This document shows positions 1 through 64,000 of a stretch of 64,000 nucleotides of DNA, in pieces; the first letter of the stretch is position 1, and every line of letters begins with the position of its first letter. Both the position numbers and the translations under genes were made by a program. The DNA comes from Candidatus Latescibacterota bacterium. GTDB lineage: Bacteria > Latescibacterota > UBA2968 > UBA8231. Location of the stretch: positions 1,216,001 through 1,280,000 of the forward strand of contig CBDCSU010000005.1 of assembly GCA_965221775.1 (NCBI GenBank), written 5' to 3'. The notes under the pieces were generated by a model. The model worked only from the letters and a program-made list of their open reading frames with translations. It did not search any database and was not told the DNA's origin.

Positions 1-14
1 GATAGCCGCCAGAC

Positions 15-2135
15 CTACCCCAGACGCACGGCGAGCAGCTTGTTGTTCCAGTGGTCGCAGATGAGCAGCAGGCCGTCCCCGTAGAGGCGCAGCCTGCAGG
101 GGTGGTTGAGCCGGGCCTTGGTCGCCGGGCCGCCGTCCCCGGCATCGCCCCCGTCGGCGCTGCCGGCGATCGTTCGCAGGACCCCGTCGGCCCTGACGGC
201 GCGCACCCGGCAGTTCGCCGTATCCGAGACGTAGAGCGTGCCTCCGTCGCGGCTGACCTCCAGGCCCCGCGGGCTGCCCAGGCGGGCCTCCCGCGGCGGC
301 GTCCCGTCGGCGGAGAAGCCCTCGGCGCCGCAGCCGAGGACGGTCTCGATCCGGCCCGAGGCGGCGTCGACGCGGCGCACGACGCAGGCGGCGCTGTCCA
401 CGAAGAACAGGTTGCCGGCGCCGTCGAAGCGCAGGGACTCGGGCCGCCCGATGCGGGCCTGGCGGGCCGGACCCCCGTCCCCGGTGCGGCCGTCGAGGCC
501 GTTGCCGGCGACGGTGGTGATGATCCCGGTCCGGGCGTCGACCTTGCGGATCCGGTGGGCGCCGGCGTCGGCGATCCAGACGTCGCCCCGCGGCCCGTGC
601 TCGACGGCGGAGGGCGAGATCAGGCAGGCGTTGATCGACGGCCCGCCGTCGCCGAGGTCCCAGGGGAAGCCGGCCCCGGCGAAGTTGTGGATCACGCCGC
701 TGCCGTCGACGCGGCGCACGTGGCTGTGGCGGGTGTCGGCGATGATCACCTCTCCGCCGGGCCCGACGGAGACGTCGGCCGGGTTGCCGAGGAAGGCTTC
801 CGTCGCCGGGCCGCCGTCGCCCCCGTAGGCGCGGGCCCCCTCGCCGGCGACGGTGCGGATGACGCCGGTGCCGGCGTCGATGGCGCGCACCCGCTGGTTC
901 CACGTGTCAGCGACGTAGATGTCGCCGTTGGCGGCCACGGAGAGGCCGCCGGGCCCCCGCAGGAAGGCCGCCGCGGCGGGTCCGCCGTCGTGGATCGAGG
1001 TGCCCCCGAGGGCCGTGGTGACGATCCCGGTGCGGCCGTCGCACCGGCGCAGGCGGCCCGAGGAGTCCCCCCAGAACACGGTGCCGTCGAGGTCGGCCCA
1101 CAGGCCGGCCTCCACCGAGTTGATGCGGCTCTCGGGCCCCGGCAGCCCCTCGTCGCCCCAGCCCGGCTGGCCGTTGCCGGCCACGGTGGAGACGCGGCCC
1201 GTCCTCGCGTCCACCCGCCGCACCCGGAAGCCGTATTTCTCGCCCACGTACATGTTGTCATGGGCGTCGAAGAACAGGGCGTCCGGCATCAGCACGGCCG
1301 CGTCCGGGCCGAGCTCGCCGTCGCCGCTGGAGGCCCGCATGCCGTTGCCGAGAACGGTGCTGACCAGGCCCGTGGTCATGTCGATCCTGCGGATGCGGTC
1401 GTTCGAGTTGTCGCACACGTAGAGATCGCCCTTGGAGTCGAAGGCGAGATGCTCCGGATGGTGGAAGCCGGCCTGCTCCTTGGGGCCGCCGTCCCCCGAG
1501 TAGCCCCCGAGGCTGAGCCACGGCCCCGAGAACGGCCGGCTGGGGCCGCGCTCGAGGCCGTGATGCCGGGCCTCGAGGCCGGCGAAGTGGTCGATGACGC
1601 CGGTGCGGGCATCGATGCGGCGGACCACGTTCGACCACTCGCAGGAGAGGAAGACGTTGTCCTCGTCGTCGACGGCGATGCCGGAGTCGTTGTCGATCTC
1701 GCACTCCAGGGCGGGGCCGCCGTTGCCGCCCCAGCCGACGCGGCCGGAGCCAGCGACGCGGGTGACGATCCCGGTGTCGATGTCGATGCGGCGCACCGCG
1801 TGGTTGCCGAGGTCGGTCAGGTAGAGATGGCCATGCCGGTCGCGGGCCAGGTCGTGGGGATCGTGGAAGCGGGCCTCCGCCGCCGGGCCGCCGTCGCCCC
1901 GGCCCCCGGGCACGCCGTCGCCGCCGAAGAGGTGCAGCACCCCCTCGATGTCGATGCGCCAGATGCGGTGTCCCCACATGTCCAGCACTATCAGGTCGCC
2001 GGCGGCGGTACGGACCACCCCCTGCGGCGTGCCGGCGGGCGCCTCTCGGGCGGGCACGCCATCGAGGTAGCCGACGCCGGCGACGGTGGTGATGTGGCCG
2101 GGCGCCAGGCCGGCGAGCTGGCGGGAGAGGCTCAT
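15..2135 (-). CDS. NHL-repeat (teneurin-like beta-propeller) protein
   Basis: Many repeats of the type AG.G..G..GDGGPA..A....P..L..D..G.LY..D..N.R.RRID. Start moved to MSLSRQ (ATG 2135); the upstream extension of the ORF looks non-coding. Confidence 0.85.
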   Translation of the reverse strand: MSLSRQLAGLAPGHITTVAGVGYLDGVPAREAPAGTPQGVVRTAAGDLIVLDMWGHRIWRIDIEGVLHLFGGDGVPGGRGDGGPAAEARFHDPHDLARDRHGHLYLTDLGNHAVRRIDIDTGIVTRVAGSGRVGWGGNGGPALECEIDNDSGIAVDDEDNVFLSCEWSNVVRRIDARTGVIDHFAGLEARHHGLERGPSRPFSGPWLSLGGYSGDGGPKEQAGFHHPEHLAFDSKGDLYVCDNSNDRIRRIDMTTGLVSTVLGNGMRASSGDGELGPDAAVLMPDALFFDAHDNMYVGEKYGFRVRRVDARTGRVSTVAGNGQPGWGDEGLPGPESRINSVEAGLWADLDGTVFWGDSSGRLRRCDGRTGIVTTALGGTSIHDGGPAAAAFLRGPGGLSVAANGDIYVADTWNQRVRAIDAGTGVIRTVAGEGARAYGGDGGPATEAFLGNPADVSVGPGGEVIIADTRHSHVRRVDGSGVIHNFAGAGFPWDLGDGGPSINACLISPSAVEHGPRGDVWIADAGAHRIRKVDARTGIITTVAGNGLDGRTGDGGPARQARIGRPESLRFDGAGNLFFVDSAACVVRRVDAASGRIETVLGCGAEGFSADGTPPREARLGSPRGLEVSRDGGTLYVSDTANCRVRAVRADGVLRTIAGSADGGDAGDGGPATKARLNHPCRLRLYGDGLLLICDHWNNKLLAVRLG

Positions 2136-2372
2136 GGGGGGTGTGCCGGACGGGTGGAGGGGCGGGACGGCATGGCAGCCCGGCGAAAGGTCACCCGGCC
2201 GTCTGCTGCCGGCAAGCCATGCCGCCGGAGACACGGATGGCGGCGCGGCGGGGTCCGAACCGACTGGCGCGCTAGCGGACCCCGTCCCACTTTCCGGCGC
2301 GGTCGGCACCCGGCCCCGGGCGATGCAGACGGCCTCGCCCGCCTTCGCCGGACAGTCTCAGGAGACCCAACC

Positions 2373-3716
2373 ATGGCAAAGTCCTCCCTCCCCCTCGGCT
2401 GCTCCCTGCTGCTGGCCTCGCCGGCCGCGGCGGACCTGACGATTCCCGGCAACATCCCCAGCCCGGAGGCGGTGCGCGAGGTCGCCGAGGGCCGGCGCGC
2501 GACGGCGAACGCCGCCTGGTGGGGGTTCGACGCCGAGGACGCCACCGGGGCGCTGCAGGCCGCCATCGACTCCGGCGCCCGGCGGGTCGTCGTGCCCAAC
2601 ATGGGCTCCGACTGGATCGTCGGGCCGATTCGGCTGGCGGGGCGCCAGGAGCTGTTCCTGGAGCGCGGGACCGTCGTCAGCGCCCGGCGCGGGGCGTTCC
2701 GCGGCGGCGGCGACTGCCTCTTCCAGGCCACCGCCGTCGACGACGTGACAATCCGCGGGTACGGCGCCACGATCCGCATGCACAAGCAGGACTACATGGA
2801 CTACACGAAGCGGGAGGTCTACCCCAAGGCGGAGTGGCGCATGACCCTCTCTTTGCGCGGGGTCCACAAGGCCCTCGTCGAGGGCCTGACCATCCGGGAC
2901 AGCGGCGGCGACGGCATCTACATCGACGGCGGCGGCGGCCGCGACCACAGCCGCGACATCACCATCCGCGACGTGGTCTGCGACAACCACTACCGCCAGG
3001 GGATCAGCGTCATCAGCGTCGTCGGTCTCACGGTGGAGGACAGCGAGTTCGCCAATACGTGGGGCACCCCGCCGTCGGCGGGCGTCGACATCGAGCCCGA
3101 CCGGCCCGACCAGAGGGCGCAGGAGATCGTCTTCCGCAACTGCCTCTTCCGGGACAACTACGGCGCCGGCATCCAGGTCTACCTGCGCTTCAACGAGCCC
3201 GACGCCGAGGACGTGTCGATCCTCTTCGACCGCTGCCGGGTCACGAGCCGCCTGGGCTCGGGCCTGGTCTTCGGCGCCCTGAAGGCGGAGGGACCCGGGG
3301 GCCTGATCGAGTTCCGCGACTGCGTCGTCGAGGACGTGGCCGGCGTCGGCGCCCACGTCTACGACAAGCATCCGGAGGGCGCCCGCGTGCGCTTCACCCG
3401 CACCCGCTGGATCGACGTGGGCACCGGCCTGGACAACGCCTTCGCCCGCGTCGACAGCGTCGAGAGCCGGGCGCCGCTGCTGATCTACAACAGGCGCCCC
3501 GAGCTGATCACGCCGACCCACGGCGGCATCGACTTCGTCGACTGCGAGATCGTCGACGGCCGCGACCGGCCCTTCCTGTCAGCGCTCCAGAAGGAGCCGG
3601 CGGAGGGGCTCTTCGACGTGACCGGCTCGATCCGGGTGCGCAACCCCCACGGCGCCCGCATGGACCTGCAGGACGCCCGGCACGGCGTGAGCCTGGAGGC
3701 GGTGCCGGTGGAGTAG
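2373..3716 (+). CDS. Secreted right-handed parallel beta-helix (pectin lyase-like) protein
   Basis: AGGAGA RBS, then ATG 2373 and a signal peptide (MAKSSLPLGCSLLLASPAAA); motifs DAT.ALQAAIDSG, GDGIY, NHYRQGISVIS, AGVDIEP. Confidence 0.85.
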   Translation: MAKSSLPLGCSLLLASPAAADLTIPGNIPSPEAVREVAEGRRATANAAWWGFDAEDATGALQAAIDSGARRVVVPNMGSDWIVGPIRLAGRQELFLERGTVVSARRGAFRGGGDCLFQATAVDDVTIRGYGATIRMHKQDYMDYTKREVYPKAEWRMTLSLRGVHKALVEGLTIRDSGGDGIYIDGGGGRDHSRDITIRDVVCDNHYRQGISVISVVGLTVEDSEFANTWGTPPSAGVDIEPDRPDQRAQEIVFRNCLFRDNYGAGIQVYLRFNEPDAEDVSILFDRCRVTSRLGSGLVFGALKAEGPGGLIEFRDCVVEDVAGVGAHVYDKHPEGARVRFTRTRWIDVGTGLDNAFARVDSVESRAPLLIYNRRPELITPTHGGIDFVDCEIVDGRDRPFLSALQKEPAEGLFDVTGSIRVRNPHGARMDLQDARHGVSLEAVPVE

Positions 3717-3726
3717 CAGGGCAGGT

Positions 3727-5538
3727 CTACCGCGCCAGGGCCAGGACCCTCGCCAGGCGGCGGTCCCCCAGCTCTACCACCAAGTAGTAGACTCCGCTGG
3801 CTACGCGCCGGCCGGCGTCGTCCGCGGCGTCCCACTCGAAGGCGTGCGCCCCGGGGCTGAGCCACTCGCCCTCGGCCAGGGTCCGCACCCTCTGCCCGAG
3901 CAGGTTGTAGATGCGCAGCGCCGCGGGAGCGGTCTCCCCCACGCTGAGGGCGATCCGTGTCGTCGTGTTGAAGGGGTTCGGGTAGACGGCAAGGCCATCC
4001 CTCGAGACCTCCGGCTCCATCGCCACGTGCGTCACGGGGCCGCCGGAGCTGACCAGGGCGCTCGGTGCGCTCTCGCTGGAATTGCCGCCGACGGCCTGCA
4101 CGAAGTAGTGGTGCGGCTCCGGCCCCTCGGGGCGGTCCACGAGGACGGTCTCCCCGGTGACGGCCAGCAGGTTGCGCGCGTCGAGGGCCGCCGCGCCAGG
4201 GTCGGGGCTCGTGGGCGAGCGGACGCGGTAGACCGCGTAGCGGCGCGCGCCCTCCACGGGATGCCACGACAGCTCCACCTCCCCTTCCCTGATCGAGGCC
4301 AGCTCCAGTACTCGGGGCGCGGCGGGAGGCTCCGACCCTTTCCAGGCCATCGGCGGCGTGAGGGCGGGATTCCGGTAGAGGTCCGCCTTCAGCACCTCGG
4401 AGATCCCCTGGGAGTGGTGGTGCGTGATGTTCCTGGCTCGAAAGAACACGCTTCCCAGGATGGCCGGTGAACCGCGGTTGAACCGCACCTGCGCGGGAAT
4501 CTCGTCCGGGGAGAAGAGCTCCCCCGAATAGGTCTCGCTCTCCGCCCGGTAGAGCCCGTGTCCCGTGTAGAGATGCCGGCCGCCGACCTGCTCCGCCCAC
4601 CAGGATGCCAGGCTGCCATAGTCCTGGGGGCCGCCGAAGGGCCAGTAGAGTTGCGGCACGAGGTAGTCCACGCTCCCCGCCGCGAGCCAGGCCGTGGGGT
4701 CCGCGAAGATGACGTCGTACGCATCGAGTCCGCGGATGCCCTCGGGCACGCCGTTCTTCCAGATGCCGAAGGGGCTGACGCCGAACTTGAGGGCCGGCTT
4801 GAGGGCACGAAGGCTGTCGGCGACCTGGGCGATGAAGAGGTTGACGTTGTCGCGGCGCCAGTCGGAGAGACTGGTGAACCCCCGGCTCTCCTCCGCGAAG
4901 GTGGCCGCGTCCTCGGTGCCGATCTGGTTCGGGGGGTAGGGGTAGAAGTAGTCGTCGAAGTGGACGCCATCGATGTCGTAGCGGCGGGCCACGTCCATGA
5001 CGACGCCGGTGACGTGGTCCCGCACGGCGGCCCGGCCAGGATCCAGAACGCGCAGATCGCCGAACTCCAGGACCCACTCCGGACGGGTCCGGGTCACGTG
5101 GTCCGCGGACGGCTCGTACGCGGAGCTCGCCTGGGCGCGGTAGGGGTTGAACCACGCGTGGATCTCCATGCCCCGCCGGTGGGCCTCCCGCACGGCGAAG
5201 GCCAGCGGGTCGTACCACGGATCGGGCGCCGCGCCCTGCCGCCCCGTGAGCCAGTAGGACCACGGCTCCAGCGGCGAGTCGTACATGGCGTCGCATGCCG
5301 AGCGGACCTGGAAGAACACGGCGTTGATGCCGGCGTCCCTGAGGCCGTCGAGCATCAGGCGCAGCTCGGCCTGCTGATCGGCGGGAGCCGCTGCCCTCGG
5401 CCAGTCCAGATTGAAGACGGTGGCGATCCAGGCCCCCCGGAACTCGTGCTTCGGCGGCTGCGCGGCCTGGGCCGGCGGTAGCGGGGCCGCCAGGGCCGGG
5501 CAGAGCGCGAGGACCAGCGGCAGGCGCACGCGACTCAC
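3727..5538 (-). CDS. Glycoside hydrolase-like family 10 (DUF187/YddW-like) protein with FN3-like and FlgD/T9SS-type C-terminal domain
   Basis: EFRGAWIATVFNLDWP, HAWFNPYR, DGVHFDDYFYP, YLVPQLYW; C-terminal VYPNPFN...IYNLLGQRVRTL...WD..D..G..VASGVY; signal peptide. Confidence 0.9.
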   Translation of the reverse strand: MSRVRLPLVLALCPALAAPLPPAQAAQPPKHEFRGAWIATVFNLDWPRAAAPADQQAELRLMLDGLRDAGINAVFFQVRSACDAMYDSPLEPWSYWLTGRQGAAPDPWYDPLAFAVREAHRRGMEIHAWFNPYRAQASSAYEPSADHVTRTRPEWVLEFGDLRVLDPGRAAVRDHVTGVVMDVARRYDIDGVHFDDYFYPYPPNQIGTEDAATFAEESRGFTSLSDWRRDNVNLFIAQVADSLRALKPALKFGVSPFGIWKNGVPEGIRGLDAYDVIFADPTAWLAAGSVDYLVPQLYWPFGGPQDYGSLASWWAEQVGGRHLYTGHGLYRAESETYSGELFSPDEIPAQVRFNRGSPAILGSVFFRARNITHHHSQGISEVLKADLYRNPALTPPMAWKGSEPPAAPRVLELASIREGEVELSWHPVEGARRYAVYRVRSPTSPDPGAAALDARNLLAVTGETVLVDRPEGPEPHHYFVQAVGGNSSESAPSALVSSGGPVTHVAMEPEVSRDGLAVYPNPFNTTTRIALSVGETAPAALRIYNLLGQRVRTLAEGEWLSPGAHAFEWDAADDAGRRVASGVYYLVVELGDRRLARVLALAR

Positions 5539-5604
5539 CAGGGGTGGCTCATCCGGAATGACTGTGGGTAGGGTCCAGCACGGTCACCGACCGCGCCTGG
5601 CGGG

Positions 5605-5970
5605 TCAAGCGGGAATTGTTCGGCGGGAAGGCCGGCTGCGAAGGGGCCGCGGCGGCAGTGTCGAGACGGGCCGGGGGCCGAAGAGGGCGCCTTCGATTCG
5701 CGCCACCCGATCCGACACCCTGCCGAGGTCAGCGGACACGGTGCGCAGGTCAGCGGCCAGGCCGTCGATGCGGGCTTCCAGCCGGTCCATGCGCCGGTCG
5801 AGGCGGGCTTCCAACTGGTCCATGCGGGTCTCCGGCTGGCCCCTGCGGGTTCCCAGCCGGTCGATGCGTCCGCCCAGGTCGGCGCGCAGGTCGCGCAACA
5901 TCCAGCTCATCACTGCGGCCAGGGACACCACCACGCCCGTGCCAAAACCGATGTAGGGGAGCCAGTCCAT
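5605..5970 (-). CDS. Small membrane-anchored coiled-coil hypothetical protein
   Basis: N-terminal hydrophobic helix followed by heptads (MDQLEARLDRRMDRLEARIDGL...RVARIEG). Confidence 0.6.
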   Translation of the reverse strand: MDWLPYIGFGTGVVVSLAAVMSWMLRDLRADLGGRIDRLGTRRGQPETRMDQLEARLDRRMDRLEARIDGLAADLRTVSADLGRVSDRVARIEGALFGPRPVSTLPPRPLRSRPSRRTIPA

Positions 5971-6001
5971 GCCCCAAGAGTAGACGCCGGTTTCGGGAGG
6001 A

Positions 6002-7861
6002 TCAACCAGATCCTTGAGCCGCGGAACCCGCCTTCAGCGGGCCCAGGGCGGCTCCGTAGGAAGGTGCCCTCACGAAGCGGCGCAGGCCCGCCCGCAGCAG
6101 GATCCCCGCCTCCGGCGCCAGCTCCACCGCCAAGTGGCGCCCCCCCACCTCCCGGCTCTCCCCGCCCGCCTCCACTTGGGTGAACTCGTGCTCGCCGAAG
6201 GCGCCGGCCTGGACCATCACCCGGCGCCGTGCCCGCCCCGTGTTCACCAGCCGCAGGTCCACCGACTCCGCCGAGAGTCCCTCCACCAGGCAGGCCACTT
6301 CCGGCGGCAGGCCCGGCCGGCAGCGGTCCAGGTCGAAGTGGCGCACCGTGGCGCGCAGAAGGCCGCCGTTGTACACGGTCTGGGGCGCGCCGGTGGTCAC
6401 CTGGGTCAGCCCCTTGGTGACCACCGGGTTCGGCGGCCACCGGTTCTCGCGCAGGAGGGTCTCCGGGTCCCGCTCCTCGGCGCGTATGCGCTCGAAGTGG
6501 CTCTCGCACCAGGCCAGCTCGGCGCCCAGGACGCGCTCCGGCCAGTCGGGGTTGCGGCCGTCGTAGTACTGGAAGCGGCCGCGCTCGGCCTGCTGGCTGC
6601 GGCGGTCGGGGAGGCTCTCCACGTGGTTCCAGTCGCCGCCGGGGTCGCCCTCGCGCAGGCGTTCGATCAGGGCGCGGTCGGCGTTACTCATCGAGGCGTG
6701 GTAGAGGTGCGCGAACTCCAGCAGCCGCGGCGGCGCCCACTCGGTCCAGCCCTCGGGCCCCATGCGCTTGGGGAACTCCAGCCGGCCCTCGGCGGTGGTG
6801 CGCGCCCGCTCCAGCAGCGCCAGCAGGGGCCGGCGCAGCAGCTCCAGGTAACCGCTGTCCCCGGACAGCAGCAGGGCGCACTCGGCGGCCACGGTGGGAC
6901 CTCCGAAGTTGATGTCCCCCGCCCAGCGGCTGGTCCAGCCGTAGAGTCCTCCCCACCACTGGCCGCGGCGCTGCTCCCCGACGCGCCCCGTGGGACCGAC
7001 GTTGTCGGGCAGCAGGCCGCCGTTGGCGTCGATGCGCTCGATCCAGGCCTGGGCGTAGTCGAGGACCCAGCGGCGGTAGCGGTCGTGGCCGGTGAACAGG
7101 AAGGCGTGGGTGACCAGGCCGGCGGCGGTCAGGTTGGTGGGCACGTCGCCGCCGAGGACGACGCGGTCGAAGAGGTCGAGGATGCGGCGGCGGCGCTCGG
7201 GGTCGGCGGACCAGTCCTCCTCCAGGTGGCCCACGAAAGGGTGGAGGGAGGCCCGCAGGGCGGGGCTCTCCGGGGCGCTGCGGTAGTGGGAGGTGAGGTA
7301 GGCCCGGGCGAGGCCGACGCGGTCCCGGGCGCTGGTCAGGGGACCGGCGCTCGACGGGAAGGGCGAGCGGAAGACGCGGTGGCCGGCGTCGTAGTTGCGC
7401 TCGTCGATCATGAGGTCCGAGAAGCGCGCGGCCCTCTCGCGGAAGGCGGCCGAGTCCGGCTCGGCCAGGGCCAGCTCGTAGAGGGACTGGTTGCCCTCCC
7501 CCTGGTGGAACCACTCGAAGGGGACGGCGAGGTTGTAGTACTCGTCCGTCAGCTGGGCGACGTACTTCGGATGATCGCAGCCGGGGCCGGCGTCGTCGAA
7601 GAGGCGGGTGGTCGCCTCCCACTCGCGGCGGGCGATGCCGCGCAGGTCGTCGCCGCCGCCGAGGGCGTAGAGGGCGCCGCGGCCGGCGCGGGCCTCGTAC
7701 CCGTCGTCCACGTCGTCGACGAAGGTGGCGGTGCCGTCGGGGAAGCTGTAGCGGGCCGAGGCCTCGCGGGCGGCATCGGACATGGTGGCCAGGAGCCGGC
7801 GCTGCAGCGGCGCCCAGGCCGGCGGCTCGCAGCGGCGGGCGGCGTGGATGGCGGGGATCAC
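6002..7861 (-). CDS. Hypothetical protein (possible helical-barrel glycoside hydrolase-like fold)
   Basis: 619-aa ORF with host-like codon usage; AAAGGAGGAGG RBS before GTG. Function not recognised. Confidence 0.7.
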   Translation of the reverse strand: MIPAIHAARRCEPPAWAPLQRRLLATMSDAAREASARYSFPDGTATFVDDVDDGYEARAGRGALYALGGGDDLRGIARREWEATTRLFDDAGPGCDHPKYVAQLTDEYYNLAVPFEWFHQGEGNQSLYELALAEPDSAAFRERAARFSDLMIDERNYDAGHRVFRSPFPSSAGPLTSARDRVGLARAYLTSHYRSAPESPALRASLHPFVGHLEEDWSADPERRRRILDLFDRVVLGGDVPTNLTAAGLVTHAFLFTGHDRYRRWVLDYAQAWIERIDANGGLLPDNVGPTGRVGEQRRGQWWGGLYGWTSRWAGDINFGGPTVAAECALLLSGDSGYLELLRRPLLALLERARTTAEGRLEFPKRMGPEGWTEWAPPRLLEFAHLYHASMSNADRALIERLREGDPGGDWNHVESLPDRRSQQAERGRFQYYDGRNPDWPERVLGAELAWCESHFERIRAEERDPETLLRENRWPPNPVVTKGLTQVTTGAPQTVYNGGLLRATVRHFDLDRCRPGLPPEVACLVEGLSAESVDLRLVNTGRARRRVMVQAGAFGEHEFTQVEAGGESREVGGRHLAVELAPEAGILLRAGLRRFVRAPSYGAALGPLKAGSAAQGSG

Positions 7862-7951
7862 GGAGACCTCCTCCTTTGACGGATCATGGACGGAGCTGCC
7901 TGGCCCGCGGCGCCACCACCGTGGTCGACGCCGGCTCGGCGGCGGCCGACA
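7859..7951. repeat. Partial direct repeat of the 8632-9009 region
   Basis: 7859-7886 matches 8632-8659 at 26/28 nt; 7896-7951 matches 8954-9009 at 55/56 nt. Confidence 0.9.
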
Positions 7952-7963
7952 CCTGAAGCAGTA

Positions 7964-8614
7964 CTAAGTCTGCATGAGCTCATGGATCAGCGGTGGGACC
8001 TGACGGATATCGGTCAGTTGCCGCAGGGCGCCGGTGAAGTCCAGGCCGCGCGTCAGGCCCTGCTGGATGACGATGCAGCGCAGCCCGGCCGCCAGTGCGG
8101 CTCGCAGCCCCCGGTCCGAGTCTTCGATAGCGACGCATTCGGCGGCGCCAAGGCCGTTCTGCCGCATGGCCGTGAGGTAGGGCTCGGGGTCGGGCTTGGA
8201 ATGCCGGTAGTCTTCGCGCACGAGCGTGAAATCGATGTAGTCCAGCAGGCCGGTGGCGGCGTGGATGATCTCGAAGTGCTCCCGCCGAGAACTGGTGACG
8301 ATGCCCATGCGCACAGTGCCGTGGAGTTGGCCCAGCACCTGGCGGGCGCCGTCGATGACGGGTACGCCGGCGCGCAAGAGTTCGGTGTAGCGGGCGTTGC
8401 GCCAGATGCGGGCGGGCTCCAGCGCCCGTTCGTCTATTCCGTGTTCGGCGGCGATCCTGGCCAGGCCTTCGCTGGCCTTGAGGAAGAACTCGATGAAACG
8501 GGCTTCGCTAAGGTGGACGCCGAGGCGCTCCAAGGTCTCGCGGCAGGCCTGGAAGTACAGGCCTTCGGTGTCGACCAGGACACCGTCGTTGTCCCAGAGA
8601 ATGGCTCTCAGCAT
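7964..8614 (-). CDS. HAD-family phosphatase (beta-phosphoglucomutase/CbbY-like)
   Basis: WDNDGVLVDT (motif I), VTSS, KPDPEPY, IEDS..G. Confidence 0.9.
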   Translation of the reverse strand: MLRAILWDNDGVLVDTEGLYFQACRETLERLGVHLSEARFIEFFLKASEGLARIAAEHGIDERALEPARIWRNARYTELLRAGVPVIDGARQVLGQLHGTVRMGIVTSSRREHFEIIHAATGLLDYIDFTLVREDYRHSKPDPEPYLTAMRQNGLGAAECVAIEDSDRGLRAALAAGLRCIVIQQGLTRGLDFTGALRQLTDIRQVPPLIHELMQT

Positions 8615-8714
8615 GGCGCTCCATATCCTGCCACGGGGACCTCCTTCTTTGACGGATCAAGGCACGGCCGCTAATTCTACCTCACCCCACGTCACCGCGA
8701 GAGGATCACCGCGC

Positions 8715-9854
8715 ATGAAATACGACCTGCTCATCGAGAACGGCACCCTCGTCGACCCCGCCCAGGGCATCCACGACCGCCGCGACGTGGCCTTCGCCGG
8801 CGGCGTCGTGGCCGAGGTCGGCGCGGACCTGCCCGCCAGCGAGGCGCGCGTGGTCATCGACGCCAGGGGCCGCTACGTGACGCCGGGGTGGATCGACGTC
8901 CACGTCCACGTCTTCCCCGACGTCACCCACTACGGCATCGAGCCCGACCCCACCTGCCTGGCCCGCGGCGCCACCACCGTGGTCGACGCCGGCTCGGCGG
9001 GGGCCGACATCTTCCCCGGCTTCCGCAAGTACGTCATCGAGGCGTCCCAGACCCGCATCCTGGCGGAGCTGAACATCTCCTCCCAGGGCATGATCACCGT
9101 CAAGGTGGGCGAGCTGTCCCTGCTGGAGCTGGCCGACGTCGACGCCTGCCGCCGCATGATCGAGGCCAACCGCGACCTGCTCATCGGCGTCAAGGCGCGG
9201 CTCACGAGGAACACCATCGTCGGCGAGGCCGCCGGTCTGGAGCCGTTGCACCGGGCCCGCGAGGCGGCCGACGCCGTGGGCCTGCCGATCATGATCCACC
9301 CCCAGGCCGCCTGGTGCGAGTCCCTCGACGACATCCTGGCGGTGATGAAGAAGGACGACATCCTCACCCACTGCTTCCACAACAGCACCTGCGGCATCCT
9401 CGACGACGGCGGCCGCATCCGTCCGTCGGTGCGGGAGGCGATCGAGCGCGGCGTCATCTTCGACGTGGGCCACGGCGCCGGGTCGTTCTCCTGGCCGGTG
9501 GTGGAGGCGGCCCTGGAGCAGGGCGTGCTTCCTCACACCATCTCCTCCGACCTTCACATCTACAACCTCCACGGCCCCGTGTACGACCTGGCCAACGTGA
9601 TGACCAAGTTCCTGCACCTGGGCCTCTCCCTCGACGACGTCATCGCCATGGTGACCAGCGTGCCGGCGGCGTCGGTGCTGCGGCGCAACGATCTCGGCAC
9701 CCTGGCGCCGGGCGCCATCGGCGACGCCGTGGTCGCCGAGATCCAGGAGGGCAGCTTCGAGCTGGTGGACGCGCGCGGACTGGCGCGCACCGGCTCCCGC
9801 AACCTCGAGCCGGTGACGGTGGTGAAGGACGGACGCCTCTACCGGCAGGGGTGA
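8715..9854 (+). CDS. Amidohydrolase/deacetylase family metallohydrolase (dihydroorotase-like)
   Basis: PGWIDVHVH, VVDAGSAG, THCF, DVGHGAGSF, ISSDLH; start MKYDLL at 8715. Confidence 0.9.
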   Translation: MKYDLLIENGTLVDPAQGIHDRRDVAFAGGVVAEVGADLPASEARVVIDARGRYVTPGWIDVHVHVFPDVTHYGIEPDPTCLARGATTVVDAGSAGADIFPGFRKYVIEASQTRILAELNISSQGMITVKVGELSLLELADVDACRRMIEANRDLLIGVKARLTRNTIVGEAAGLEPLHRAREAADAVGLPIMIHPQAAWCESLDDILAVMKKDDILTHCFHNSTCGILDDGGRIRPSVREAIERGVIFDVGHGAGSFSWPVVEAALEQGVLPHTISSDLHIYNLHGPVYDLANVMTKFLHLGLSLDDVIAMVTSVPAASVLRRNDLGTLAPGAIGDAVVAEIQEGSFELVDARGLARTGSRNLEPVTVVKDGRLYRQG

Positions 9855-9873
9855 CGCCCCCCGGGGCCGGCCC

Positions 9874-12552
9874 ATGAGCCCGCCGATCCGCCCGCCGGCG
9901 ACGCCGGCCGAGATCGAGACCCGCGAGTGGCTCGACTCCCTGGAGTACGTCCTCGCCGCCTCCGGGCCCGAGCGCGTCGTCGAGCTGCTCGACCAGCTCC
10001 GTGACCGGGCCCGCCGCCGGGGCGTGACCCTGCCCCTGGCGACGAACACCCCCTACGTCAACACCATCCCCGCCGACCGCCAGCCCCCCTACCCCGGCGA
10101 CCACCGCCTGGAGCAGCGGCTGCGCGACATCCTGCGCTGGAACGCCGCCATCATGGTGGTGCGGGCCAACCACGAAGACCCGACGATCGGCGGCCACATC
10201 GCCACCTACGCCTCGGCGGCGACCCTGATGGAGGTCGCCTTCCACCACTTCCTGCGCGGGCGCACCGACGAGTTCGAGGGCGACCACGTGTTCTTCCAGG
10301 CCCACACCTCGCCCGGGATCTACGCCCGCGCCTTCCTGGAGGGCCGCCTGAGCGAGGAGCAGCTCGTCAACTTCCGCCACGAGCTGCGGCCCGGCGGCGG
10401 CCTGCCCTCCTACCCCCACCCGCGGCTGATGCCGGGGTTCTGGCCGTTCCCGTCGGCCTCGATGGGTCTGGCGCCGATCATGGCGATCTACCAGGCGCGC
10501 TACAACCGCTACCTCGAGGACCGCGGCCTCAAGGAGCCCGGCGGCGCCAAGGTCTGGGCCTTCCTCGGCGACGGCGAGATGGACGAGCCCGAGGCCCTGG
10601 GGGCGATCTCCCTGGCCGCGCGCGAGCGCCTCGACAACCTCGTCTTCGTCATCAACTGCAACCTCCAGCGCCTCGACGGCCCGGTGCGCGGCAACGCCAA
10701 GATCATCCAGGAGCTGGAGACCTTCTTCCGCGGCGCCGAGTGGAACGTCATCAAGGTGATCTGGGGCTCCGACTGGGACCCGCTGCTGGCGCGCGACCCG
10801 GACGGACTGCTGTCGCGCCGCATGGGCGAGCTGGTGGACGGCCAGTACCAGAAGTACTCCGTCTCCACCGGCGAGTACCAGCGGCAGCACTTCTTCGGCG
10901 GCGACCCGCGCCTGATGAGGCTGTCCGAGGGCCTGACGGACGAGCAGATCCGCACCATCCGGCGCGGCGGCCACGATGCCGAGAAGGTCCACGCCGCCTT
11001 CGCCGCCGCCACCGGGTTCCGCGGCGCCCCGTCGGTGGTGCTCGCCAAGACGATCAAGGGCTTCGGCATGGGCCGCGTCGGCGAGGGGGCGATGACGGCG
11101 CACCAGCTCAAGCGCCTCGACATGGAGGTGATGCGCGAGATGCGCACCCGCTTCGACATCCCCCTCTCCGACGAGGAGGTGGAGGAACTGCCCTTCTACC
11201 GGCCGCCCGAGGACAGCCCCGAGATCCACTATTTGCTGGAGCGGCGGCGGGCCCTGGGCGGGTTCGTGCCCGAGCGCTCCGAGGCCGCCGCCCCCTCCGA
11301 GCCCCCGGTGGAGGGCCTGTTCCAGGAGTTCCACCAGGGCAGCCGCGGCCGCCGCGCCTCGACGACCATGGTGCTGGTGCGCATCCTCGCCAAGCTGCTG
11401 CGCGACCCGGGGCTGGGGCGCCTCATCGTGCCCATGGTCCCCGACGAGGCCCGCACCTTCGGCATGGAGGCCCTCTTCCGGCAGTACGGCATCTACTCCC
11501 ACATCGGCCAGCTCTACGAGCCCGTCGACTCCGAGAGCCTCACCTACTACCGCGAGGCCCGGGACGGCCAGCTCATCGAGGAGGGCATCACCGAGGCCGG
11601 GGCGCTCTCCACCTTCATCGCCGCGGGCACGGCCTACTCCACCCACGGCGTGCCGACCCTGCCCTTCTTCCTGTTCTACTCGATCTTCGGCTTCCAGCGC
11701 GTGGGCGACCTGATCTGGGCCGCCGGCGACCAGCGCGCCCGGGGGTTCCTCATCGGCGCCACCTCGGGCCGCACCACCCTCAACGGCGAGGGCCTGCAGC
11801 ACCAGGACGGCCACAGCCACATCGCCGCCTACGGCTATCCCCACGTCATCGCCTACGACCCCGCCCTCGGCTACGAGGTCGCCGTCATCGTCGAGGAGGG
11901 GATCCGCCGCATGCAGCAGGAGGGCGAGCCCGTCATCTACTACCTGACGGTGACCAACGCCTCGTACGAGATGCCGCCCATGCCCGAGGGCGCCCGCGAG
12001 GGGATCCTCAAGGGGATGTACCGGCTGCGGCCGACGGCCCACCCGCGGCGGAAGAAGCGGGCCCACCTCTTCGGCTCGGGGGCGATCCTGATGGAGGTCC
12101 TGGAGGCGCAGCGGATGCTGGAGGAGGAGTACAACGTCGCCGCCGACGTGTGGAGCGTCACCAGCTTCAAGCAGCTCCACCAGGAGGGGGCCGACGCCGA
12201 GCGCTGGAACCTGCTGCACCCCGGCGAGGCCCCGCGGGCGCCGTACGTGCAGCAGTGCCTGGAGGGCGAGACCGGCGCCTTCGTGATCGCCAGCGACTAC
12301 GTGAAGTCCCTGCCCAACTCGGTGGCGAGGTGGTTCCCGCGGCCGCCGGTGGCCCTCGGCACCGACGGCTTCGGCCGTAGCGAGTCGAGGGCCGCCCTGC
12401 GCCGGTTCTTCGAGGTCGACGCGGCGATGATCGCCTACGCCGCCCTGGCCGACCTGGCGAGGCAGGGGCAGCTGGAGGACAAGGTGGTCCGCCGGGCCAG
12501 GGAGTCCCTGGAGATCGAGGACCGGGGGAACCCGGAGTTCGACGGGAACTGA
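9874..12552 (+). CDS. aceE: Pyruvate dehydrogenase E1 component, homodimeric type
   Basis: ETREWLDSL, GGHIATYAS, GDGEMDEPE (TPP motif), NLQRLDGPVRGN, EGLQHQDG, LGTDGFGRS. Confidence 0.95.
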   Translation: MSPPIRPPATPAEIETREWLDSLEYVLAASGPERVVELLDQLRDRARRRGVTLPLATNTPYVNTIPADRQPPYPGDHRLEQRLRDILRWNAAIMVVRANHEDPTIGGHIATYASAATLMEVAFHHFLRGRTDEFEGDHVFFQAHTSPGIYARAFLEGRLSEEQLVNFRHELRPGGGLPSYPHPRLMPGFWPFPSASMGLAPIMAIYQARYNRYLEDRGLKEPGGAKVWAFLGDGEMDEPEALGAISLAARERLDNLVFVINCNLQRLDGPVRGNAKIIQELETFFRGAEWNVIKVIWGSDWDPLLARDPDGLLSRRMGELVDGQYQKYSVSTGEYQRQHFFGGDPRLMRLSEGLTDEQIRTIRRGGHDAEKVHAAFAAATGFRGAPSVVLAKTIKGFGMGRVGEGAMTAHQLKRLDMEVMREMRTRFDIPLSDEEVEELPFYRPPEDSPEIHYLLERRRALGGFVPERSEAAAPSEPPVEGLFQEFHQGSRGRRASTTMVLVRILAKLLRDPGLGRLIVPMVPDEARTFGMEALFRQYGIYSHIGQLYEPVDSESLTYYREARDGQLIEEGITEAGALSTFIAAGTAYSTHGVPTLPFFLFYSIFGFQRVGDLIWAAGDQRARGFLIGATSGRTTLNGEGLQHQDGHSHIAAYGYPHVIAYDPALGYEVAVIVEEGIRRMQQEGEPVIYYLTVTNASYEMPPMPEGAREGILKGMYRLRPTAHPRRKKRAHLFGSGAILMEVLEAQRMLEEEYNVAADVWSVTSFKQLHQEGADAERWNLLHPGEAPRAPYVQQCLEGETGAFVIASDYVKSLPNSVARWFPRPPVALGTDGFGRSESRAALRRFFEVDAAMIAYAALADLARQGQLEDKVVRRARESLEIEDRGNPEFDGN

Positions 12553-13106
12553 TGATGGAATCCCCCGCTCCGGAGGCGGTCCAGGCCGGACCCCTGCCCC
12601 TGGAGCATCCCTTCGTCAAGGCCGTGAGCCGCCTCGACCTCGAAGGCGTCGCCGAGATGCTGACCGCCGCTCCCGGCCTCGTCGACGCGGACCTGCACGG
12701 CCGGGCGTGGATCGGCGGCCCGAGGCGGACAGCCTCCGGGTGGGAGCGGGCCCCGGAACAGACCAGCCGTGCCGTGCACCTGGCCGCCTACGGCCACGCC
12801 GGCCTGTTGCGGCTGCTCATCGAACATGGCGCCGACCCCGACCGCCTGGGGAAGAGCCGCGGCGGCACCACGACCCTGCAGTCCCTCGTCGCCCCCGACG
12901 GCGTCGAGGCGCGGGAACTGGCCCGCAACGGGGAGCACATCCTGGCCATGGAGCTGCTCCTCGAACACGGCGCCGGCGTCAACACCCTGTCGGCGGAGGG
13001 CATGACCGCCCTCGACTACGCCGAGGAGATCGACTCCGGGCCGGTGGCGGACTTCCTGCGGCAGCGGGGCGGGAGAAGGGCCAGGGAACCATGGACAACA
13101 AGCTGA
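12552..13106 (+). CDS. Ankyrin-repeat protein (short)
   Basis: AVHLAAYGH..LLRLLIEHGADP, LLLEHGAGVN...GMTALDYA; TGATG overlap with the aceE stop. Confidence 0.8.
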   Translation: MMESPAPEAVQAGPLPLEHPFVKAVSRLDLEGVAEMLTAAPGLVDADLHGRAWIGGPRRTASGWERAPEQTSRAVHLAAYGHAGLLRLLIEHGADPDRLGKSRGGTTTLQSLVAPDGVEARELARNGEHILAMELLLEHGAGVNTLSAEGMTALDYAEEIDSGPVADFLRQRGGRRAREPWTTS

Positions 13107-14236
13107 CCCGGGCCTTCGAGAGCCGGGAGGGACGGAAGCTCACGGACCGCGAGCTGCGGTTCCTGCACGCCGCGGGGCACGGCGCGGACTCGCGGGGCCG
13201 GGGCGCAACCAGCGACGTCGGCCGAATGCGCGCGCTGCTCGGCGAACAACCGTCCCTGCTCGACACGGTCGGCCCCGTCGCCCTCAGCCAGGCCGTCGGC
13301 TGCAACAGCTACGACGCGGTCCGGCTCCTCCTCGACCGCGGGGTCCGGGAGCTGTACGACGCTCAGACGGGGAGGCCGCGAGAGGAGCAGCACGAGCCGA
13401 TCACCCACGCCTTCTACGTGGGCATGGGGGAGAACGCGGAGCTGGACGCGGAGCTGGTGACGCGGGCCGGGCGGTTCCGGATCCTGCGGACCTTGTTCGA
13501 CGCGGGCATCGCCGACGCCTCGGTCATCTCCACCTCCCATGTCGGTTGGCCCGGCAACACCTCGTTGCTCTTCTGGGCCGTCTACCGGCGGCTGGAGTTC
13601 TCGGAGTTCGCCCTCGAGCACGGCGCCGATCCCGAGGCGCCGATCTCCGGGAACGGGGAGCGGGGCACGACGGTGCTGCAGCACGCGGTGGCGCCGCCCT
13701 TCGACGGTGCGAGCGCGCCATGGGACAGCCTCGAGAGATGGAAGCGGGGGCTGAGGTTCGCCGAGTTCCTGCTCTCCCGCGGCGCCTTCTACGACATCTT
13801 CTCCGCCTGCGGGCGCGAGGATCTCGACCGCGTCCGCGCCCTCACCGCCGGCGACCCCGGCGCGGTCACCCGCCCGGGAGAGGCCGACATGACGCCCCTG
13901 CACTGGGCGGCACGGGCCGGCGCCGGCAAGTGCACGCGGTGGCTGCTGGCCCGGGGCGCGGATGTGAACGCCGAGACGGTCTCGCGGCGCACGGCCCTGC
14001 ACTTGGCCGCGGAATGGGGACTCACCGACGTGATCTGGCTGCTGGCCGGGCACGGGGCGGACCTGAACCCGCAGGACACGAAGGGCCGGACGCCTCTCCA
14101 CCGGGCCGCCTACCTGGGCCAGGTCGAAGCGGCGGAGGCCCTCATCGTGCTCGGCGCCGACACGCATCTGGAGACGCGCACGGGCAAGACGGCGCTTCAG
14201 TCCGCGCGTCTCGACTGCAAGTTCCTGAAGAGCTGA
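13091..14236 (+). CDS. Ankyrin-repeat protein
   Basis: TPLHWAA, TALHLAAEWG, GRTPLHRAA; start MDNKLT at 13091. Confidence 0.9.
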   Translation: MDNKLTRAFESREGRKLTDRELRFLHAAGHGADSRGRGATSDVGRMRALLGEQPSLLDTVGPVALSQAVGCNSYDAVRLLLDRGVRELYDAQTGRPREEQHEPITHAFYVGMGENAELDAELVTRAGRFRILRTLFDAGIADASVISTSHVGWPGNTSLLFWAVYRRLEFSEFALEHGADPEAPISGNGERGTTVLQHAVAPPFDGASAPWDSLERWKRGLRFAEFLLSRGAFYDIFSACGREDLDRVRALTAGDPGAVTRPGEADMTPLHWAARAGAGKCTRWLLARGADVNAETVSRRTALHLAAEWGLTDVIWLLAGHGADLNPQDTKGRTPLHRAAYLGQVEAAEALIVLGADTHLETRTGKTALQSARLDCKFLKS

Positions 14237-14240
14237 CAGC

Positions 14241-15362
14241 GTGGCTACGGACGACTCCTACCTGCTGGCCAAGATGGAGGGCGCCTTCCACCTGCGGGAA
14301 GGCCGCGGCATGACCGACCGCGAGCGGCGGTTCGCCATCGCCTCCGCCCACGACGCCGCCGACGAGTGCCACGCCACCTGCGACGTCTCCCGCATGCGGT
14401 CCCTTCTCCGGGAGCAGCCATCGCTCCTCGACACGGTCGGCTCCCTCGCCCTGTCCATGGCCACCACCTACCACGGCACCCACGACGCCGTCGTCTTCCT
14501 CCTCGACCGCGGCGTGCGCACCCTCTACGACTGCGAGACCGGGTTGGCCGGCAAGGGGAATCACGAGGCGGTCTCGGGGGCCTTCTACTGCGGCAACTTC
14601 CGGACCCTGCGGACCCTCTTCGAGGCCGGCGTCACCGATGCCTCCTTCGCCAACATGCCGTGGATCTCCTGGCCCCACAAGACGACCCTGCTGCGGATGT
14701 CGATCTACCGGCCCCTGGAGTACGCGCGGTTCGCCCTGGAGCACGGGGTCGACCCCGACGAGGAGCTCCCCTTCGAGGAGGAGAGCGGCCGCACGGCGCT
14801 GCAGAACGCGGTGGCGCCTCCCGTGGGCGGGGCGGGCCTGCCCTGGCACAACCCGGAGCGGTGGGCGCAGGGAATGCGCTTCGCGGAGTTCCTGCTCTCG
14901 GAAGGGGCGTACTACGATGTCTTCTCCGCGTGCGGCCGCGGCGACCTCGACCGGTTGCGGACCCTGACGGCCGAGGACCGGGGGGTGATCGAGACCCGGG
15001 GCGCCGCCGACCTGACCCCCCTGCACTGGGCGGTGCGCGGCCGGTCCCTCGATTGCGCGCGCTGGCTGCTGGACCGTGGCGCCGACGCGAACGCCGAGTC
15101 GCTCTCGGGCCGCACGGCGCTGCACATCGCCGCCGAGTGGGGACTCGACGACATGGTCTGGCTCCTCGCCGGGTACGGCGCCGACCTGAACCCGCGGGAC
15201 ACGAAGGGGCGGACCCCCCTCCACCGCGCCACCTACCTGGGGGAGGTCGAGGCGGCGGAGGCGCTCATCGTCCTGGGAGCCGGCACGCGGCTCCGGACCC
15301 GCGCCGGCAAGACGGCCATCGAGCTGGCGCGGCTCGGCTGCAAGTACCTCAGGCAGGGATAG
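14241..15362 (+). CDS. Ankyrin-repeat protein (paralog of 13091-14236)
   Basis: TPLHWAV, TALHIAAEWG, GRTPLHRA; shares N-terminal motifs with its neighbours. Confidence 0.9.
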   Translation: MATDDSYLLAKMEGAFHLREGRGMTDRERRFAIASAHDAADECHATCDVSRMRSLLREQPSLLDTVGSLALSMATTYHGTHDAVVFLLDRGVRTLYDCETGLAGKGNHEAVSGAFYCGNFRTLRTLFEAGVTDASFANMPWISWPHKTTLLRMSIYRPLEYARFALEHGVDPDEELPFEEESGRTALQNAVAPPVGGAGLPWHNPERWAQGMRFAEFLLSEGAYYDVFSACGRGDLDRLRTLTAEDRGVIETRGAADLTPLHWAVRGRSLDCARWLLDRGADANAESLSGRTALHIAAEWGLDDMVWLLAGYGADLNPRDTKGRTPLHRATYLGEVEAAEALIVLGAGTRLRTRAGKTAIELARLGCKYLRQG

Positions 15363-15373
15363 GAGAGGATCGC

Positions 15374-16447
15374 ATGGACGACGGGGAGACCGCCGCCTTC
15401 TGGCGGCAAGCCTGGATGTCGGAGCACGAACGCCCGCTGACACCGGCTGAGGAGGAGTTCGTGGACGCCTCCGTCCGCCACACCTCTGACCGCTGGAGCG
15501 GCGAGTGCGACGTGGAGCGCATGGCGGCCCTCGTGGAGCGCCATCCCTCGCTGCTGGAGACGATCGGCCCCGCGGTGCTCAACATCGCCGCGTACCGGGG
15601 CGGCTGCGCGCCGGCCCTGGAGTTTCTGCTCGACCGGGGGCTGGTGTTCTCGGTGGCCGAGCACCGGGCCAGGGGCGGCAAGGAGTCCGAGTACGACATC
15701 GTCCACGAGGCCGCCTGGGCCGTCTCCACCGACAACCTGCGCATCCTACTCGAGCGCGGCATGGCCGACGCCAGGAGCACCTCGAACCCGCACACCGGCT
15801 GGCCCGACAACGTCTCCCTCCTCTACTGGGCGGCCATCCAGCGGGACGGCGAGGCCCTCACCCGGCTGCTGCTGGAGCACGGCGCCGACCCCGAGGTGAA
15901 GTTCAAGGGCAACGGCGAGCGCGGGTGCACAGCCCTGCAGGAAGCCTGCGTGCACGGCAGGAGCAACCGCGACGGAATCGTCCAGGCCCTGATCGACCAC
16001 GGCGCCCACTACGACCCGTTCTCCGCCAGCGCCCGGGACGACCTCGACCGCCTGCGCCAGTGCGCGCGCGAAGAGCCCGGCGTGGCGCGGTCCCTGGGAG
16101 AGGCGGACATGACCCCCCTCCACTGGGCCGCCCGCGCCGGCGCGCTGCGCTGCGCCCGATGGCTGCTGAACCACGGAGCGGACGTCGACGCGCAGACCGT
16201 GGCGGGGCGGACCCCCCTGCACATGGCCGGCGCCGAGATGCTGTGGCTGCTGGCCGGGAAGGGCGCGGACCTGAACGCCCGGGACAAGAAGGGCCGCACG
16301 CCGCTGCACCAGGCGATGTACGGGGGCGATCTCGAGGAGGCGGAGATCCTGATCGTCCTCGGCGCCGACGTGCGCGTCCCCAACCGGCGGGGGAAGACGC
16401 CCTTGCAGGTGGCGCGCAAGGACTGTTTGTTCTTCAAGCGGGGATGA
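15374..16447 (+). CDS. Ankyrin-repeat protein (paralog)
   Basis: AGGAGAGG RBS, ATG 15374; MTPLHWAARAG, GRTPLH repeats. Confidence 0.9.
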   Translation: MDDGETAAFWRQAWMSEHERPLTPAEEEFVDASVRHTSDRWSGECDVERMAALVERHPSLLETIGPAVLNIAAYRGGCAPALEFLLDRGLVFSVAEHRARGGKESEYDIVHEAAWAVSTDNLRILLERGMADARSTSNPHTGWPDNVSLLYWAAIQRDGEALTRLLLEHGADPEVKFKGNGERGCTALQEACVHGRSNRDGIVQALIDHGAHYDPFSASARDDLDRLRQCAREEPGVARSLGEADMTPLHWAARAGALRCARWLLNHGADVDAQTVAGRTPLHMAGAEMLWLLAGKGADLNARDKKGRTPLHQAMYGGDLEEAEILIVLGADVRVPNRRGKTPLQVARKDCLFFKRG

Positions 16448-16650
16448 GGAACAGCACCTGACAAGCACGTGAAGCATCTCATCGCGTGGACGAGGGCCAG
16501 TCTGACCTCGACATCAGTTCCCCCAGCCGCAAGGAAACCTCTCCCTACTGGCCAACAGAAGCGTGATCTCAAGGCTCCCCTTTAGGGCTACTGATAGAGT
16601 TGCCGGTTTGACTATGGAACCCGACTTCAATGACAAATGAGGAGTCCAAA

Positions 16651-17316
16651 ATGAGAAGCAAGGATCGTAGATTACTGCTGATGATTGCCGTTCTGATGAC
16701 AGTAGGCTGCAAGATGCACATAGTACCGGAGCTGTATTTGACAGACCTACGAGACGTAGCCGTGAACAAGACGCAGAACGTGACGGTTCTAGCTACTCTG
16801 TCAATTGAAATCCCTTCATCGAGTGAGTGTGCAAAATACACCCGACAAGTCACTCAGAAGATAGGAGCGAACTTTGTGGGTTTTACCACTAAGGGATGTG
16901 AAGACCAAGGGATGGATTCGTACCTTCTCGCCAATGCCTCTCTGCCCCTAGTTCATTCTGTGGAAGAGTGGAATCGGGTGAAACACCGTTCGTTATTTGG
17001 GATTGTGTCCTATGCGGATGAGGATGGGGATAGAGTGGGCGTGCATATTATGTTGGATCTAGTGGCGTACGAAGACCTGAGTGATGACGTAAACATTGAA
17101 AAGTCCGAATTCGGATTCATAGTAATGAATGATGGTAGAGAGGCGGACGAATTCCATGTGTCTGGCTCATTCGTAAATGGCGTTGCAGTGCCATACACGA
17201 GGGAATTCTCAGTGGAACGTAGAGGAAGATTGGACGTAACAATCAGTAATGTGAAACTCTCTTACCTGGCCAAGAACGGAACCACAATGCTGATGGCGTT
17301 GCCAGGAATCCAGTAG
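16651..17316 (+). CDS. Low-GC hypothetical lipoprotein
   Basis: GAGGAG RBS, ATG 16651; basic N-terminus, hydrophobic stretch and lipobox-like TVGC; much more AT-rich than the flanks. Confidence 0.75.
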   Translation: MRSKDRRLLLMIAVLMTVGCKMHIVPELYLTDLRDVAVNKTQNVTVLATLSIEIPSSSECAKYTRQVTQKIGANFVGFTTKGCEDQGMDSYLLANASLPLVHSVEEWNRVKHRSLFGIVSYADEDGDRVGVHIMLDLVAYEDLSDDVNIEKSEFGFIVMNDGREADEFHVSGSFVNGVAVPYTREFSVERRGRLDVTISNVKLSYLAKNGTTMLMALPGIQ

Positions 17317-17410
17317 AGCAGCGAGGAGCCAGGATCCGCCGACTTCGGATCCCTGCTCACCCGGCCCCTCCACCCGCGACTCGGACAGGCCCGGCAAGAT
17401 CCGCTTCCCA

Positions 17411-19504
17411 ATGAGGACGCCACCCCTCCAGTCCGCCCTCGAAGCCGTGGAAGCCGGCGACCCCCAGGCCCTCCGCCCCCTGCTGGAGGCCCACCCCTCC
17501 CTCGTGAACACCCCCCTGCCGCACGACGGCCGCACCAGGCGACCCATGCCGACGCTGCTGCACCGGGCCGTCCTCGCCTGGTGCGAAGGGGAGCCGGAGG
17601 TGCCCCAGCTGCTGATCGATCACGGCGCCGACGTAAACAGCACGGCGGGCGGGGCCCTGGCGCCCCTGGAGATGGCGGCGGCGTCCCTGCACCCGGGGAT
17701 CGCCGAGCTGCTGATCGGCAACGGCGCCGACGTGGAGCTGCACGTGGAGGTGCCGCCGGTGGAGGTGGCCGTCCTCTACCAGAGAAGGCAGATCTTCAAG
17801 TTCCTGATCGCGGCGGGCGCGAGGTACGACATCTCCCATACGCTGCGCCTGGGCATGATGGCGGAGACGCGGGCCCTGCTCGCCGCCGATCCGTCTCTCG
17901 CCAACACCGAGACCGACCACGGGCTGCCGCTGAACCTGGCGGTGGGCAAGCCGGGGATCTTCAAGCTGCTGCTGCGCCACGGGGCGGACATCCACGCCCA
18001 GGACTCCCTCGGCCTGACGGCCCTGAAGGCGGCGCGGACCCCGGAGAGCGACAAGGAGGTGCGGGCCCTGCTGGAGATGGGGGTCGAGGACGACATCTAC
18101 GGGGCCCTGGCGGCCGCCGACGAGGCCCGGGTCGAGGCGATCCTGAAGGCCGACCCGGCGCAGGCGCACCCGGTGCGCTGCTGGCCGCAACGGGGGCCGG
18201 TCCCGCCCGTCATCTGGGCGGTCTGGTCGGGGTCGACGCGGATCCTCGAGCTGGTCCTGGAGCAGGACGTGCCTCTCGACATCCGGCCGAACCCGCTCAG
18301 CACCGCCATCGGGTACGACTACGACGAGATGGTGCGCATGCTGCTGGACAAGGGGGCCTCGCCCGAGTGCCCGGACCCCTCCGACTGGCCGGGGGCCTCC
18401 AGGCTGCGGCCGTACCGTTTCGTCTTTCCGTCGGATCCTCCCCGGCCCCACGTGCCGCTCTACACGGCCCTGCGCAGGGGAACCATCGCCGCCGTGGAGA
18501 TGCTGGTCGACGCCGGGGCGGACCCGAACTGCACCCTGACGGACTGGGCCGGCCTGCAATGGCCGGCGCTGGCGGGCAATCTGCAGCAGGTGAAGCTGCT
18601 GCTGGACCGGGGCGGCGACCCGGCGGGCCCCTGCGCCGAGAGCGCCCTCCACTGGGCGGTGCAGCTGTGCCGGCGGCCGATGATCGAGCTGCTCGTCACC
18701 CACGGCGTCGACATCGACACCGTCGACGCGGACGGCCGCGGCCTGCTCGACATGGTGGGCAAGTCCGACTGGCGACCGCGCCGCCCGGAGCGGGTCCTGA
18801 CCACCGCCTTGCTGGAGGAGCTGATCGGGCTCGTCCACGGGGCCGCCCCGGAGGCTCGCATCCTGCGTCTGCGGGGCGACCTCATGGACGCGGTCATCGA
18901 GGGCCGGACCGGCGACCTGCGCGCCGTGCAGGCGGAGGCGCCCGAGCTCTTCGAGCGGGAGCTGGTGCGGGACGAGCTGTTTCACTGGGCCGCCAGCCGG
19001 GGTCACGGCCGCGTGGTCGATCTGCTGGTGGAACTGGGCGCGCCCATGACGATCAGCGTCGCCGCGGCCCTCGGGCGGGTGGAGCTCGTCGACGCCATGT
19101 TGGCGGACAAGCCGTCGCTGGTGGAGGGGCGCCTGTCGCCCGAGGAGGTCGACTGGAACAAGCACCTGCCGTGGCACCAGTACTCGCCCCTCATCGTCGC
19201 CGCCATGAAGGACCGGGCGGAGGTGGCGGCGCTGCTGCTGGACCGCGGCGCCGGGATCGACCGCCAGGTCGGCTGGTACCAGACCACGGCCCTGCACCAC
19301 GCCGTGGACAGCGAGTCCACGGGAACCGTCAGGCTGCTGTTGGACCGGGGCGCGGACGTCGCTATCCGCAGCCGCAACCACCACCTGCCGACGGCCCTGG
19401 TGAAGAACGCGCCGTTCACGGTCTCGCGCCGCGAGATCCGCGACCTGCTCGTCGCCCACGGGGCCAACCCCGAGGAACAGCTCCCTCACACGGCAGGTGA
19501 ATGA
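17411..19504 (+). CDS. Large ankyrin-repeat protein
   Basis: Repeated LL..GADV/I and PL..A motifs, TTALHHAV; 697 aa. Confidence 0.9.
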   Translation: MRTPPLQSALEAVEAGDPQALRPLLEAHPSLVNTPLPHDGRTRRPMPTLLHRAVLAWCEGEPEVPQLLIDHGADVNSTAGGALAPLEMAAASLHPGIAELLIGNGADVELHVEVPPVEVAVLYQRRQIFKFLIAAGARYDISHTLRLGMMAETRALLAADPSLANTETDHGLPLNLAVGKPGIFKLLLRHGADIHAQDSLGLTALKAARTPESDKEVRALLEMGVEDDIYGALAAADEARVEAILKADPAQAHPVRCWPQRGPVPPVIWAVWSGSTRILELVLEQDVPLDIRPNPLSTAIGYDYDEMVRMLLDKGASPECPDPSDWPGASRLRPYRFVFPSDPPRPHVPLYTALRRGTIAAVEMLVDAGADPNCTLTDWAGLQWPALAGNLQQVKLLLDRGGDPAGPCAESALHWAVQLCRRPMIELLVTHGVDIDTVDADGRGLLDMVGKSDWRPRRPERVLTTALLEELIGLVHGAAPEARILRLRGDLMDAVIEGRTGDLRAVQAEAPELFERELVRDELFHWAASRGHGRVVDLLVELGAPMTISVAAALGRVELVDAMLADKPSLVEGRLSPEEVDWNKHLPWHQYSPLIVAAMKDRAEVAALLLDRGAGIDRQVGWYQTTALHHAVDSESTGTVRLLLDRGADVAIRSRNHHLPTALVKNAPFTVSRREIRDLLVAHGANPEEQLPHTAGE

Positions 19505-19649
19505 GCAGGATGAGCAACCCACCCCTCCAGGCCGCCGTCGCCGCGGTGGACGCCGGCTACGCCGAGGCCCTGCGTCGGCGATGTGGTTCCTTCAGCAGGG
19601 GGAGGTTGCTCGTGTTCCCCGTTCGTGGTATGAAGAAGGAGGGGTGGGT

Positions 19650-19907
19650 ATGGCCAAGACCGAAATGATCCGTGCCCGGGTTGAACCGGAGCTGAAGTTC
19701 CAGGCCGAGGCGGTTTTCTCGGAGCTGGGGATGTCCGCAACGGAGGCGATCACCCTGTTCTATACACAGGTCACCCTGCATCGGGGGTTGCCCTTCGCGG
19801 TGCGGGTTCCCAATGCCGAGACCATCGAAGCGCTACGCCAGGCCCGTGCGGGCGAGGGGCTCACCGAGTACGCCGACGTGGAGGCCCTCAAAGCCGAGCA
19901 TGGTTGA
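19650..19907 (+). CDS. RelB/DinJ-family antitoxin
   Basis: IRARVEPELK..AE.VF..LGMS.TEAI.LFY.Q.....GLPF....PNAETIEAL; GGAGG RBS. Confidence 0.9.
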   Translation: MAKTEMIRARVEPELKFQAEAVFSELGMSATEAITLFYTQVTLHRGLPFAVRVPNAETIEALRQARAGEGLTEYADVEALKAEHG

Positions 19908-19910
19908 CCC

Positions 19911-20069
19911 GTGCGCCTCGATCCACGGCATCGGCCACATCGTCTATCGGGCGATTGGTCTGCCTGCTGGGAGTGCCACCTCGAACCCGCCTGGCTGTTG
20001 ATCTGGGACCAGAGGGATGACATCCTCGTCCTGGTGCGAACCGGAACACACGCCGATCTGTTCGGGTAG
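19911..20069 (+). pseudogene. YafQ-family toxin, N-terminally deleted remnant
   Basis: Translates as VRLDPRHRPHRLSGDWSACWECHLEPAWLLIW...LVRTGTHADLFG*, the C-terminal half of YafQ; only 52 aa. Confidence 0.8.
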
Positions 20070-22181
20070 TTGACCCAGCCGAAGCCAGTGGTCACCCCAC
20101 ATCTCCAGGCCGCCCTCGAAGCCGTCCAGGCCGGCGATCCCGAGGCCCTCCGCCCCCTGCTGGAGGCCCACCCCTCCCTCGTGAACACCCCTCTGCCGCA
20201 CGACGGCCGCACTCGAAGACCCCTGCCGACGCTGCTGCACCGGGCCGCCCTCGGCTGGCGCGAAGGCGAGCTGCAGGTGGCGCAGCTCCTCATCGATCAC
20301 GGCGCCGACGTCAACAGCACCGAGGGAGGGGCCCTGGCGCCGCTGGAGATGGCGGCCTGGTCGCGGCACCCGGGGATGGCCGAACTGCTGATCGCCAACG
20401 GCGCCGACGTGGAGCTGCATGTCGAGGTGCGGCCGGTGGAGGTGGCCGTCCTCTACCATAGACGGGACATCTTCAAGCTCCTCATCGCGGCGGGGGCGAA
20501 GTACGACATCTCCCATACCCTGCGCCTGGGGATGATGGCGGAGACGCGGGCCCTGCTCGCCGCCGACCCGGCCATCGCCAACATCGAGACCGACCACGGG
20601 CTGCCCCTGAACCTGGCGGTGGGCAAGCCGGGGATCTTCAAGCTGCTGCTGCGCCACGGGGCGGACATCCACGCCCAGGACTCCCTCGGCCTGACGCCGT
20701 TGAAGGCGGCGCGCACTCCAAAGAGCGACAAGGTGGTGCGGACCCTGCTGGAGATGGGTGTAGAGGACGACATCTACGGAGCCCTCGCGGCCGGCGACGA
20801 GGCCCGGGTCGAGGCGATCCTGAAGGCCGACCCGGCGCAGGCGCACCCGGTGGGCTGCTGGCCGCAGCGGGGACCTCTCCCGCCCGTGTTCTGGGCGATC
20901 TGGTCCGGATCGACGCGCATTCTGGAGCTGATCCTGGAGCAGGACGTGCCTCTCGACACCCGGCCGAACCCGCTCGACACGGCGATCTCCTACGGCTACG
21001 ACGAGATGGTGCGCATGCTGCTGGACAAGGGGGCCTCGCCCGAGTGCGCGGACTGCTCCGACTGGCCGGGGGCCTCCACCTACCCCCCGTACCGCCCCCT
21101 GTCACTACCGGGGCTGCCCCGGCCCCACGTGCCGCTCTACATGGCCCTGCGGGGCGGAACCATCGCCGCCGTGGAGATGCTGCTGGAAGCCGGCGCGGAC
21201 CCGAACTGCACCCTGACGGGTTGGGCCGGACTCCAGTGGCCGGCGCGGGGCGGCGATCTGCGGCGGGTGAAGCTCCTGCTCGACCGGGGCGGCGATCCGT
21301 CGAGCCCCTGCGCCGAGAGCGCGCTCCGCCTGGCGGTGCAGCTGTGCCGGCGGCCCATGGTCGAGCTGCTCGTCACCCACGGCGTCGACATCGACACCAT
21401 CGACGCGGACGGCCGGGGCCTGCTCGACATGGCGGGCAAGTCCGACGGGCGGCCGCGCCGTGAGGGACGGGTCAAGACGACCGCCTTGCTGGAGGAGCTG
21501 ATGGGGCTCGTCCACGGGTCCGCCCGGGAGACGCGCTCGCTGCGCCTCCGCCAGGACCTCATGGCTGCGGTCATCGAGGGGCGCACCGGCGACCTCCGCG
21601 CCGTGCAGGCGGAGGCACCCGAGCTCTTCGAGAGGGAGCTGGTGAGGGACGAGCTGTTCCACTGGGCCGCCAGCCGGGGTCACGGCCACGTGGTCGATCT
21701 GCTGGTGGAACTGGGCGCGCCCATGACGATCAGCGCCGCCGCGGCGCTCGGGCGGGTGGAGCTCCTCGATTCCATGTTGAAGGCGGACCCGTCCCTGGTG
21801 GAGGGGCGCCTGACCCCCGAACAGACCGACTGGAACAAGCACCTGCCCTGGCACGAACATTCGCCCCTCATCGTCGCCGCCATGAACGACCGGGCGGAGG
21901 TGGCGGCGCTGCTGCTGGACCGCGGCGCCGGGATCGACCGCCAGGTCGGCTGGTACCAGAACACGGCCCTGCACCACGCCGTGAGCAGCGAGTCCACCGA
22001 GACCGTCCGGCTCTTGCTGGAAAGGGGCGCGGACGTCACGATCCGCAGCCGCGATCACCACCTGCCCACGGCCCTGGTGAAGAACTGGCCGCCCACGGTC
22101 TCGCGCCGCGAGATCAGCGACCTGCTCGTCGACCACGGGGCCAACCCGCAGGAACTACCCACCCACGGGGCCAGCGAATGA
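20070..22181 (+). CDS. Large ankyrin-repeat protein (close paralog of 17411-19504)
   Basis: Collinear with the 697-aa protein and identical over long stretches; the start may be GTG 20088. Confidence 0.9.
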   Translation: MTQPKPVVTPHLQAALEAVQAGDPEALRPLLEAHPSLVNTPLPHDGRTRRPLPTLLHRAALGWREGELQVAQLLIDHGADVNSTEGGALAPLEMAAWSRHPGMAELLIANGADVELHVEVRPVEVAVLYHRRDIFKLLIAAGAKYDISHTLRLGMMAETRALLAADPAIANIETDHGLPLNLAVGKPGIFKLLLRHGADIHAQDSLGLTPLKAARTPKSDKVVRTLLEMGVEDDIYGALAAGDEARVEAILKADPAQAHPVGCWPQRGPLPPVFWAIWSGSTRILELILEQDVPLDTRPNPLDTAISYGYDEMVRMLLDKGASPECADCSDWPGASTYPPYRPLSLPGLPRPHVPLYMALRGGTIAAVEMLLEAGADPNCTLTGWAGLQWPARGGDLRRVKLLLDRGGDPSSPCAESALRLAVQLCRRPMVELLVTHGVDIDTIDADGRGLLDMAGKSDGRPRREGRVKTTALLEELMGLVHGSARETRSLRLRQDLMAAVIEGRTGDLRAVQAEAPELFERELVRDELFHWAASRGHGHVVDLLVELGAPMTISAAAALGRVELLDSMLKADPSLVEGRLTPEQTDWNKHLPWHEHSPLIVAAMNDRAEVAALLLDRGAGIDRQVGWYQNTALHHAVSSESTETVRLLLERGADVTIRSRDHHLPTALVKNWPPTVSRREISDLLVDHGANPQELPTHGASE

Positions 22182-24223
22182 CACGCAAGATCTACGCTTT
22201 CGGCATGGACGGCTTCATCGTCCCCATGATGAAACGCTTCGCCGCCGAAGGGGCCGTTCCCCACTTCGAGCGCATGCTGCGGGAGGGGGCGGTGAACCAG
22301 ACCCTGCCCTCCTTCCCGGTGTGGACCCCCACCAACTGGGCCACCCCTTCCACCGGCGCCCACACCGGCACCCACGGCGTGACGCGCTGGCGCGTGGAGG
22401 TCGAGCCGGGGCGGCGGATCGACAGCTTCGACGGACGCGCCAACAACGCCGAGCGCATCTGGAACGCCCTGGAGCGGGCCGGCATGACGAGCGTCGCCGT
22501 CCACTACCCGGCGGCCCATCCCTCCGGCGTGGAGGAGGGCTTCGTGGTCGACGGCTTCGGCCACCCCAGCCACCGGCGCACCGACTTCGAGGTGGCCACC
22601 TGCCAGGCCTACACCACCGAGGCGGAGCTGGCCGCCGAGATCGAGATGGACCACGACGGCACGGCCGTGCGCGCGGCCCAGAGCGGCGTCGAGCCGGTCC
22701 CGCCGCTCCGGCCCGCGCAAGGGTGGCGCAACCTGCCCGACAGCCACGCGCCGCCCCTGGAGAGCCGCATCGAGGTGGAGGCCCGCCTCGGCGGCGACGT
22801 GACCGCCTTCCATCTGCTGGCGGTGGACGGCGCCGGCCGCGGCTACGACCGGGTGCTGGTCTGCCGCGGGAGGGACGGCGCCAGCCGCATCGCGGAGGCG
22901 CGGACCGGCGAGTGGAGCGAGTGGGCGGTGGAGGAGTTCGCCATCGACGGCGGCCGGCAGCGGGCCTCGGTCCGCTTCAAGCTGATGGAGCTGGCCCCGG
23001 ACGGGAGCCGGCTCAAGCTCTACCGCACCCAGGCGACCTTCGCCGACGGCTTCACCGTGCCCGACGAGCTGGCGGCGGAGCTGATCGAGCGCTTCGGCCC
23101 CTACCAGGAGCACGCCTCCATGCTGCCCTACACGGCGGGCATGGCCGACTTCGACACGGCCCTGGAGGAGTGCGAGTACCAGGGGATGTGGTTCGCCGAG
23201 GTCGCCCGCTACATGCTGCGCGAGCGGGGCTGCTCCTTCTTCATCTGCCACTGGCACCTCTACGACTACCTCAACCACATCCACCTCGGCGACGTCGACC
23301 CCGTCTGTCCCGGGTACGACGCCGACCGGGCGGATGTGTACCTCGACTACTTCCGCCGCGCCTACCAGGTGGGCGACCGCATCCTCGGCCGCCTCTGGGA
23401 GGACGCCGACGACCGCACCTTCGTGGGCGTCCTCTCCGACCACGGCTGCTCCCCCGACGTGCGCGTCGCCAACATCCGCCAGTTCCTGCACGAGCGCGGC
23501 TTCCTGGTCCTCAAGGGCGGCCACGACAACCTCGTGCGCGACCAGGTCCGCGAGGAAGAGATCGACTGGGAGCGCACCCGGGCCTGGCTGAAGGACGACA
23601 AGGGCTTCGACATCTTCATCAACGCCGAGCCGGGGCCCGAGTTCGACCGCATCGAGGCGGAACTGCTGCTGGCCCTGCGCACCTGGGTCGACGAGGAGGT
23701 GGGGCGCAACCCCGTGGCCGTGGCCCTGCCGCGGAGGGACGCCTGGCTCCTCGGCCAGTGGGGGGACCAGTGCGGCGACGTGGTCTTCGCCTGGGACCAC
23801 GGCTACGTGAGCGGCTACTACGGCCAGTGGCGGGGCATCGCCGGCGACGCCAGCGTGGGAGCGCCCAACGTGTACGGCGCCCACCACGGCGGCTTCCTGC
23901 CGACCCAGAGCCGGGACTCCTCCAGCTTCGGCTCGTGGCTGCTGGCCGGCCCCGGCGTCAAGGCGGGCTACGAGCGCCCGTCGGACAAGCTCGGCTACAT
24001 CCACGCCGCCGACGTGGTCCCCACCTTCTGCCACCTCCTCGGCGCCGAGGCCCCGGCCCAGAGCCAGGGCACGGTGGCGCGGGACCTGCTCCAGGGGTTC
24101 GAGATGGAGCGGGGGCGGGAAGCTCCCAACTCGACGACTGTCGAGTCCATGGAGGAGCTGGAGGAGGGCAGGGGCCAGCGCTTCAACAGTGCCGAGGAGT
24201 TGCGCCGAGACCTCGGCATCTGA
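22178..24223 (+). CDS. Alkaline phosphatase superfamily (type I phosphodiesterase/nucleotide pyrophosphatase) protein
   Basis: FGMDG, PVWTPTNW...TG, LSDHG, GAHHGG, DVVPTF; the C-terminal ~34 aa appear foreign (see findings). Confidence 0.85.
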   Translation: MTRKIYAFGMDGFIVPMMKRFAAEGAVPHFERMLREGAVNQTLPSFPVWTPTNWATPSTGAHTGTHGVTRWRVEVEPGRRIDSFDGRANNAERIWNALERAGMTSVAVHYPAAHPSGVEEGFVVDGFGHPSHRRTDFEVATCQAYTTEAELAAEIEMDHDGTAVRAAQSGVEPVPPLRPAQGWRNLPDSHAPPLESRIEVEARLGGDVTAFHLLAVDGAGRGYDRVLVCRGRDGASRIAEARTGEWSEWAVEEFAIDGGRQRASVRFKLMELAPDGSRLKLYRTQATFADGFTVPDELAAELIERFGPYQEHASMLPYTAGMADFDTALEECEYQGMWFAEVARYMLRERGCSFFICHWHLYDYLNHIHLGDVDPVCPGYDADRADVYLDYFRRAYQVGDRILGRLWEDADDRTFVGVLSDHGCSPDVRVANIRQFLHERGFLVLKGGHDNLVRDQVREEEIDWERTRAWLKDDKGFDIFINAEPGPEFDRIEAELLLALRTWVDEEVGRNPVAVALPRRDAWLLGQWGDQCGDVVFAWDHGYVSGYYGQWRGIAGDASVGAPNVYGAHHGGFLPTQSRDSSSFGSWLLAGPGVKAGYERPSDKLGYIHAADVVPTFCHLLGAEAPAQSQGTVARDLLQGFEMERGREAPNSTTVESMEELEEGRGQRFNSAEELRRDLGI

Positions 24224-24253
24224 AGTCTCGGCCCCTGCCCCGCTCCTCCCAGC

Positions 24254-24451
24254 TCAGGAGCAGCCCTGCCGGGCCTCCCGGCGCTCCCGCAGACGGCGGG
24301 CGTAGGGCGTCTCCACGCCGTAGCGGCGGCACAGCCGGCTGAAGCTGCGCGGGGCGATGCCGAGGGCCCGGCCGGCGGCCTCGTTGGTCGAGTACAGGCG
24401 GGCGGCGCGCTCGATGCGCTCCCGCTCGATGGGGCCGTCCCCCCGGTTCAT
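24254..24451 (-). CDS. Small Fis-like helix-turn-helix protein
   Basis: N.AAGRALGIAPRSFSRLCRRYG resembles a Fis/HTH_8 helix-turn-helix; ATGA overlap with the Rieske gene stop. Confidence 0.6.
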   Translation of the reverse strand: MNRGDGPIERERIERAARLYSTNEAAGRALGIAPRSFSRLCRRYGVETPYARRLRERREARQGCS

Positions 24452-26187
24452 GTCTCGTAGACCGCCTCTCCGCGGTGGAGCCGCCGGGCGATCTGCAGCG
24501 TCTGGAGCAGCTCGCGCTGGGTCGGCGCCTTGGCCGCCAGGTAGCGGGCGGCAGCCACCATCAGGATCCGCTGCTCGCCGGCGTCGGTGCGCTCGCCGTG
24601 CTGGCGGATGGCGGCCTCGAGCATCTGGAAGCTGTGGAACTCGGCGTCCTCACGCACCAGGGACTCGGTGAGCGCTCGGAACAGCGGTCCCGCTTCACCC
24701 CCCGACACCAGGTAGCCGGAGACGAGCCGCCCGGCTTCGTCGACCTGCTGTTGCTGGTCGAGCAGCCGCAGGTACTCCTCCAGCGCCTCGCCGGGGTTCG
24801 CCGCGGCCGCTCCCTCGTCGGGCAGGCGGGCGGGCGGGACGTTGAGGAAGCGGTCGAGGTAGACCCGCATCGCCCCGTGATAGACGCCGCGCAGCATCTC
24901 CGGCGACTCGGCCCTCTTCAGCATCTGGTGCAGGGCGTTGGCGTACGAGAAGGTGTGGAGCACCGCGATCCAGTCGGAGAACTCGTTGTTCACGTGGAAC
25001 CGGGTGATGCGCATGGCCGTGGCCATCGTCACCGCCCGTGCCAGTTGCACGGGGCGCGCGCCCTCCTTCAGCGCCGCGTTCAGCTCTTCCACGATCGCGT
25101 GGGGATCGTCCTGCATGAGCGTCTCGGTGAACTCGCAACCGCCTTGCCACTCCATCGCCCGGCCTTCCTCCAACAGTTGCTCCAACGACTCGAAGGTATC
25201 CCTCAGCAGCGTCACCAAGTCGACGGGGGAGCGCCAGCTGTTCTGCTCCTCGCTGCGCTGGGCGGCGCTCAACTGGCGGATGAGCGAGGGCAGGACCTCG
25301 GCCGCGTGCTCCCAGCCGATGCGGTCGAGCAACTCGAAGGCCTTGTTGATGAAGTCGATGACGTGGCCGCCTTCGAGGTAGAAGTGGTCGGTCGCCGCCG
25401 CCACCATCATCTCCGCCAGGTCGGACGGGCTCGAAGGGCCCTCGATGGCGGCCAGCAGGGTACGCTCGGCGCCGTCGGCGTTGCGCACCTCGATGAGGTA
25501 CCGGAACCACCGCCGGAGCGCGGCGTGGGGGATCTCCCTGCTCTCGAGAGGCCGCAGCGGCACCCGCGGCGGCTGGCCGCTGGTGTCCGACGCCACGTGC
25601 AGGATCCCCTGGTACAGGGGGGCGATGCGCTCGTCGCCTTCGAGGTGGTCGCTGACGTTGGCCATGGCCGAGAGGATCGTCATGCCGTTGGACCACCCGG
25701 AGCGCCTCCGGCGCGCTCCGTAGAGGCCGCTGGCCCGCACCACGTCGTCCGGGTCCGCCCCGGCGCGCAGGAGCGCCACCACGGCCTTGGCCATCACCAG
25801 CCGGATGTTCTGGTCCATGCCCTCCTCGAGCCGGCGCAGACCGCCCTCGACCGGGTCGCGAGGGGGCGCGGAGACGTCGACGTACACGCGCCCGTCCCGG
25901 ACCTCGACCGGGTAGACGGTGGCGTCGTCGGCGAAGAGGTCGAAGGTGCAGCCGCTCTTCAGGTCGAACCGCGCGTGGTGCCAGTGGCAGGTCAGGATGC
26001 CGTCCTCCACGGTCCCGCGGTGTAACGGGAAACCCATGTGGGGACAGCGGTTGTCGACGGCGTGCAGGTTCCCGTCGGAGTGGAAGACGACGATCGGTAC
26101 GGGTCCGCCGGAGACCAGGACTCGTCCCTTTTGCCTGATCTCCTCCAGGGTCCCCGCGTCCAGCATTCTCGCCGCTGATCCATCCAT
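24448..26187 (-). CDS. Rieske [2Fe-2S] domain protein with long helical C-terminal region
   Basis: CPHMGFPL and CHWHHARFDL Rieske motifs; GAGGAG RBS before ATG 26187. Confidence 0.9.
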   Translation of the reverse strand: MDGSAARMLDAGTLEEIRQKGRVLVSGGPVPIVVFHSDGNLHAVDNRCPHMGFPLHRGTVEDGILTCHWHHARFDLKSGCTFDLFADDATVYPVEVRDGRVYVDVSAPPRDPVEGGLRRLEEGMDQNIRLVMAKAVVALLRAGADPDDVVRASGLYGARRRRSGWSNGMTILSAMANVSDHLEGDERIAPLYQGILHVASDTSGQPPRVPLRPLESREIPHAALRRWFRYLIEVRNADGAERTLLAAIEGPSSPSDLAEMMVAAATDHFYLEGGHVIDFINKAFELLDRIGWEHAAEVLPSLIRQLSAAQRSEEQNSWRSPVDLVTLLRDTFESLEQLLEEGRAMEWQGGCEFTETLMQDDPHAIVEELNAALKEGARPVQLARAVTMATAMRITRFHVNNEFSDWIAVLHTFSYANALHQMLKRAESPEMLRGVYHGAMRVYLDRFLNVPPARLPDEGAAAANPGEALEEYLRLLDQQQQVDEAGRLVSGYLVSGGEAGPLFRALTESLVREDAEFHSFQMLEAAIRQHGERTDAGEQRILMVAAARYLAAKAPTQRELLQTLQIARRLHRGEAVYET

Positions 26188-26231
26188 GATTCTCTCCTCT
26201 CGCTCTGCGGCTCCCCATGAGCCGTGGACCG

Positions 26232-26262
26232 AATCTGCAACTTCAAGTATACTTGAAGTCAA
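26232..26262 (-). promoter_or_regulatory. SoxR operator within a MerR-type promoter for the Rieske gene
   Basis: Perfect 20-bp palindrome ACTTCAAGTATACTTGAAGT (26240-26259), similar to the SoxR box CCTCAAGTTAACTTGAGG; minus strand reads TTGACT-19 nt-CAGATT. Confidence 0.85.
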
Positions 26263-26273
26263 GGAGAATCTTC

Positions 26274-26744
26274 ATGGCCGAGCTTTCGGAGTCCCTGACC
26301 ATCGGCGAGGTGGCGGCCCGAAGCGGGGTCGCCGCCTCGGCCCTGCGCTTCTACGAGGAGGAGGGACTGATCTCCTCGGAGCGGACAGGCGGCAACCAGC
26401 GGCGCTATCCACGGGCGGTGCTGCGCCGCGTCGCCGTCATCCGCGCCGCCCAGAAGATCGGCGTGTCCCTGCGGGAGATCCGCTCGGCCCTGGACGGGCT
26501 GCCCAGCGGACGCACACCCAACAAGGCGGAGTGGGCGAGGCTCTCCCGGGGCTGGAGGGATCAGCTCGAGGAGCGGATCGAGACGCTGGAGAGGTTGAAG
26601 GAGAGCCTGACCGGCTGCATAGGCTGCGGCTGCCTGTCCCTGCGGACGTGCAAGCTCTTCAACCGCGAGGACGAGATAGCATCCCGCGTCGACGGCAGCC
26701 TGCTGATGGGGCAACCCGCGCCGAGACGCCCGTCCTCCGGGTGA
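26274..26744 (+). CDS. soxR: Redox-sensitive transcriptional activator SoxR
   Basis: LTIGEVAARSGVAASALRFYE, GNQRRY, CIGCGCLSLRTC [2Fe-2S] motif. Confidence 0.95.
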   Translation: MAELSESLTIGEVAARSGVAASALRFYEEEGLISSERTGGNQRRYPRAVLRRVAVIRAAQKIGVSLREIRSALDGLPSGRTPNKAEWARLSRGWRDQLEERIETLERLKESLTGCIGCGCLSLRTCKLFNREDEIASRVDGSLLMGQPAPRRPSSG

Positions 26745-26765
26745 CGGCGCCGCAAGCCGGATCGT

Positions 26766-28700
26766 CTACAGGTTCTGCAGCGCCCACTCCCAGGCCAGGA
26801 TGACGATCTTCGGGCTCCACTCGCCGATGATGAGTCCCAGGAACAGCGGCTTCAGCGTGTTGTAGAGCCGCGGTCCGCCAAGGCGCAGGACGGCGGTCTT
26901 GATCGCCCAGGCGATGAGGATGCTGAGGAACATCTTGTGGGTCGCCAGGCTCACTGGAAAGCCGATCGGGTGGAAGGGCCACCACACGAAGCGTTGCCGG
27001 GCGAACATCAGCAGCCCCATGACCAGCGCCCCGATGCCGGTGTGGCCCCAATAGCCCCAGTTCGTCCCGGTACTCGTCTGCAGCCGGGCGGCCGCGTCCT
27101 GCCACTGGTAGTACCCCTGCTCCTTCAGCGTGTGGGTGATGTTCAGGCCCCCGTGCTCGTAGGCCGTGCCCAGGAAGACGGCCATGCCGCCGCAGATCGA
27201 CACCGCGATGGCGATCAGCATGCTGGCCAGGAGCATCCGGCGGTGTCGGCGGATGCTCTCCTCCACCACCTTGAGGCTCTGCGCCGCGCAGGTCATCACC
27301 AGGATGATCATGTCCGCCGCCCAGGCATAGGTGAAGCCGAGGGCGACGATCCCCGTCGGCCCCAGGGCGCGGGTCCCGAGGCCGCCGACGATGGCGTCGG
27401 AGGCGATGATGGGACAGGCGAACCAGGGGATCCCCCCTTCGCAGACGACGCGGGTGATCCCCAGGTAGAGGAGGAAGGCCAGCCCCAGGTAGAGGAACGC
27501 GATCCAGGCCGGGAGTCCGAGGAGCCAGAGCCAGAAGCAGATGAAGGAGAAGCTGCCGGCGAAGAGCAGGACGGCGGTGCGGTAGGACATGATCTCGTCC
27601 CCTTCGCTGGCGTCCACCTCCGACGACAGACCCAGGGCGCGGCGCCCGACGGCCACGATGTGCCTCCGCCCGTTCCACAGGCCGACGACCACCAGGGCGA
27701 TGAAGGCGCCCAACCCCTCGAAGGAGAAGGTCGTCGGCGAGCGCGTCCACGGACTCATGAGCGGGTCCGTGTCGCCGCCCCCCGTCAGCGTCGAGATGAC
27801 CTGGTAGGCCATGTAGACGAAGTAGTAGAAGCAGATCCCCAGGGTCACGTCGCGGCGGATGAAGTAGGCGAACCCGAGCATCATGAAGCTGATGCCGAGG
27901 CGCACCTGCGCGACCTCGCGGAACAGGTAGACGTACTGCCCGCCCACGTGGATCGGGTCCAGGGGGAAGTAGCGGGTCAGACCGTTGTTGAGGCCGATGA
28001 TGAAGGGGAGGATGAAACCGAGCCAGAAGATCCAGTTGCGGAACAGGGGCTTGACCAGACCGGGGCGCCTGCCTTCGTCGGCGTCGTCCTGGATCATGGC
28101 GATGGGCAGCTGCATCATCGGGTAGACGAGCCGCTCGTGGTCGATCCACTGCTTGCGCAGGATGACGGCGACCGAGACCATGGCGACCCAGAGACACATC
28201 GCCATCGGCCCCCAGCCGATCAGCAGGACCGGCAGCCACATCCCCCACGGCACCGTGCCGTCGCCGGACCCTTCGTAGAAGCCGCGGATGTCCTGGAAGT
28301 AATGGGAGGGTACCACCCAGCTCGGAATGTAGGGGATCACTGCCTCGGCCCAGGCGTTCTCCGGGGAGATGTAGTAGGCCATGGAGGTGATGTGGGGCAG
28401 CAGGTAGTCGGGCAGGCCGTTGGTGGCGACGCCGGAGCCGACGATCCACATCACGTAGACCTGGGCCAGCTCGGGCGGCGTCAGCACCCAGTCGCGCTTG
28501 AGGAGTCCCAGCAGGGGGTTCACGACCAGCGCCATCAGGAACAGCATGAGGTTGGCGCCGATGGTGTAGTGCCAGGTGGAGAAAGCTCCGACGCGGAGGA
28601 CGTAGGTGGAGTAGTTGAACCCCGCCCCGACGACGATGCACCCGAGGGTGCCGACGATGAGCCCGCGGTAGGTGCAGCCGAAGACGCGAGGTGTGTCCAT
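26766..28700 (-). CDS. Polytopic membrane protein, DUF6785/DUF6784-like (putative peptide transporter)
   Basis: Many TM helices; LRKQW...ERL.YP...LP, WWPFHPIG, GG..LY...KP.F.GLI.G. Confidence 0.75.
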   Translation of the reverse strand: MDTPRVFGCTYRGLIVGTLGCIVVGAGFNYSTYVLRVGAFSTWHYTIGANLMLFLMALVVNPLLGLLKRDWVLTPPELAQVYVMWIVGSGVATNGLPDYLLPHITSMAYYISPENAWAEAVIPYIPSWVVPSHYFQDIRGFYEGSGDGTVPWGMWLPVLLIGWGPMAMCLWVAMVSVAVILRKQWIDHERLVYPMMQLPIAMIQDDADEGRRPGLVKPLFRNWIFWLGFILPFIIGLNNGLTRYFPLDPIHVGGQYVYLFREVAQVRLGISFMMLGFAYFIRRDVTLGICFYYFVYMAYQVISTLTGGGDTDPLMSPWTRSPTTFSFEGLGAFIALVVVGLWNGRRHIVAVGRRALGLSSEVDASEGDEIMSYRTAVLLFAGSFSFICFWLWLLGLPAWIAFLYLGLAFLLYLGITRVVCEGGIPWFACPIIASDAIVGGLGTRALGPTGIVALGFTYAWAADMIILVMTCAAQSLKVVEESIRRHRRMLLASMLIAIAVSICGGMAVFLGTAYEHGGLNITHTLKEQGYYQWQDAAARLQTSTGTNWGYWGHTGIGALVMGLLMFARQRFVWWPFHPIGFPVSLATHKMFLSILIAWAIKTAVLRLGGPRLYNTLKPLFLGLIIGEWSPKIVILAWEWALQNL

Positions 28701-28877
28701 GCGAGTAGAGGTCAGGCGAGCGCACCCTCCGCGGCCGGACGGAAACCGGTCAGGGTCGGCTCGACACTATAGCCACGGAGATGCTGCTATACAAGGCGGG
28801 GAGCCTCGGCGATTCCTAAGACCGCATGGACTCCTCCGTTGTGGCTACACCTTCAGGGGAAACCCGCGGCATGACGG

Positions 28878-29133
28878 GCTTCAGTGAGGCCGGGGCACCT
28901 TCCGCCCCGGAAACTGGACGCTACCCTCGCGCCACGGCTGATGGGCTGCTTGTGCTTCAATGAGGCCGGGGCTACTTCGCCCGGAAACTGCCGATTCCGG
29001 TTCTTCATACGACGGTTCGAGGAGCTTCAATGAGGCCGGGGAACCTTCACCCCGGAGACCCGGTGGTTCCGGCCTTCAGGAGCCGGGTACCATCCGTGCT
29101 TCAGTGAGGCCGGGGAACCTTCGCCCCGAAGGT
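28878..29133 (-). CRISPR. Degenerate type I-G (I-U) CRISPR mini-array, 4 repeats and 3 spacers
   Basis: Repeats at 28878-28914, 28954-28988, 29024-29059 and 29098-29133 (GCTTCARTGAGGCCGGGG...CCCGGAAAC-like, 35-37 bp); spacers of 39, 35 and 38 bp. The minus-strand repeat ends CCTCA(T/C)TGAAGC, as I-G repeats do. Confidence 0.9.
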
Positions 29134-29137
29134 GGAG

Positions 29138-30064
29138 CTATGGCTGCCATGACACCTCCGGGGGCCCGAAGGTGCCATAGCCGCCTTGTCCGGACCGGCG
29201 GATGGGGGACCGGAGGATCCTGAAGATCCCCCAGGAACGGAACCAGCGGCCGCGGTCGGAGGCGGCCGGGTCATAGCCATGCGCCAACAGCGACTTGACC
29301 GCATGGGGCGACGCCGGTATGTGCCAGAGCGGCCAGGAGTAGGCCCCTGCCTTCCACGAACCGGAGCATCCCTGAGTGAGCGTTCGTTTCGGGCTTCCGA
29401 ATACGGGATGCCGGCTCAATCCCAGGATAGCCAGGGCTTCGGGGCCCGGGTTCGTGAGCTTCGGGTCGGGTCCTGACTTCAGCGCGGGATTGCAGGCTCT
29501 CAGAGCATACACCCGGTCATCAACGATGTCCCAGCCCAGAGAAGGGAGCTTGCTCGCATACTCCCATGGACCCTGGAGACCGGAGAGCAAGTCCCCACGT
29601 GAGACTCCGCTGAGGATTCGGCGAGCCGTGGCGAGGAACTTCTGCTGCCCCGCCGAGAAATAGAGGTCCGACGGCTTGGCGACGCCTTGATTGTCCAGAC
29701 TTCCTTCGGCTACCAGGGCGGCAATCAGACCGCCGGTCAAGACGCACCGGTCGGCCGAGGAGAGATACGTCCGCAGATCGTCAGGGGTGAGCTTCAGTTC
29801 ATCCCCTTTGGGCATGGCCGCGCCGTTCCGTAGCCTGGGGTTGGTTGCGTGGCTGTCCCTCCACAGGACAAGGGCCTTCATGCACTGATCCGCCAGGCGC
29901 TCAAGGCTGAACTCTCCATCCACGACTGCATGGGGAACGACGCCATCCTTCCACCAGAGCCGAGGCTTCTCACGCTCAGTGGCAAATGCAAGTTGAACGC
30001 CGACGGCGGCGAGAAAGCCCAAGGGGTTTGTTCCTTCGAGACCCGTGAGGTCGGTCTGGTTCAT
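29138..30064 (-). CDS. cas8g2: Type I-G CRISPR-associated Cas8g2 (Cas8u2-like) large subunit
   Basis: GLEGTNPLGFLAAVG, SAGQQKFL, GPWEY, DRVYAL...P, WPLW; position directly after cas3. Confidence 0.75.
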   Translation of the reverse strand: MNQTDLTGLEGTNPLGFLAAVGVQLAFATEREKPRLWWKDGVVPHAVVDGEFSLERLADQCMKALVLWRDSHATNPRLRNGAAMPKGDELKLTPDDLRTYLSSADRCVLTGGLIAALVAEGSLDNQGVAKPSDLYFSAGQQKFLATARRILSGVSRGDLLSGLQGPWEYASKLPSLGWDIVDDRVYALRACNPALKSGPDPKLTNPGPEALAILGLSRHPVFGSPKRTLTQGCSGSWKAGAYSWPLWHIPASPHAVKSLLAHGYDPAASDRGRWFRSWGIFRILRSPIRRSGQGGYGTFGPPEVSWQP

Positions 30065-32786
30065 GGTGCTCGGCCTCCTCGCCGGTCTGTTGATGATCGG
30101 CCAGCCGCAGGATCGCCTCGAACCAGGCCAGGCCGTGGTATCCGTACCGTTCGACCAGGCGCCAGAAACGGTCGGCCATGTCGAGAGCCAGGGTGCTTTC
30201 CACGAGATCGGAGTTGGCCTCCAGGAGGTGTCCGGCCAAGGTACAGGTGAGTCTCCGAGGCTCCGGATCCTCAACTATGGGCAACAACGGACGCCCCCAT
30301 CCGTGGTGAGTTCCGACCAAGTAGAGAACCAGGTCTTTATCGTGGGCACCCTCCAGGATGCCCGGGTTCGACGCTGCCATGGCGACGCTGGCCACTTCAT
30401 GTCGCATTCCCGTCGGACAGTGGCCCCCTCTTGCAACCCTCCGCAGAGATTTGGCAAGGGGCTCCCTCTGCATTTCCAATTCCACTGGATCACCCCCCAC
30501 CAACTCGGCCTGGAAGCGCCTGTCCACCTTCCCGAGGTCGTGTAGAAGGCCGGCCAGGCGCAGATCCCCCCGCAGTTCGGAGGGAAAGCCCAGAGACTCG
30601 GCGATGTGGCCTGCCCGCTCCCTTACACCATCGAGATGCCGGCTCAGCGTCACACCCGTACCGATCAGGGAGCCCGACTGGTCCGAGCCGTCCATGGCAG
30701 CAGTGTCCACTATCGGGCCTTTGGTCCCGCCATGCCGCTCTGTCAAGACGTAATAGCCATGGTCTGAACCGTGTTCCCCGAGCCCTACCGAGTCTATTTC
30801 AAAGCCGTCGCCCAACCTCTCCAGGGTCTCGCGCTCCCAGTCGAGTCGTTGGCCAGAGTCGGCGCTCCATCGATGCAGCCAGTCTCCGACTCGTTCCTCA
30901 TTGGATGAACCCTCTGCAGGATCGACGGAAGGCAACGGCGGGGACACGATGCCGGGCAGTCGCGGATCGAGGCGCAAGGTTGCTCTTCGGCTGCAGGCGA
31001 CTTGCGCCACATCTCCAAGGTCGGCCACATGCTCTCTCGAAGAGGGATCCCAGTTCGCGGCTCTCAGGCCGCCTCGACGGGGATCCACGATGAGAATGTC
31101 CCCTGGATCAACCGCATCAGCCGGAATGCACTCCGGACCGCTGTCGAATCCCATCCAGCGCACCCATTCGGTCTCTCGGTCGGCACCTCGATCACCATCC
31201 GCGGTGTCCACCTCGCCGCAGCTGGAAAGCCAGGACTTGGCGGCATCGATGGAAACTGGCAGGAACTCCGACGGCCGCGGCGGGACCAGCCGAAGTGCCT
31301 CCTCGGATCTGTCCCATCGCCAGACGATGGAGACATCCGGAGCACACCTCCTCCCCAGACCGCGCAGGAACCAATCAACGGAAGGCTGCACGATCGGCTG
31401 CGGGCTGGTCTGGGTCCAGGCGTCCATGTGCGTCTTCAGCAGCCGGGGAGCTCGAGCCCTTGGAGCAAGAGCCTCGCTTGGGAAGTCCTGGAGAGAGGCT
31501 GGCCCCACATCGATCGGACCATCCTTGCTTCTGCGTTCGAGTTCGGCCCAGGTCGCCTTGACGGAGGAAACCACCGGCCTGCAGCCCACGATCCAGGCTC
31601 GAGCGGACCTTCCCGTCCGCGAGGAGTACCTGCCACGCCGGTCGAGGCGGCCGAGTCGCTGTCGCAGGCTGTCTATGGGAGCACACTCGGTGATGAGGGC
31701 GTCGAAGGTGAAGTCGGCCCCGACCTCGATGGCTTGCGTGGAAACGACGATGGTCAGTCCCTCCCCTCGCCCTGCACCATCCGGATCAAGGGCGGAACCG
31801 ATTCTTGCCACGGTGTCCAAGCGGTCCAATGGCCGCATGCGTCCGGTGACCAGAAAGGTGGTATAGCCTCTATCTCGGAGCGTTCGATGGACTTCCCGGG
31901 CCATTCGCACCCGGTTCACCACGACCCCGACGGTTCGGATGTCCTGGCGAGATTCCAGCTTGCCCACTGACTTGACGATCTTGAGAACGGCACCCGGCAT
32001 GAGGTCGTGACTCGCCAGCGGCACCAGCTCCGCCTCCTTGGCCGCCTGCACCCGGCGGCGCAGTTCAGCACACCTCTCCAAGTCGGCGACAGGATCAAGC
32101 CTGAAGGGTTCAGCGTCGCTGTCGGTGGGGGTCGCCGACATCTCAACCAGGCCGTAGCGTTCAGGCGGCCCCCAGCACCGCAAGGCTCCTACCTGCGCCA
32201 GTGTCTCTGCGAAGGGAAGGCCTGGATGGAGTTCGTCAAGGATCACCAGACAGTCGTTGCCTGCAAGGCCCGCGTGAATCGGCCACATTGTCGGCTTCAC
32301 GCCCTGGCCACGGAAGAGCAAGCGGGAGCCGAACTGATCCACGGTGGAGACAGCCACCCATGGTTGATCCGGGCGGTGACTCCACTCGTCCACGGGAACG
32401 CCGCCCCGCAAGGCGGCGCATCCCAACGGTTCTCCCGGGCTCAAGGTTTCAAGCCGTTGTCTCACTCTTCGCAGGATCGGCGTGTCGCCTGCCTCTATGC
32501 GGTCGAGGATCCGTAGCGCCCGCTTGCATGCCTGATGGACGACGACGCGTCTGTCCACGACGAAGACGATTCGCCGTGGCGCATCTGCGGGCCTGAGGGC
32601 AAGGGCAAAGACGGCCACATCGAGCACGGCGGTCTTCCCGGAGCCGGTGGGCAGGTCGATCACCTTCGGCCACTCTCCGCTCTCGAGGACCTGACTCGCC
32701 AGACGTTGCTGCCAGGGGAAGGGACTCTGACCGTGCACGTCCTGGAAGAAGAACGGAAAGTGGCCGGGCAGGAGGTCTTCACTCAT
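29976..32786 (-). CDS. cas3: Type I-G Cas3 helicase with C-terminal HD nuclease
   Basis: PFPWQ, LPTGSGKT, DELH, MSATP, TQAIEVGAD, QRLGRLDRRG; C-terminal H...LHDLGK...RHE...HHG...LAD; ATGA overlap with csb2. Confidence 0.93.
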   Translation of the reverse strand: MSEDLLPGHFPFFFQDVHGQSPFPWQQRLASQVLESGEWPKVIDLPTGSGKTAVLDVAVFALALRPADAPRRIVFVVDRRVVVHQACKRALRILDRIEAGDTPILRRVRQRLETLSPGEPLGCAALRGGVPVDEWSHRPDQPWVAVSTVDQFGSRLLFRGQGVKPTMWPIHAGLAGNDCLVILDELHPGLPFAETLAQVGALRCWGPPERYGLVEMSATPTDSDAEPFRLDPVADLERCAELRRRVQAAKEAELVPLASHDLMPGAVLKIVKSVGKLESRQDIRTVGVVVNRVRMAREVHRTLRDRGYTTFLVTGRMRPLDRLDTVARIGSALDPDGAGRGEGLTIVVSTQAIEVGADFTFDALITECAPIDSLRQRLGRLDRRGRYSSRTGRSARAWIVGCRPVVSSVKATWAELERRSKDGPIDVGPASLQDFPSEALAPRARAPRLLKTHMDAWTQTSPQPIVQPSVDWFLRGLGRRCAPDVSIVWRWDRSEEALRLVPPRPSEFLPVSIDAAKSWLSSCGEVDTADGDRGADRETEWVRWMGFDSGPECIPADAVDPGDILIVDPRRGGLRAANWDPSSREHVADLGDVAQVACSRRATLRLDPRLPGIVSPPLPSVDPAEGSSNEERVGDWLHRWSADSGQRLDWERETLERLGDGFEIDSVGLGEHGSDHGYYVLTERHGGTKGPIVDTAAMDGSDQSGSLIGTGVTLSRHLDGVRERAGHIAESLGFPSELRGDLRLAGLLHDLGKVDRRFQAELVGGDPVELEMQREPLAKSLRRVARGGHCPTGMRHEVASVAMAASNPGILEGAHDKDLVLYLVGTHHGWGRPLLPIVEDPEPRRLTCTLAGHLLEANSDLVESTLALDMADRFWRLVERYGYHGLAWFEAILRLADHQQTGEEAEHHEPDRPHGSRRNKPLGLSRRRRRSTCICH

Positions 32787-34318
32787 CGAGACTCCGGCAC
32801 TGGGCGCATCAGTCCCAGCCCCATGAATCGACCGGCCCCGAGCATCAGTGGCCCCTCTACGGGGTGCTTGAATGTCACCGCTGCGTGAACGAGCTGGCGT
32901 CTGACCAGTGTGCCCTCCCGCCCTCTCTGGCTGAATGGCGGATAGCGCCCGGCCGGCGTGGACCCCGCGATGAACGGGCTCAGCGCAATCTCCACTGCCG
33001 AGGGTTCCGGCAATCCGACGTGCACGCAGGCGGCTGCGACGGCCCCCTCGGCCAGTCTCCAGGCCTCGGCTCGCGCACCGACCCTCCCCGCCCTCAGGCT
33101 GCCAGGATGTCTTGGCAGCGCAATGGGCGTCGCCGACACCCACCGCCGGGAAGGACGATGCCAGGCACTTGGCCGCAGGTCGGCCGCGTCGGGAGGCCCG
33201 CGGTGGCGGTCCATGCGGAGTACGCCCTGAGATCCCAGAGTGAGCCTGAGGGGATAGGGCTGCTGGGGAGCCCCCTGCTCCCACCTGCGGACCGCCCGGA
33301 AAAGGGCCCGGCGCGTGTCGTCTCCCAGGGATCTCGGCACGGACAGGGCGATACCGAGCAGACGCGCGTCCCCGCGCTCAGAGCCGATGTTCGGCAGAGG
33401 AAGGAACGCCACATGGGGGTCGCAGGTCGGCTTGCCATCCGGCCTGTGGCCGCTCAGCTCTTCGGGAATCGGATCCTCGGCGTGCTTGAGAGTGGCTCTT
33501 CGCATGGCCGCCGCAGAATCCACTGCTCGTGTAGCTGGAAGGAAGCGGCAGTTCTGCGCGAATGCGAAGACGATCCATTCGCCAAGAGTGTTGGGCTGCA
33601 AGGTTGGCTCATCCTGCACGGTCTCCGCTGTGGAACTGTATCGAACGTCCGTGTATGGCAGGGCTCGGGGCCTGACGCCCTGGTGTCGGAGATACTGCCG
33701 TTGGAGCGCTCCAAGTTGGCCCCGCCTTACAGCGCGCAGGCCATCTGTACCGCGGCCTGGCGTGTAACTGGCGCGAATAGACTCCCGCACCACACGGCAG
33801 GAAACGAGGGAAGAGGAGTGGCCCAGCCGGGCAACTCGGCTGAGAAGGTGGTCCATGGTCTCGCCCATGCCTCCTGGAGCAGCCTCTTCCCAGAGATATG
33901 TAGCCCGGGGCCGGCGGGGAGTCACGGACGGGAAGAACCGCTCCTGGGGGAGAAAGTTCCTGTCCTGTTTGTCCCTGCTGTCTCTTGGCTCAGTCCGATG
34001 GTCCGGGAGTATGCGCATCGATGAAGAGGGGTTCGAGTCGATGATGCGAACATCGTTCACCGGAACGAAATGCGAGACTACCCTGCGCGGCGCGGCTTCC
34101 GACGCGGCGATGGCGGGTGCTCCCTGGGCCTCGAGCCATTCCAGGGCATCGCGTTCCTCGGGATCGCGACCATCCTCGGCCCAGACCGCCACGAGTGCAG
34201 AGAACACACGCGCCGGGTGCGGTGGCCACTCCCCCCGCCGGCGGTCGTTGTGGAACGTGGCCACGTACCGCTCCGTCAGGAAGTTCACTTCGATGCCGAA
34301 ATTCGCCAAGCGAGACAT
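32783..34318 (-). CDS. csb2: Type I-G Csb2 (Cas5/Cas6 fusion)
   Basis: EWPPHPARVFSALVA, WVSATP, C-terminal Gly-rich loop GPLMLGAGRFMGLGLMRP. Confidence 0.92.
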   Translation of the reverse strand: MSRLANFGIEVNFLTERYVATFHNDRRRGEWPPHPARVFSALVAVWAEDGRDPEERDALEWLEAQGAPAIAASEAAPRRVVSHFVPVNDVRIIDSNPSSSMRILPDHRTEPRDSRDKQDRNFLPQERFFPSVTPRRPRATYLWEEAAPGGMGETMDHLLSRVARLGHSSSLVSCRVVRESIRASYTPGRGTDGLRAVRRGQLGALQRQYLRHQGVRPRALPYTDVRYSSTAETVQDEPTLQPNTLGEWIVFAFAQNCRFLPATRAVDSAAAMRRATLKHAEDPIPEELSGHRPDGKPTCDPHVAFLPLPNIGSERGDARLLGIALSVPRSLGDDTRRALFRAVRRWEQGAPQQPYPLRLTLGSQGVLRMDRHRGPPDAADLRPSAWHRPSRRWVSATPIALPRHPGSLRAGRVGARAEAWRLAEGAVAAACVHVGLPEPSAVEIALSPFIAGSTPAGRYPPFSQRGREGTLVRRQLVHAAVTFKHPVEGPLMLGAGRFMGLGLMRPVPESR

Positions 34319-34323
34319 GCTGC

Positions 34324-35577
34324 CTACTCAGGGGAATGTTCGGTGGCCGACAACTTTCTGCTGCGGAGAATCAGTTCGATCAGCTTTGGTGCTGGTGTCA
34401 GGCGAAGGCCACCGGTTTCCCAACCGATTCCGACCGCTTCCGCGCGCTCGGCAGCAGAAGACAGGACTTCGGCAGCCATGCTCTTGTCCAACTGGACGAC
34501 CTCGCTGGCAGAGCCGTCGCGGGAGAGCATGCTGGCCCGTAGCGGGTGGGTTGGAAGGAGGAGACATCGTGACCGCAGGTCGAAGTCCTTCTCGTACTGA
34601 TAGGCAATGGCAGCGACGCCCAATGCTGCAACCGCGGTGCGGGCCGCTGTCTCTGCTTCGCTGTCGAACCCCTTGAACCTCAGGCGGCGAAGTGCCGCGA
34701 AAGAGATAACGGTGGTCTGCCGGGCCTTCGAGATCGTGACGCCGCCAGCCTCGGCGTCTATGGAAGGAACGATGTTCCCGTGGTTGATCTTTGACGGCTG
34801 ACCAGCCTCCCCGCTCATGCTGCCCCGCGAAGCGTATACAGGGTTCCCCTTCTTGTCCTTCTCCGCTGCCTCCGGGTCGTGAGTCCAGACCTCGGCCGGA
34901 TCCTCGCTGTTGAGCACGCGATCCTCCGGCGCAACCCTTTCGATCTGGAGTGGGTCTATGCGGCTTCCCACCTTCTTCCCCACAGCGGCGTCGAAACCGA
35001 CGATTTCCGATACATAGGCGCGTTGGAAACGCGGGCCGAGTCCGCCTTTCGGGCCCGTCGAATCCCACATACCGAACAACAGGGAGGTCGGCGAGTACCG
35101 GAACAGATCGGTAGCATTGCGCGGGGTTGCGTCGGTAATCGCTTGTCCCACATCCGACAGTCGAAACAGCGTTCCGCCGAACAGGCTGTCCCGGAAAATC
35201 GCATCTGCCAGGCGATGCGGCGCTTCGAGGACGGTGACCTTGTCATAGTCCGTTGCGTTCCCGGTCCCAGAGAAGTCCACGTACGGGACCGGGAAGGAGA
35301 GTTCCTCTCGCTCCCACCCCTCCAACAGGGCCAGCTCCGCCCTGTTGGCTTGTGACGCCACGGAGTCCAGCAGGACCGTAATGCTCGTCCTCTCCCCTTG
35401 TCCAACTTGACGCTCCTCAATGGCGTACCGGTGCTCGAGGCGTCCCTCCACCCTGTAAGATGGGGGGAAGACCTTGTCTCCCTCGCCACCAGCAGGCTGC
35501 AATGTCATGCGGGACCGCAAGGCCACCGCGCCGCCGGCGACAGCATCAAACAGGCGATCGAATGTGAGTCGCGACAC
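34324..35577 (-). CDS. csb1: Type I-G Cas7 backbone (Csb1)
   Basis: LQPAGG.GDKVFPPSY, LLDSVASQANRAE, APHRLADAI, PTSLLFGMWDS, SRIDPL, DLRSRC; AGGAGG RBS before GTG 35577. Confidence 0.93.
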   Translation of the reverse strand: MSRLTFDRLFDAVAGGAVALRSRMTLQPAGGEGDKVFPPSYRVEGRLEHRYAIEERQVGQGERTSITVLLDSVASQANRAELALLEGWEREELSFPVPYVDFSGTGNATDYDKVTVLEAPHRLADAIFRDSLFGGTLFRLSDVGQAITDATPRNATDLFRYSPTSLLFGMWDSTGPKGGLGPRFQRAYVSEIVGFDAAVGKKVGSRIDPLQIERVAPEDRVLNSEDPAEVWTHDPEAAEKDKKGNPVYASRGSMSGEAGQPSKINHGNIVPSIDAEAGGVTISKARQTTVISFAALRRLRFKGFDSEAETAARTAVAALGVAAIAYQYEKDFDLRSRCLLLPTHPLRASMLSRDGSASEVVQLDKSMAAEVLSSAAERAEAVGIGWETGGLRLTPAPKLIELILRSRKLSATEHSPE

Positions 35578-35609
35578 CCTCAGCCTCCTGAAAAAGGCTG
35601 TGTGCGGCT

Positions 35610-36110
35610 TCAGGGAGGGCAGGCGCTGGGCGCGCGCCTCCGGGCGCAGGTGTGTGTACTCGCCACTGGAGTGCCCAGCTCCGCCTTTTCCTCGGGTGCA
35701 ATGCTGGCCCGAGCTTTGGCCAGTTGCCGCTTGATGCGTCCCTTCCGGCCTGCCTCCAGGGACCTCGTGCGCTTTTCCGCGCAGACGAGGCATCGCCGGG
35801 CCGCCGGTCCCCTGTGCTCGATAGAGACCCCGCAATCCGCACACTCCCGGCGGCGTCGGCCGAGGGCCAGGGCTCGGATCGTCTCGCGCACGAGACTACG
35901 GACGCGCACCGGCGAGATTCCGTGCCTTGCGGCGATGGCGTCGACTCGGAGCTCCTCCCCCTTGAGGCCGTAGTACTCCGAGAGGATCTGCCGCGCGCGC
36001 TCCGGCAGACCCGCGATCAGATCGAGCGCCCAGGAGCGGATCTCGGCATCGGGTACTCCCTCGTGAAACTGGCTCCACAGGAGTATGCGCAGGGAACGGT
36101 GATGGTTCAC
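35610..36110 (-). CDS. Sigma70 region-4-like HTH protein with CxxC...CxxC zinc finger
   Basis: LPERARQILSEYYGL.GEEL...AIAARHGISPVRVRSL...IRAL (region-4 pattern), then CADCG...RRCLVC and a basic tail; AAGGAGG RBS; first gene of the cas operon. Confidence 0.75.
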   Translation of the reverse strand: MNHHRSLRILLWSQFHEGVPDAEIRSWALDLIAGLPERARQILSEYYGLKGEELRVDAIAARHGISPVRVRSLVRETIRALALGRRRRECADCGVSIEHRGPAARRCLVCAEKRTRSLEAGRKGRIKRQLAKARASIAPEEKAELGTPVASTHTCARRRAPSACPP

Positions 36111-36302
36111 TTCACTTCGCCTCCTTCTGTTTCGTGGCAGAGCCTTCAGCCTCGAGAGAATTCCCCTATCAGCTGGCCGAGACTGCGTGCTTCGATTCCA
36201 GGCGCGTGGGATGGTATGGAAGGCCTGCCTCGAAGAGTGATTGATAACACGCTTATACCTTCAGAGCTGTCCACAACGATCCTGGTCCCTGAGTTTGAAG
36301 TC

Positions 36303-36388
36303 GGGACAGCAACCCCTCATGCCCGAGTAGCCCACCCGATTCGGGAGGCCGCCCTGTCGGGCAGGAGCCCGGGAGGGGTTGCTGTCCC
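36303..36388. ncRNA. Candidate structured RNA element, copy 1
   Basis: 16-bp perfect inverted repeat GGGACAGCAACCCCTC/GAGGGGTTGCTGTCCC enclosing two short hairpins. Confidence 0.5.
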
Positions 36389-36617
36389 TTCGAGACGCAC
36401 ACACACAGACACATAACTCACGCAAAGTGGACACTTTCAAGGTTTTTCATTTATTGATAACACGCTTATACCATTCATGCTGGCACCTGGCCAGTCAGGA
36501 GACCAGAAGGGCTCGATGCTCGACTCTGCAAACTGTACATAGGGCCGATTGTGAACCATTGCAAGAGCAGGACCCACGAGCGTGATCCCCTTGTATCGAT
36601 CCTCCTTTGAACGAATC

Positions 36618-36708
36618 GGGATAGCAGCCCCTCACTCCTACAGGAACCTCCCGGAGGAGGGACCGAGAGACCCTACTGGGTTTTGAGCCCGTGAGGGGTT
36701 GCTATCCC
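36618..36708. ncRNA. Candidate structured RNA element, copy 2
   Basis: 18-bp inverted repeat GGGATAGCAGCCCCTCAC/GTGAGGGGTTGCTATCCC (one G-U pair on the + strand); compensatory changes relative to copy 1. Confidence 0.5.
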
Positions 36709-37024
36709 TCTCATCGCTACGATAGCAATTGCTGTGGGAGGTATGCAACTAACAATTACCCAGAGAGCGGCCATTGATTGCAGGTGGGCTTCGGAGAGTG
36801 TTTGATAACACAATTGGTGAATTGCTACCTGTGGGTTCATCTTTTGGGGTGTGAGCGTGTGCTCAAGGACTTTTCCGCCTGGGCCTTGCGCGCTCGGCGT
36901 ACTGAGACCGGGCGACCCGGACCGCTGCCGAGATGGCATCCCGAGTCGGCGGAATCTCTCTGATGGGGAAAAACCTGCGAGAGACGCCCATCCACCGGGG
37001 ATGGCGAGGGGCGCCGGCCGGCCC

Positions 37025-38983
37025 TCAGCCCGGGCGGTACTCCAGCACCACCCGGTTCTCCGGCCCCCGCAGGCCCATGGTGTTCACCGCCCGCGCCCGC
37101 AGGCGGTTGCGCCCCGGGCGCAGCTCCCACTCGAAGACGGGACCGCTCGCCTCCCACTTCCCCCGGTCCAGGCTGACCTCGAAGCGGTCCAGGTGGGGGA
37201 TGGGGCCGGAGAGCCGCACCGTCAGCGCCGCCGCCGTCTCCGTGTCCTGCAGGTCGATCCGCGTGCGGTTCAGGTCCCAGTAGAAGTCCTCGGGCCGGTT
37301 GGTCTGCAGCGAGTACTCGGGATACCTCGGGTCGAGGCTGTCCGTCCACCACAAGTGGCCGTCCCAGTGGTACTGGTCCATCCCCTGCTCCAGCTCCTGC
37401 GGCTCGGGGCGGTAGAGGTGGTCGTTGCGCAACGGCATGCCGAAGCGCTGGTAGAGCTGAGCGAACATCGTCCGGAGCCGCTCGTCGGGGACGGGCGGCG
37501 GCGGCACGAACTCCAGGTCCTCCATCCGGCCGGCGGCGCCGAGGCGGTGCATCTCCAAGGCGTTGATCGGCACGCCGGCCTCCTCGTACTGGAAGGCGAC
37601 CTCGTGGCCGGGCAGGAGGCCCGGGTCCTGGAGGATCCACTTGCCGTGCTCGTCGGACCAGATCTCCGCCAGGCAGTGGTGGTCGACGATCACGGGCCGG
37701 GCGTGGTAGCCGAGGGAGCCGGCGCACTGGCTGAAGACGGCGGCGTAGTGGGTGCACATGCCCAGGGCCAGGTTCTGCGGCGCCAGCTCCAGGATCTCGA
37801 GGGCGTCCCACTGGGGGCAGTAGTTGTACTCGTTGTCGTTCCACCCCTCCCACTGCCGGCGGACCCACTGGCGCAGCAGGGCGAACCTCTCCATCTCGGT
37901 CTGCCCGGGGGCCACGACCTCCTCCAGGCGGTACTTCTCGCGCAGGTGGCGCATGCGCGGGTGGTGCGGGTCGGCGTAGTCGAAGGGGTAGGAGGAGACG
38001 GCCAGGTCGTTCTCCGGCGCCGAGATCACCTCGATCCGGCGGCGGTTCGCCCCGACGGCGCGCCCGGAGGCCTCGATGGTGACGCTCTTCAACAGCGGCG
38101 TGACGGCGGGATCGCCGCTGGAGAGGGTTGCCCGCCATTGCAAGAACCGCGCCCCGGGCAAGGGCTCCCCCGAATCGGCGGCGCGCCAGGAGGTCCACTC
38201 GTCCGAAGCGTACAACGCCGTCGAGCCGGATCTCACCTCGAAGCGCACCGAGGTCCTCGGCGGCATTTCGGTAGCGGCCGACAGGCGCAGGGCCTTCAGG
38301 TCAAGGCCGGGAGCGACCGCCTCCTCCGCGGCCAGGTCGATGACAGGAGAGGTGGCCACACCCTCCCGCGGATGGCCGCGGACCCTCAGGCGGACGACGT
38401 ATTCCCCCGAGAGGTCGTTGTCCGCTCCGAGCATGTCCCCCTTCCACTCGCCGCGGCCCTCGAGGCGCTTGAAGCTGTTGCGGCCGGGCTCGTCGGCGTC
38501 GATGACCAGCGACCCGGCGCCGGAGAAGACCAGCTCGTTGCGGCCCGGGCGCAGCCAGCGGCCGGGGATCGTCTCACGGTCCCAGCCGCCGGTGAGCATC
38601 CTCTCGAGGTCCTGCACGTGGCGGATCTCGTGCCCGTTGACCGAGATGAGCAGGGGCTCCTCCTCGGTGCCGCCGCCCCCGTGGAACAGGACCTCCGCCG
38701 ACTCCACCGCCGCCGGCAGGTCGAAGAGCTTCTTCGCCTCCACGGCGGGCGTCAGGCTCTCACGGATCTTGGAGCTGCGCGCCATGGCGTCGGCGATCAG
38801 CCACGTCGGCGCCAGGCAGAGCCCGCCCTCGTCGGCGCAGTAGCCGGTGAAGCGGTCGCGGGTGCAGCCGGCGAGGGCTTCGCCTTCGAGGGTGGTCTTC
38901 CACTCGGTCATGGGTGGTGCGGCGGAGGTGGTGCCGGCGGACACCAGCAGCGCGGCCAGGGCGAGGCGGGCGAGGCGGGGCAC
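37025..38983 (-). CDS. Secreted transglutaminase-like domain protein
   Basis: Signal peptide after GGAGG + GTG 38983; GMCTHYA, HCLAEIWS and WILQDP give a Cys-His-Asp triad pattern. Confidence 0.75.
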   Translation of the reverse strand: MPRLARLALAALLVSAGTTSAAPPMTEWKTTLEGEALAGCTRDRFTGYCADEGGLCLAPTWLIADAMARSSKIRESLTPAVEAKKLFDLPAAVESAEVLFHGGGGTEEEPLLISVNGHEIRHVQDLERMLTGGWDRETIPGRWLRPGRNELVFSGAGSLVIDADEPGRNSFKRLEGRGEWKGDMLGADNDLSGEYVVRLRVRGHPREGVATSPVIDLAAEEAVAPGLDLKALRLSAATEMPPRTSVRFEVRSGSTALYASDEWTSWRAADSGEPLPGARFLQWRATLSSGDPAVTPLLKSVTIEASGRAVGANRRRIEVISAPENDLAVSSYPFDYADPHHPRMRHLREKYRLEEVVAPGQTEMERFALLRQWVRRQWEGWNDNEYNYCPQWDALEILELAPQNLALGMCTHYAAVFSQCAGSLGYHARPVIVDHHCLAEIWSDEHGKWILQDPGLLPGHEVAFQYEEAGVPINALEMHRLGAAGRMEDLEFVPPPPVPDERLRTMFAQLYQRFGMPLRNDHLYRPEPQELEQGMDQYHWDGHLWWTDSLDPRYPEYSLQTNRPEDFYWDLNRTRIDLQDTETAAALTVRLSGPIPHLDRFEVSLDRGKWEASGPVFEWELRPGRNRLRARAVNTMGLRGPENRVVLEYRPG

Positions 38984-39080
38984 CCGCGGGCCTCCTTCGC
39001 TATCGAGATACTCGCGCCGCCGAGAATCGCGCATGAGGGCTCGCCGTTTCATGTGTCGCGTTGTGCCGCTGCCATCCGGG

Positions 39081-39833
39081 CTACTGAGCGTCGGCCCGGG
39101 GAGAGGTGATCACCTCGGCAAGGCGGAATCCCTGACCCCCCGCGCGATGGCTGCGCCAGGTCTTGCGGGACTCCGGCCAGAGCAACCTCGCCGCCGGGTA
39201 CAGCACCGCGCCGCCGACGCCGCCCACCACCGACGCCGCCAGCAGGAACGCCCGGTCGTCGCTGTCCCAGGGGCTGAAACCTCTCGATGAGGCAGCGGCC
39301 ACTTCCCGGTCTCCCTTCCAGCGGTCCTTGTACAGGAAGGAACCCACGGCGGTGAATCCGGTGACAGCCCCCTGGAAGGACCAGCGCGGGACCTCCTCCA
39401 GCCGCTCGGGGACGGACGGCCATCCCCGCCTCCTCCCCTCGACGCGGATCTCCTCGATGGCGGCCAGGGACAGGGCGACGGTGGGCCTGTCGTGAACGGA
39501 ATTGGGCGAGCGGACGCGAACCTCGCGCATGGAGAGATAGCGGCGGGGGATCTGCCGCACGGTCTTCCACTCCTCCGATGACAGGAGGAGATACTCCCCG
39601 TCCGCCTCGATGGCGTTCACGGTGACGGGCCGGCTCTCGCCCTCATCAACTGCGCAGGTGCTGTCCACGCCTCCGTCCTCGCGGAAGAAGATGGACAGCC
39701 GGTCCTTGCTGGTCAGCTCGAACCGACGAGAGTCCGCCGGCCCCGGCCGTGCCGGGTCATGGAGGACGAAGCGGCTCTGCGAGCACCCCACGCAGAGCAG
39801 AACCGACAGTGGCAGGAAAATGTGTGTCTTCAT
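39081..39833 (-). CDS. Hypothetical lipoprotein/membrane protein
   Basis: GGAGG RBS; MKTHIFLPLSVLLCVGC lipobox-like; two C-terminal hydrophobic segments. Confidence 0.6.
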   Translation of the reverse strand: MKTHIFLPLSVLLCVGCSQSRFVLHDPARPGPADSRRFELTSKDRLSIFFREDGGVDSTCAVDEGESRPVTVNAIEADGEYLLLSSEEWKTVRQIPRRYLSMREVRVRSPNSVHDRPTVALSLAAIEEIRVEGRRRGWPSVPERLEEVPRWSFQGAVTGFTAVGSFLYKDRWKGDREVAAASSRGFSPWDSDDRAFLLAASVVGGVGGAVLYPAARLLWPESRKTWRSHRAGGQGFRLAEVITSPRADAQ

Positions 39834-40249
39834 GGTGAGTCCTCCTTCGCGGCTCCATCCGCGAACGACTCCTCTCCCCTCTCCTCCTGCTTCCGCCTCA
39901 ACTCCGCGATCTCCCCGGCCGTCAGGCTCTCCTCCGCCGTCACCGTCGTCCGCTCGATCAACTCCAGCTTCAACTCCCGGCGGGTCAGCCACTCCCAGCG
40001 GGCGGCGTTGACCGGGTGGGGATGCGGATGAACGTCCTCCGGAGCGATCTCCTCGGCCACGATATGAAGATACCCCGGAGTGGCGCCGTCGTGTTTCAGG
40101 CTCGCCTCGGACATGGATAGGAGGGAGGGTCTGTGGGAGAAGGCCTTGGCCAAGTTCGCGCTCTGAGTGATCGAGCTGCCGGACCGCAGCCGCGTCAGTT
40201 CCTGCTGGGAGCCGTGATACCAGGTTCGGCTGTGGTCCCAGTCCGCCAC
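39830..40249 (-). CDS. Hypothetical protein, possible ADP-ribosyltransferase (Arr-like) fold
   Basis: WYHGS...L..G...T....A..F...GYLH.V pattern; coupled to both neighbours. Confidence 0.55.
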   Translation of the reverse strand: MADWDHSRTWYHGSQQELTRLRSGSSITQSANLAKAFSHRPSLLSMSEASLKHDGATPGYLHIVAEEIAPEDVHPHPHPVNAARWEWLTRRELKLELIERTTVTAEESLTAGEIAELRRKQEERGEESFADGAAKEDSP

Positions 40250-41056
40250 TCAGCTCGTCCTGTTCTTCTCCAGCCAGGAGACCGCGAAGTCCACCACGTC
40301 CCGCTGCGGCATCAGCTGGCTGTCGGCGAGACCGACCCGGCCGCGGCGGACCGCATGGCCCGCCTCCGACTGCAGGTAGTCCTCGCCCACGCGGTCGAAG
40401 TCGGAGCTGTCGGTCTCGAACTCGGAGAAAGCGACCCATCCCGCGGCGGCCGGCGCCCCGTCCTCGATGGTCCGCTTGGTGGCATAGTCGGCCCGGTACT
40501 CCGCCAGGTGCATGGAGGTGTTGCGCTCATGTCCCACGCCGAGGAGCAGGACATGGGCGTGCAGGTCGTAGAGCCGCCCGAGGGGCGAGTCCTCGCCCAG
40601 GCCGTTGGCCAGGGAGTGGTCGGCGGTGATCACCTGCGCCCGGGGGCCGCGCGCGCAGACCGAGACGTGGGGATGGTCGCTGCGCAGGACCCCCGCCTGC
40701 TTGCGGAAGGTCTCGGGGATGACGCCCATGGCGCGGGTCGGCGTGAGGTCCGGGTCGAAGGCCGGCATGCTCTCGCGGATGACCGGCCACCACGACTCGG
40801 GCACGGGCGGGTTCTCCCACCGGCTCGGCTCGGTCAGGTCGCTCGTGTGAGTGGGCATGACCAGGGTCCCGTCCGGGCCCAGGGCCTCCTGAAGGGCGAG
40901 GATGACGGCCACCGGCCCGCCGCAGACCCACCCCATGGCGCTCAGGGAGGAATGGACAAATGCGACCATGCCCGGCGTTACACCGAGGGCCCGGAGATCG
41001 GCGGTCAGCGATGCCACGGTGGCGGGGGTTTCCGTCTCTGAAACGAGTTTCTGCAT
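40250..41056 (-). CDS. AAC(3)/YokD-family aminoglycoside N3-acetyltransferase-like protein
   Basis: VHSSLSAMGWVCGG, GTLVMPT, MGVIPETFR, RSDHP, SPLGRLY, NTSMHLAE. Confidence 0.9.
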   Translation of the reverse strand: MQKLVSETETPATVASLTADLRALGVTPGMVAFVHSSLSAMGWVCGGPVAVILALQEALGPDGTLVMPTHTSDLTEPSRWENPPVPESWWPVIRESMPAFDPDLTPTRAMGVIPETFRKQAGVLRSDHPHVSVCARGPRAQVITADHSLANGLGEDSPLGRLYDLHAHVLLLGVGHERNTSMHLAEYRADYATKRTIEDGAPAAAGWVAFSEFETDSSDFDRVGEDYLQSEAGHAVRRGRVGLADSQLMPQRDVVDFAVSWLEKNRTS

Positions 41057-41123
41057 GGTGAACAGAACGTAGGCATCCACCATGGGCGGGACCACGAGTC
41101 ACCCGCCGTTGGACTATCCTTGA

Positions 41124-41924
41124 GTGATGACAACTCCGATCCAATCCCCCTGGGTCATCGCCGGCATCGACCTGGCCGGCTCGCCCGCGAGACCGACTGG
41201 CGTCTGCATCCTGACCGGGGACCGCGCACGCACGCAGCTGGCCTTCGAGGACACCGAGATCCTGGACCTGATCCGCGCCACCGGCCCGGACCTCGTGCCG
41301 ATCGACGCGCCCCTCAGCCTGCCGCCGGGCCGTCGGGAGATCGGCGACCGCAACGGCGAGCACTTCCGGCCGTGCGACCGCGAGCTGCAGCGGCGGGGCA
41401 TCCGCTTCTTCCCGATCACCCTGGGGCCGATGCGCATGCTCACCGAGCGCGGGCTCAGGCTCAAGGCTCAGATCGAGGCGGAGGGTTTCGTGCCCGTGGA
41501 GTGCTACCCGGGCGGAGCCCTCGACGTGTGGGGGCTGCCGCGGCAACAGCACGACCGCGAGGGGCTGCGCAGGGGTCTGGCCCGGCTGGGAGCGCGGGGG
41601 CTGCGGGCCGGACTGAGCGGACACGAGCTCGACGCGGTGGCCGCGGCCCTCGTGGGACGGGACTTCTACATCGGGACAGCCGACATGATCGGCGGCGAGG
41701 ACGGCATGCTGCTGCCGCTGGCGGAATGTTGCCTCCGCCAAGTTGCCGCGCCGGGAGGCGCGCCATACCCTCACGCCGAGAAGCAGGACGATACCCGAAA
41801 GAGGACACATGACAACTCCGATACAGTCCGGCGAGCGCTTCCCGGAAGAGAAGACGCGGGAGATCGCCGCCGCCTTCCGCAAGGACGGTTTCGCTCACGT
41901 CCCCGGCGTGCTCGAAGAGGGTGA
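41124..41924 (+). CDS. DUF429-family (RNase H-like) protein
   Basis: AGIDLAGS...TG, IDAPLSLP, R.CDREL, ECYPG, HELDAVAAA; the 3' end runs 116 nt into the next gene. Confidence 0.8.
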   Translation: MMTTPIQSPWVIAGIDLAGSPARPTGVCILTGDRARTQLAFEDTEILDLIRATGPDLVPIDAPLSLPPGRREIGDRNGEHFRPCDRELQRRGIRFFPITLGPMRMLTERGLRLKAQIEAEGFVPVECYPGGALDVWGLPRQQHDREGLRRGLARLGARGLRAGLSGHELDAVAAALVGRDFYIGTADMIGGEDGMLLPLAECCLRQVAAPGGAPYPHAEKQDDTRKRTHDNSDTVRRALPGREDAGDRRRLPQGRFRSRPRRARRG

Positions 41925-42657
41925 GATGCAGGCGCTGCGGGACAAGACGGACGAGCTGCTCGATGATCCCCAGCTCGCGGAAGTGGAAGATCCCTGCCTG
42001 CACGACCGCCGCCACGTGCAGATGTCCCGCGGCGACACGAGGCGCCCCTTCATCCTGCGCGGCACGATCGCCCTGGACGGGATCTTCAGGGACATGCTGG
42101 TGCGCGAGCCCATCCTGGGCCTGGCCGAGGCGGTGGTCGGACCGAACTGCCGGTTCTGCGGTCAGAACGTGCTGCGCAACGAGACCGGCGTGGCCATCGA
42201 GAGGTGGCACGTCGACGGCTCCCTCCACTTCCCGGTGCCCGAGGACGTGCCCCGCCACGACCCCCGGATCCCGCCGCCGGTGCTGTGGATCACGGTGCAG
42301 ATGGCCCTCACCGACATCGACCGGATGGAACACGGGCCCACACAATACGTCCCGGGGAGCCACCTCTCGGGGAAGGACCCCAACGACCCGGAGAACCCGG
42401 AGTTCGAGGGGTGCGGTCCGGTCTCCGTGCTCTGCAAGGCGGGAGACATCTACCTGCAGGATCCGCAGTGCTGGCACCGCGGGGCCCCGAACACATCCGG
42501 CCGCACCCGCTACCTGATGCAGTCACAGTACGCCGTGGACTGGGCCTACCGTCGATTCGGCTGGATGAACCGGGTCCCGGTCCCGGAGAGCGAGGGCCCG
42601 CCCGCCGGCAGCCGCCTGGAGCAGTTGCTCGGGGGGCGGCATCCGCCGCCGGCTTAG
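41809..42657 (+). CDS. Phytanoyl-CoA dioxygenase (PhyH) family protein
   Basis: F..DGF, WHVD (HxD), GPTQYVPGSH, WHRG..N.S...R. Confidence 0.9.
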   Translation: MTTPIQSGERFPEEKTREIAAAFRKDGFAHVPGVLEEGEMQALRDKTDELLDDPQLAEVEDPCLHDRRHVQMSRGDTRRPFILRGTIALDGIFRDMLVREPILGLAEAVVGPNCRFCGQNVLRNETGVAIERWHVDGSLHFPVPEDVPRHDPRIPPPVLWITVQMALTDIDRMEHGPTQYVPGSHLSGKDPNDPENPEFEGCGPVSVLCKAGDIYLQDPQCWHRGAPNTSGRTRYLMQSQYAVDWAYRRFGWMNRVPVPESEGPPAGSRLEQLLGGRHPPPA

Positions 42658-42678
42658 GGGGGAGTTCCCTGCGCGGGG

Positions 42679-43620
42679 TCAGGTGTTGAGAGCGGGCCCC
42701 CAGTACTTCCAGAGGTTCCGCGGCACGTCGTAGCGCTCGAGCTTCCGCCCCGGGTGATCCAGCGGCAGAAAGCCCGTCCCATGCGCCTTCTCCGCGGGCC
42801 GGTCCTTGTCCGGCGGCGGGGGCGTCCACGGCTTGCCGTCCTTGTCCGGGAACATGACCATCGGCGCCTGCTCGCGCATCTTCCGGTGGGAGTAGCGCGC
42901 GAACTGCGCCACCCGCGGCTGGCGTGACCCCGCCTCGTTCGCCGAGTTGACGTGGGTGGTGAGGCCGTGGAGCAGCATCGCGTCCCCCGCTCTCCCCGTC
43001 ATGCACTCGACCTCGCCCACACGCGGGTCCCCATCCAGGATCGCCCGGTGTCCGCCGCTGCGCACCGGCTCCGTGAACAGGTAGGAGCCGTCGAAGCGCT
43101 CCGGGTGCTCCAGGAAGTAGCGGTGGTTCGCCAGGTGTGACCTCGGCCAGTACGCGGTGCCGCCGCCCCTGGGGCTGCTCACGTCCCACAGCAGCACCAC
43201 GAAGAACGCCATGAACCCACCGCCCCAGCCCGTGGCGTACCCATCGAGGTGACCGTCGACAGGCGGGGCCCACTCCGTGCCCGGGGCGCTCGGCAGGATC
43301 ACCCGCGTCATCGGCACCTGCGGCGACCACGGCCGCCCCGCCGGATGGGAGGGAGCGAAGGCGCCGCCGCCGAGCTGCGCCACGATGGACTGGAGGCCGG
43401 GCAGGTCGTACAGGCACGGGCTCAGCTCCGGCCACCCGCCCTGGGGCGCATACCGCCCGGCCGGCCAAGTGGCCGGGTCGTCGAGATCGACGCCGTCGCC
43501 GGAGCAGGCGCGGCGGAACTCCCCCCGCCATCCCTCCAGCACATCGGGAGGCACCAGCCCCGGGACCGGGACCGCCCCTTCCGCCTTGAACTCGTCCAGT
43601 TGCGCGGTTGTCAGCAGCAT
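42679..43620 (-). CDS. PhyH-like 2OG-Fe(II) dioxygenase
   Basis: LT..Q...F..EG, GHLDG, GGT..WP.SH, G.AGD..L.H...H. Confidence 0.8.
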   Translation of the reverse strand: MLLTTAQLDEFKAEGAVPVPGLVPPDVLEGWRGEFRRACSGDGVDLDDPATWPAGRYAPQGGWPELSPCLYDLPGLQSIVAQLGGGAFAPSHPAGRPWSPQVPMTRVILPSAPGTEWAPPVDGHLDGYATGWGGGFMAFFVVLLWDVSSPRGGGTAYWPRSHLANHRYFLEHPERFDGSYLFTEPVRSGGHRAILDGDPRVGEVECMTGRAGDAMLLHGLTTHVNSANEAGSRQPRVAQFARYSHRKMREQAPMVMFPDKDGKPWTPPPPDKDRPAEKAHGTGFLPLDHPGRKLERYDVPRNLWKYWGPALNT

Positions 43621-44297
43621 GCTCGTCCTATCGCCGAGGGAAGGCCTTCCCAGTCGGAAGTCGTTTCGTCCGGGAGTTCATCCGGCACTCGCGGTTCCTG
43701 GGCAGCATATCTGCCCTGCCGGAACCAGATGGTCCGCATGCCCAGCCTCTTTGCCGGGATCACATCGTTGTCGAGCCGATCGCCAATCATGATCGCCTCT
43801 GAAGGCGGGAATCCTGCGTGGTCGAGTATTGTACGGAAGAACCCCTCATCAGGCTTCTTGATCCCGATGGTTCCCGACACCTCCCTGTGGCGGAACCAGC
43901 GCAGCACACCCAGCTCGTCGAGGACCTCCGTGATGCTGGCCGGAGCGTTTCCCGCCAGGGCAAGGGTGTACTCCTGGGCGAGCTGCTCGAGAGCTGCAGC
44001 GGCTCCGGGATACAGCTCCAATCCGAGGGCCCGGATCTCCGGGTAGTGCGATCGGACCTCGGCGGTGATCTCATCGAAGAGTCCCACGTCAGGCCTGGCG
44101 AAGTGCCAGGTGATGGCGTGCATGGGGCTTGGAACGAACTGCAGCATCTTCTCGCGATCCAACTGCTTGTACTCATCAACAGACAACTCGAAGCCGAACT
44201 GGGCGAGCGCGCCTCGATGGGCTTCCATGAGGGCGTCCTGGTGACCGACGGCGTCGAGAATCGTCTCCCCAACATCGAAGAGCAACACGGAACTCAT
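43611..44297 (-). CDS. HAD-family hydrolase
   Basis: LFDVGETI, KKPD..FF, MIGDRLDNDV.PAK..GM. Confidence 0.88.
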   Translation of the reverse strand: MSSVLLFDVGETILDAVGHQDALMEAHRGALAQFGFELSVDEYKQLDREKMLQFVPSPMHAITWHFARPDVGLFDEITAEVRSHYPEIRALGLELYPGAAAALEQLAQEYTLALAGNAPASITEVLDELGVLRWFRHREVSGTIGIKKPDEGFFRTILDHAGFPPSEAIMIGDRLDNDVIPAKRLGMRTIWFRQGRYAAQEPRVPDELPDETTSDWEGLPSAIGRACC

Positions 44298-44728
44298 CCC
44301 ATTGACTCGCGGAGAAACTCGATCTTGTCCCCACAGTTGCCGGAAAGCTCGGGAAGCGCGTTGACATCCGCCCAGAAGAATTCGAAGGGGTGGATGACCG
44401 ATCCGTCCTCTGCGAATTCCCCATGGCACCAGATCTCCTTTGTCGGCCCTTCCACGGACAAATGATAGAACCACCGATACTGCAGCTCATCACTCCCCCA
44501 ATCCCGCATGTCCCGCGTATCCTGCGCCAGAAGCCGCTCAAGTCGGAGTCCAGTCAGACCGGTCTCCTCCCTTGCTTCCCGCATCACGGCATCGTCGGGA
44601 ATCTCGCCAGCCTCGATCGTCCCAGCGGGCACCTGAACGCCCGCTTCCGGCGCCCCGGGCTGAGTAAAGAGCAGAAGGCGGTGCCCCTTGGTGATATAGG
44701 CGTAGGCTCTGTGGCGGAGGGATCTCAC
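44294..44728 (-). CDS. NUDIX hydrolase
   Basis: PAGTIEAGE....A.MREAREETGL Nudix box. Confidence 0.9.
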   Translation of the reverse strand: MRSLRHRAYAYITKGHRLLLFTQPGAPEAGVQVPAGTIEAGEIPDDAVMREAREETGLTGLRLERLLAQDTRDMRDWGSDELQYRWFYHLSVEGPTKEIWCHGEFAEDGSVIHPFEFFWADVNALPELSGNCGDKIEFLRESMG

Positions 44729-44734
44729 GGCCGA

Positions 44735-45472
44735 CTACCTCTTCCTCACCACGAAGAATGCCCGTCTCCCCAGCTCGTAGGGATCGCAGTCGAGTGACGA
44801 ATAGACATCGCACACCTCGAAGCCCACCTCGGCAAAGAGATGCGTCAACTCCCGAAATCCGTAGACCTGCATCGAACTCGTCCTGGTCTCGGTGACTCCT
44901 TTCGCAATCAGGGTCCATTCACAATCGATGCGGGCCTCCTCGTGCCGGTAGTTCCTCTCCTCCAGGACAAGCGTCTCACCTGTCCTGCTCCAGCTGCGGG
45001 GCTCGAATCTTGGCAGCAGTGTCTCCGCCACGTTGGGAATGTCCAGGGCAAACCGCCCGTCCGTCTTCAGGGCTCGATGCACGGCTTCGAGAAACCGCCT
45101 GTTGCCGCTGTCGTCGAAGTATCCGAAGCTGCCCCAGAAGCAGAATGCCACATCGAACCTGTCGGACCACGGCAGGTCCCTCATGTCCGTCTCGACAAGC
45201 TCAAGATCGAGGTTCCCTTCCTCTGAAGCGGATCGCGCATCCTGAAGCAGGGCCGTGGTGATGTCGACACCGGTCGCGCTGCATCCCCTCTGAGCCAGGG
45301 GAATCGCCAGTCTGCCGTTGCCGCACGGCACATCGAGGACCCGGGATCCCGGCTTCAAGTCGAGGACGCGCTCGAGAAAGTCCACCTCCTCCGGGGTGCG
45401 GCCTGCCCGCACCTCTCTTTGAAGGTCCAGCCAGTGGCCTGCGAAGAAGGTCTCCCACCACTCGGCCGTCAT
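44735..45472 (-). CDS. Class I SAM-dependent methyltransferase
   Basis: VLDVPCGNGR, GVD, DMRDL, SFGYF. Confidence 0.9.
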   Translation of the reverse strand: MTAEWWETFFAGHWLDLQREVRAGRTPEEVDFLERVLDLKPGSRVLDVPCGNGRLAIPLAQRGCSATGVDITTALLQDARSASEEGNLDLELVETDMRDLPWSDRFDVAFCFWGSFGYFDDSGNRRFLEAVHRALKTDGRFALDIPNVAETLLPRFEPRSWSRTGETLVLEERNYRHEEARIDCEWTLIAKGVTETRTSSMQVYGFRELTHLFAEVGFEVCDVYSSLDCDPYELGRRAFFVVRKR

Positions 45473-45569
45473 GGCAGTGCTCGGATTCGCTTCACAATGC
45501 TATCCATTGCGGGTGAGTATCCCTCTTCCGTCGAGACATGGGTGACGATGATGCACTTGGGTTTGCTGC

Positions 45570-46985
45570 TCATCGCTTGGAATGGGCCGCACTGGCCAGC
45601 TCCCGCAACACGTCGACCGCGAAGAGCACGTCCTCCCGCCGGCAGTCGAACTGTCCGACCTGGAAGCGGATGACGAACTGCCCCTCGTGGATGGTGTGGG
45701 TCAGGTAGATCCGGCCGTCGTCGTTGACCGCCCGGAGCAGGCCCTCGGTGGCGGCGTTGGCATCCTCGCCTTCGGGGGCGTACTGGAAGGTGAAGAGGGA
45801 GAGGTGGCACTCCGTCGTCAGGCGGAAGCCTTCCAGCGAGGCGATGGCGGCGGCGGCCTCCCCGCCCCAGGCGATGTGGTTCCGGATGCGTTGGCGGAGG
45901 TCCTCAAGGCCGTGGGCGCGCAGCAGGAACCAGAGCTTGAGGGCGCGGAACCGCCGCCCCAGGGGGATCGTCCACTCGCTGTAGTTGGTGATCTCGCTTT
46001 GGCCGAGGGTCTGGAGGTAGTCCGGGCGGACGCCGAGGGTGCGGATCTGCGGTTCGGGGTCCGCCAGGAACTGGATCGAGCAGTCGAACTGCGCACCGAG
46101 CCACTTGTGGGGATTGAAGGCGATACTGTCGGCTCCCTCGACGCCGTCCCACAACTCCCGCAGCTCGGGACAGATCATCGCCGAACCCGCCCACGCGGCG
46201 TCGACGTGAACGTAGAGATCGTGCTCACGCGCCACTTCGATGGACTCGCGCATTCGGTCAGAGGCACCGATCGATGTGCCGCCGACGCACAGGACGACCC
46301 CGGCCGGGAGGAGCCCCGCCGCGCGATCCACCTCGATTGTCGTGTGCAGGGCCTCCGGATCGAGGGCCCACGAACCATCGGTCGGAACCTTGACGAGGTG
46401 CTGCTGGCCGATGCCGGCGATGCGGACCGCCTTGTCGATCGACGAGTGGGTCTCGGGTGAAGCGTATACGCGGAGCTGCTGCTCCGCCGCCACCCCGGAG
46501 TCGTTCCCTCGCCAGCCGAGGGCGCGCTCGCGCATGGTCAGCACGGCGCAGAGATTCGCAGTGGTCCCCGTATCCTGAATGACCCCCTGGAACCCCTCCG
46601 GCAGCCCGAGGGCCTGGCGCATCCAGTCGACCATGCGGCTCTCGATCTCGGTAGCGGCCGGGGAGGTCTGCCAGAGCATGCACTGGGCCGCCATGGCCGA
46701 CGTCAGGTTCTCCGCGATCATCGAGACCGGCGCGGCGTTGGCGGGGAAGTAGGCGAAGAAGCGCCGCTGCTGCCAGTGGGTCATGCCGTCCGGGACGATG
46801 CGCTCGAAGTCGGCGAAGATCGTCTCCATCTCCACCGGCTCCTCCGGTGGAGCGGCCGGCAGCATCGCCGCGATCTCACCCGGTGACGTCTGGGCCCGAA
46901 CGGGCCGCTCCTCGAGCGTGGCCAGGTACTCGGCGCCCCACCGGGCCGCCCGCTCAGCCCATGGATAGTAGTCTTCCCGTCGCAT
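45570..46985 (-). CDS. PLP-dependent aromatic-L-amino-acid decarboxylase family protein
   Basis: GMTHWQ...FFAYFP, SPAATE.E, HVDAAWAG, FNPHKW (PLP lysine), LGRRFRALKLWF. Confidence 0.92.
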   Translation of the reverse strand: MRREDYYPWAERAARWGAEYLATLEERPVRAQTSPGEIAAMLPAAPPEEPVEMETIFADFERIVPDGMTHWQQRRFFAYFPANAAPVSMIAENLTSAMAAQCMLWQTSPAATEIESRMVDWMRQALGLPEGFQGVIQDTGTTANLCAVLTMRERALGWRGNDSGVAAEQQLRVYASPETHSSIDKAVRIAGIGQQHLVKVPTDGSWALDPEALHTTIEVDRAAGLLPAGVVLCVGGTSIGASDRMRESIEVAREHDLYVHVDAAWAGSAMICPELRELWDGVEGADSIAFNPHKWLGAQFDCSIQFLADPEPQIRTLGVRPDYLQTLGQSEITNYSEWTIPLGRRFRALKLWFLLRAHGLEDLRQRIRNHIAWGGEAAAAIASLEGFRLTTECHLSLFTFQYAPEGEDANAATEGLLRAVNDDGRIYLTHTIHEGQFVIRFQVGQFDCRREDVLFAVDVLRELASAAHSKR

Positions 46986-46996
46986 GAGGCCGGCCG

Positions 46997-47929
46997 TCAC
47001 CCCTCGAGACCTTCGATGCGCCCGAACTCCTTCAGCGCCTTCAGTATCTCCACGGTCAGGCAGCTCTTCCACTGCTGTTCCGCCTGCTCCCAGGCTTCCT
47101 CATACTGGCCATACCAACTCCACGCGGGCGACCAGGACCCATCCGGGTTCTGATGCTCGATGTCGAAGTCCAGGTTCATGTCCACTTCGCTCTTCAGCGC
47201 GTCTGCCAGCATGGAGGTGGGCGCAGGGGCCAACCAGAGGGGTCTGGCCGAAGGCTGCTCCAACTCCTCGGGTGAGCCCGCGGCCACGTACCGGGCCCTC
47301 CGAGCCAGCACTTCCGTCAAGGTGCCTTTCCACGGTTGCGGCAGGCCCGCTGTCTCGGCCAGATGAACATAGCAGAGGAAATCGTACATGTTCATCTCGT
47401 CCGGCAGTGCTCCTGCATGCTCCACGACCTCTTCCGTGAGCTGCTCGACCAGAGCTGCGGGTGCAAGCTCGCGATACTCATGCAGGTAACCCACGACCTC
47501 GGCGCGAGGATTGGCCAGGAAATGGCCGAAGGTATCCGCCGTATTCTCGAAGTTCCACCACGGCGCATGGGGGAAGTCATCCACCTCGGGCGGAACGATG
47601 GGCCAGATCCTGCGGGTCGAGTCGTATTGCGCCATCAGGTATTCGATGGCCTTCTGCACAATCTCATCCTCGCTGGTTGCGCCGACCTCCCTGAGAATGC
47701 GCAGCGCCATCGTTGTCGTAAGGACGGATGAGCCAGGCATCTGGACATCGGGCTCAAGGCCATTGCCGAAACCGCCATCGTCATTCTGATAGTTGGGGAG
47801 TTCCTCCATGACCGCGGCGGCGGGACCGTTGTCGAAGTAGTGGGACAGAAGCCGTCGATCCAGGTCGCGCCCCTGCTCGGCCACGAAGGTCCTTGCTCTC
47901 TCGAATGCCTCACCCTTCAACAGCTTCAT
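46997..47929 (-). CDS. Prenyltransferase/squalene-oxidase repeat-like hypothetical protein
   Basis: YQNDDGGFG.GLEPD, Q..DGSW, PHAPWW. Confidence 0.7.
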   Translation of the reverse strand: MKLLKGEAFERARTFVAEQGRDLDRRLLSHYFDNGPAAAVMEELPNYQNDDGGFGNGLEPDVQMPGSSVLTTTMALRILREVGATSEDEIVQKAIEYLMAQYDSTRRIWPIVPPEVDDFPHAPWWNFENTADTFGHFLANPRAEVVGYLHEYRELAPAALVEQLTEEVVEHAGALPDEMNMYDFLCYVHLAETAGLPQPWKGTLTEVLARRARYVAAGSPEELEQPSARPLWLAPAPTSMLADALKSEVDMNLDFDIEHQNPDGSWSPAWSWYGQYEEAWEQAEQQWKSCLTVEILKALKEFGRIEGLEG

Positions 47930-47932
47930 GTC

Positions 47933-48544
47933 TCATGGCTCCTGAGGCGTCAGCCCATTCGCTTGATAGAATCCCTCGACCTCGGCCGATGACCCAAGAC
48001 GCAGGAACCGGATGTGCCGCCAGCGGGGCTCGGACATGTAGAGGCGCATGTCGCGGCGCTTGCGCGCGTGCTGGGTGACGATCCACCACACGAGGGAGTC
48101 CTCCTTCTTCCAGACCATCAGCTGCGGCCAGAACCGCTCGTAGTTGGTGCCCCACAGCAGCTCCTTCGACCGCCAGCGGGTCCACGATCGCCGGAGCACG
48201 CGCCAGACGAGGAGGTGCATGGGCAGGTCCAGCCAGATGACAGTCTCCAACCGCGGCCAGAAGACGCGCTGCGAGAAGCTCGAGTACGAGCCGGCCACGA
48301 CCCATGCATCCCCAGCCGTCGCCTTCGCTATGAGACTCTCGAACTCCTCGGGATCCGTCTCGTTCCGGCCCACCCAGCCGGGCTGCCAGTTGAGCGCATC
48401 CAGCTCCACGAAGGGGACTTGGAGGGCGGCCGCCAGCCGTTCGCCAAAGACGCTCTTGCCGGAGCAGCTGTTGCCCATCACGTGGATGCGCCGGCCGATC
48501 TTGCCCGAGCCTAACTCGTCCATCGCCCGCGCTTGCTCAAGCAC
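47933..48544 (-). CDS. Adenylate kinase-like P-loop protein (FlaR/topology-modulation type)
   Basis: RIHVMGNSCSGKS, ELDAL.W.PGW, WVV.G.Y, IWLDLP. Confidence 0.85.
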   Translation of the reverse strand: MLEQARAMDELGSGKIGRRIHVMGNSCSGKSVFGERLAAALQVPFVELDALNWQPGWVGRNETDPEEFESLIAKATAGDAWVVAGSYSSFSQRVFWPRLETVIWLDLPMHLLVWRVLRRSWTRWRSKELLWGTNYERFWPQLMVWKKEDSLVWWIVTQHARKRRDMRLYMSEPRWRHIRFLRLGSSAEVEGFYQANGLTPQEP

Positions 48545-48655
48545 TCAACGATCGCGCCACTGTCTCGTGCGCCCCGGCTTCAACTTGCCACGCTTGATCG
48601 CGCCGGCCTGATTGACGCTGGCCACAAGGTGGTCGAGGTCGGGCTCACTCATCAT
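48545..48655 (-). pseudogene. N-terminal remnant of a NadS-like XRE HTH antitoxin
   Basis: AGGAGG RBS; MMSEPDLDHLVASVNQAGAIKRGKLKPGR resembles the N-terminus of such antitoxins; the HTH is missing. Confidence 0.5.
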
Positions 48656-48733
48656 GCGCCTCCTATGCGCAAGTGACGCATAGCGCACAAGACGCTGTGG
48701 TCGGCAGTCAGACGCTGACTGAGTTCCCACACT

Positions 48734-50458
48734 CTATGTTGACGAGCCAAGCAGGTTACGCAGCTTGGCGAGAATTCGGTCTCGTCGTGCCTCATAGAAC
48801 ACAATGAAGCCAGGGATATCCTCCGGGATCTCCTCAAGGTTTCCAAGATCATGAAGGGATACATACTCTATCGCTTTTGCCTTGGAATCAAAGGCACTAC
48901 TGATCCACTCCGTGGGCATCTTATCGCGCTTGCTCTGATTCTCGTTTCCAGCGAGAAGTTGCAGGTTTGGCAGGCGGTTCGCACAGTCCTGGAAGGTTTC
49001 GATGTCATCTTCGGCTACGCCCGCCCGCCTCAGTTTGCTGGGCGAGAACCGGCTCTTCGGAAATACGTGGTCGATATGGAAGTGGTTGTTTCGGAGATCC
49101 ACGAACGGGTACAACAAGGAAAGCAGCCCGAACGTGCGGTCTCCAGACTCAGCGAGGTCTTGGAGCTCTTCATCGACAAATGTCAGGATCTTGCCCTGGT
49201 CACGCATTGCTTCTTCCATACGGGCAACCGGGAACGCTTCACTGCCGTGCTCATCGATTACGCTCCGAAGCCGAGTGAGGAGCGTATCCAGACCCGCGCC
49301 CCAGATACCACGCTTAAGCAGGGATCGTATCAGCCAGCTTCGGATGGCCTCTCGGTCCTCTCGGTGTAGATCCCCGGACATCTTTCGCTGGTATACGTAG
49401 TGAGCGATGGGCAGAACCGCGTTGTCTGCCGTAAGGCTCTGCCGAGAAAAGCCGAAGTCTACGATCAGTCCCACAGCTGTGACGATCGCGTGCGTGATAT
49501 GATCCCATCTCTCTTCCAGACGTTGCATGTTGCGAGTGTTGAAGTTGGTTACCCTGAATCCGACACTCTGTATGCCAGCGAGCATTAGGCCTGCCTTCAG
49601 CACGAAGTCCCTGGAAAAGTTGAAGCCATCTCCGAGCCGGTTGATTTGGTCCACTGTACTGTGGATTGCCTCTCGGGCATCCCGTGTCCACTGGGCGATG
49701 GAGATGCTCATAAGTATGTCCGAATTGCTCAGGGGCGTACCGCCGCTGTTCGTGCGGACGAAGATGTCCAATACCTTGCCGACATCTTGTCCCTCTTCCT
49801 CATAGTAAGCGATGACTGGATTGGTGTGCACCATGCGATGAAGCCCATCGAGGACATCTAAGGCTTGGCTTTCGTCGCCCAGGTTCCTCTCGATCAAGAA
49901 TCGATGGAGATCGATGCCTCTGGCACTAAGTATGTCGCGGACACGATACCAATGGTGTGTTTTGTCGTTGTCCTTCGCCTCGTCCTCTGTGAGGAATTGG
50001 AAATCGTACTTCAATCCGTCTTCGTTCTCCTCCGCATCGGCAAGGATATTCAAATACAGATGTCTCTCGGGATAAGCATGGTCACTCTTTGCCGAGTAGT
50101 ATGGGAGTTTGTAGGCATAGCTCCCTCGCAAACCTATGTTCAGAGCGGTCAACCGCTGTTGGCCGTCCAATACCGCGACGATCTGTTCACGTGTGATCCG
50201 GCCTGTTCTCTGCAAACGCCGGTTGTCCTTCTCGTGATAGTGGAGCATGAAATCGTAGAACCTGTACTTCATGATGTCACGTTGGACCTTCCAGAATAGG
50301 AAGGACCCTATTGGATATCCGCGCATCAGGCTGTCAAAGAGCCTCTCAATCTGGTCAGTGGACCAGACCACCTCGCGCTGAATGTCGGGCAGCACGTACT
50401 TGCGCTCTTCGATAGAGCGCAGGGCCGTCATGATCGTGATAGGAATATGAAACGCCAT
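48734..50458 (-). CDS. DUF262 + DUF1524 (GmrSD-family) modification-dependent nuclease
   Basis: LPDIQRE.VW, GYPIGSFLFW, LDGQQRLT, IF.R.NSGG..L; C-terminal HIDHVFP...NLQLL...N..K (HNH-like). Confidence 0.88.
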   Translation of the reverse strand: MAFHIPITIMTALRSIEERKYVLPDIQREVVWSTDQIERLFDSLMRGYPIGSFLFWKVQRDIMKYRFYDFMLHYHEKDNRRLQRTGRITREQIVAVLDGQQRLTALNIGLRGSYAYKLPYYSAKSDHAYPERHLYLNILADAEENEDGLKYDFQFLTEDEAKDNDKTHHWYRVRDILSARGIDLHRFLIERNLGDESQALDVLDGLHRMVHTNPVIAYYEEEGQDVGKVLDIFVRTNSGGTPLSNSDILMSISIAQWTRDAREAIHSTVDQINRLGDGFNFSRDFVLKAGLMLAGIQSVGFRVTNFNTRNMQRLEERWDHITHAIVTAVGLIVDFGFSRQSLTADNAVLPIAHYVYQRKMSGDLHREDREAIRSWLIRSLLKRGIWGAGLDTLLTRLRSVIDEHGSEAFPVARMEEAMRDQGKILTFVDEELQDLAESGDRTFGLLSLLYPFVDLRNNHFHIDHVFPKSRFSPSKLRRAGVAEDDIETFQDCANRLPNLQLLAGNENQSKRDKMPTEWISSAFDSKAKAIEYVSLHDLGNLEEIPEDIPGFIVFYEARRDRILAKLRNLLGSST

Positions 50459-50939
50459 CTCAGTTAATCCTCCTCCCCGTTGCTGGACTCAAAGAGCTCC
50501 ATCTGTCGGTTGTCCCTGGCAAGACACACTCGATTTCCTCAAGTTATGATGCCGTGGCAGCCTCTTCACTCCCTAGTTCCTTGCCCATCTTTCCTTGCCG
50601 GAGAAGCGCTCCAGTACTCTGCTTTGGGAAGATAGTGGACTCTCCCCGACCCGCCAAGGGAAGGGAGCTACCCTTCCGCCGGCGCGGCGAGGATCGGGCC
50701 GGCGGCCAGGAGGCCGAGGACGAGGGCTCTCACTCGAACTTGACCCGCCGCTCTCCCCAACCCTCAGGGGTGACACCTTGCTGCCAAGCCATGGCCTTTC
50801 GGGCTCGGTGACCTGCACGAAGGCAATCAGGATGGTGTAGGTGTTGCCTCCCGGATGCCTTATTGGATCACCCAGCGAGGAGCGTCGGCCGTGCCCCACT
50901 TCCCCAAAGAACAGGGGAGTCAAGAGTGAGGATCTCCTG

Positions 50940-51213
50940 TTAGGCCCGGCCGAGGCTCACAAACCCGTCGCTGTTGACTTCCTCCGCCAAATCTTCAGCC
51001 AGATCTCCCTTCCAGTTCCAGGCCTTGCCGATGACTACCCGATTGAAATCGCGTTCAGCTGCCGCATCCTTGATGGACACTGTGAACTTCTCTCCCGTCT
51101 CCCTATCGAAGGCGAACACCTGCTCTCGCCCCTGGACAGTGACGAAGTATTGATGCACGGCGCGCGGCACGAAATGGGTGTATCCTGGCTTCTGGCGGCA
51201 CCTTTTTCTCCAT
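50940..51213 (-). pseudogene. Frameshifted, truncated DUF4238-like gene
   Basis: ATG 51213 MEKKVPPEARIH, then a one-base shift to HFVPRAVHQYF...FD......SIKDAAAERDFN (HHxVP motif); early stop. Confidence 0.5.
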
Positions 51214-51286
51214 GGTCTCTATCGTTTCTCCGTTACCCAACCCTCAAACGGTACACTTCACTTCTCTCACATCTTGCGCAAGGTCC

Positions 51287-51742
51287 TCAACTGTCCGCCC
51301 TCAGACGTTCGTTGAGCTCCCAGAGGGCGGTCTGGTTGCTATCCCATGTCAGCAGCCGCATGGCTTCCTCAAAGGACGACCAAGTCACCTTGTCATGTTC
51401 ATGGGACAATCCAAGCTCTTGATCCAATACCTCAACGGCAAACGAGTACTCGGGAACCACGAGGAGGTCCTTCGGCCAGTGTTCTGTCGGACAGAACGCG
51501 GTCCTGGGGACGGATGCACGAGAGTCCAGCCGCAGGAACCGCGCCCCCTCGGCAATTCCCGCCTCCTCCGCCGCCTCACGCCGGGCGGCCTGCTCGGCCG
51601 TCTCGCCCTCCTCGGCGCCACCCGCGATGAACTGCCACATGGAGCCGTCCGCCCGATGGAAGACGGCAAACTGGTACCCGGCCTCCTCGCTCTCCCTGAA
51701 GGGTATCACGATCACCTGCAGTGGTTGCCTCGCCATTGCCAC
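51287..51742 (-). CDS. NUDIX hydrolase (NudB/dATP pyrophosphohydrolase-like)
   Basis: WQFIAGGAEEGETAEQAARREAAEEAGI; LSHEH...W. Confidence 0.9.
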   Translation of the reverse strand: MAMARQPLQVIVIPFRESEEAGYQFAVFHRADGSMWQFIAGGAEEGETAEQAARREAAEEAGIAEGARFLRLDSRASVPRTAFCPTEHWPKDLLVVPEYSFAVEVLDQELGLSHEHDKVTWSSFEEAMRLLTWDSNQTALWELNERLRADS

Positions 51743-52222
51743 TCAGTCCGAGAGACCCGCCTCCCTGGCATCGCGCACGATGGCATCTCTGTTCGCTTCG
51801 ATCAGCTGCCGCTGCTCCGGCCACAGAGTTTCGGGAAGTCCATCGATCGGAAACCAGCCCATCTCCCGGTGATTGTCGGTCTCGGTAGGCGTGGCGTCGA
51901 CCTGATCTGTCCGGAACAGGTAGAAGTGCATGACATTCCACCAGCGCCTGTCGAACGTCAAGCGTGCCACCACGCCGAGCTTCCTGATCAAGGTGATCTC
52001 CGACAGCCCGGTCTCCTCTTCGACCTCGCGCCTTGCAGCCGCCAGTAGACTCTCGCCAGGCTCGACCCCGCCCTTCGGCAGGACAAACCCCCGAATGTCG
52101 CCTTCGCGGGTGAAGGCGACGAAGGCCTGACCGCCCGATACACGGACAACGACCCCGCCGCTTGCTATGCGCTCAGGTGTACCCTCGGGGCGTTGATACC
52201 AGGACTCATCGATGTGGGTCAC
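51743..52222 (-). CDS. NUDIX hydrolase
   Basis: LPKGGVEPGESLLAAARREVEEETGL. Confidence 0.9.
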   Translation of the reverse strand: MTHIDESWYQRPEGTPERIASGGVVVRVSGGQAFVAFTREGDIRGFVLPKGGVEPGESLLAAARREVEEETGLSEITLIRKLGVVARLTFDRRWWNVMHFYLFRTDQVDATPTETDNHREMGWFPIDGLPETLWPEQRQLIEANRDAIVRDAREAGLSD

Positions 52223-52531
52223 TGTCGCTCCAGCAAGCGTGTCGGCGCCAGACCTGCTCTCCCCGAGGCCTAGCTCGACCTTGAGGGTAACCGCATCTCA
52301 CACCTGCATCAACTTCACAGCCCCGCTTCCCTGTTGCCGTGCGGGACACCCCTAAGTCCAAGGACCGCCCCCGCCGTCGCCGACCCCAAATTGAGCTCAG
52401 CGCTATCCTCAGGGGGAGGTGGCGGACAAGTAGACACCAAAGCGCTGTAACCGAAATTGAGCGGACATCGCCGGCACATGCAACCCACCTTCCTTGGATC
52501 CGGTGATGGAACCCCCCGACTCGATCCCGTC

Positions 52532-53611
52532 CTACAGGTGCTCCTTCTTGCCCCAGAGACGAGAGACAAACCCCTCTACCCCGTCCTGTACAATGTTGAC
52601 GTTGTCAGCACCAAAGAACGTTGAGTAGGAGGTCTCCGCCTCACAGTCTTCCTTCAGAACAACATCGATCTGTTTTCGTCGCATACTAGCAGTCTTGAGT
52701 TCGGCAACCTTGAGCAGGTGCTTAAACTCAAAATCGGCCTCGGGTAGTGAGTACCCAATGAAGATCCATCGCTGAGCTTCGCTGAGAATCCACTCAGCAG
52801 CCTGCCAAGTTGCAGCAAAGGCATGGGTCCGGTACGATTTCGCATACGAGAAGGTTGCAATGTGAGGGCCAACTGCACACTGACAGTTCCTGCAACAACG
52901 GTCCACGTCCGGGAGCCCGACTTCTCCATCGAAGGTGCTGTCCTGCAGGTTTTCCTCATACAACCGGAAATCGGCCTTAACTAGACCTGCCCGAATCTCT
53001 ACCGGAAGCTGCCTCGCCATATCGAAGAAAAGCATGTGGCAATTGTCACAGTAGGCCCAGTTTCCGGAGCCGTGAACCTTTGCGACCTTGACAAGCGGGT
53101 GAGGGGTGGGTGGGTTTGGGTTCCATGGATGCGCCCTGAATCCGTAATCGACTCCCATCTCAGTTAGTGACCTCAAGTGCGTCTCGAGAACGATATCCCA
53201 ATTCAAGACGACAAAACTGCATGAGGGATTCTCGGTGGAGACAAAGTGCTGGAGGAGCGTGGTCAGGCTTGCCTGCATCGCTTTGGGCGGCCGCAAAATG
53301 GTCAGGACTCGGTAGATCATCATTCGTCGTAGCGCTCGAAGTCGCTTTGGCTGAAACGGTCGCCCAAGGTTATGGCCATTGTTGGCGGAGAGGTCAAGCA
53401 TTGTAAACATCTCCTCCAGGGACGGCGGAGGGCTCCTTGGATCCCAGCCGAAGCAGTGGTCGAGGTACTCCCCTATTGCCCGGGTAATGGTTTGCTCTAG
53501 CTGGTTGGACTCTTGGTTCTCGATCAGTGCATTGGAGAGTTCACTTTGGAGAGGAAGTCCAGCTGCCTTAGAGAATCCGGCACCGAGTATCATCACTGTG
53601 TCACAGGTCAT
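52532..53611 (-). CDS. SIR2-like (SIR2_2) domain protein with two CxxC pairs
   Basis: ILGAGFS..AGLP, LNWD, KVHGSGNW..CDNC, CRNC, FIGYSLPEAD; lower GC. Confidence 0.85.
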   Translation of the reverse strand: MTCDTVMILGAGFSKAAGLPLQSELSNALIENQESNQLEQTITRAIGEYLDHCFGWDPRSPPPSLEEMFTMLDLSANNGHNLGRPFQPKRLRALRRMMIYRVLTILRPPKAMQASLTTLLQHFVSTENPSCSFVVLNWDIVLETHLRSLTEMGVDYGFRAHPWNPNPPTPHPLVKVAKVHGSGNWAYCDNCHMLFFDMARQLPVEIRAGLVKADFRLYEENLQDSTFDGEVGLPDVDRCCRNCQCAVGPHIATFSYAKSYRTHAFAATWQAAEWILSEAQRWIFIGYSLPEADFEFKHLLKVAELKTASMRRKQIDVVLKEDCEAETSYSTFFGADNVNIVQDGVEGFVSRLWGKKEHL

Positions 53612-53686
53612 GGCCACCTCCGAATTTCCATCGATAGAAAATGTGATGGTTCCATTGCGGTCTCTCTAGTCGGCAGGTCTGCGGAC

Positions 53687-53714
53687 TTGACCACGGGATC
53701 AGAATGGCTATATT
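53687..53714 (+). promoter_or_regulatory. Sigma70-like promoter
   Basis: TTGACC (53687-53692), 16 nt, TATATT (53709-53714). Confidence 0.55.
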
Positions 53715-53720
53715 GTATAC

Positions 53721-53874
53721 TTGTTGTTCGAATGTAGGCAACTCCCGGGCCTTCCTTCGGGAGGGTGACGGTCGAGGACCTATCTCGTCGGGGTCGTTTG
53801 TTGCCCCGACGGGATGGCCGGGTCTAATTGGTTGGATTTGGTACGCGGGCCCCTACGTAGGGGCCCGCGTTTTT
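53721..53874 (+). ncRNA. Candidate small structured RNA
   Basis: Lies between the promoter and the terminator; three hairpins (one with a UUCG loop) closed by CCCGG/CCGGG. Confidence 0.5.
53843..53874 (+). terminator. Rho-independent terminator
   Basis: Perfect 28-bp palindrome ACGCGGGCCCCTACGTAGGGGCCCGCGT followed by TTTT. Confidence 0.75.
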
Positions 53875-54078
53875 CGAAGTTCTTTGGCTCTATTCCCTCT
53901 ACCTGCCGCCAAGGTGTCTAGGCGTCCACAGCCTTTGGACCCAGGATAGGCGCCAGGTCGGACGCACCTGCGATCCCTTGCCCCCACTGCGGACTGCTTC
54001 CCTACTTGGACCCCTTCCCCGAGCCCGCTGGCCTTCGGGGAGCTCTCGGTGGCAAGGAGATCATCAGGAGAATCCCCC

Positions 54079-54966
54079 ATGACCCAGCCCACCCTGCCGC
54101 CCCCGAAACGGATCACCGACGACCAGCGCGACTCGTACCAGAGGAACGGATACCTGCTGGTCGAGTCGTACATCCCCCCCGACGAGCTGGAGCAGCTGCT
54201 CGCCGCCACGGAGGAGATGGTGGAGCGCAGCCGCGCCGTCACCGTCTCGGACGAGATCTTCGACCTGGAGCCGGGGCACACGGCCGAGGCGCCGCGTCTG
54301 CGGCGGGTGTCGAGCCCGGTGGACCACCATCCCCTGTTCTGGGAGTTCGCCTCCAAGGGGGCCATCGTCGACCTGGCCGCCGACTTGGTGGGTCCCGATG
54401 TCCGCTACCACCACTCGAAGCTGAACTTCAAGTGGTTGGAGGGCGGCGAGGAGGTGAAGTGGCACCAGGACATCACGTTCTGGCCCCACACCAACTACAG
54501 CCCCCTGACGATCGGCGTGTATCTCACCGACGTGGGGCCCGACCAGGGGCCGCTGGCCGTGGTCGAGGGCAGCCACGAGGGCGAGTTGTTCAACCAGTAT
54601 GACGAGGACGACAACTGGGTCGGCTGTCTCAGCGACGAGGACGCGGCGCGGATTCCGGCGGACAGGGTGCGCTACCTCGAAGGGCCGGCGGGGTCGGTGA
54701 CGGTGCACAACTGCCGCGCCATCCACGGCTCGAAGAAGAACCTCTCCGCGCGGGGGCGGCCCCTGCTGCTCAACGCCTACTCCGCGGCCGACGCCTTCCC
54801 CTACACGTCGCCGGGCATCACCAGCCCCCACCTTGGCGACATCGTGCGCGGCCGGCCGGCCCGCTGGGCGCGCCACGATCCGCGGCCGTGCCTGGTGCCG
54901 CCGGACTGGTCGGGGGGCTACACCTCGATCTACGCCCTGCAGCAGGAGGAAGAAGAGGAGGGCTGA
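54079..54966 (+). CDS. Phytanoyl-CoA dioxygenase (PhyH) family protein
   Basis: Y..NGY, KLNFK, WHQD, GPL.V..GSH, HGS..N.S...R; AGGAG RBS. Confidence 0.9.
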   Translation: MTQPTLPPPKRITDDQRDSYQRNGYLLVESYIPPDELEQLLAATEEMVERSRAVTVSDEIFDLEPGHTAEAPRLRRVSSPVDHHPLFWEFASKGAIVDLAADLVGPDVRYHHSKLNFKWLEGGEEVKWHQDITFWPHTNYSPLTIGVYLTDVGPDQGPLAVVEGSHEGELFNQYDEDDNWVGCLSDEDAARIPADRVRYLEGPAGSVTVHNCRAIHGSKKNLSARGRPLLLNAYSAADAFPYTSPGITSPHLGDIVRGRPARWARHDPRPCLVPPDWSGGYTSIYALQQEEEEEG

Positions 54967-54969
54967 CCC

Positions 54970-55845
54970 TCAGGGGAGGGCGCGGGCCAGCTTCTCCACC
55001 AGGGCCCGCAGCCGCTCCTCCCCCTGGTCCTCCGGGTCGCCTTCCCCGCCGCCGGCGGCGTCGTGGACGTAGCGGTAGACGTCGGCGGCTCCGGCGAACA
55101 TCTCCGGCGTCAGTCCCATGCTGCCGAAGGTGGCAGCGATCTCCTCCATCTCGCCGACCCAGCGACCCGCCTTCGACGGGATCCCCGGCAGGGACCGCCG
55201 GGTGTCGCCCAGGACCGCCTCCTGGCTGAGCTGCAGCTCCTCCACGAGAGCGTCGTAGAGGCCGAGCTTCGCCGCCGTCACCAGGGATTCGAGGTAGATG
55301 GCGTAGCGGCCCTTGGTCTGGGCGGCGTAGCACATCTTGAAGGCCGAGGCCTGGCCGATGTCGGGTCCCAGCACTCGCACGTCGAGACCATGGTCGCCGA
55401 GGACGGCGAAGCGCGCGGCGTGCTCCCCCGAGGCGTAGAAGCGGGTGATGCCGGGACGCTTGGGAGGGCCGCCGATGATGCCGGCGTCGACCGGCAGCCC
55501 CCCGGCGGCGGCGATGACCTCCGCCACTTCCCGCCCGGTTTCCGGCGCCACGGCGTTGCAGTCGACGTACACGAGGTCGGCGCCCGTGGCCTCGAGGGCG
55601 GCGGCCATGCGCCGGGCGGTGCTCACGGCCTCGGAGGGCACGAGGATCGACAGCAGCAGGTCGGCTCGCTCCACGAGGGCGGCATCGTCGGCCACCGCCT
55701 CGATCCCGGCCTCCCGGGCGCGGGCGGCGGTGGCGGGGCTGCGGCCTTCGAGGCAGGTGATCACCTCGGCCCCGTGCCGGCGTAGCACCCCGCCGACGAC
55801 GGCGCCCATCGATCCGGGGCTCAGCAGCGCGACGGTGGGCGCCAT
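54970..55845 (-). CDS. NAD(P)-dependent oxidoreductase (6PGD/HIBADH-like, DUF1932-type C-terminus)
   Basis: SPGSMG, DCNAVAP, DAGIIGGPP, ASAFKMCYAA.TKG, RWVGEMEEIA. Confidence 0.88.
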   Translation of the reverse strand: MAPTVALLSPGSMGAVVGGVLRRHGAEVITCLEGRSPATAARAREAGIEAVADDAALVERADLLLSILVPSEAVSTARRMAAALEATGADLVYVDCNAVAPETGREVAEVIAAAGGLPVDAGIIGGPPKRPGITRFYASGEHAARFAVLGDHGLDVRVLGPDIGQASAFKMCYAAQTKGRYAIYLESLVTAAKLGLYDALVEELQLSQEAVLGDTRRSLPGIPSKAGRWVGEMEEIAATFGSMGLTPEMFAGAADVYRYVHDAAGGGEGDPEDQGEERLRALVEKLARALP

Positions 55846-56786
55846 CAGTACCCCTTCTCCTTGTCGATGAGGCCCACCAGCGGTTCGCCGGCCTGGTAGC
55901 GGCGCAGGTTGTCGCACAACTGGTCGACGGCGCGGGCGTCGCGGGCCGGGGAGGCGCCGGCGGTGTGGGGCGTGAGGACGACGTTGTCCATCGTCCACAG
56001 GGGATGGTCGTCGGGCAGGGGCTCCACGGGAACCACGTCGAGACAGGCGCCGGCGATCCGGCCCTCGCGCAGGGCCTCGAGCAGGGCCTCCTCGTCGACG
56101 ATGCGGCCCCGGGTGACGTTGACGAGCAGGGCGTCGGGGCGCATGCGGGCGAAGGCGTCGCGGTCGAACATGCCCTCCGTCTCCGGCGTCAGGGGCGCGC
56201 ACACGGCCACCACCCGCGAGCGCTGCAGCAGGTCGTGGAAGCGGTCCATGGAGCCGCACTCGGAGACGCACTCGGGGACCTCCACCGGCTCGGGGTCGAC
56301 GGCGATCACCTCCATGCCGAAGGCGGCGGCGCGCACCGCCAGCTCGCGGCCGGTGCCGCCGAGGCCGACGATGCCCATGCGCTCGCCGTAGAGCTCGATG
56401 GAGGAGTCGCGGATCGGCCACTTGTCCTCCCAGGTGCGGGTGCGCGCGGCGCGGGCGATGCGCCGGCTCAGGGCCAGGAGCAGGGCCATGGCGTGCTCGG
56501 CGAGGTGGATGCCGACGAAGCCCTTGGCGCTGGTGAGGATCACGTCGCTGGCGCGCAGCTCCGGCGACAGCACCCCGTCGACGCCGGCGGCCGGCGCCTG
56601 GACCCAGCGCAGGGACCCGGCGCGGCGGAGCTCCTCGCGGGAGATGCCGCCGAAGACGACCTCCACCGAGGGCACGACCTCGGCCCGGGCGTCGTCCGTG
56701 GCCGGTTGCAGGACCTCCACCCCTTCGACGGCGCGGATACGCTCCACGAGATCGGCTTCGAGATCGCCAGGGACGAGCAGTTTCAT
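55845..56786 (-). CDS. D-2-hydroxyacid dehydrogenase
   Basis: GIVGLGGTG, PLTPET, VNVTRG, LDV...EPL, TPHTAG; GAGGAGG RBS. Confidence 0.92.
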   Translation of the reverse strand: MKLLVPGDLEADLVERIRAVEGVEVLQPATDDARAEVVPSVEVVFGGISREELRRAGSLRWVQAPAAGVDGVLSPELRASDVILTSAKGFVGIHLAEHAMALLLALSRRIARAARTRTWEDKWPIRDSSIELYGERMGIVGLGGTGRELAVRAAAFGMEVIAVDPEPVEVPECVSECGSMDRFHDLLQRSRVVAVCAPLTPETEGMFDRDAFARMRPDALLVNVTRGRIVDEEALLEALREGRIAGACLDVVPVEPLPDDHPLWTMDNVVLTPHTAGASPARDARAVDQLCDNLRRYQAGEPLVGLIDKEKGY

Positions 56787-56910
56787 GGGGGTTCCTCCTC
56801 TCGGCCGGTGGATTGAGCGGCGGCAATGTACGCCGCTCGGCGGCCACCGGCCCATCCCCTTTGACGCGCCGGACCGCCGGGCCTAGTCTGCGCGCCAACA
56901 GGAGGGCGAC

Positions 56911-57771
56911 ATGGCGGAACGCATCAACAAGGCGATCGAGCTGCTGGCGCAGGACCAGCCCGTGTACTATGCCAGCGCCCACGAGGTCGACTACGAGACC
57001 GGCCGGCAGATGGCCGGCACCCTGGCCGACTACATCAACGTCAGCATGGAGCACGGCGCCTTCGACATGCCGGGACTGGCCGCCTTCATGCGCGGTCTCG
57101 TCGACGGCGGGCCCACCGCCAGCGGCCACCGCACGCCGGCGGTGATCGTCGACCTGCCCCCGGAGGGCACGAGCGCCGCCGACATCCGCGCCAACGCCTG
57201 GGTCTTCAAGCAGGCCCTGGCCCGCGGCGTCCACGGCATCCTGCTGTGCCACGCCGAGGACCCGGAGGCGGTGCGCACCCTGGTGCAGGTCTGCCGCTAC
57301 GCCTTCCGCGGCGAGACCGGGGGCGCCCCCGAAGGCCGGCGCGGCGCCGGCGGCCAGGGGATGGCGGCCCACGCCTGGGGCGTCGACGTGGACGAGTACG
57401 CCCGCCTCGCCGACCCGTGGCCCCTCAACCCCGAGGGCGAGCTGCTGATCGGGCTGAAGATCGAGAACCGCCGCGCCGTCGAGCGCGTAGACGAGACCCT
57501 GAGCGTGCCCGGCGTCGCCTTCGCCGAGTGGGGGCCGGGGGACATGCACATGTCCTTCGGCCACATGTCGGCCGACCGCAGCTACTCGGAGGAGATCATG
57601 GAGGCGCGGCAGCGGGTCTTCGACGCCAGCCGCCGGAACGGCCTGTTCTTCCTCGACGGCACCGGCGGCCTGGTGGAGCGCATCGACGAAGGGGTGCGCA
57701 TCATCCCCGGCGCCGGCGAGGAGCAGACCCGCCTCGGACGGGCCCACACCGGGCGAATGATGCCGGTCTAG
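56911..57771 (+). CDS. HpcH/HpaI aldolase/citrate lyase family protein
   Basis: MEHG, Q.L..GVHGI, LKIEN, EWGPGDM..S.G. Confidence 0.8.
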   Translation: MAERINKAIELLAQDQPVYYASAHEVDYETGRQMAGTLADYINVSMEHGAFDMPGLAAFMRGLVDGGPTASGHRTPAVIVDLPPEGTSAADIRANAWVFKQALARGVHGILLCHAEDPEAVRTLVQVCRYAFRGETGGAPEGRRGAGGQGMAAHAWGVDVDEYARLADPWPLNPEGELLIGLKIENRRAVERVDETLSVPGVAFAEWGPGDMHMSFGHMSADRSYSEEIMEARQRVFDASRRNGLFFLDGTGGLVERIDEGVRIIPGAGEEQTRLGRAHTGRMMPV

Positions 57772-57772
57772 G

Positions 57773-59398
57773 TCAGTCCCCCTCGTCCCGCCCCAGGGCG
57801 CGGGCCTCGAAGGCGGCGGCCATGAGCGCCTTCGTGTAGTCGCTGGCCGGCGCCTCGAAGAGCTGCCGCGCGGGGCCGGCCTCCACCACCCTCCCCTCCT
57901 TCATGACGATCAGATCCTCGGCCAGGGCGCGGACCACGCGCAGGTCGTGGCTGATGAGCAGGTAGCCGAGGCCGCGCTCGTCCTGCAGGCGGCGGAGCAG
58001 CTCCAGGATCTGCAGCTGCACGGTGCGGTCGAGGGCGCTGGTGGGCTCGTCGAGGACCAGGAACCGCGGCTCCAGGACGACGGCCCGGGCGATGGCCAGC
58101 CGCTGGCGCTGGCCGCCGGAGAACTCGTGGGGGTAGCGGTCCATCGCCTCCGGGTCCAGATCGACCTCGCCCAGGACCCGGGCCACCAGCTCCCGGCGCT
58201 CGGCGGCGGTGGCGCCGATGCCGTGGACGAGGAGCCCCTCCTCGACGATCTGGAACGCCGTCAGCCGCGGGCTCAGGGAGCTGAAGGGGTCCTGGAAGAC
58301 GATCTGCATGCGCCGCCGCAGGGGCCGCAGCCGCGCGGAGGGCATCGATTGCAGGTCCCGCCCGTCGAAGCGCAGCTCGCCCTCGCAGGCCTGCAGCCGC
58401 AGCAGGGCCAGCCCGAGGGTGGTCTTGCCGGAGCCGGACTCGCCGACGACGCCGACGCTGCGCCCGGGGCGCACCGCGAGGCTCACGTCCTCCACGGCGC
58501 GCACGTGGCCGGTGGTGCGGCGCAGGACGCCGGTGCGGATCGGGAAGTGGACGCGCACGCCGCTGGCCTCCACCAGGGGCGGTCCCTCCGCCTCGCCGGC
58601 GGACTCGCGGGGCGGGGGCTCGCTGGCCAGCAGCCGCCGCGTGTAGGCGTGCTGCGGGTCCGCCATCAGGGGGCCGGCCTCGCCGTGCTCGACGATCCGG
58701 CCCTCGGTCATGACGAAGACGCGGTCCGCCAGCCGGCCGACGATCGTCAGGTCGTGGGTGATCAGCAGGATCGACATGCCCAGGCGCCGCTGCTGGCTCC
58801 GCAGCAGCTCCAGGATGCGGGCCTGCACGGTCACGTCGAGGGCGGTGGTCGGCTCGTCGGCGATAAGCAGGTCCGGCTCGTTGGCCAGGGCCATGGCGAT
58901 CATCACCCGCTGCCGCTGCCCTCCCGACAACTGGTGGGGCCAGGCCTCCAGCATGCGCTCCGGCTCGGGCAGGCGCACCTCGTCGAGCAGCTCCAGCACC
59001 CGGCGGCGGGCCTCGCCGCGGTCCAGGCCCCGGTGCACGCGCAGGGTCTCGGCCACCTGCCGCTCCACCGTGTGCAGCGGGTTCAGCGACGTCATCGGCT
59101 CCTGGAAGATCATGGAGACGCGGTCGCCGCGGACCTCGCGCAGCCGGTCGGCGGGGGCCCCGAGCAGCTCCTCCCCCCGCAGGCGGACCGAGCCGCCGGG
59201 GTGATGGGCCTTCGGGTAGGGCAGCAGCCCGAGCACCGAGAGGGCGGTCACCGACTTGCCGCAGCCGGACTCGCCCACGAGGGCCACGGTCTCGCCCTCG
59301 CCGATGTCGAGGCTGGCGCCGCGCACGGCGTCGACGTCGGGCTGGCCGCCTTCGCCGTGGAAGGAGACGTGGAGATCGTCGACGGCGAGGAGGCTCAT
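57773..59398 (-). CDS. yejF: Peptide ABC transporter ATP-binding protein (two ABC domains)
   Basis: GESGCGKS and GESGSGKT; LSGGQRQR and FSGGQRQR; DEPT twice. Confidence 0.88.
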   Translation of the reverse strand: MSLLAVDDLHVSFHGEGGQPDVDAVRGASLDIGEGETVALVGESGCGKSVTALSVLGLLPYPKAHHPGGSVRLRGEELLGAPADRLREVRGDRVSMIFQEPMTSLNPLHTVERQVAETLRVHRGLDRGEARRRVLELLDEVRLPEPERMLEAWPHQLSGGQRQRVMIAMALANEPDLLIADEPTTALDVTVQARILELLRSQQRRLGMSILLITHDLTIVGRLADRVFVMTEGRIVEHGEAGPLMADPQHAYTRRLLASEPPPRESAGEAEGPPLVEASGVRVHFPIRTGVLRRTTGHVRAVEDVSLAVRPGRSVGVVGESGSGKTTLGLALLRLQACEGELRFDGRDLQSMPSARLRPLRRRMQIVFQDPFSSLSPRLTAFQIVEEGLLVHGIGATAAERRELVARVLGEVDLDPEAMDRYPHEFSGGQRQRLAIARAVVLEPRFLVLDEPTSALDRTVQLQILELLRRLQDERGLGYLLISHDLRVVRALAEDLIVMKEGRVVEAGPARQLFEAPASDYTKALMAAAFEARALGRDEGD

Positions 59399-60429
59399 GT
59401 CGGCTCCGCCGTCCGCCGCGGGTCGAAGGCGTCGCGCACGGCCTCGCCGATGAAGACGAGCAGCGACAGCAGCACGGCCAGCGCGAAGAACCCGGTCAGC
59501 CCCAGCCACGGGGCGTGGAGGTTGCGCTTGCCCTGGCCGAGAAGCTCGCCGAGGGAAGGGGAGCCGGCGGGCAGGCCGAAGCCGAGGAAGTCGAGGGAGG
59601 CGAGGATCGCCACCGACCCGGTGAGGACGAAGGGCAGGAAGGTGAGGGCGGCCACGGCGGCGTTGGGCAGGACGTGCCGGAAGAGGACCTTCCCCTCGGG
59701 CACGCCGAGGGCGCGGGCGGCGCGCACGAAGTCGAAGTTGCGGGCCCGCAGGACCTCGGCGCGGACCACCCCCACGAGCTGGATCCAGCTGAAGAGCAGC
59801 ATCAGGCCGAGGAGCCACAGGAAGTTGGGCTCCACGAGGCTGGCCAGGATGATCAGCAGGTAGAGGGTGGGCATGCCCTGCCAGATCTCGATGAGGCGCT
59901 GCAGCAGCAGGTCGACCCAGCCGCCGAGGTAGCCCTGCACGGCGCCGGCGGCGACGCCGACGACGGAGCTGACCGCGGTCAGGCAGAACCCGAAGAGCAC
60001 GGAGAGGCGGAAGCCGTAGATCAGCCGCGCCAGGACATCGCGGGCCTGGTCGTCGGTGCCGAGCCAGTTGGCCGCCGACGGCGGCGCCGGCGCCGGGCGG
60101 CGCAGGTCGAAGTTGACGGTGCGCGGGCCGTAGCGGACCGGCGGCCACAGCATCCACCCGTCCCCGGCCTCGACCAGTCCGGCCACGAAGGGGTCGCGGT
60201 AGTCGGCCTCGGTCTCGAACTGGCCGCCGAACTCGGTCTCGGCGTACTCGGCGAAGACCGGGAAGTACCAGCGCCCGCCGCAGGAGACCAACAGGGGGCG
60301 GTCGTTGGCGACGAACTCCGCCGGCAGGGTGACGGCCACCAGTGCCAGGAACAGCCACAGGCTCCACCACCCCCGGCGGTGGCCGCGGAAGACGGCGAGG
60401 CGGCGGCGGTTCAGAGGCGACAGCTTCAC
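59395..60429 (-). CDS. yejE: Peptide ABC transporter permease
   Basis: [53 protein letters not shown]. Confidence 0.9.
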
Positions 60430-61520
60430 GAGCGCGCCTCGAAGTCGATGCGGCGGTCGACGAGGGTGTAGGTGAGGTCGCCCACCAGCTGCAGGACCAG
60501 GCCGAGGAGGGTGAAGACGTAGAGGGTGCCGAAGACGACGGGGTAGTCGCGGTTCACGGCCGACTCGTAGCCGAGGAGGCCGAGGCCGTCGAGGGAGAAG
60601 ATGATCTCGGTGAGCAGGGCGCCGGTGAAGAGGATGCCGACGAAGGCGGCGGGGAAGCCGGCGATGACGATGAGCATGGCGTTGCGGAAGACGTGGCCGT
60701 AGAGGACGCGCCCCTCGCCGAGGCCCTTGGCCCGGGCCGTGACCACGTACTGCTTGCCGATTTCGTCGAGGAAGGAGTTGCGCGTCAGCAGGGTGAGGCC
60801 GGCGAAGCCGCCGATGACGAGGGAGAGGACCGGCAGGCACAGGTGCCAGAGGTAGTCGAGGATCTTGCCCGCCAGGGACAGCTCCTCCCAGTTGGCCGAG
60901 ACCAGCCCCCGCAACGGGAACCACTGCCAGTACTGGCCGCCGGCGAAGAGCACCACCAGCAGGATGGCGAAGAGGAAGGTGGGAATGGCGTTGCCCACGA
61001 CGATCGCCCCCGAGGTCCACACGTCGAAGCGCGACCCCTGGCGCACCGCCTTGGCCACGCCGAGGGGGATGGAGATGGCGTAGATGAGCAGGGTCGTCCA
61101 CAGGCCGAGGGAGATCGACACCGGCAGCTTGTCGAGGACCAGGTCGACGACGGAGCGGTCCCGGAAGAAGGAGGTGCCGAAGTCGAAGCGCAGGTAGCGG
61201 CCCATCATCTCGACGAAGCGCGCGGGGGCCGGCTTGTCGAAGCCGTAGAGGGCCTCCAGCTCGGCGATCAGATCCGGGTCGAGGCCGCGGGCGCCGCGGT
61301 AGCGGGCGGTGGCCTCGGTGCCGGCGATGTCGGCGGCGGCGACCTCTCCCGCGCCCCCGGTGACGCGTCCGGCGGCGCCGAGGTCGTGGCCCTGCATGCG
61401 GGCGATGACCTGCTCCACCGGACCGCCGGGGGCGGCCTGGACGATGATGAAGTTGAGGACCATGATGCCGAGCAGGGTCGGCACCATGAGCAGCAGCCGC
61501 CGCAGGATGTAGGCGGTCAC
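60426..61520 (-). CDS. yejB: Peptide ABC transporter permease
   Basis: [52 protein letters not shown]. Confidence 0.9.
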
Positions 61521-63526
61521 CGCGTCTCCTCCAGGGCCCGCGCCAGGGCCGGGTCGATCCACCAGGTCTCGGGGAAGCCGAGGGAGATCATCGGCACGAC
61601 CGCCGGCCGCGCGAACCGGTTCCAGTAGACCAGGCGGTGGACGGTGGTGTGCCAGTGGGGGATCACGTAGTGGCCCCAGGTCAGCACCCGGTCCAGGGCG
61701 CGGGCGGCGGCGACCTGATCGGGGCGGGTCTGGGCGGCGATGAGGCCCTCCACCAGCTCGTCCACCACCGGGTCGCGGACCCCGGCGTAGTTGCGGGTCC
61801 CCGGCGTATCGGCCGCCGCCGAGGACCAGTAGTTGCGCTGCTCGTTGCCCGGCGACAGGTACTGGTTCCAGGCGCGGACGATCACGTCGTAGTCGTACTC
61901 CTGCAGCCGCCGGTAGTACTGCGACGCGTCCACGGTGCGGCTCGTGGTGGCGATGCCGAGCCGCTCCAGGTGCAGCCGCACCGGTCCCACGACGCGCTCG
62001 TACGAGGGCCGCACGAGGAGGAACTCGAAGGCCATGGCCTCCCCCGTCTCCTCGTGGACCAGGACGCCGTCGCGCAGCACCCAGCCGGCGTCGCGCAGCA
62101 TGCGCCGCGCCTTGCGCAGGTTGGCGCGGATCGAGCCGTCGCCGTCGGTGGACGGCGCCCGGTAGGCCTCGCCGAAGACATCGTCCGGCACACGGCCCCG
62201 GTAGCTCTCCAGGATCTCAAGCTCACGGCCTTCGGGCCTGCCCGTGGCGGCCAGCTCGGAGTTGGCGAAGTGGCTCTCGGTGCGCGTGTAGAGTCCGTGG
62301 AAGAGGGTGGCGTTGGTCCACTCGAAGTCGAAGGCGTGGCTTAGCGCGTGGCGCACGCGGGGGTCGGCGAAGCGGGCGCGCCTCGTGTTGAAGACGAACC
62401 CCGACATGCCGCGGATGCGGCGGTTGGGCAGCTCCGCCATCACCAGGCGGCCCTCCCGCACCGCGGGATGGTCGTAGCCGGTGGCCCACTCGCGGGCCGA
62501 GCCGACGGCGCGCAGGTCGTACTCGCCGGCCTTCAGCGCCTCCTGGGCGACCGTGTCGTCGCGGTAGTAGTCGTAGGTGATGCGGTCGAAGTTGTGCTGC
62601 CCCCGCCGCGCCGGCAGGCCCTCGTCCCAGTTGCCGTCGACCCGGGCGTAGGTGATGGAGCGCCCCGGGTCGACCGACTCGATGCGGTAGGGGCCGCTGC
62701 CCAGGGGCGGCTCCAGCGTCGTCTTGGTGAAGTCCCGCGCCTCCCAGTAGTGCTTCGGCAGGGCGCGCAGTTGGCCGAGGACAACGGGCAGCTCGCGGTT
62801 GTCGGTGGCGGCCAGCTCGAAGGTGACGGTGCGGTCGTCCTCGGCGACGGCCGTGTCCACGTCGGCGTAGAAGGTGCGGTAGAAGGGGGTGCCGTGGAGC
62901 ACGAGGGTGTAGAAGGAGAACACGATGTCGTGGGCGGTGACCGGCTCGCCGTCGTGCCAGCGCGCCTCGGGGCGCAGGAAGAAGGTGACCGAGCTGCGGT
63001 CCGGAGCCAGCCACATCGACTCGGCCAGGTGCCCGTACTCCGACAGCGGCTCGTCCTGGGCCTTCTCGCAGAGGCGGCTGTAGATCAGGCTCCAGGTACC
63101 GGCGGCGGCGACCCCCTTGAGGATGAAGGGGTTGAGGCTGTCGAAGGTGCCCACCCGCGCCAGCCGCACCTCCCCGCCACGGACCGCCTGCGGGTCGGTG
63201 TACTCGAAGTGGGTGAAGCCAGGCCCGTACTTGAGGTCGCCGGTCACGGCGAGGGCGTGCACGGCCGGGGTGCGGGTTGGGGTTCCGGTCTCGGCGGCGA
63301 CGGGGGTGAGGGTGAGGGGGATGGCGGCCAGCAGGCCCGCCAGGGAAGCCACGTGGATCGAGGTGAAGCGGATCACCGAGTTCGGCGCCAGGAGGGCGGC
63401 GGCCAGCAGGCCCGCCAGAGAAACCACGTGAAGCGAGGTGAAGCGGATCACCGAGTTCGGCGCCAGGAGGGCAGTGGCGAGGGTGGTGGCGCGGGTGCGC
63501 AGGGGTACCGGGGCCAGGCGGATCAC
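61517..63526 (-). CDS. yejA: Peptide ABC transporter substrate-binding protein (start uncertain: GTG 63376, 63451 or 63526)
   Basis: LKY...[60 protein letters not shown]. Confidence 0.9.
63323..63472. repeat. 75-bp tandem duplication in the yejA signal-peptide region
   Basis: Units 63323-63397 and 63398-63472 are near-identical; GTG ATC CGC recurs at an exact 75-bp period (63376, 63451, 63526). Confidence 0.9.
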
Positions 63527-63884
63527 TGTCGGGAGGGGCCGCGGCCTGCAGTCGCTGGCGATTCTGACGTGGGAGGGCACGGAGGCCACCTGTTCTGGCG
63601 AGAGGATCCCGTCGCCCTCGCAGGCGGCCGATGGCCGGCAGCCGCAGGGGCGCGGAAAGGCACTGGTTCCACTGTTTGAGGAGATCCCGGCGTTCCCAGG
63701 GAGGAGGAAACACCGGCCGGGAGCCCGCGCCGCGGCATCACCGGGAGGGGACCCCGGACCGCCGGCGGCGAGAATCAACGGCGAGCCCGCGCGAGGCCGA
63801 GGGCGGCGGCCGGAGGCTGCGGGCGCGATCTATTGTACTGTCAGGCGCGGGATTTCGCCCACCCGCGTCCAACCGGGAAGGTCC

Positions 63885-64000
63885 ATGCGCTGGCGCAGCG
63901 TGTTCTGCGGCGGGGAGTTGGTGGCCGAGGCAACTACCAAGGATTCCTTGGTAGTTGAGACCGAAGGCCAGTGGCGAGCCAGACACGGCCGACCGGATGC
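63885..64000 (+). pseudogene. RhuM-family fragment (open at the window edge)
   Basis: Reads MRWRSVFCGGELVAEATTKDSLVVETEG, resembling the RhuM GEL..EAT.KD.L.V..EG motif; contains a 13-bp inverted repeat at 63931-63957. Confidence 0.5.

What the first reader, a model, noticed from the sequence alone, without database searches (positions are those of the whole stretch)
35610..36110. Sigma70 region-4 HTH plus Cys4 zinc finger as first gene of the cas operon
Seen: a 166-aa ORF with a strong RBS, ending 32 bp before csb1. It has an L..R.R.IL..YYGL.GE....IA...GIS..RVR pattern followed by CADC...CLVC. Known: sigma region 4 reads -35 elements and contacts RNA polymerase; it is not a standard I-G component. 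Inference: either a dedicated cas regulator, or a Cascade-associated factor linking RNA-guided binding to transcription, conceptually like reported Cas12f-derived/sigma-factor pairings.
Basis: partly seen in the sequence, partly recalled or inferred. Interest (0 to 1): 0.75.

Follow-up and report, generated by a model that had tools for sequence, protein, structure and literature searches.

The report
Orphan sigma-domain zinc-finger gene heading cas operon
A small gene that joins the promoter-reading domain of a sigma factor to a zinc finger sits first in a horizontally acquired CRISPR-Cas operon; it is real but a one-off found in no related operon, and is most likely a local transcription regulator.

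Summary
Pfam calls Sigma70_r4 above its cut-off (E 1.1e-8). An AF2 model matches only sigma domain 4 structures. A CxxC-x13-CxxC ribbon and a basic helix follow. There is no room for sigma region 2, so it is not a sigma factor.

It is an orphan. 1.84 billion representative proteins hold no full-length relative. None of 80 related type I-G cassettes and none of 75 same-family genomes encode it.

The gene, an 818-nt leader, csb1-csb2-cas3g-cas8g and a 4-repeat array form one 8.1-kb island (28856-36928) that is missing from same-genus genomes. The genome has no cas1. The leader carries three copies of a 10-mer found nowhere else in the genome, alternating with two very stable hairpins.

Best reading (about 0.5): an island-borne DNA-binding regulator of its own operon. 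A passenger relic is the main rival (0.25). The Cascade-to-RNA-polymerase idea has almost no support (0.05). Interest is moderate.

The parts
35610..36110 (-). 166-aa ORF (P0001): sigma region-4 HTH + C4 zinc ribbon + basic helix + low-complexity tail; GTG start, TGA stop
36120..36125 (-). ribosome-binding site AGGAGG, 9 nt before the GTG
   Evidence: read
35868..36017 (-). sigma-70 region 4 (residues 32-81). Residues 18-31 also align to the region 3/4 junction of FliA.
   Evidence: Pfam PF04545 E 1.1e-8; Foldseek top hits all sigma domain 4; phmmer alignment to FliA 182-237, E 0.12
35781..35843 (-). zinc ribbon C90-x2-C93-x13-C107-x2-C110. It belongs to a repeat module (C.DCG..I..RG..A.RC..C) seen in HNH-bearing and phage-like proteins.
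35706..35789 (-). long basic helix after the ribbon (AF2 helix 108-135)
36240..36259 (.). Box 1: exact 20-nt repeat, 129 nt upstream of the GTG. Contains the 10-mer core TTGATAACAC (+ strand).
36453..36472 (.). Box 2: second exact copy of the 20-mer
36802..36811 (.). Box 3: third copy of the 10-mer core only
36303..36388 (.). hairpin B: 16-bp perfect stem, 54-nt structured loop; -62 kcal/mol, z -5.65 (minus strand)
36618..36708 (.). hairpin A: 18-bp stem with one A.C on the minus strand (G.U on the plus strand); -57.9 kcal/mol, z -5.2. A diverged duplicate of hairpin B.
34324..35577 (-). csb1 / cas7g (417 aa)
   Evidence: PF09617 E 7e-49, TIGR02570
32783..34318 (-). csb2 (cas5-cas6 fusion)
   Evidence: TIGR02165 E 1e-84
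29976..32780 (-). cas3g helicase-nuclease (start approximate)
   Evidence: TIGR02621 E 4e-213, 710.8 bits; 182 of 190 conserved columns kept
29138..30274 (-). Cas8g-type large subunit ('Cas3-extension family'); the true start is probably inside this ORF
   Evidence: NF049934 E 2.5e-84; PADLOC Cas8g E 5e-54
28878..29137 (-). mini CRISPR array: 4 non-identical repeats and 3 spacers (38, 34, 40 nt). It starts at the cas8g stop codon, with no leader.
28856..36928 (.). the whole 8.07-kb island, absent from same-genus genomes
   Evidence: empty sites in G068, G073, G075; GC 55-66% against 70%

Best explanation
P0001 is a real small DNA-binding protein. It is built from the C-terminal third of a group-3-like (FliA/SigB-like) sigma factor, namely the end of the region 3/4 linker plus region 4. 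This is fused to a C4 zinc ribbon and a basic helix of a type that circulates in phage and HNH-type mobile proteins. It cannot act as a sigma factor because it has no region 2. It travels as the first gene of an 8.1-kb, adaptation-less type I-G island.

It most likely acts as the island's own transcription factor. The proposal is that it binds the box repeated three times in the 818-nt leader and so sets, and probably autoregulates, transcription of the P0001-csb1-csb2-cas3g-cas8g-array operon.

Shown: the domain content, the operon position, the island membership, the uniqueness of the boxes, and the presence of the gene in contigs of an RNA library.

Inferred: DNA binding, the boxes as its sites, and the direction of regulation.
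For: Domains: Pfam Sigma70_r4 above its cut-off. An AF2 model whose listed PDB matches are all sigma domain 4. The FliA alignment starts in the 3/4 linker. The zinc-ribbon module is shared with P0018, P0027, P0005, P0011 and the L090 ORF.

Operon: strong RBS, a 32-nt gap to csb1, and no terminator-like site found between 35900 and 37100.

Island unit: G068 joins window 28711 directly to 37016. G073 and G075 keep homology up to 28855, and homology resumes at 37027 (G073) and 36929 (G075). So the leader, P0001, the cas genes and the array are one insertion. P0001's codon-position GC matches the island's cas genes, not the host gene.

Candidate operators: the 10-mer core occurs 3 times in the window and 3 times in the whole 5.36-Mb genome, all in the leader, with 0 expected by chance. 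The 20-mer is exact in two copies.

Conservation within the species: the whole stretch, leader included, is held at 95-99% identity in sponge-metagenome runs from several studies, with indels only outside the ORFs.

Expression hint: one metatranscriptome library (X20) has 4 contigs at 99% or better. One covers 35721-36158, which is most of the ORF plus 48 nt of 5' UTR. The others lie in csb1 and csb2.

Precedent: cas operons driven by a nearby dedicated sigma-type regulator are known (DdvS; passages of PMC6061681).
Against: No binding or regulation was tested.

There is no comparative support. 0 of 80 related cassettes have a relative (best tblastn E 0.12). DNA homology among the cassettes starts at csb1, so the cassette works elsewhere without this gene.

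No sigma-70-type promoter consensus was found in the leader (0 found). The nearest box is 129 nt from the start codon.

Allele P0028 differs at 4 of 166 residues, two of them inside region 4 (A33V, A39E). This may mean weak constraint.

The model confidence is moderate (mean pLDDT 68.6; below 50 for residues 1-19, 154-157 and 164-166).

RNA-library contigs do not prove transcription; DNA carry-over is possible.
Confidence: 0.5

Rival explanations
1. Passenger or relic. A fragment of a sigma gene was joined to a mobile-element zinc-ribbon module and happens to sit upstream of csb1. It is translated or not, but plays no part in cas function and may be decaying.
For: It is a singleton: only itself among 5.8 billion clustered proteins, and no full-length relative among 1.84 billion representatives. 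0 of 80 related cassettes and 0 of 75 same-family genomes have a specific match. It looks like a truncated sigma factor, aligning to FliA from residue 182 of 254. Alleles carry 1-4 substitutions, and one frameshifted allele exists. The nearest ESM Atlas clusters and the PHROG hit are viral. The insertion site is a variable hotspot.
Against: The reading frame is intact in 4 of 5 cluster members, and no indel is listed in the ORF in 3 of 3 DNA runs laid. It has a strong RBS and a tight operon position. Its GC3 pattern is like the neighbouring cas genes. Both domains keep their signature residues, all four Cys included. The leader next to it has an ordered box-hairpin layout that is hard to see as junk.
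Confidence: 0.25
2. An RNA polymerase-directed sigma-4 module. The protein docks on the beta-flap as a region 4 supplied in trans. It could be a portable -35 reader that lets a promiscuously transferred cassette be transcribed in a foreign host, half of a split sigma factor, or a sigma competitor.
For: The domain is closest to genuine sigma region 4, not to LuxR/GerE-type regulators. The end of the 3/4 linker is kept. The cassette has moved between many phyla, so a self-contained transcription module would be useful. Two-part sigma factors exist (recalled, not checked here).
Against: No region-2 partner was found. 10 open frames (stop to stop) overlapping the leader gave no family below E 0.05 and no sigma family in Pfam, and the ORF cannot be extended upstream. 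80 of 80 related cassettes do without it. No binding test was run.
Confidence: 0.12
3. A Cascade-associated factor. The protein rides on the type I-G effector and couples crRNA-guided DNA binding to transcription, as a natural type I counterpart of dCas12f-sigmaE.
For: It shares an operon with Cascade genes. One database allele (P0029, 595 aa) is a frameshift fusion of residues 1-144 to the whole of Csb1. The system has lost adaptation: no Cas1 hit in a 96.8%-complete genome, and a short degenerate array. Engineered Cascade-RpoD activators exist (title and abstract of PMC9194131 in the listing).
Against: Cas3g keeps Walker/DExH and HD matches and 182 of 190 conserved columns, whereas the dCas12f systems are nuclease-dead (passages of PMC12259090). 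No spacer matches the host genome beyond 14-18-nt chance hits. The fusion allele is not seen in 3 of 3 DNA runs laid and may be an assembly error. The protein lacks region 2, so it could not open a promoter on its own. It is absent from all 80 related cassettes.
Confidence: 0.05

Closest known systems
Region 4 (domain 4) of sigma-70-family factors, group-3 type (FliA / SigB-like)
   Same: Sequence profile above the Pfam cut-off and the same fold in the model. The YYGL-type 4.1 helix and the HTH align with FliA and SigB.
   Different: No region 2 or 3, so it cannot bind or open a -10 element. Total length is 166 aa. It carries a zinc ribbon and a basic helix instead.
DdvS/DdvA control of the Myxococcus xanthus type III-B CRISPR-Cas operon (PMC6061681; abstract and passages read)
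   Same: A sigma-family gene encoded next to a cas cluster that drives a polycistronic cas mRNA reading into the array.
   Different: DdvS is a complete ECF sigma with a membrane anti-sigma and needs CarD-CarG. P0001 is a region-4-only protein, sits inside the operon and has no anti-sigma neighbour.
dCas12f-sigmaE RNA-guided transcription (PMC12259090; abstract and passages read)
   Same: Genetic linkage of a sigma-type protein with an RNA-guided DNA-binding effector.
   Different: There the effector is nuclease-dead, the sigma is full length and the linkage recurs across a clade. Here Cas3g looks active, the protein is a sigma fragment and the linkage is a single case.
Zinc-ribbon repeat proteins of mobile elements (P0005, P0011, P0021 with HNH-like ends; L090:2998-3426 in a phage-like context)
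   Same: The same ribbon signature. 70% identity over residues 88-117 to L090, followed by a basic stretch.
   Different: Those proteins have one to several ribbons. By eye none shows a sigma domain; they were not run through Pfam here.
ECF-like sigma gene at the head of another I-G operon (L087:1582-2178, Planctomycetia MAG)
   Same: Sigma70_r4 E 3.4e-8. The stop lies 2 nt before the csb1 ATG, on the same strand.
   Different: 198 aa with an ECF-like N-terminal half. No zinc ribbon. Not specifically related to P0001 (BLASTP E 0.57). A WYL-type regulator lies upstream.

Membership tests
sigma-70 family sigma factor | region 4 (-35 recognition, beta-flap binding) | tested here: met
   PF04545, 34.8 bits against a cut-off of 24.1; structural matches
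sigma-70 family sigma factor | region 2 (core binding, -10 recognition and melting) | tested here: not met
   No r2 hit in Pfam or NCBIfam. The first in-frame start is the GTG at 36110, leaving only 31 residues before region 4. 10 upstream open frames gave no sigma family hit.
type I-G (Cas) protein families | match to a Cas family model | tested here: not met
   No Cas family in NCBIfam and none in PADLOC
type I-G (Cas) protein families | recurrent presence in I-G loci | tested here: not met
   0 of 80 related loci by tblastn. 1 of 114 upstream same-strand ORFs has any Sigma70_r4, and that one is unrelated. 10 of 27 upstream ORFs from 8 of 11 further family-level loci were scanned, and 0 of 10 hit Sigma70_r4.
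dCas12f-sigmaE-like RNA-guided transcription systems | nuclease-inactive effector | tested here: not met
   Cas3g matches the helicase and HD models and keeps 182 of 190 conserved columns
dCas12f-sigmaE-like RNA-guided transcription systems | physical effector-sigma contact | tested here: inconclusive
   A co-folding job gave no verdict; no experiment was possible
TraR/DksA C4 zinc-finger proteins | family profile match | tested here: not met
   TIGR02419, 14.3 bits against a cut-off of 59.7
local transcription regulators of cas operons (functional class) | sequence-specific binding in the cas promoter region and an effect on cas transcription | not testable with these tools
   Only candidate sites were identified

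The most novel reading that the evidence does not exclude
The protein is a sigma region 4 supplied in trans. It docks on the RNA polymerase beta-flap and brings polymerase to DNA, either at the three leader boxes (a self-contained transcription kit that lets this promiscuous I-G cassette fire in any host) or while riding on Cascade, as in the fused allele P0029. The second case would be a natural type I counterpart of dCas12f-sigmaE.
Probability: 0.06. Interest if true: 0.85.

Novelty: new variant of a known kind. Interest (0 to 1): 0.38.

Why it matters
Genes for regulators next to cas operons are known. A sigma-fragment-plus-zinc-ribbon protein inside one is not: the paper searches found no description, and no protein database searched here holds a relative.

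If it regulates the island, it shows how a cas cassette that hops between phyla of sponge symbionts can pick up its own control module. If it touches RNA polymerase or Cascade, it would extend RNA-guided transcription to type I systems.

As it stands it is a single-lineage curiosity with untested function. The surrounding island and the box/hairpin leader are at least as interesting as the protein.

Tried and rejected
1. Co-folding of P0001 with Csb1, both given as alignments, gave no verdict (score 0.00). It says nothing either way.

2. Homolog hunts that found nothing specific: the word-index search (itself only); phages and plasmids by tblastn; metagenome contigs (one ribbon-only hit); 75 same-family genomes (only weak region-4 matches to ordinary sigma genes, best E 1.1e-5).

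3. A CRISPR-repeat-like element in the leader (the cr-like autoregulatory RNA idea): best local alignment score 18 against a shuffled mean of 19.1. Rejected.

4. Self-targeting spacers: none.

5. Rfam on 28500-37200: only sub-threshold CRISPR-DR16 hits in the array and one chance snoRNA hit. Nothing for the hairpins.

6. The hairpins or boxes as genome-wide repeats: rejected, as they are unique to this locus.

7. Target-site duplication at the island ends: no shared word of 7 nt or more.

8. A conserved upstream gene across related cassettes: none. The clusters are small and unrelated: transposase, cas4-cas1 on the other strand, toxin-antitoxin, and others.

9. In the RNA library X20 no contig lay on the hairpin/box region, cas3g, cas8g or the array. 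A part without cover proves nothing.

10. An earlier-findings look-up returned nothing.

11. The paper search for type I-G in sponge symbionts gave 0 papers.

Full report
WHAT IS THERE

The ORF of the finding is real but lies on the minus strand (36110 down to 35610). It has 166 codons and a GTG start. AGGAGG lies 9 nt upstream. TGA is followed 32 nt later by the GTG of csb1, which has its own AGGAGG.

Pfam gives Sigma70_r4 at E 1.1e-8, 34.8 bits, above the curated cut-off of 24.1, for residues 32-81. NCBIfam gives only sub-threshold matches to the C-terminal ends of RpoS, FliA and SigB-type models.

An AF2 model from a shallow alignment of 13 rows has mean pLDDT 68.6, reaching 77-88 in the HTH and 81-92 around the ribbon and the helix after it. 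All 50 listed Foldseek PDB matches are sigma domain 4, alone or inside holoenzymes. The best is 4g8x_A, TM 0.87 by target length, rmsd 1.0 A, E 0.015.

A phmmer alignment to FliA (E 0.12) runs from query residue 18. So the protein keeps the end of the region 3/4 linker and looks like the last third of a group-3 sigma factor.

Behind it come C90-x2-C93-x13-C107-x2-C110, a long basic helix (108-135) and a low-complexity tail.

The first in-frame start codon after the upstream stop is the GTG. There is therefore no room for region 2, and no region-2 hit was found. It is not a sigma factor.

HOW ALONE IT IS

- The word-index search of 5.8 billion clusters found only the protein's own cluster: 5 members; the representative was seen on 4 contigs.
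- HMMER against 1.84 billion representatives gave 26 proteins at E 0.001 or better. One is the protein's own cluster representative. The rest match one half only. They are either proteins with many tandem region-4 copies (for example P0003, 1457 aa, 7 stretches) or proteins with one to several copies of the same zinc-ribbon module, some with HNH-like ends.
- P0011 aligns over query residues 8-123, but by eye it is a ribbon-repeat protein without a sigma motif. I did not run Pfam on it.
- 75 genomes of the same taxonomic family gave only weak region-4 matches to ordinary sigma genes.
- Phage and plasmid collections gave nothing.
- JGI metagenomes gave one ribbon-plus-basic-repeat protein in a phage-like neighbourhood.
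- The nearest ESM Atlas clusters are viral (score 0.89, a lead only).
- The one PHROG hit is a phage sigma family.

THE SURROUNDINGS

Downstream on the same strand are Csb1/Cas7g, Csb2, Cas3g and a protein that NCBIfam calls the I-G 'Cas3-extension family' and PADLOC calls Cas8g. A four-repeat, three-spacer array follows, starting at the cas8g stop codon without a leader.

The genome (96.8% complete) has no Cas1 hit and one Csb1. The Csx17 model also found nothing, but its control rang nowhere, so that search is uninformative. The spacers have no match in the genome beyond chance.

Cas3g keeps 182 of 190 columns that are at least 95% conserved in 65 relatives. Csb1 keeps 108 of 109 and Csb2 keeps 59 of 60. 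The interference machinery looks intact.

THE CASSETTE ELSEWHERE

A scan of species-representative genomes with Csb1 found 259 relatives, of which the best 80 loci were kept. They show 45-83% identity and lie in MAGs of very many phyla, including one archaeon. Many carry sponge-symbiont names.

The order csb1-csb2-cas3g-cas8g is found in these loci: 80, 80, 78 and 73 of 80 have the respective gene. 41 of 80 also show cas4-cas1 within the fetched flanks.

DNA homology to the window starts 8 nt inside csb1 and ends at the end of cas8g.

No locus has a relative of P0001 (best tblastn E 0.12, on the wrong side and strand). Of 114 same-strand ORFs that end just upstream of csb1, one has Sigma70_r4. 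It is an ECF-like 198-aa gene in a Planctomycetia MAG, with its stop 2 nt before csb1. It is unrelated to P0001.

In the window's own taxonomic family, Csb1 relatives are at most 55% identical over a partial match (51% for the best full-length one). So this cassette came in from outside. Of 27 upstream ORFs in 11 of those family-level loci, I scanned 10, taken from 8 of the loci. None is sigma-like.

THE ISLAND

Three same-genus genomes have the two flanking host genes but not the island. G068 joins window 28711 to 37016. G073 and G075 keep homology up to 28855 and resume at 37027 and 36929, with 1202 and 350 nt of unrelated filler.

The island is therefore about 28856-36928. It contains the leader, P0001, the four cas genes and the array as one block. 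There is no target-site duplication of 7 nt or more.

Its GC is 55-66% against 70% for the genome. P0001's codon-position GC is like that of the cas genes.

THE LEADER

The 818 nt of the island upstream of the GTG are a diverged tandem duplication. Read on the minus strand they run: box 3, 93 nt, hairpin A, 145 nt, box 2, 64 nt, hairpin B, 43 nt, box 1, 129 nt, GTG.

The 10-mer core of the box occurs three times in the window and three times in the whole genome, all here. The full 20-mer is exact in boxes 1 and 2.

The hairpins fold at -62 and -57.9 kcal/mol (z -5.65 and -5.2). One stem position changed on both sides between the copies (C-G to T-A). Another is A.C on the minus strand but G.U on the plus strand.

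Nothing like the leader exists in the 80 related loci. Rfam has no family for it. Ten open frames overlapping the leader gave no family below E 0.05 and no sigma family in Pfam. No sigma-70 consensus promoter or terminator-like site was found.

PRESENCE AND EXPRESSION

The stretch is held by sponge-metagenome runs of about ten studies. Three DNA runs laid cover it fully at 95-99% identity. The indels listed all lie in non-coding parts, and none is in the ORF (58 further substitutions were not shown by the tool).

One metatranscriptome library has four contigs at 99% or better: two in csb2, one in csb1 and one over 35721-36158. This is consistent with transcription through the gene from a start at least 48 nt upstream. 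It is not proof, because these are contigs and DNA carry-over cannot be excluded.

Cluster alleles differ by 1-4 residues. One, P0029, is a frameshift after residue 144 that fuses the protein to Csb1 through the open frame upstream of csb1. It is not seen in the three DNA runs laid.

READING

The plain explanation is an island-borne transcription factor that acts on its own leader (0.5).

The main rival is a functionless passenger (0.25), given that every related cassette lives without it.

A polymerase-directed sigma-4 supplied in trans (0.12) and a Cascade-bound factor (0.05) are not excluded, but they have little behind them. Cas3g looks active, there is no region-2 partner, no self-targeting spacer, and the fusion allele is unconfirmed.

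Known comparators are DdvS (PMC6061681; abstract and passages read) and dCas12f-sigmaE (PMC12259090; abstract and passages read). The canonical I-G effector description comes from 10.1101/2022.08.08.503147 (passages read). Engineered Cascade-RpoD activators were seen only in a search listing (PMC9194131). That two-part sigma factors exist is recalled, not checked.

No paper describing a sigma-fragment gene in a type I-G locus turned up in the searches.

Noticed in passing
window 36111-36928: The leader is built of three copies of a 10-mer found nowhere else in the 5.36-Mb genome, alternating with two diverged copies of an about 90-nt, very stable hairpin (z about -5 to -6). One stem position is compensated between the copies. 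Another pairs only on the plus strand. These could be operators plus two small structured RNAs.
   Followed up: partly
window 28856-36928; loci L010-L089: The csb1-csb2-cas3g-cas8g cassette is shared at 62-83% Csb1 identity by MAGs of many bacterial phyla and one Nitrosopumilaceae archaeon, many with sponge-symbiont names. The window's own taxonomic family has full-length relatives of only about 50% identity (55% over one partial match). This points to wide horizontal spread within one habitat.
   Followed up: partly
window 28878-29137 and the whole genome: An adaptation-less locus. The array has four non-identical repeats and begins at the cas8g stop codon with no leader. No Cas1 hit was found in a 96.8%-complete genome. 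No spacer matches the genome.
   Followed up: yes
window 28855/28856: Contigs of two other runs (X7, X8) carry 210 extra letters here, at the far end of the array. That is about three repeat-spacer units, so the array length differs between strains.
   Followed up: no
protein P0029 (cluster of P0001): A 595-aa database allele is a frameshift fusion of residues 1-144 of the sigma-4/zinc-finger protein to full-length Csb1. It may be real or an assembly error; its DNA could not be fetched.
   Followed up: partly
L087:121-3445: A Planctomycetia MAG has a WYL-type regulator, then an ECF-like sigma gene whose stop lies 2 nt before csb1. This is an independent, unrelated case of a sigma-type gene heading a I-G operon.
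   Followed up: partly
proteins P0003, P0004, P0006, P0014, P0026: Proteins made of 2 to 7 or more tandem sigma region-4 domains (up to 1722 aa) turned up as best matches. This architecture is odd and I cannot explain it.
   Followed up: no
L090:2998-3426: A 142-aa protein with the same zinc ribbon (70% identical over 30 residues) followed by RDPEYR-type basic repeats, next to small HTH (Cro/CI-like by eye) genes. It suggests the ribbon is a mobile-element DNA-binding module.
   Followed up: no
window 28711-37016 against L113, L114, L115: The site between the DUF6785/DUF6784 gene and the 675-aa gene is a variable hotspot. Three same-genus genomes have 0, 350 and 1202 nt of unrelated filler there.
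   Followed up: partly
window 17594-17733, 20271-20410; 63315-63464: Two pairs of 41-nt repeats spaced 99 nt apart in two places, probably repeat-domain genes, and a 75-nt tandem duplication.
   Followed up: no

Follow-up and report, generated by a model that had tools for sequence, protein, structure and literature searches.

The PrrF1/PrrF2 RNAs, with their Fur boxes, and the Qrr sRNAs are tandem duplicated small RNAs, each of which has its own copy of the regulator's operator, and in Y RNA-like and other scaffold RNAs a conserved closing stem is joined to a variable interior. Small RNAs are also encoded next to cas genes. CreR has been described as a degenerate mini-CRISPR in which the first pseudo-repeat keeps handle nucleotides, the second pseudo-repeat keeps the 3' handle and the spacer-like part finds a partial match in a PAM-flanked sequence at the promoter of cas; manually found I-U examples of CreR are mentioned in the same report (10.1101/2023.03.10.532045). 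In type I-G systems Csb2 is reported to cut 4 nt past the hairpin, and a handle of 8 nt and the PAM TTN are given in the same work (10.1101/2022.08.08.503147).

The locus compared here with these systems lies in a stretch of 64,000 nt, hereafter the window, from the genome of a sponge-associated Candidatus Latescibacterota bacterium. Two small elements, E1 and E2 (Table 1), lie upstream of a type I-G-like cas operon on the minus strand, as an original prediction from the sequence had stated, at a distance of 193-598 nt from its first ORF. A standard type I-G locus comprises Csb1/Cas7g, Csb2, Cas3g, Cas8g/Csx17 and an adaptation module (Cas4-Cas1, Cas2). Csb1, Csb2, Cas3g and a Cas3-extension protein are present here, but no match to Cas8g was found among the ORFs scanned and the Cas1 family was not found in the genome (96.8% complete). 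The neighbouring operon appears to be a reduced derivative and not a standard type I-G locus. The window has a G+C content of 70%, and the spacer that holds E1 and E2 (36111-37024, 914 nt) one of 52-60% over most of its length.

Table 1. Elements, boxes and genes of the type I-G-like locus (window positions)
Feature	Positions	Strand	Description
Inserted island	28861..36928		approximate extent; 28712-37015 measured against G002/G004
Mini-CRISPR	28878..29131	-	4 degenerate repeats, 3 spacers; repeats end in CCTCAYTGAAGC
Type I-G 'Cas3-extension family' gene	29138..30064	-
cas3g	29976..33284	-	ORF as listed; family match from residue 176, true start probably further downstream
csb2 (Cas5-Cas6 fusion)	32783..34318	-
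csb1/cas7g	34324..35574	-	start inferred from the onset of homology to related loci
First operon ORF (regulator)	35610..36110	-	166 aa; sigma-70 region 4 and weak C4 zinc-ribbon signal; orphan
Box 1	36237..36259		GTGATTGATAACAC and 20-mer identical to box 2; 127-150 nt upstream of regulator ORF start; 43 nt from E1
E1 flank	36277..36302	+	motifs in common with E2 flank: CGATCCT ... TTTGAA ... TC; 5' of E1 on plus strand
Element E1	36303..36388		86 nt; 16-bp perfect closing arms, variable 5' interior, conserved 3' block (small hairpin, GAGCCCG, 3' arm)
Box 2	36450..36472		20-mer (36453-36472) identical to box 1; between E1 and E2
E2 flank	36597..36617	+	motifs as in E1 flank: CGATCCT ... TTTGAA ... 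TC
Element E2	36618..36708		91 nt; 18-bp closing arms, one G-T (+) / A-C (-) position; 3' block as in E1
Box 3	36777..36811		GTGTTTGATAACAC; 77% identity to box 1 in the stretch upstream

To the right of the spacer is a transglutaminase-like gene (37025-39052) with orthologues in four same-genus genomes at 88-96% identity. In genomes G002 and G004 hardly any sequence separates it from window position 28711, a short way upstream of a DUF6785 gene, and the host genes that border the site are only about 13-20 nt apart, while in genomes G006 and G007 the stretch 28712-28855 and an element of roughly 210 nt resembling 36929-37006 are retained, with other sequence in between. By flank comparison the island is absent from the four same-genus genomes, and a stretch of about 8.1-8.3 kb is therefore an insertion; it contains the array and the cas genes together with the regulator and the spacer in which E1, E2 and the boxes lie. 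The G+C content of the island is 62-66%, versus about 70% outside, and relatives of its Csb1 with 62-83% identity are found in MAGs titled to many phyla, including a Nitrosopumilaceae archaeon and sponge-associated candidate families. The island is horizontally acquired, and E1 and E2 lie in its non-coding right end.

A repeat search returned the arms of E1 (36303-36318/36373-36388) as 16 nt, 100% complementary and 54 nt apart, and the arms of E2 (36618-36635/36691-36708) as 18 nt, 94% complementary and 55 nt apart, and the arms of E1 match those of E2. Perfect 14-bp inverted repeats with loops of 20-100 nt number only 20 in the whole genome, E1 among them. On the plus and minus strands, respectively, the fold of E1 has an energy of -59.0 kcal/mol (z -4.9) and -62.0 kcal/mol (z -5.7) and that of E2 of -57.5 kcal/mol (z -6.3) and -57.9 kcal/mol (z -5.2), and in all four combinations of element and strand none of 200 dinucleotide shuffles folded as well. 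The motif CGATCCT is found at 36277 and 36597 and TTTGAA at 36294 and 36606, in the flanks of E1 and E2 respectively, and the inner hairpins (GCCC-TGTC-GGGC in E1, ACCC-TACT-GGGT in E2) and the conserved GAGCCCG can be read in both copies. Thus, the coordinates, the closing stems of 16-18 bp, GAGCCCG, the flanks and the hairpins of the original prediction were all recovered by direct reading, repeat search and folding.

Of the closing-stem pairs, 14 of 16 are invariant between E1 and E2, one has undergone a double change from C-G to U-A, and one has gone from A-U to G-U on the plus strand. The compensatory swaps that had been pointed out in the stem and in the inner tetraloop hairpin are present as described, but at n = 2 an argument from covariation is without statistical weight, the observed covariation score being reached by 251 of 500 shuffles. 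The stems are real; the inner structure is ambiguous. More specifically, at minimum energy E1 folds into a rod in which the tetraloop hairpin does not form and E2 into a junction, and RNAalifold on the two together picks a different inner helix, where 'compensatory' changes are found too. The restored complementarity of the closing stem fits a folded nucleic acid, either RNA or extruded DNA.

The two copies are conserved in a sharply patterned way. Aligned to each other, they are identical at 15 of 17 positions of the 5' arm and 22 of 24 positions of the 3' block, which holds the end of the small hairpin, GAGCCCG and the 3' arm, versus 16 of 50 positions of the interior (32%, chance level), and the conserved arms and variable interior of the original prediction are borne out by these counts. 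Outside the elements, the likeness of the spacers before and after them (z about 2 and 0.6 vs shuffles) is not clearly above that of shuffled sequence, and, compared over its whole length, the stretch between box and element is only about 2 sd more similar than shuffles. Because box, flank motifs and element are all shared, the copies arose by duplication of a cassette and not by transposition, and the randomisation of this cassette except for defined blocks points to function. The predicted history that fits this pattern is an old segmental (tandem) duplication with selection on specific blocks. E1 and E2 are more than chance, apparently selected and locus-specific.

Neutral relics would have to be reconciled with this pattern. 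According to such an explanation, which is unlikely, a palindromic stretch was duplicated together with the box and the copies were kept alike by chance or gene conversion, with no present function. The restriction to two copies in one species and the lack of detectable transcription signals would agree with it, but arms and a 3' block that are about 90% identical, next to an interior at 32% and spacers that cannot be aligned, are hard to obtain neutrally. Variation among strains bears on the same point. The stretch is found in public runs of 9 studies, and 12 runs contain at least half of the sampled words, 5 of them labelled sponge metagenome. DNA run X6 has 7 differences in the spacer, none within an element or a box, whereas DNA run X12 has a 1-nt deletion inside the E1 interior, at 36340, which is the sole change in any element across the two runs and agrees with a relic. 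Arms and boxes are unchanged in both runs, which speaks against relics, although as a weak test (about P 0.1 by estimate).

The distribution of the elements was followed outward from the locus. Against Rfam 15 there were no matches in the window at gathering thresholds, and at E up to 10 the only match in the spacer was to ar14 (12.7 bits vs a threshold of 58.8, E 8.9); ARAGORN found no tRNA or tmRNA. Of 259 csb1 loci the best 80 were searched with a covariance model built on the two copies, which gave no matches at E<=1; every match was above E 1 when 10 of those 80 loci were searched with filters off, and the sole other match in the window was at 16608-16679 (E 0.51). In blastn comparisons of the spacer with the same best 80 of 259 loci, homology begins only at the csb1 start codon and nothing upstream is shared. 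A DNA search of 60 related genomes returned one 36-nt match near the cut-off (E 0.0075, in G020), taken as chance, and nothing else. Across 168 genomes of the phylum the arm pattern gave scattered single matches near the control level, with pairs only in the window's own genome; two exact patterns were found in no metagenome contigs (0 and 0) and in no viral contigs (0 and 0), and blastn against plasmids and phages gave no match. The elements are, as had been proposed, unannotated and without an Rfam match, but the 'family' spoken of in the original prediction amounts to a single locus with two copies. Another contig of the genome has a further pair of elements with long stems; it is not conserved in relatives, where only its neighbouring small HTH gene is conserved.

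Inverted terminal arms of 16-18 bp, a short interior and a total of about 90 bp are features that E1 and E2 have in common with REP and MITE elements. They differ from these in that there are only two adjacent copies, which share an external flank and box, in that no target-site duplication accompanies them, and in that none are found in relatives. A genome-wide REP/MITE had been named beforehand as the finding that would overturn the prediction; instead, the 5.36-Mb genome has the arms nowhere but here, in 2 copies, and there are no paired copies in the other 167 genomes of the phylum. Membership of a REP/MITE family was rejected on these grounds.

A broader explanation at the level of DNA is that E1 and E2 are protein-bound inverted-repeat or cruciform sites, or relics of the terminal inverted repeats of a lost mobile element, and that they serve, or once served, recombination or repression. 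The arms are conserved in sequence (15/17 and 15/16) and not in pairing alone, which would suit protein binding to DNA and counts to that extent against an RNA; the elements also lie within the terminal ~800 nt of the insertion, and the adjoining gene encodes a protein of DNA-binding type. However, no transposase or integrase was found among the ORFs scanned in the island, and direct reading of the flanks (GAAGTC/TTCGAG for E1, GAATC/TCTCAT for E2) revealed no target-site duplication at either copy. The absence of another genomic copy and of pairs elsewhere in the phylum argues against it as well, as does the flank and box held in common, a mark of segmental duplication. Furthermore, two independent half-sites would have no need of complementarity restored by a double change. 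Thus, this explanation appears distinctly unlikely.

Comparison with CreR is invited by position. In related loci the equivalent place (divergent, 120-550 nt upstream of csb1) holds CreR-type small regulatory RNA genes, and E1 and E2, in a cas-locus spacer adjoining the effector genes, are likewise small non-coding elements near an effector cas promoter, with a position and orientation analogous to those in the related sponge-symbiont loci. CreR-like units were found in five of these loci (L016, L043, L051, L053 and L054) on the strand opposite csb1; each consists of a handle, CCTCATTGAAG(C), 310-368 nt upstream of csb1, then about 41 nt, then a repeat-type hairpin. The first 18 nt of their spacer-like parts match a site a few tens of nt away at 15, 14, 15, 11 and 15 positions, respectively, with target flanks TTA, TTT, TTT, TTG and TTA, and spacer-like part and target site change together from locus to locus. 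The five loci are homologous here, so that they do not represent five independent cases. A related two-repeat unit is present in loci L014 and L017.

On these terms E1 and E2 might be read as crRNA-like RNAs of the CreR/CreA kind, with a degenerate handle, a spacer-like stretch and a small hairpin some 36 nt on, loaded by Csb2/Cas7g. In both copies a handle-like octamer (TTTGAAGT in E1, TTTGAACG in E2) is followed about 36 nt later by a hairpin of 3-4 bp, and the 16-18 nt right after the octamer are complementary to a nearby site, which recalls the partial matches between spacer and target in CreR. The original prediction had likened TTTGAA(G/C) to the crRNA handle ATTGAAGC; the handle is right for the array, but there it lies on the minus strand, whereas the octamers are on the other strand and share no more than 5-6 of 8 positions with AYTGAAGC. 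A profile of the repeats recovers all 4 of those in the array and yet finds nothing in 36111-37024, even at E up to 100 with filters off, and the small hairpins do not resemble the CCGGGG...CCCCGG hairpin of the repeat. A long complement of the would-be spacer is found only in the other arm of the same element, where the flanks are GAA/AGA instead of the TTN of the five loci and of published type I-G, and the best-conserved block (3' arm and GAGCCCG) would fall outside such an RNA. E1 and E2 are instead structures of about 90 nt with long closing stems, which are absent in crRNA-like RNAs.

Nor did matches of guides to targets lend weight to the crRNA-like reading. Array spacers gave chance-level matches only, both with the spacer region and with the genome, and no TTN-flanked seed match of an array spacer was found in the control region of the island. 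Because a repeat-derived handle, a 3' repeat hairpin and a PAM-flanked target are all wanting, CreR/CreA membership of E1 and E2 was rejected, and with it the guide-like, CreTA- or CreR-like role first suggested; a crRNA-like reading in any form appears extremely improbable. Judged from sequence, E1 and E2 are best described as an orphan candidate regulatory element belonging to no known Rfam family, to no REP/MITE and not to CreR/CreA.

The surroundings of the elements are themselves distinctive. Three boxes interleave with E1 and E2, and their core, TTGATAACAC, occurs 3 times in the window, each time in this spacer, versus 0.47 expected. The box 14-mer is found nowhere else in the genome, and of 12 genomic occurrences of the heptamer ATAACAC, 3 are in this spacer. 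Boxes 1 and 3 have a 35-nt stretch in common at 77% identity. No guide directed at the box was found: no handle precedes any of the 12 genomic ATAACAC sites. A 9-mer likeness of the box to the CreR target of L016 was seen at that one locus only and set aside as chance. The regulator is similarly confined: in 5.8 billion proteins its only relatives were those of its own cluster, tblastn found none in the best 80 of 259 csb1 loci, and 75 genomes of the family gave only two weak sigma-like matches. Since the box is unique to this spacer and the regulator is an orphan, the box and this DNA-binding-type protein are a plausible cognate pair.

These features can be brought together if E1 and E2 form a duplicated structured regulatory RNA cassette that is co-controlled with the cas operon, the reading that is favoured here over the others, though tentatively and at clearly less than an even chance. 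A cassette of box, short flank and element would have been tandemly duplicated long ago in the regulatory end of the acquired cas island. Each element would be transcribed as a small RNA, most likely from the plus strand and so divergent from the cas operon. The invariant closing helix, the small hairpin and the GAGCCCG block would form a scaffold recognised by a protein, leaving the 5' interior unconstrained. The sigma-region-4/zinc-ribbon protein of the island would have the three boxes as its operators, and both RNAs and the cas operon would thereby come under one control. Transcription, its strand, the link between box and regulator and the effect on cas expression are what we infer here from the arrangement of the locus.

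Several observations speak for this regulatory RNA. Conservation is confined to arms and 3' block, pairing has been kept through the double change in the closing stem, and the folds are 5-6 sd above shuffles. By direct reading no frame is common to E1 and E2 on either strand, and the small ORFs spanning the elements lack a conserved frame. The enrichment of the box core in this spacer and the limitation of the 14-mer to it, together with a first operon ORF that is of DNA-binding type and as orphan as the spacer, count in its favour too, and the CreR-type genes at the equivalent place in related loci provide a precedent. Against it, no homologue was found outside the species, and thus there is no usable covariation; no sigma-70-type promoter was detected on either strand in 35900-37150 by consensus scan, nor any intrinsic terminator, the terminator scan giving 0 sites on both strands of that interval with loops of 3-8 nt only, a range outside which E1 and E2 fall.

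The choice of strand is less clear-cut. The one non-Watson-Crick position of the stems is G-U on the plus strand and A-C on the minus strand, as the prediction had noted in favour of plus-strand transcription, but E1 folds better on the minus strand by 3 kcal/mol. A plus-strand RNA is weakly favoured by the G-U position and by the location of the conserved flank, which is 5' on the plus strand like a single-stranded leader before a terminal structure. That there is no third element after box 3 on the plus strand does not suit this orientation. Read on the minus strand, the order is box 3 then E2, box 2 then E1, and box 1 then the regulator-cas operon, so that every box has a downstream partner.

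The minus-strand order raises the alternative that E1 and E2 are hairpins in transcripts running toward the cas operon, arising either by read-through from the host operon or from boxes 3 and 2, in which they would act as terminators or insulators, or as leaders that shield or tune cas. The closeness of the bordering host genes in G002 and G004 implies that host read-through would enter the island here, and the slightly greater stability of E1 on the minus strand is in keeping with such a role. However, no T-run follows the arms of E1 or E2 by direct reading, which leaves either hairpin without a U-tract, and the terminator scan was empty; the mismatch in the E2 stem would be A-C in such a transcript. 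The conservation of the arm sequence, of GAGCCCG and of the flank amid an otherwise randomised remainder would also be left unexplained. Thus, minus-strand hairpins of this kind are considered rather unlikely.

Two RNA-library runs offer some further indication. One contig (X14) covers 35721-36158, that is, the regulator gene and 48 nt upstream of it, and another, with a depth of 2.5, begins at box 2 and ends within the 5' arm of E2 (36433-36638). Both have a depth <4 and carry no strand information, and DNA carry-over is possible. The second contig is consistent with the regulatory RNA in that it runs from box 2 into E2, but its first positions are upstream of box 2, which misfits a plus-strand start just after the box. 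The two contigs cover neither E1 nor most of E2, which does not mean that these are silent.

Should the elements be regulatory RNAs, the nearest parallels in organisation would be PrrF1/PrrF2 and the Qrr sRNAs. E1 and E2 are likewise tandem paralogues, each adjoining the same short box, with conserved blocks in a diverged cassette; they differ in that no promoter or terminator was detected at either of them and in that the connection between regulator and box is a predicted one. With an inner module that varies inside a long, constant closing helix, and with genes in tandem, the pair is also reminiscent of Y RNA-like RNAs, a resemblance of architecture only, whereas E1 and E2 have no Rfam match to any such family even at E 10. 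It is conceivable, and very improbable, that they constitute an unseen kind of cas-linked RNA in which a constant protein-binding scaffold carries a variable module; in this type I-G derivative without Cas8 or adaptation genes it would have replaced the CreR-like mini-CRISPRs of the related loci in regulation or guiding, acting with the regulator or with Csb2/Cas7g.

The value of the finding at present is modest and lies in a well-defined, apparently selected pair of orphan elements within a control region of less than 1 kb. A useful comparison set for it is formed by the related loci, in whose CreR-like units the spacer-like part changes along with its target. If E1 and E2 are regulatory RNAs, they would show that modules that are not crRNA-like can wire a minimal, horizontally spreading type I-G cassette into new hosts, and this would add to the known ways in which cas expression is controlled.

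The entire cas locus of the window is an insertion of about 8 kb, with a transglutaminase-like gene on one side and a DUF6785 gene on the other; in two genomes of the same genus (G002 and G004) these two genes lie only 13-20 nt apart. The same insertion site in a third congener, G007, holds a ~930-nt insert of other sequence. A repeated element is truncated in its right copy at the island junction, and full versions of ~210 nt are present at the same site in G006, also of this genus, and G007.

Positions of the features discussed (window coordinates unless a contig or locus, C or L, is named)
Feature	Position	Remark
Cas insertion	28712-37015	
Reduced type I-G locus	28878-36110	
Repeated element, two copies	26546-26757; 36929-37006	77% identity over 80 nt
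Insert in G007	L107 566-1500	
Ankyrin-repeat genes	14366-22181	left of island
GmrSD-type gene	48734-50458	~12 kb from island
Small HTH gene, one copy	24306-24416	
Second long-stem pair, own genome	C6:2383906-2384010; 2384272-2384352	L115 2907-3011; 3273-3353
Long-stem element, Acidimicrobiia MAG	L069 3531-3611	390-470 nt upstream of csb1
CreR-like units	L016 ~3600-3700, L043, L051, L053, L054	on the strand opposite csb1, 310-368 nt upstream of it
CreR-like unit	L014 3400-3560	
CreR-like unit	L017 1180-1340	

Besides Cas7g, Csb2 and Cas3g, the reduced type I-G locus formed by the inserted genes encodes a protein of the 'Cas3-extension family'. The ORFs scanned there gave no match to Cas8g, and a search of the genome, which is 96.8% complete, turned up no member of the Cas1 family. 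A mini-array of four degenerate repeats carries three spacers, none of which matches the organism's own genome. In the wider neighbourhood, a GmrSD-type restriction gene and three large ankyrin-repeat genes fit a host-associated lifestyle.

Long-stem elements also occur beyond the cas island. The same genome has a second pair, of 105 nt (-71.5 kcal/mol) and 81 nt (-56.9 kcal/mol), on either side of a small HTH gene. Six copies of this gene are present in the genome, and relatives also carry it, unlike the hairpins around it, which are not conserved in the relatives. Separately, an 81-nt element in an Acidimicrobiia MAG contains one copy of a ~22-nt box and is directly followed by another; a site resembling a TTGACA-type promoter, together with a 67-aa ORF, lies beyond this second box.

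Among the best 80 of 259 csb1 loci, Csb1 relatives (62-83% identity) are found in MAGs titled with many bacterial phyla and in one from a Nitrosopumilaceae archaeon, and many of these MAGs are sponge-associated. The sequence upstream of csb1 differs from locus to locus, with unrelated flanks. The cas cassette appears to spread horizontally.

Several of these loci possess CreR-like units, degenerate mini-CRISPRs in which a handle is followed by a ~41-nt spacer-like part and then a repeat hairpin. In five mutually homologous loci, which are not independent cases, a nearby TTN-flanked site matches the first 18 nt of the spacer-like part at 11-15 of 18 positions. The spacer-like part and its site also co-vary from locus to locus, and these features point to autoregulation, guided by crRNA, within this family of cas loci.
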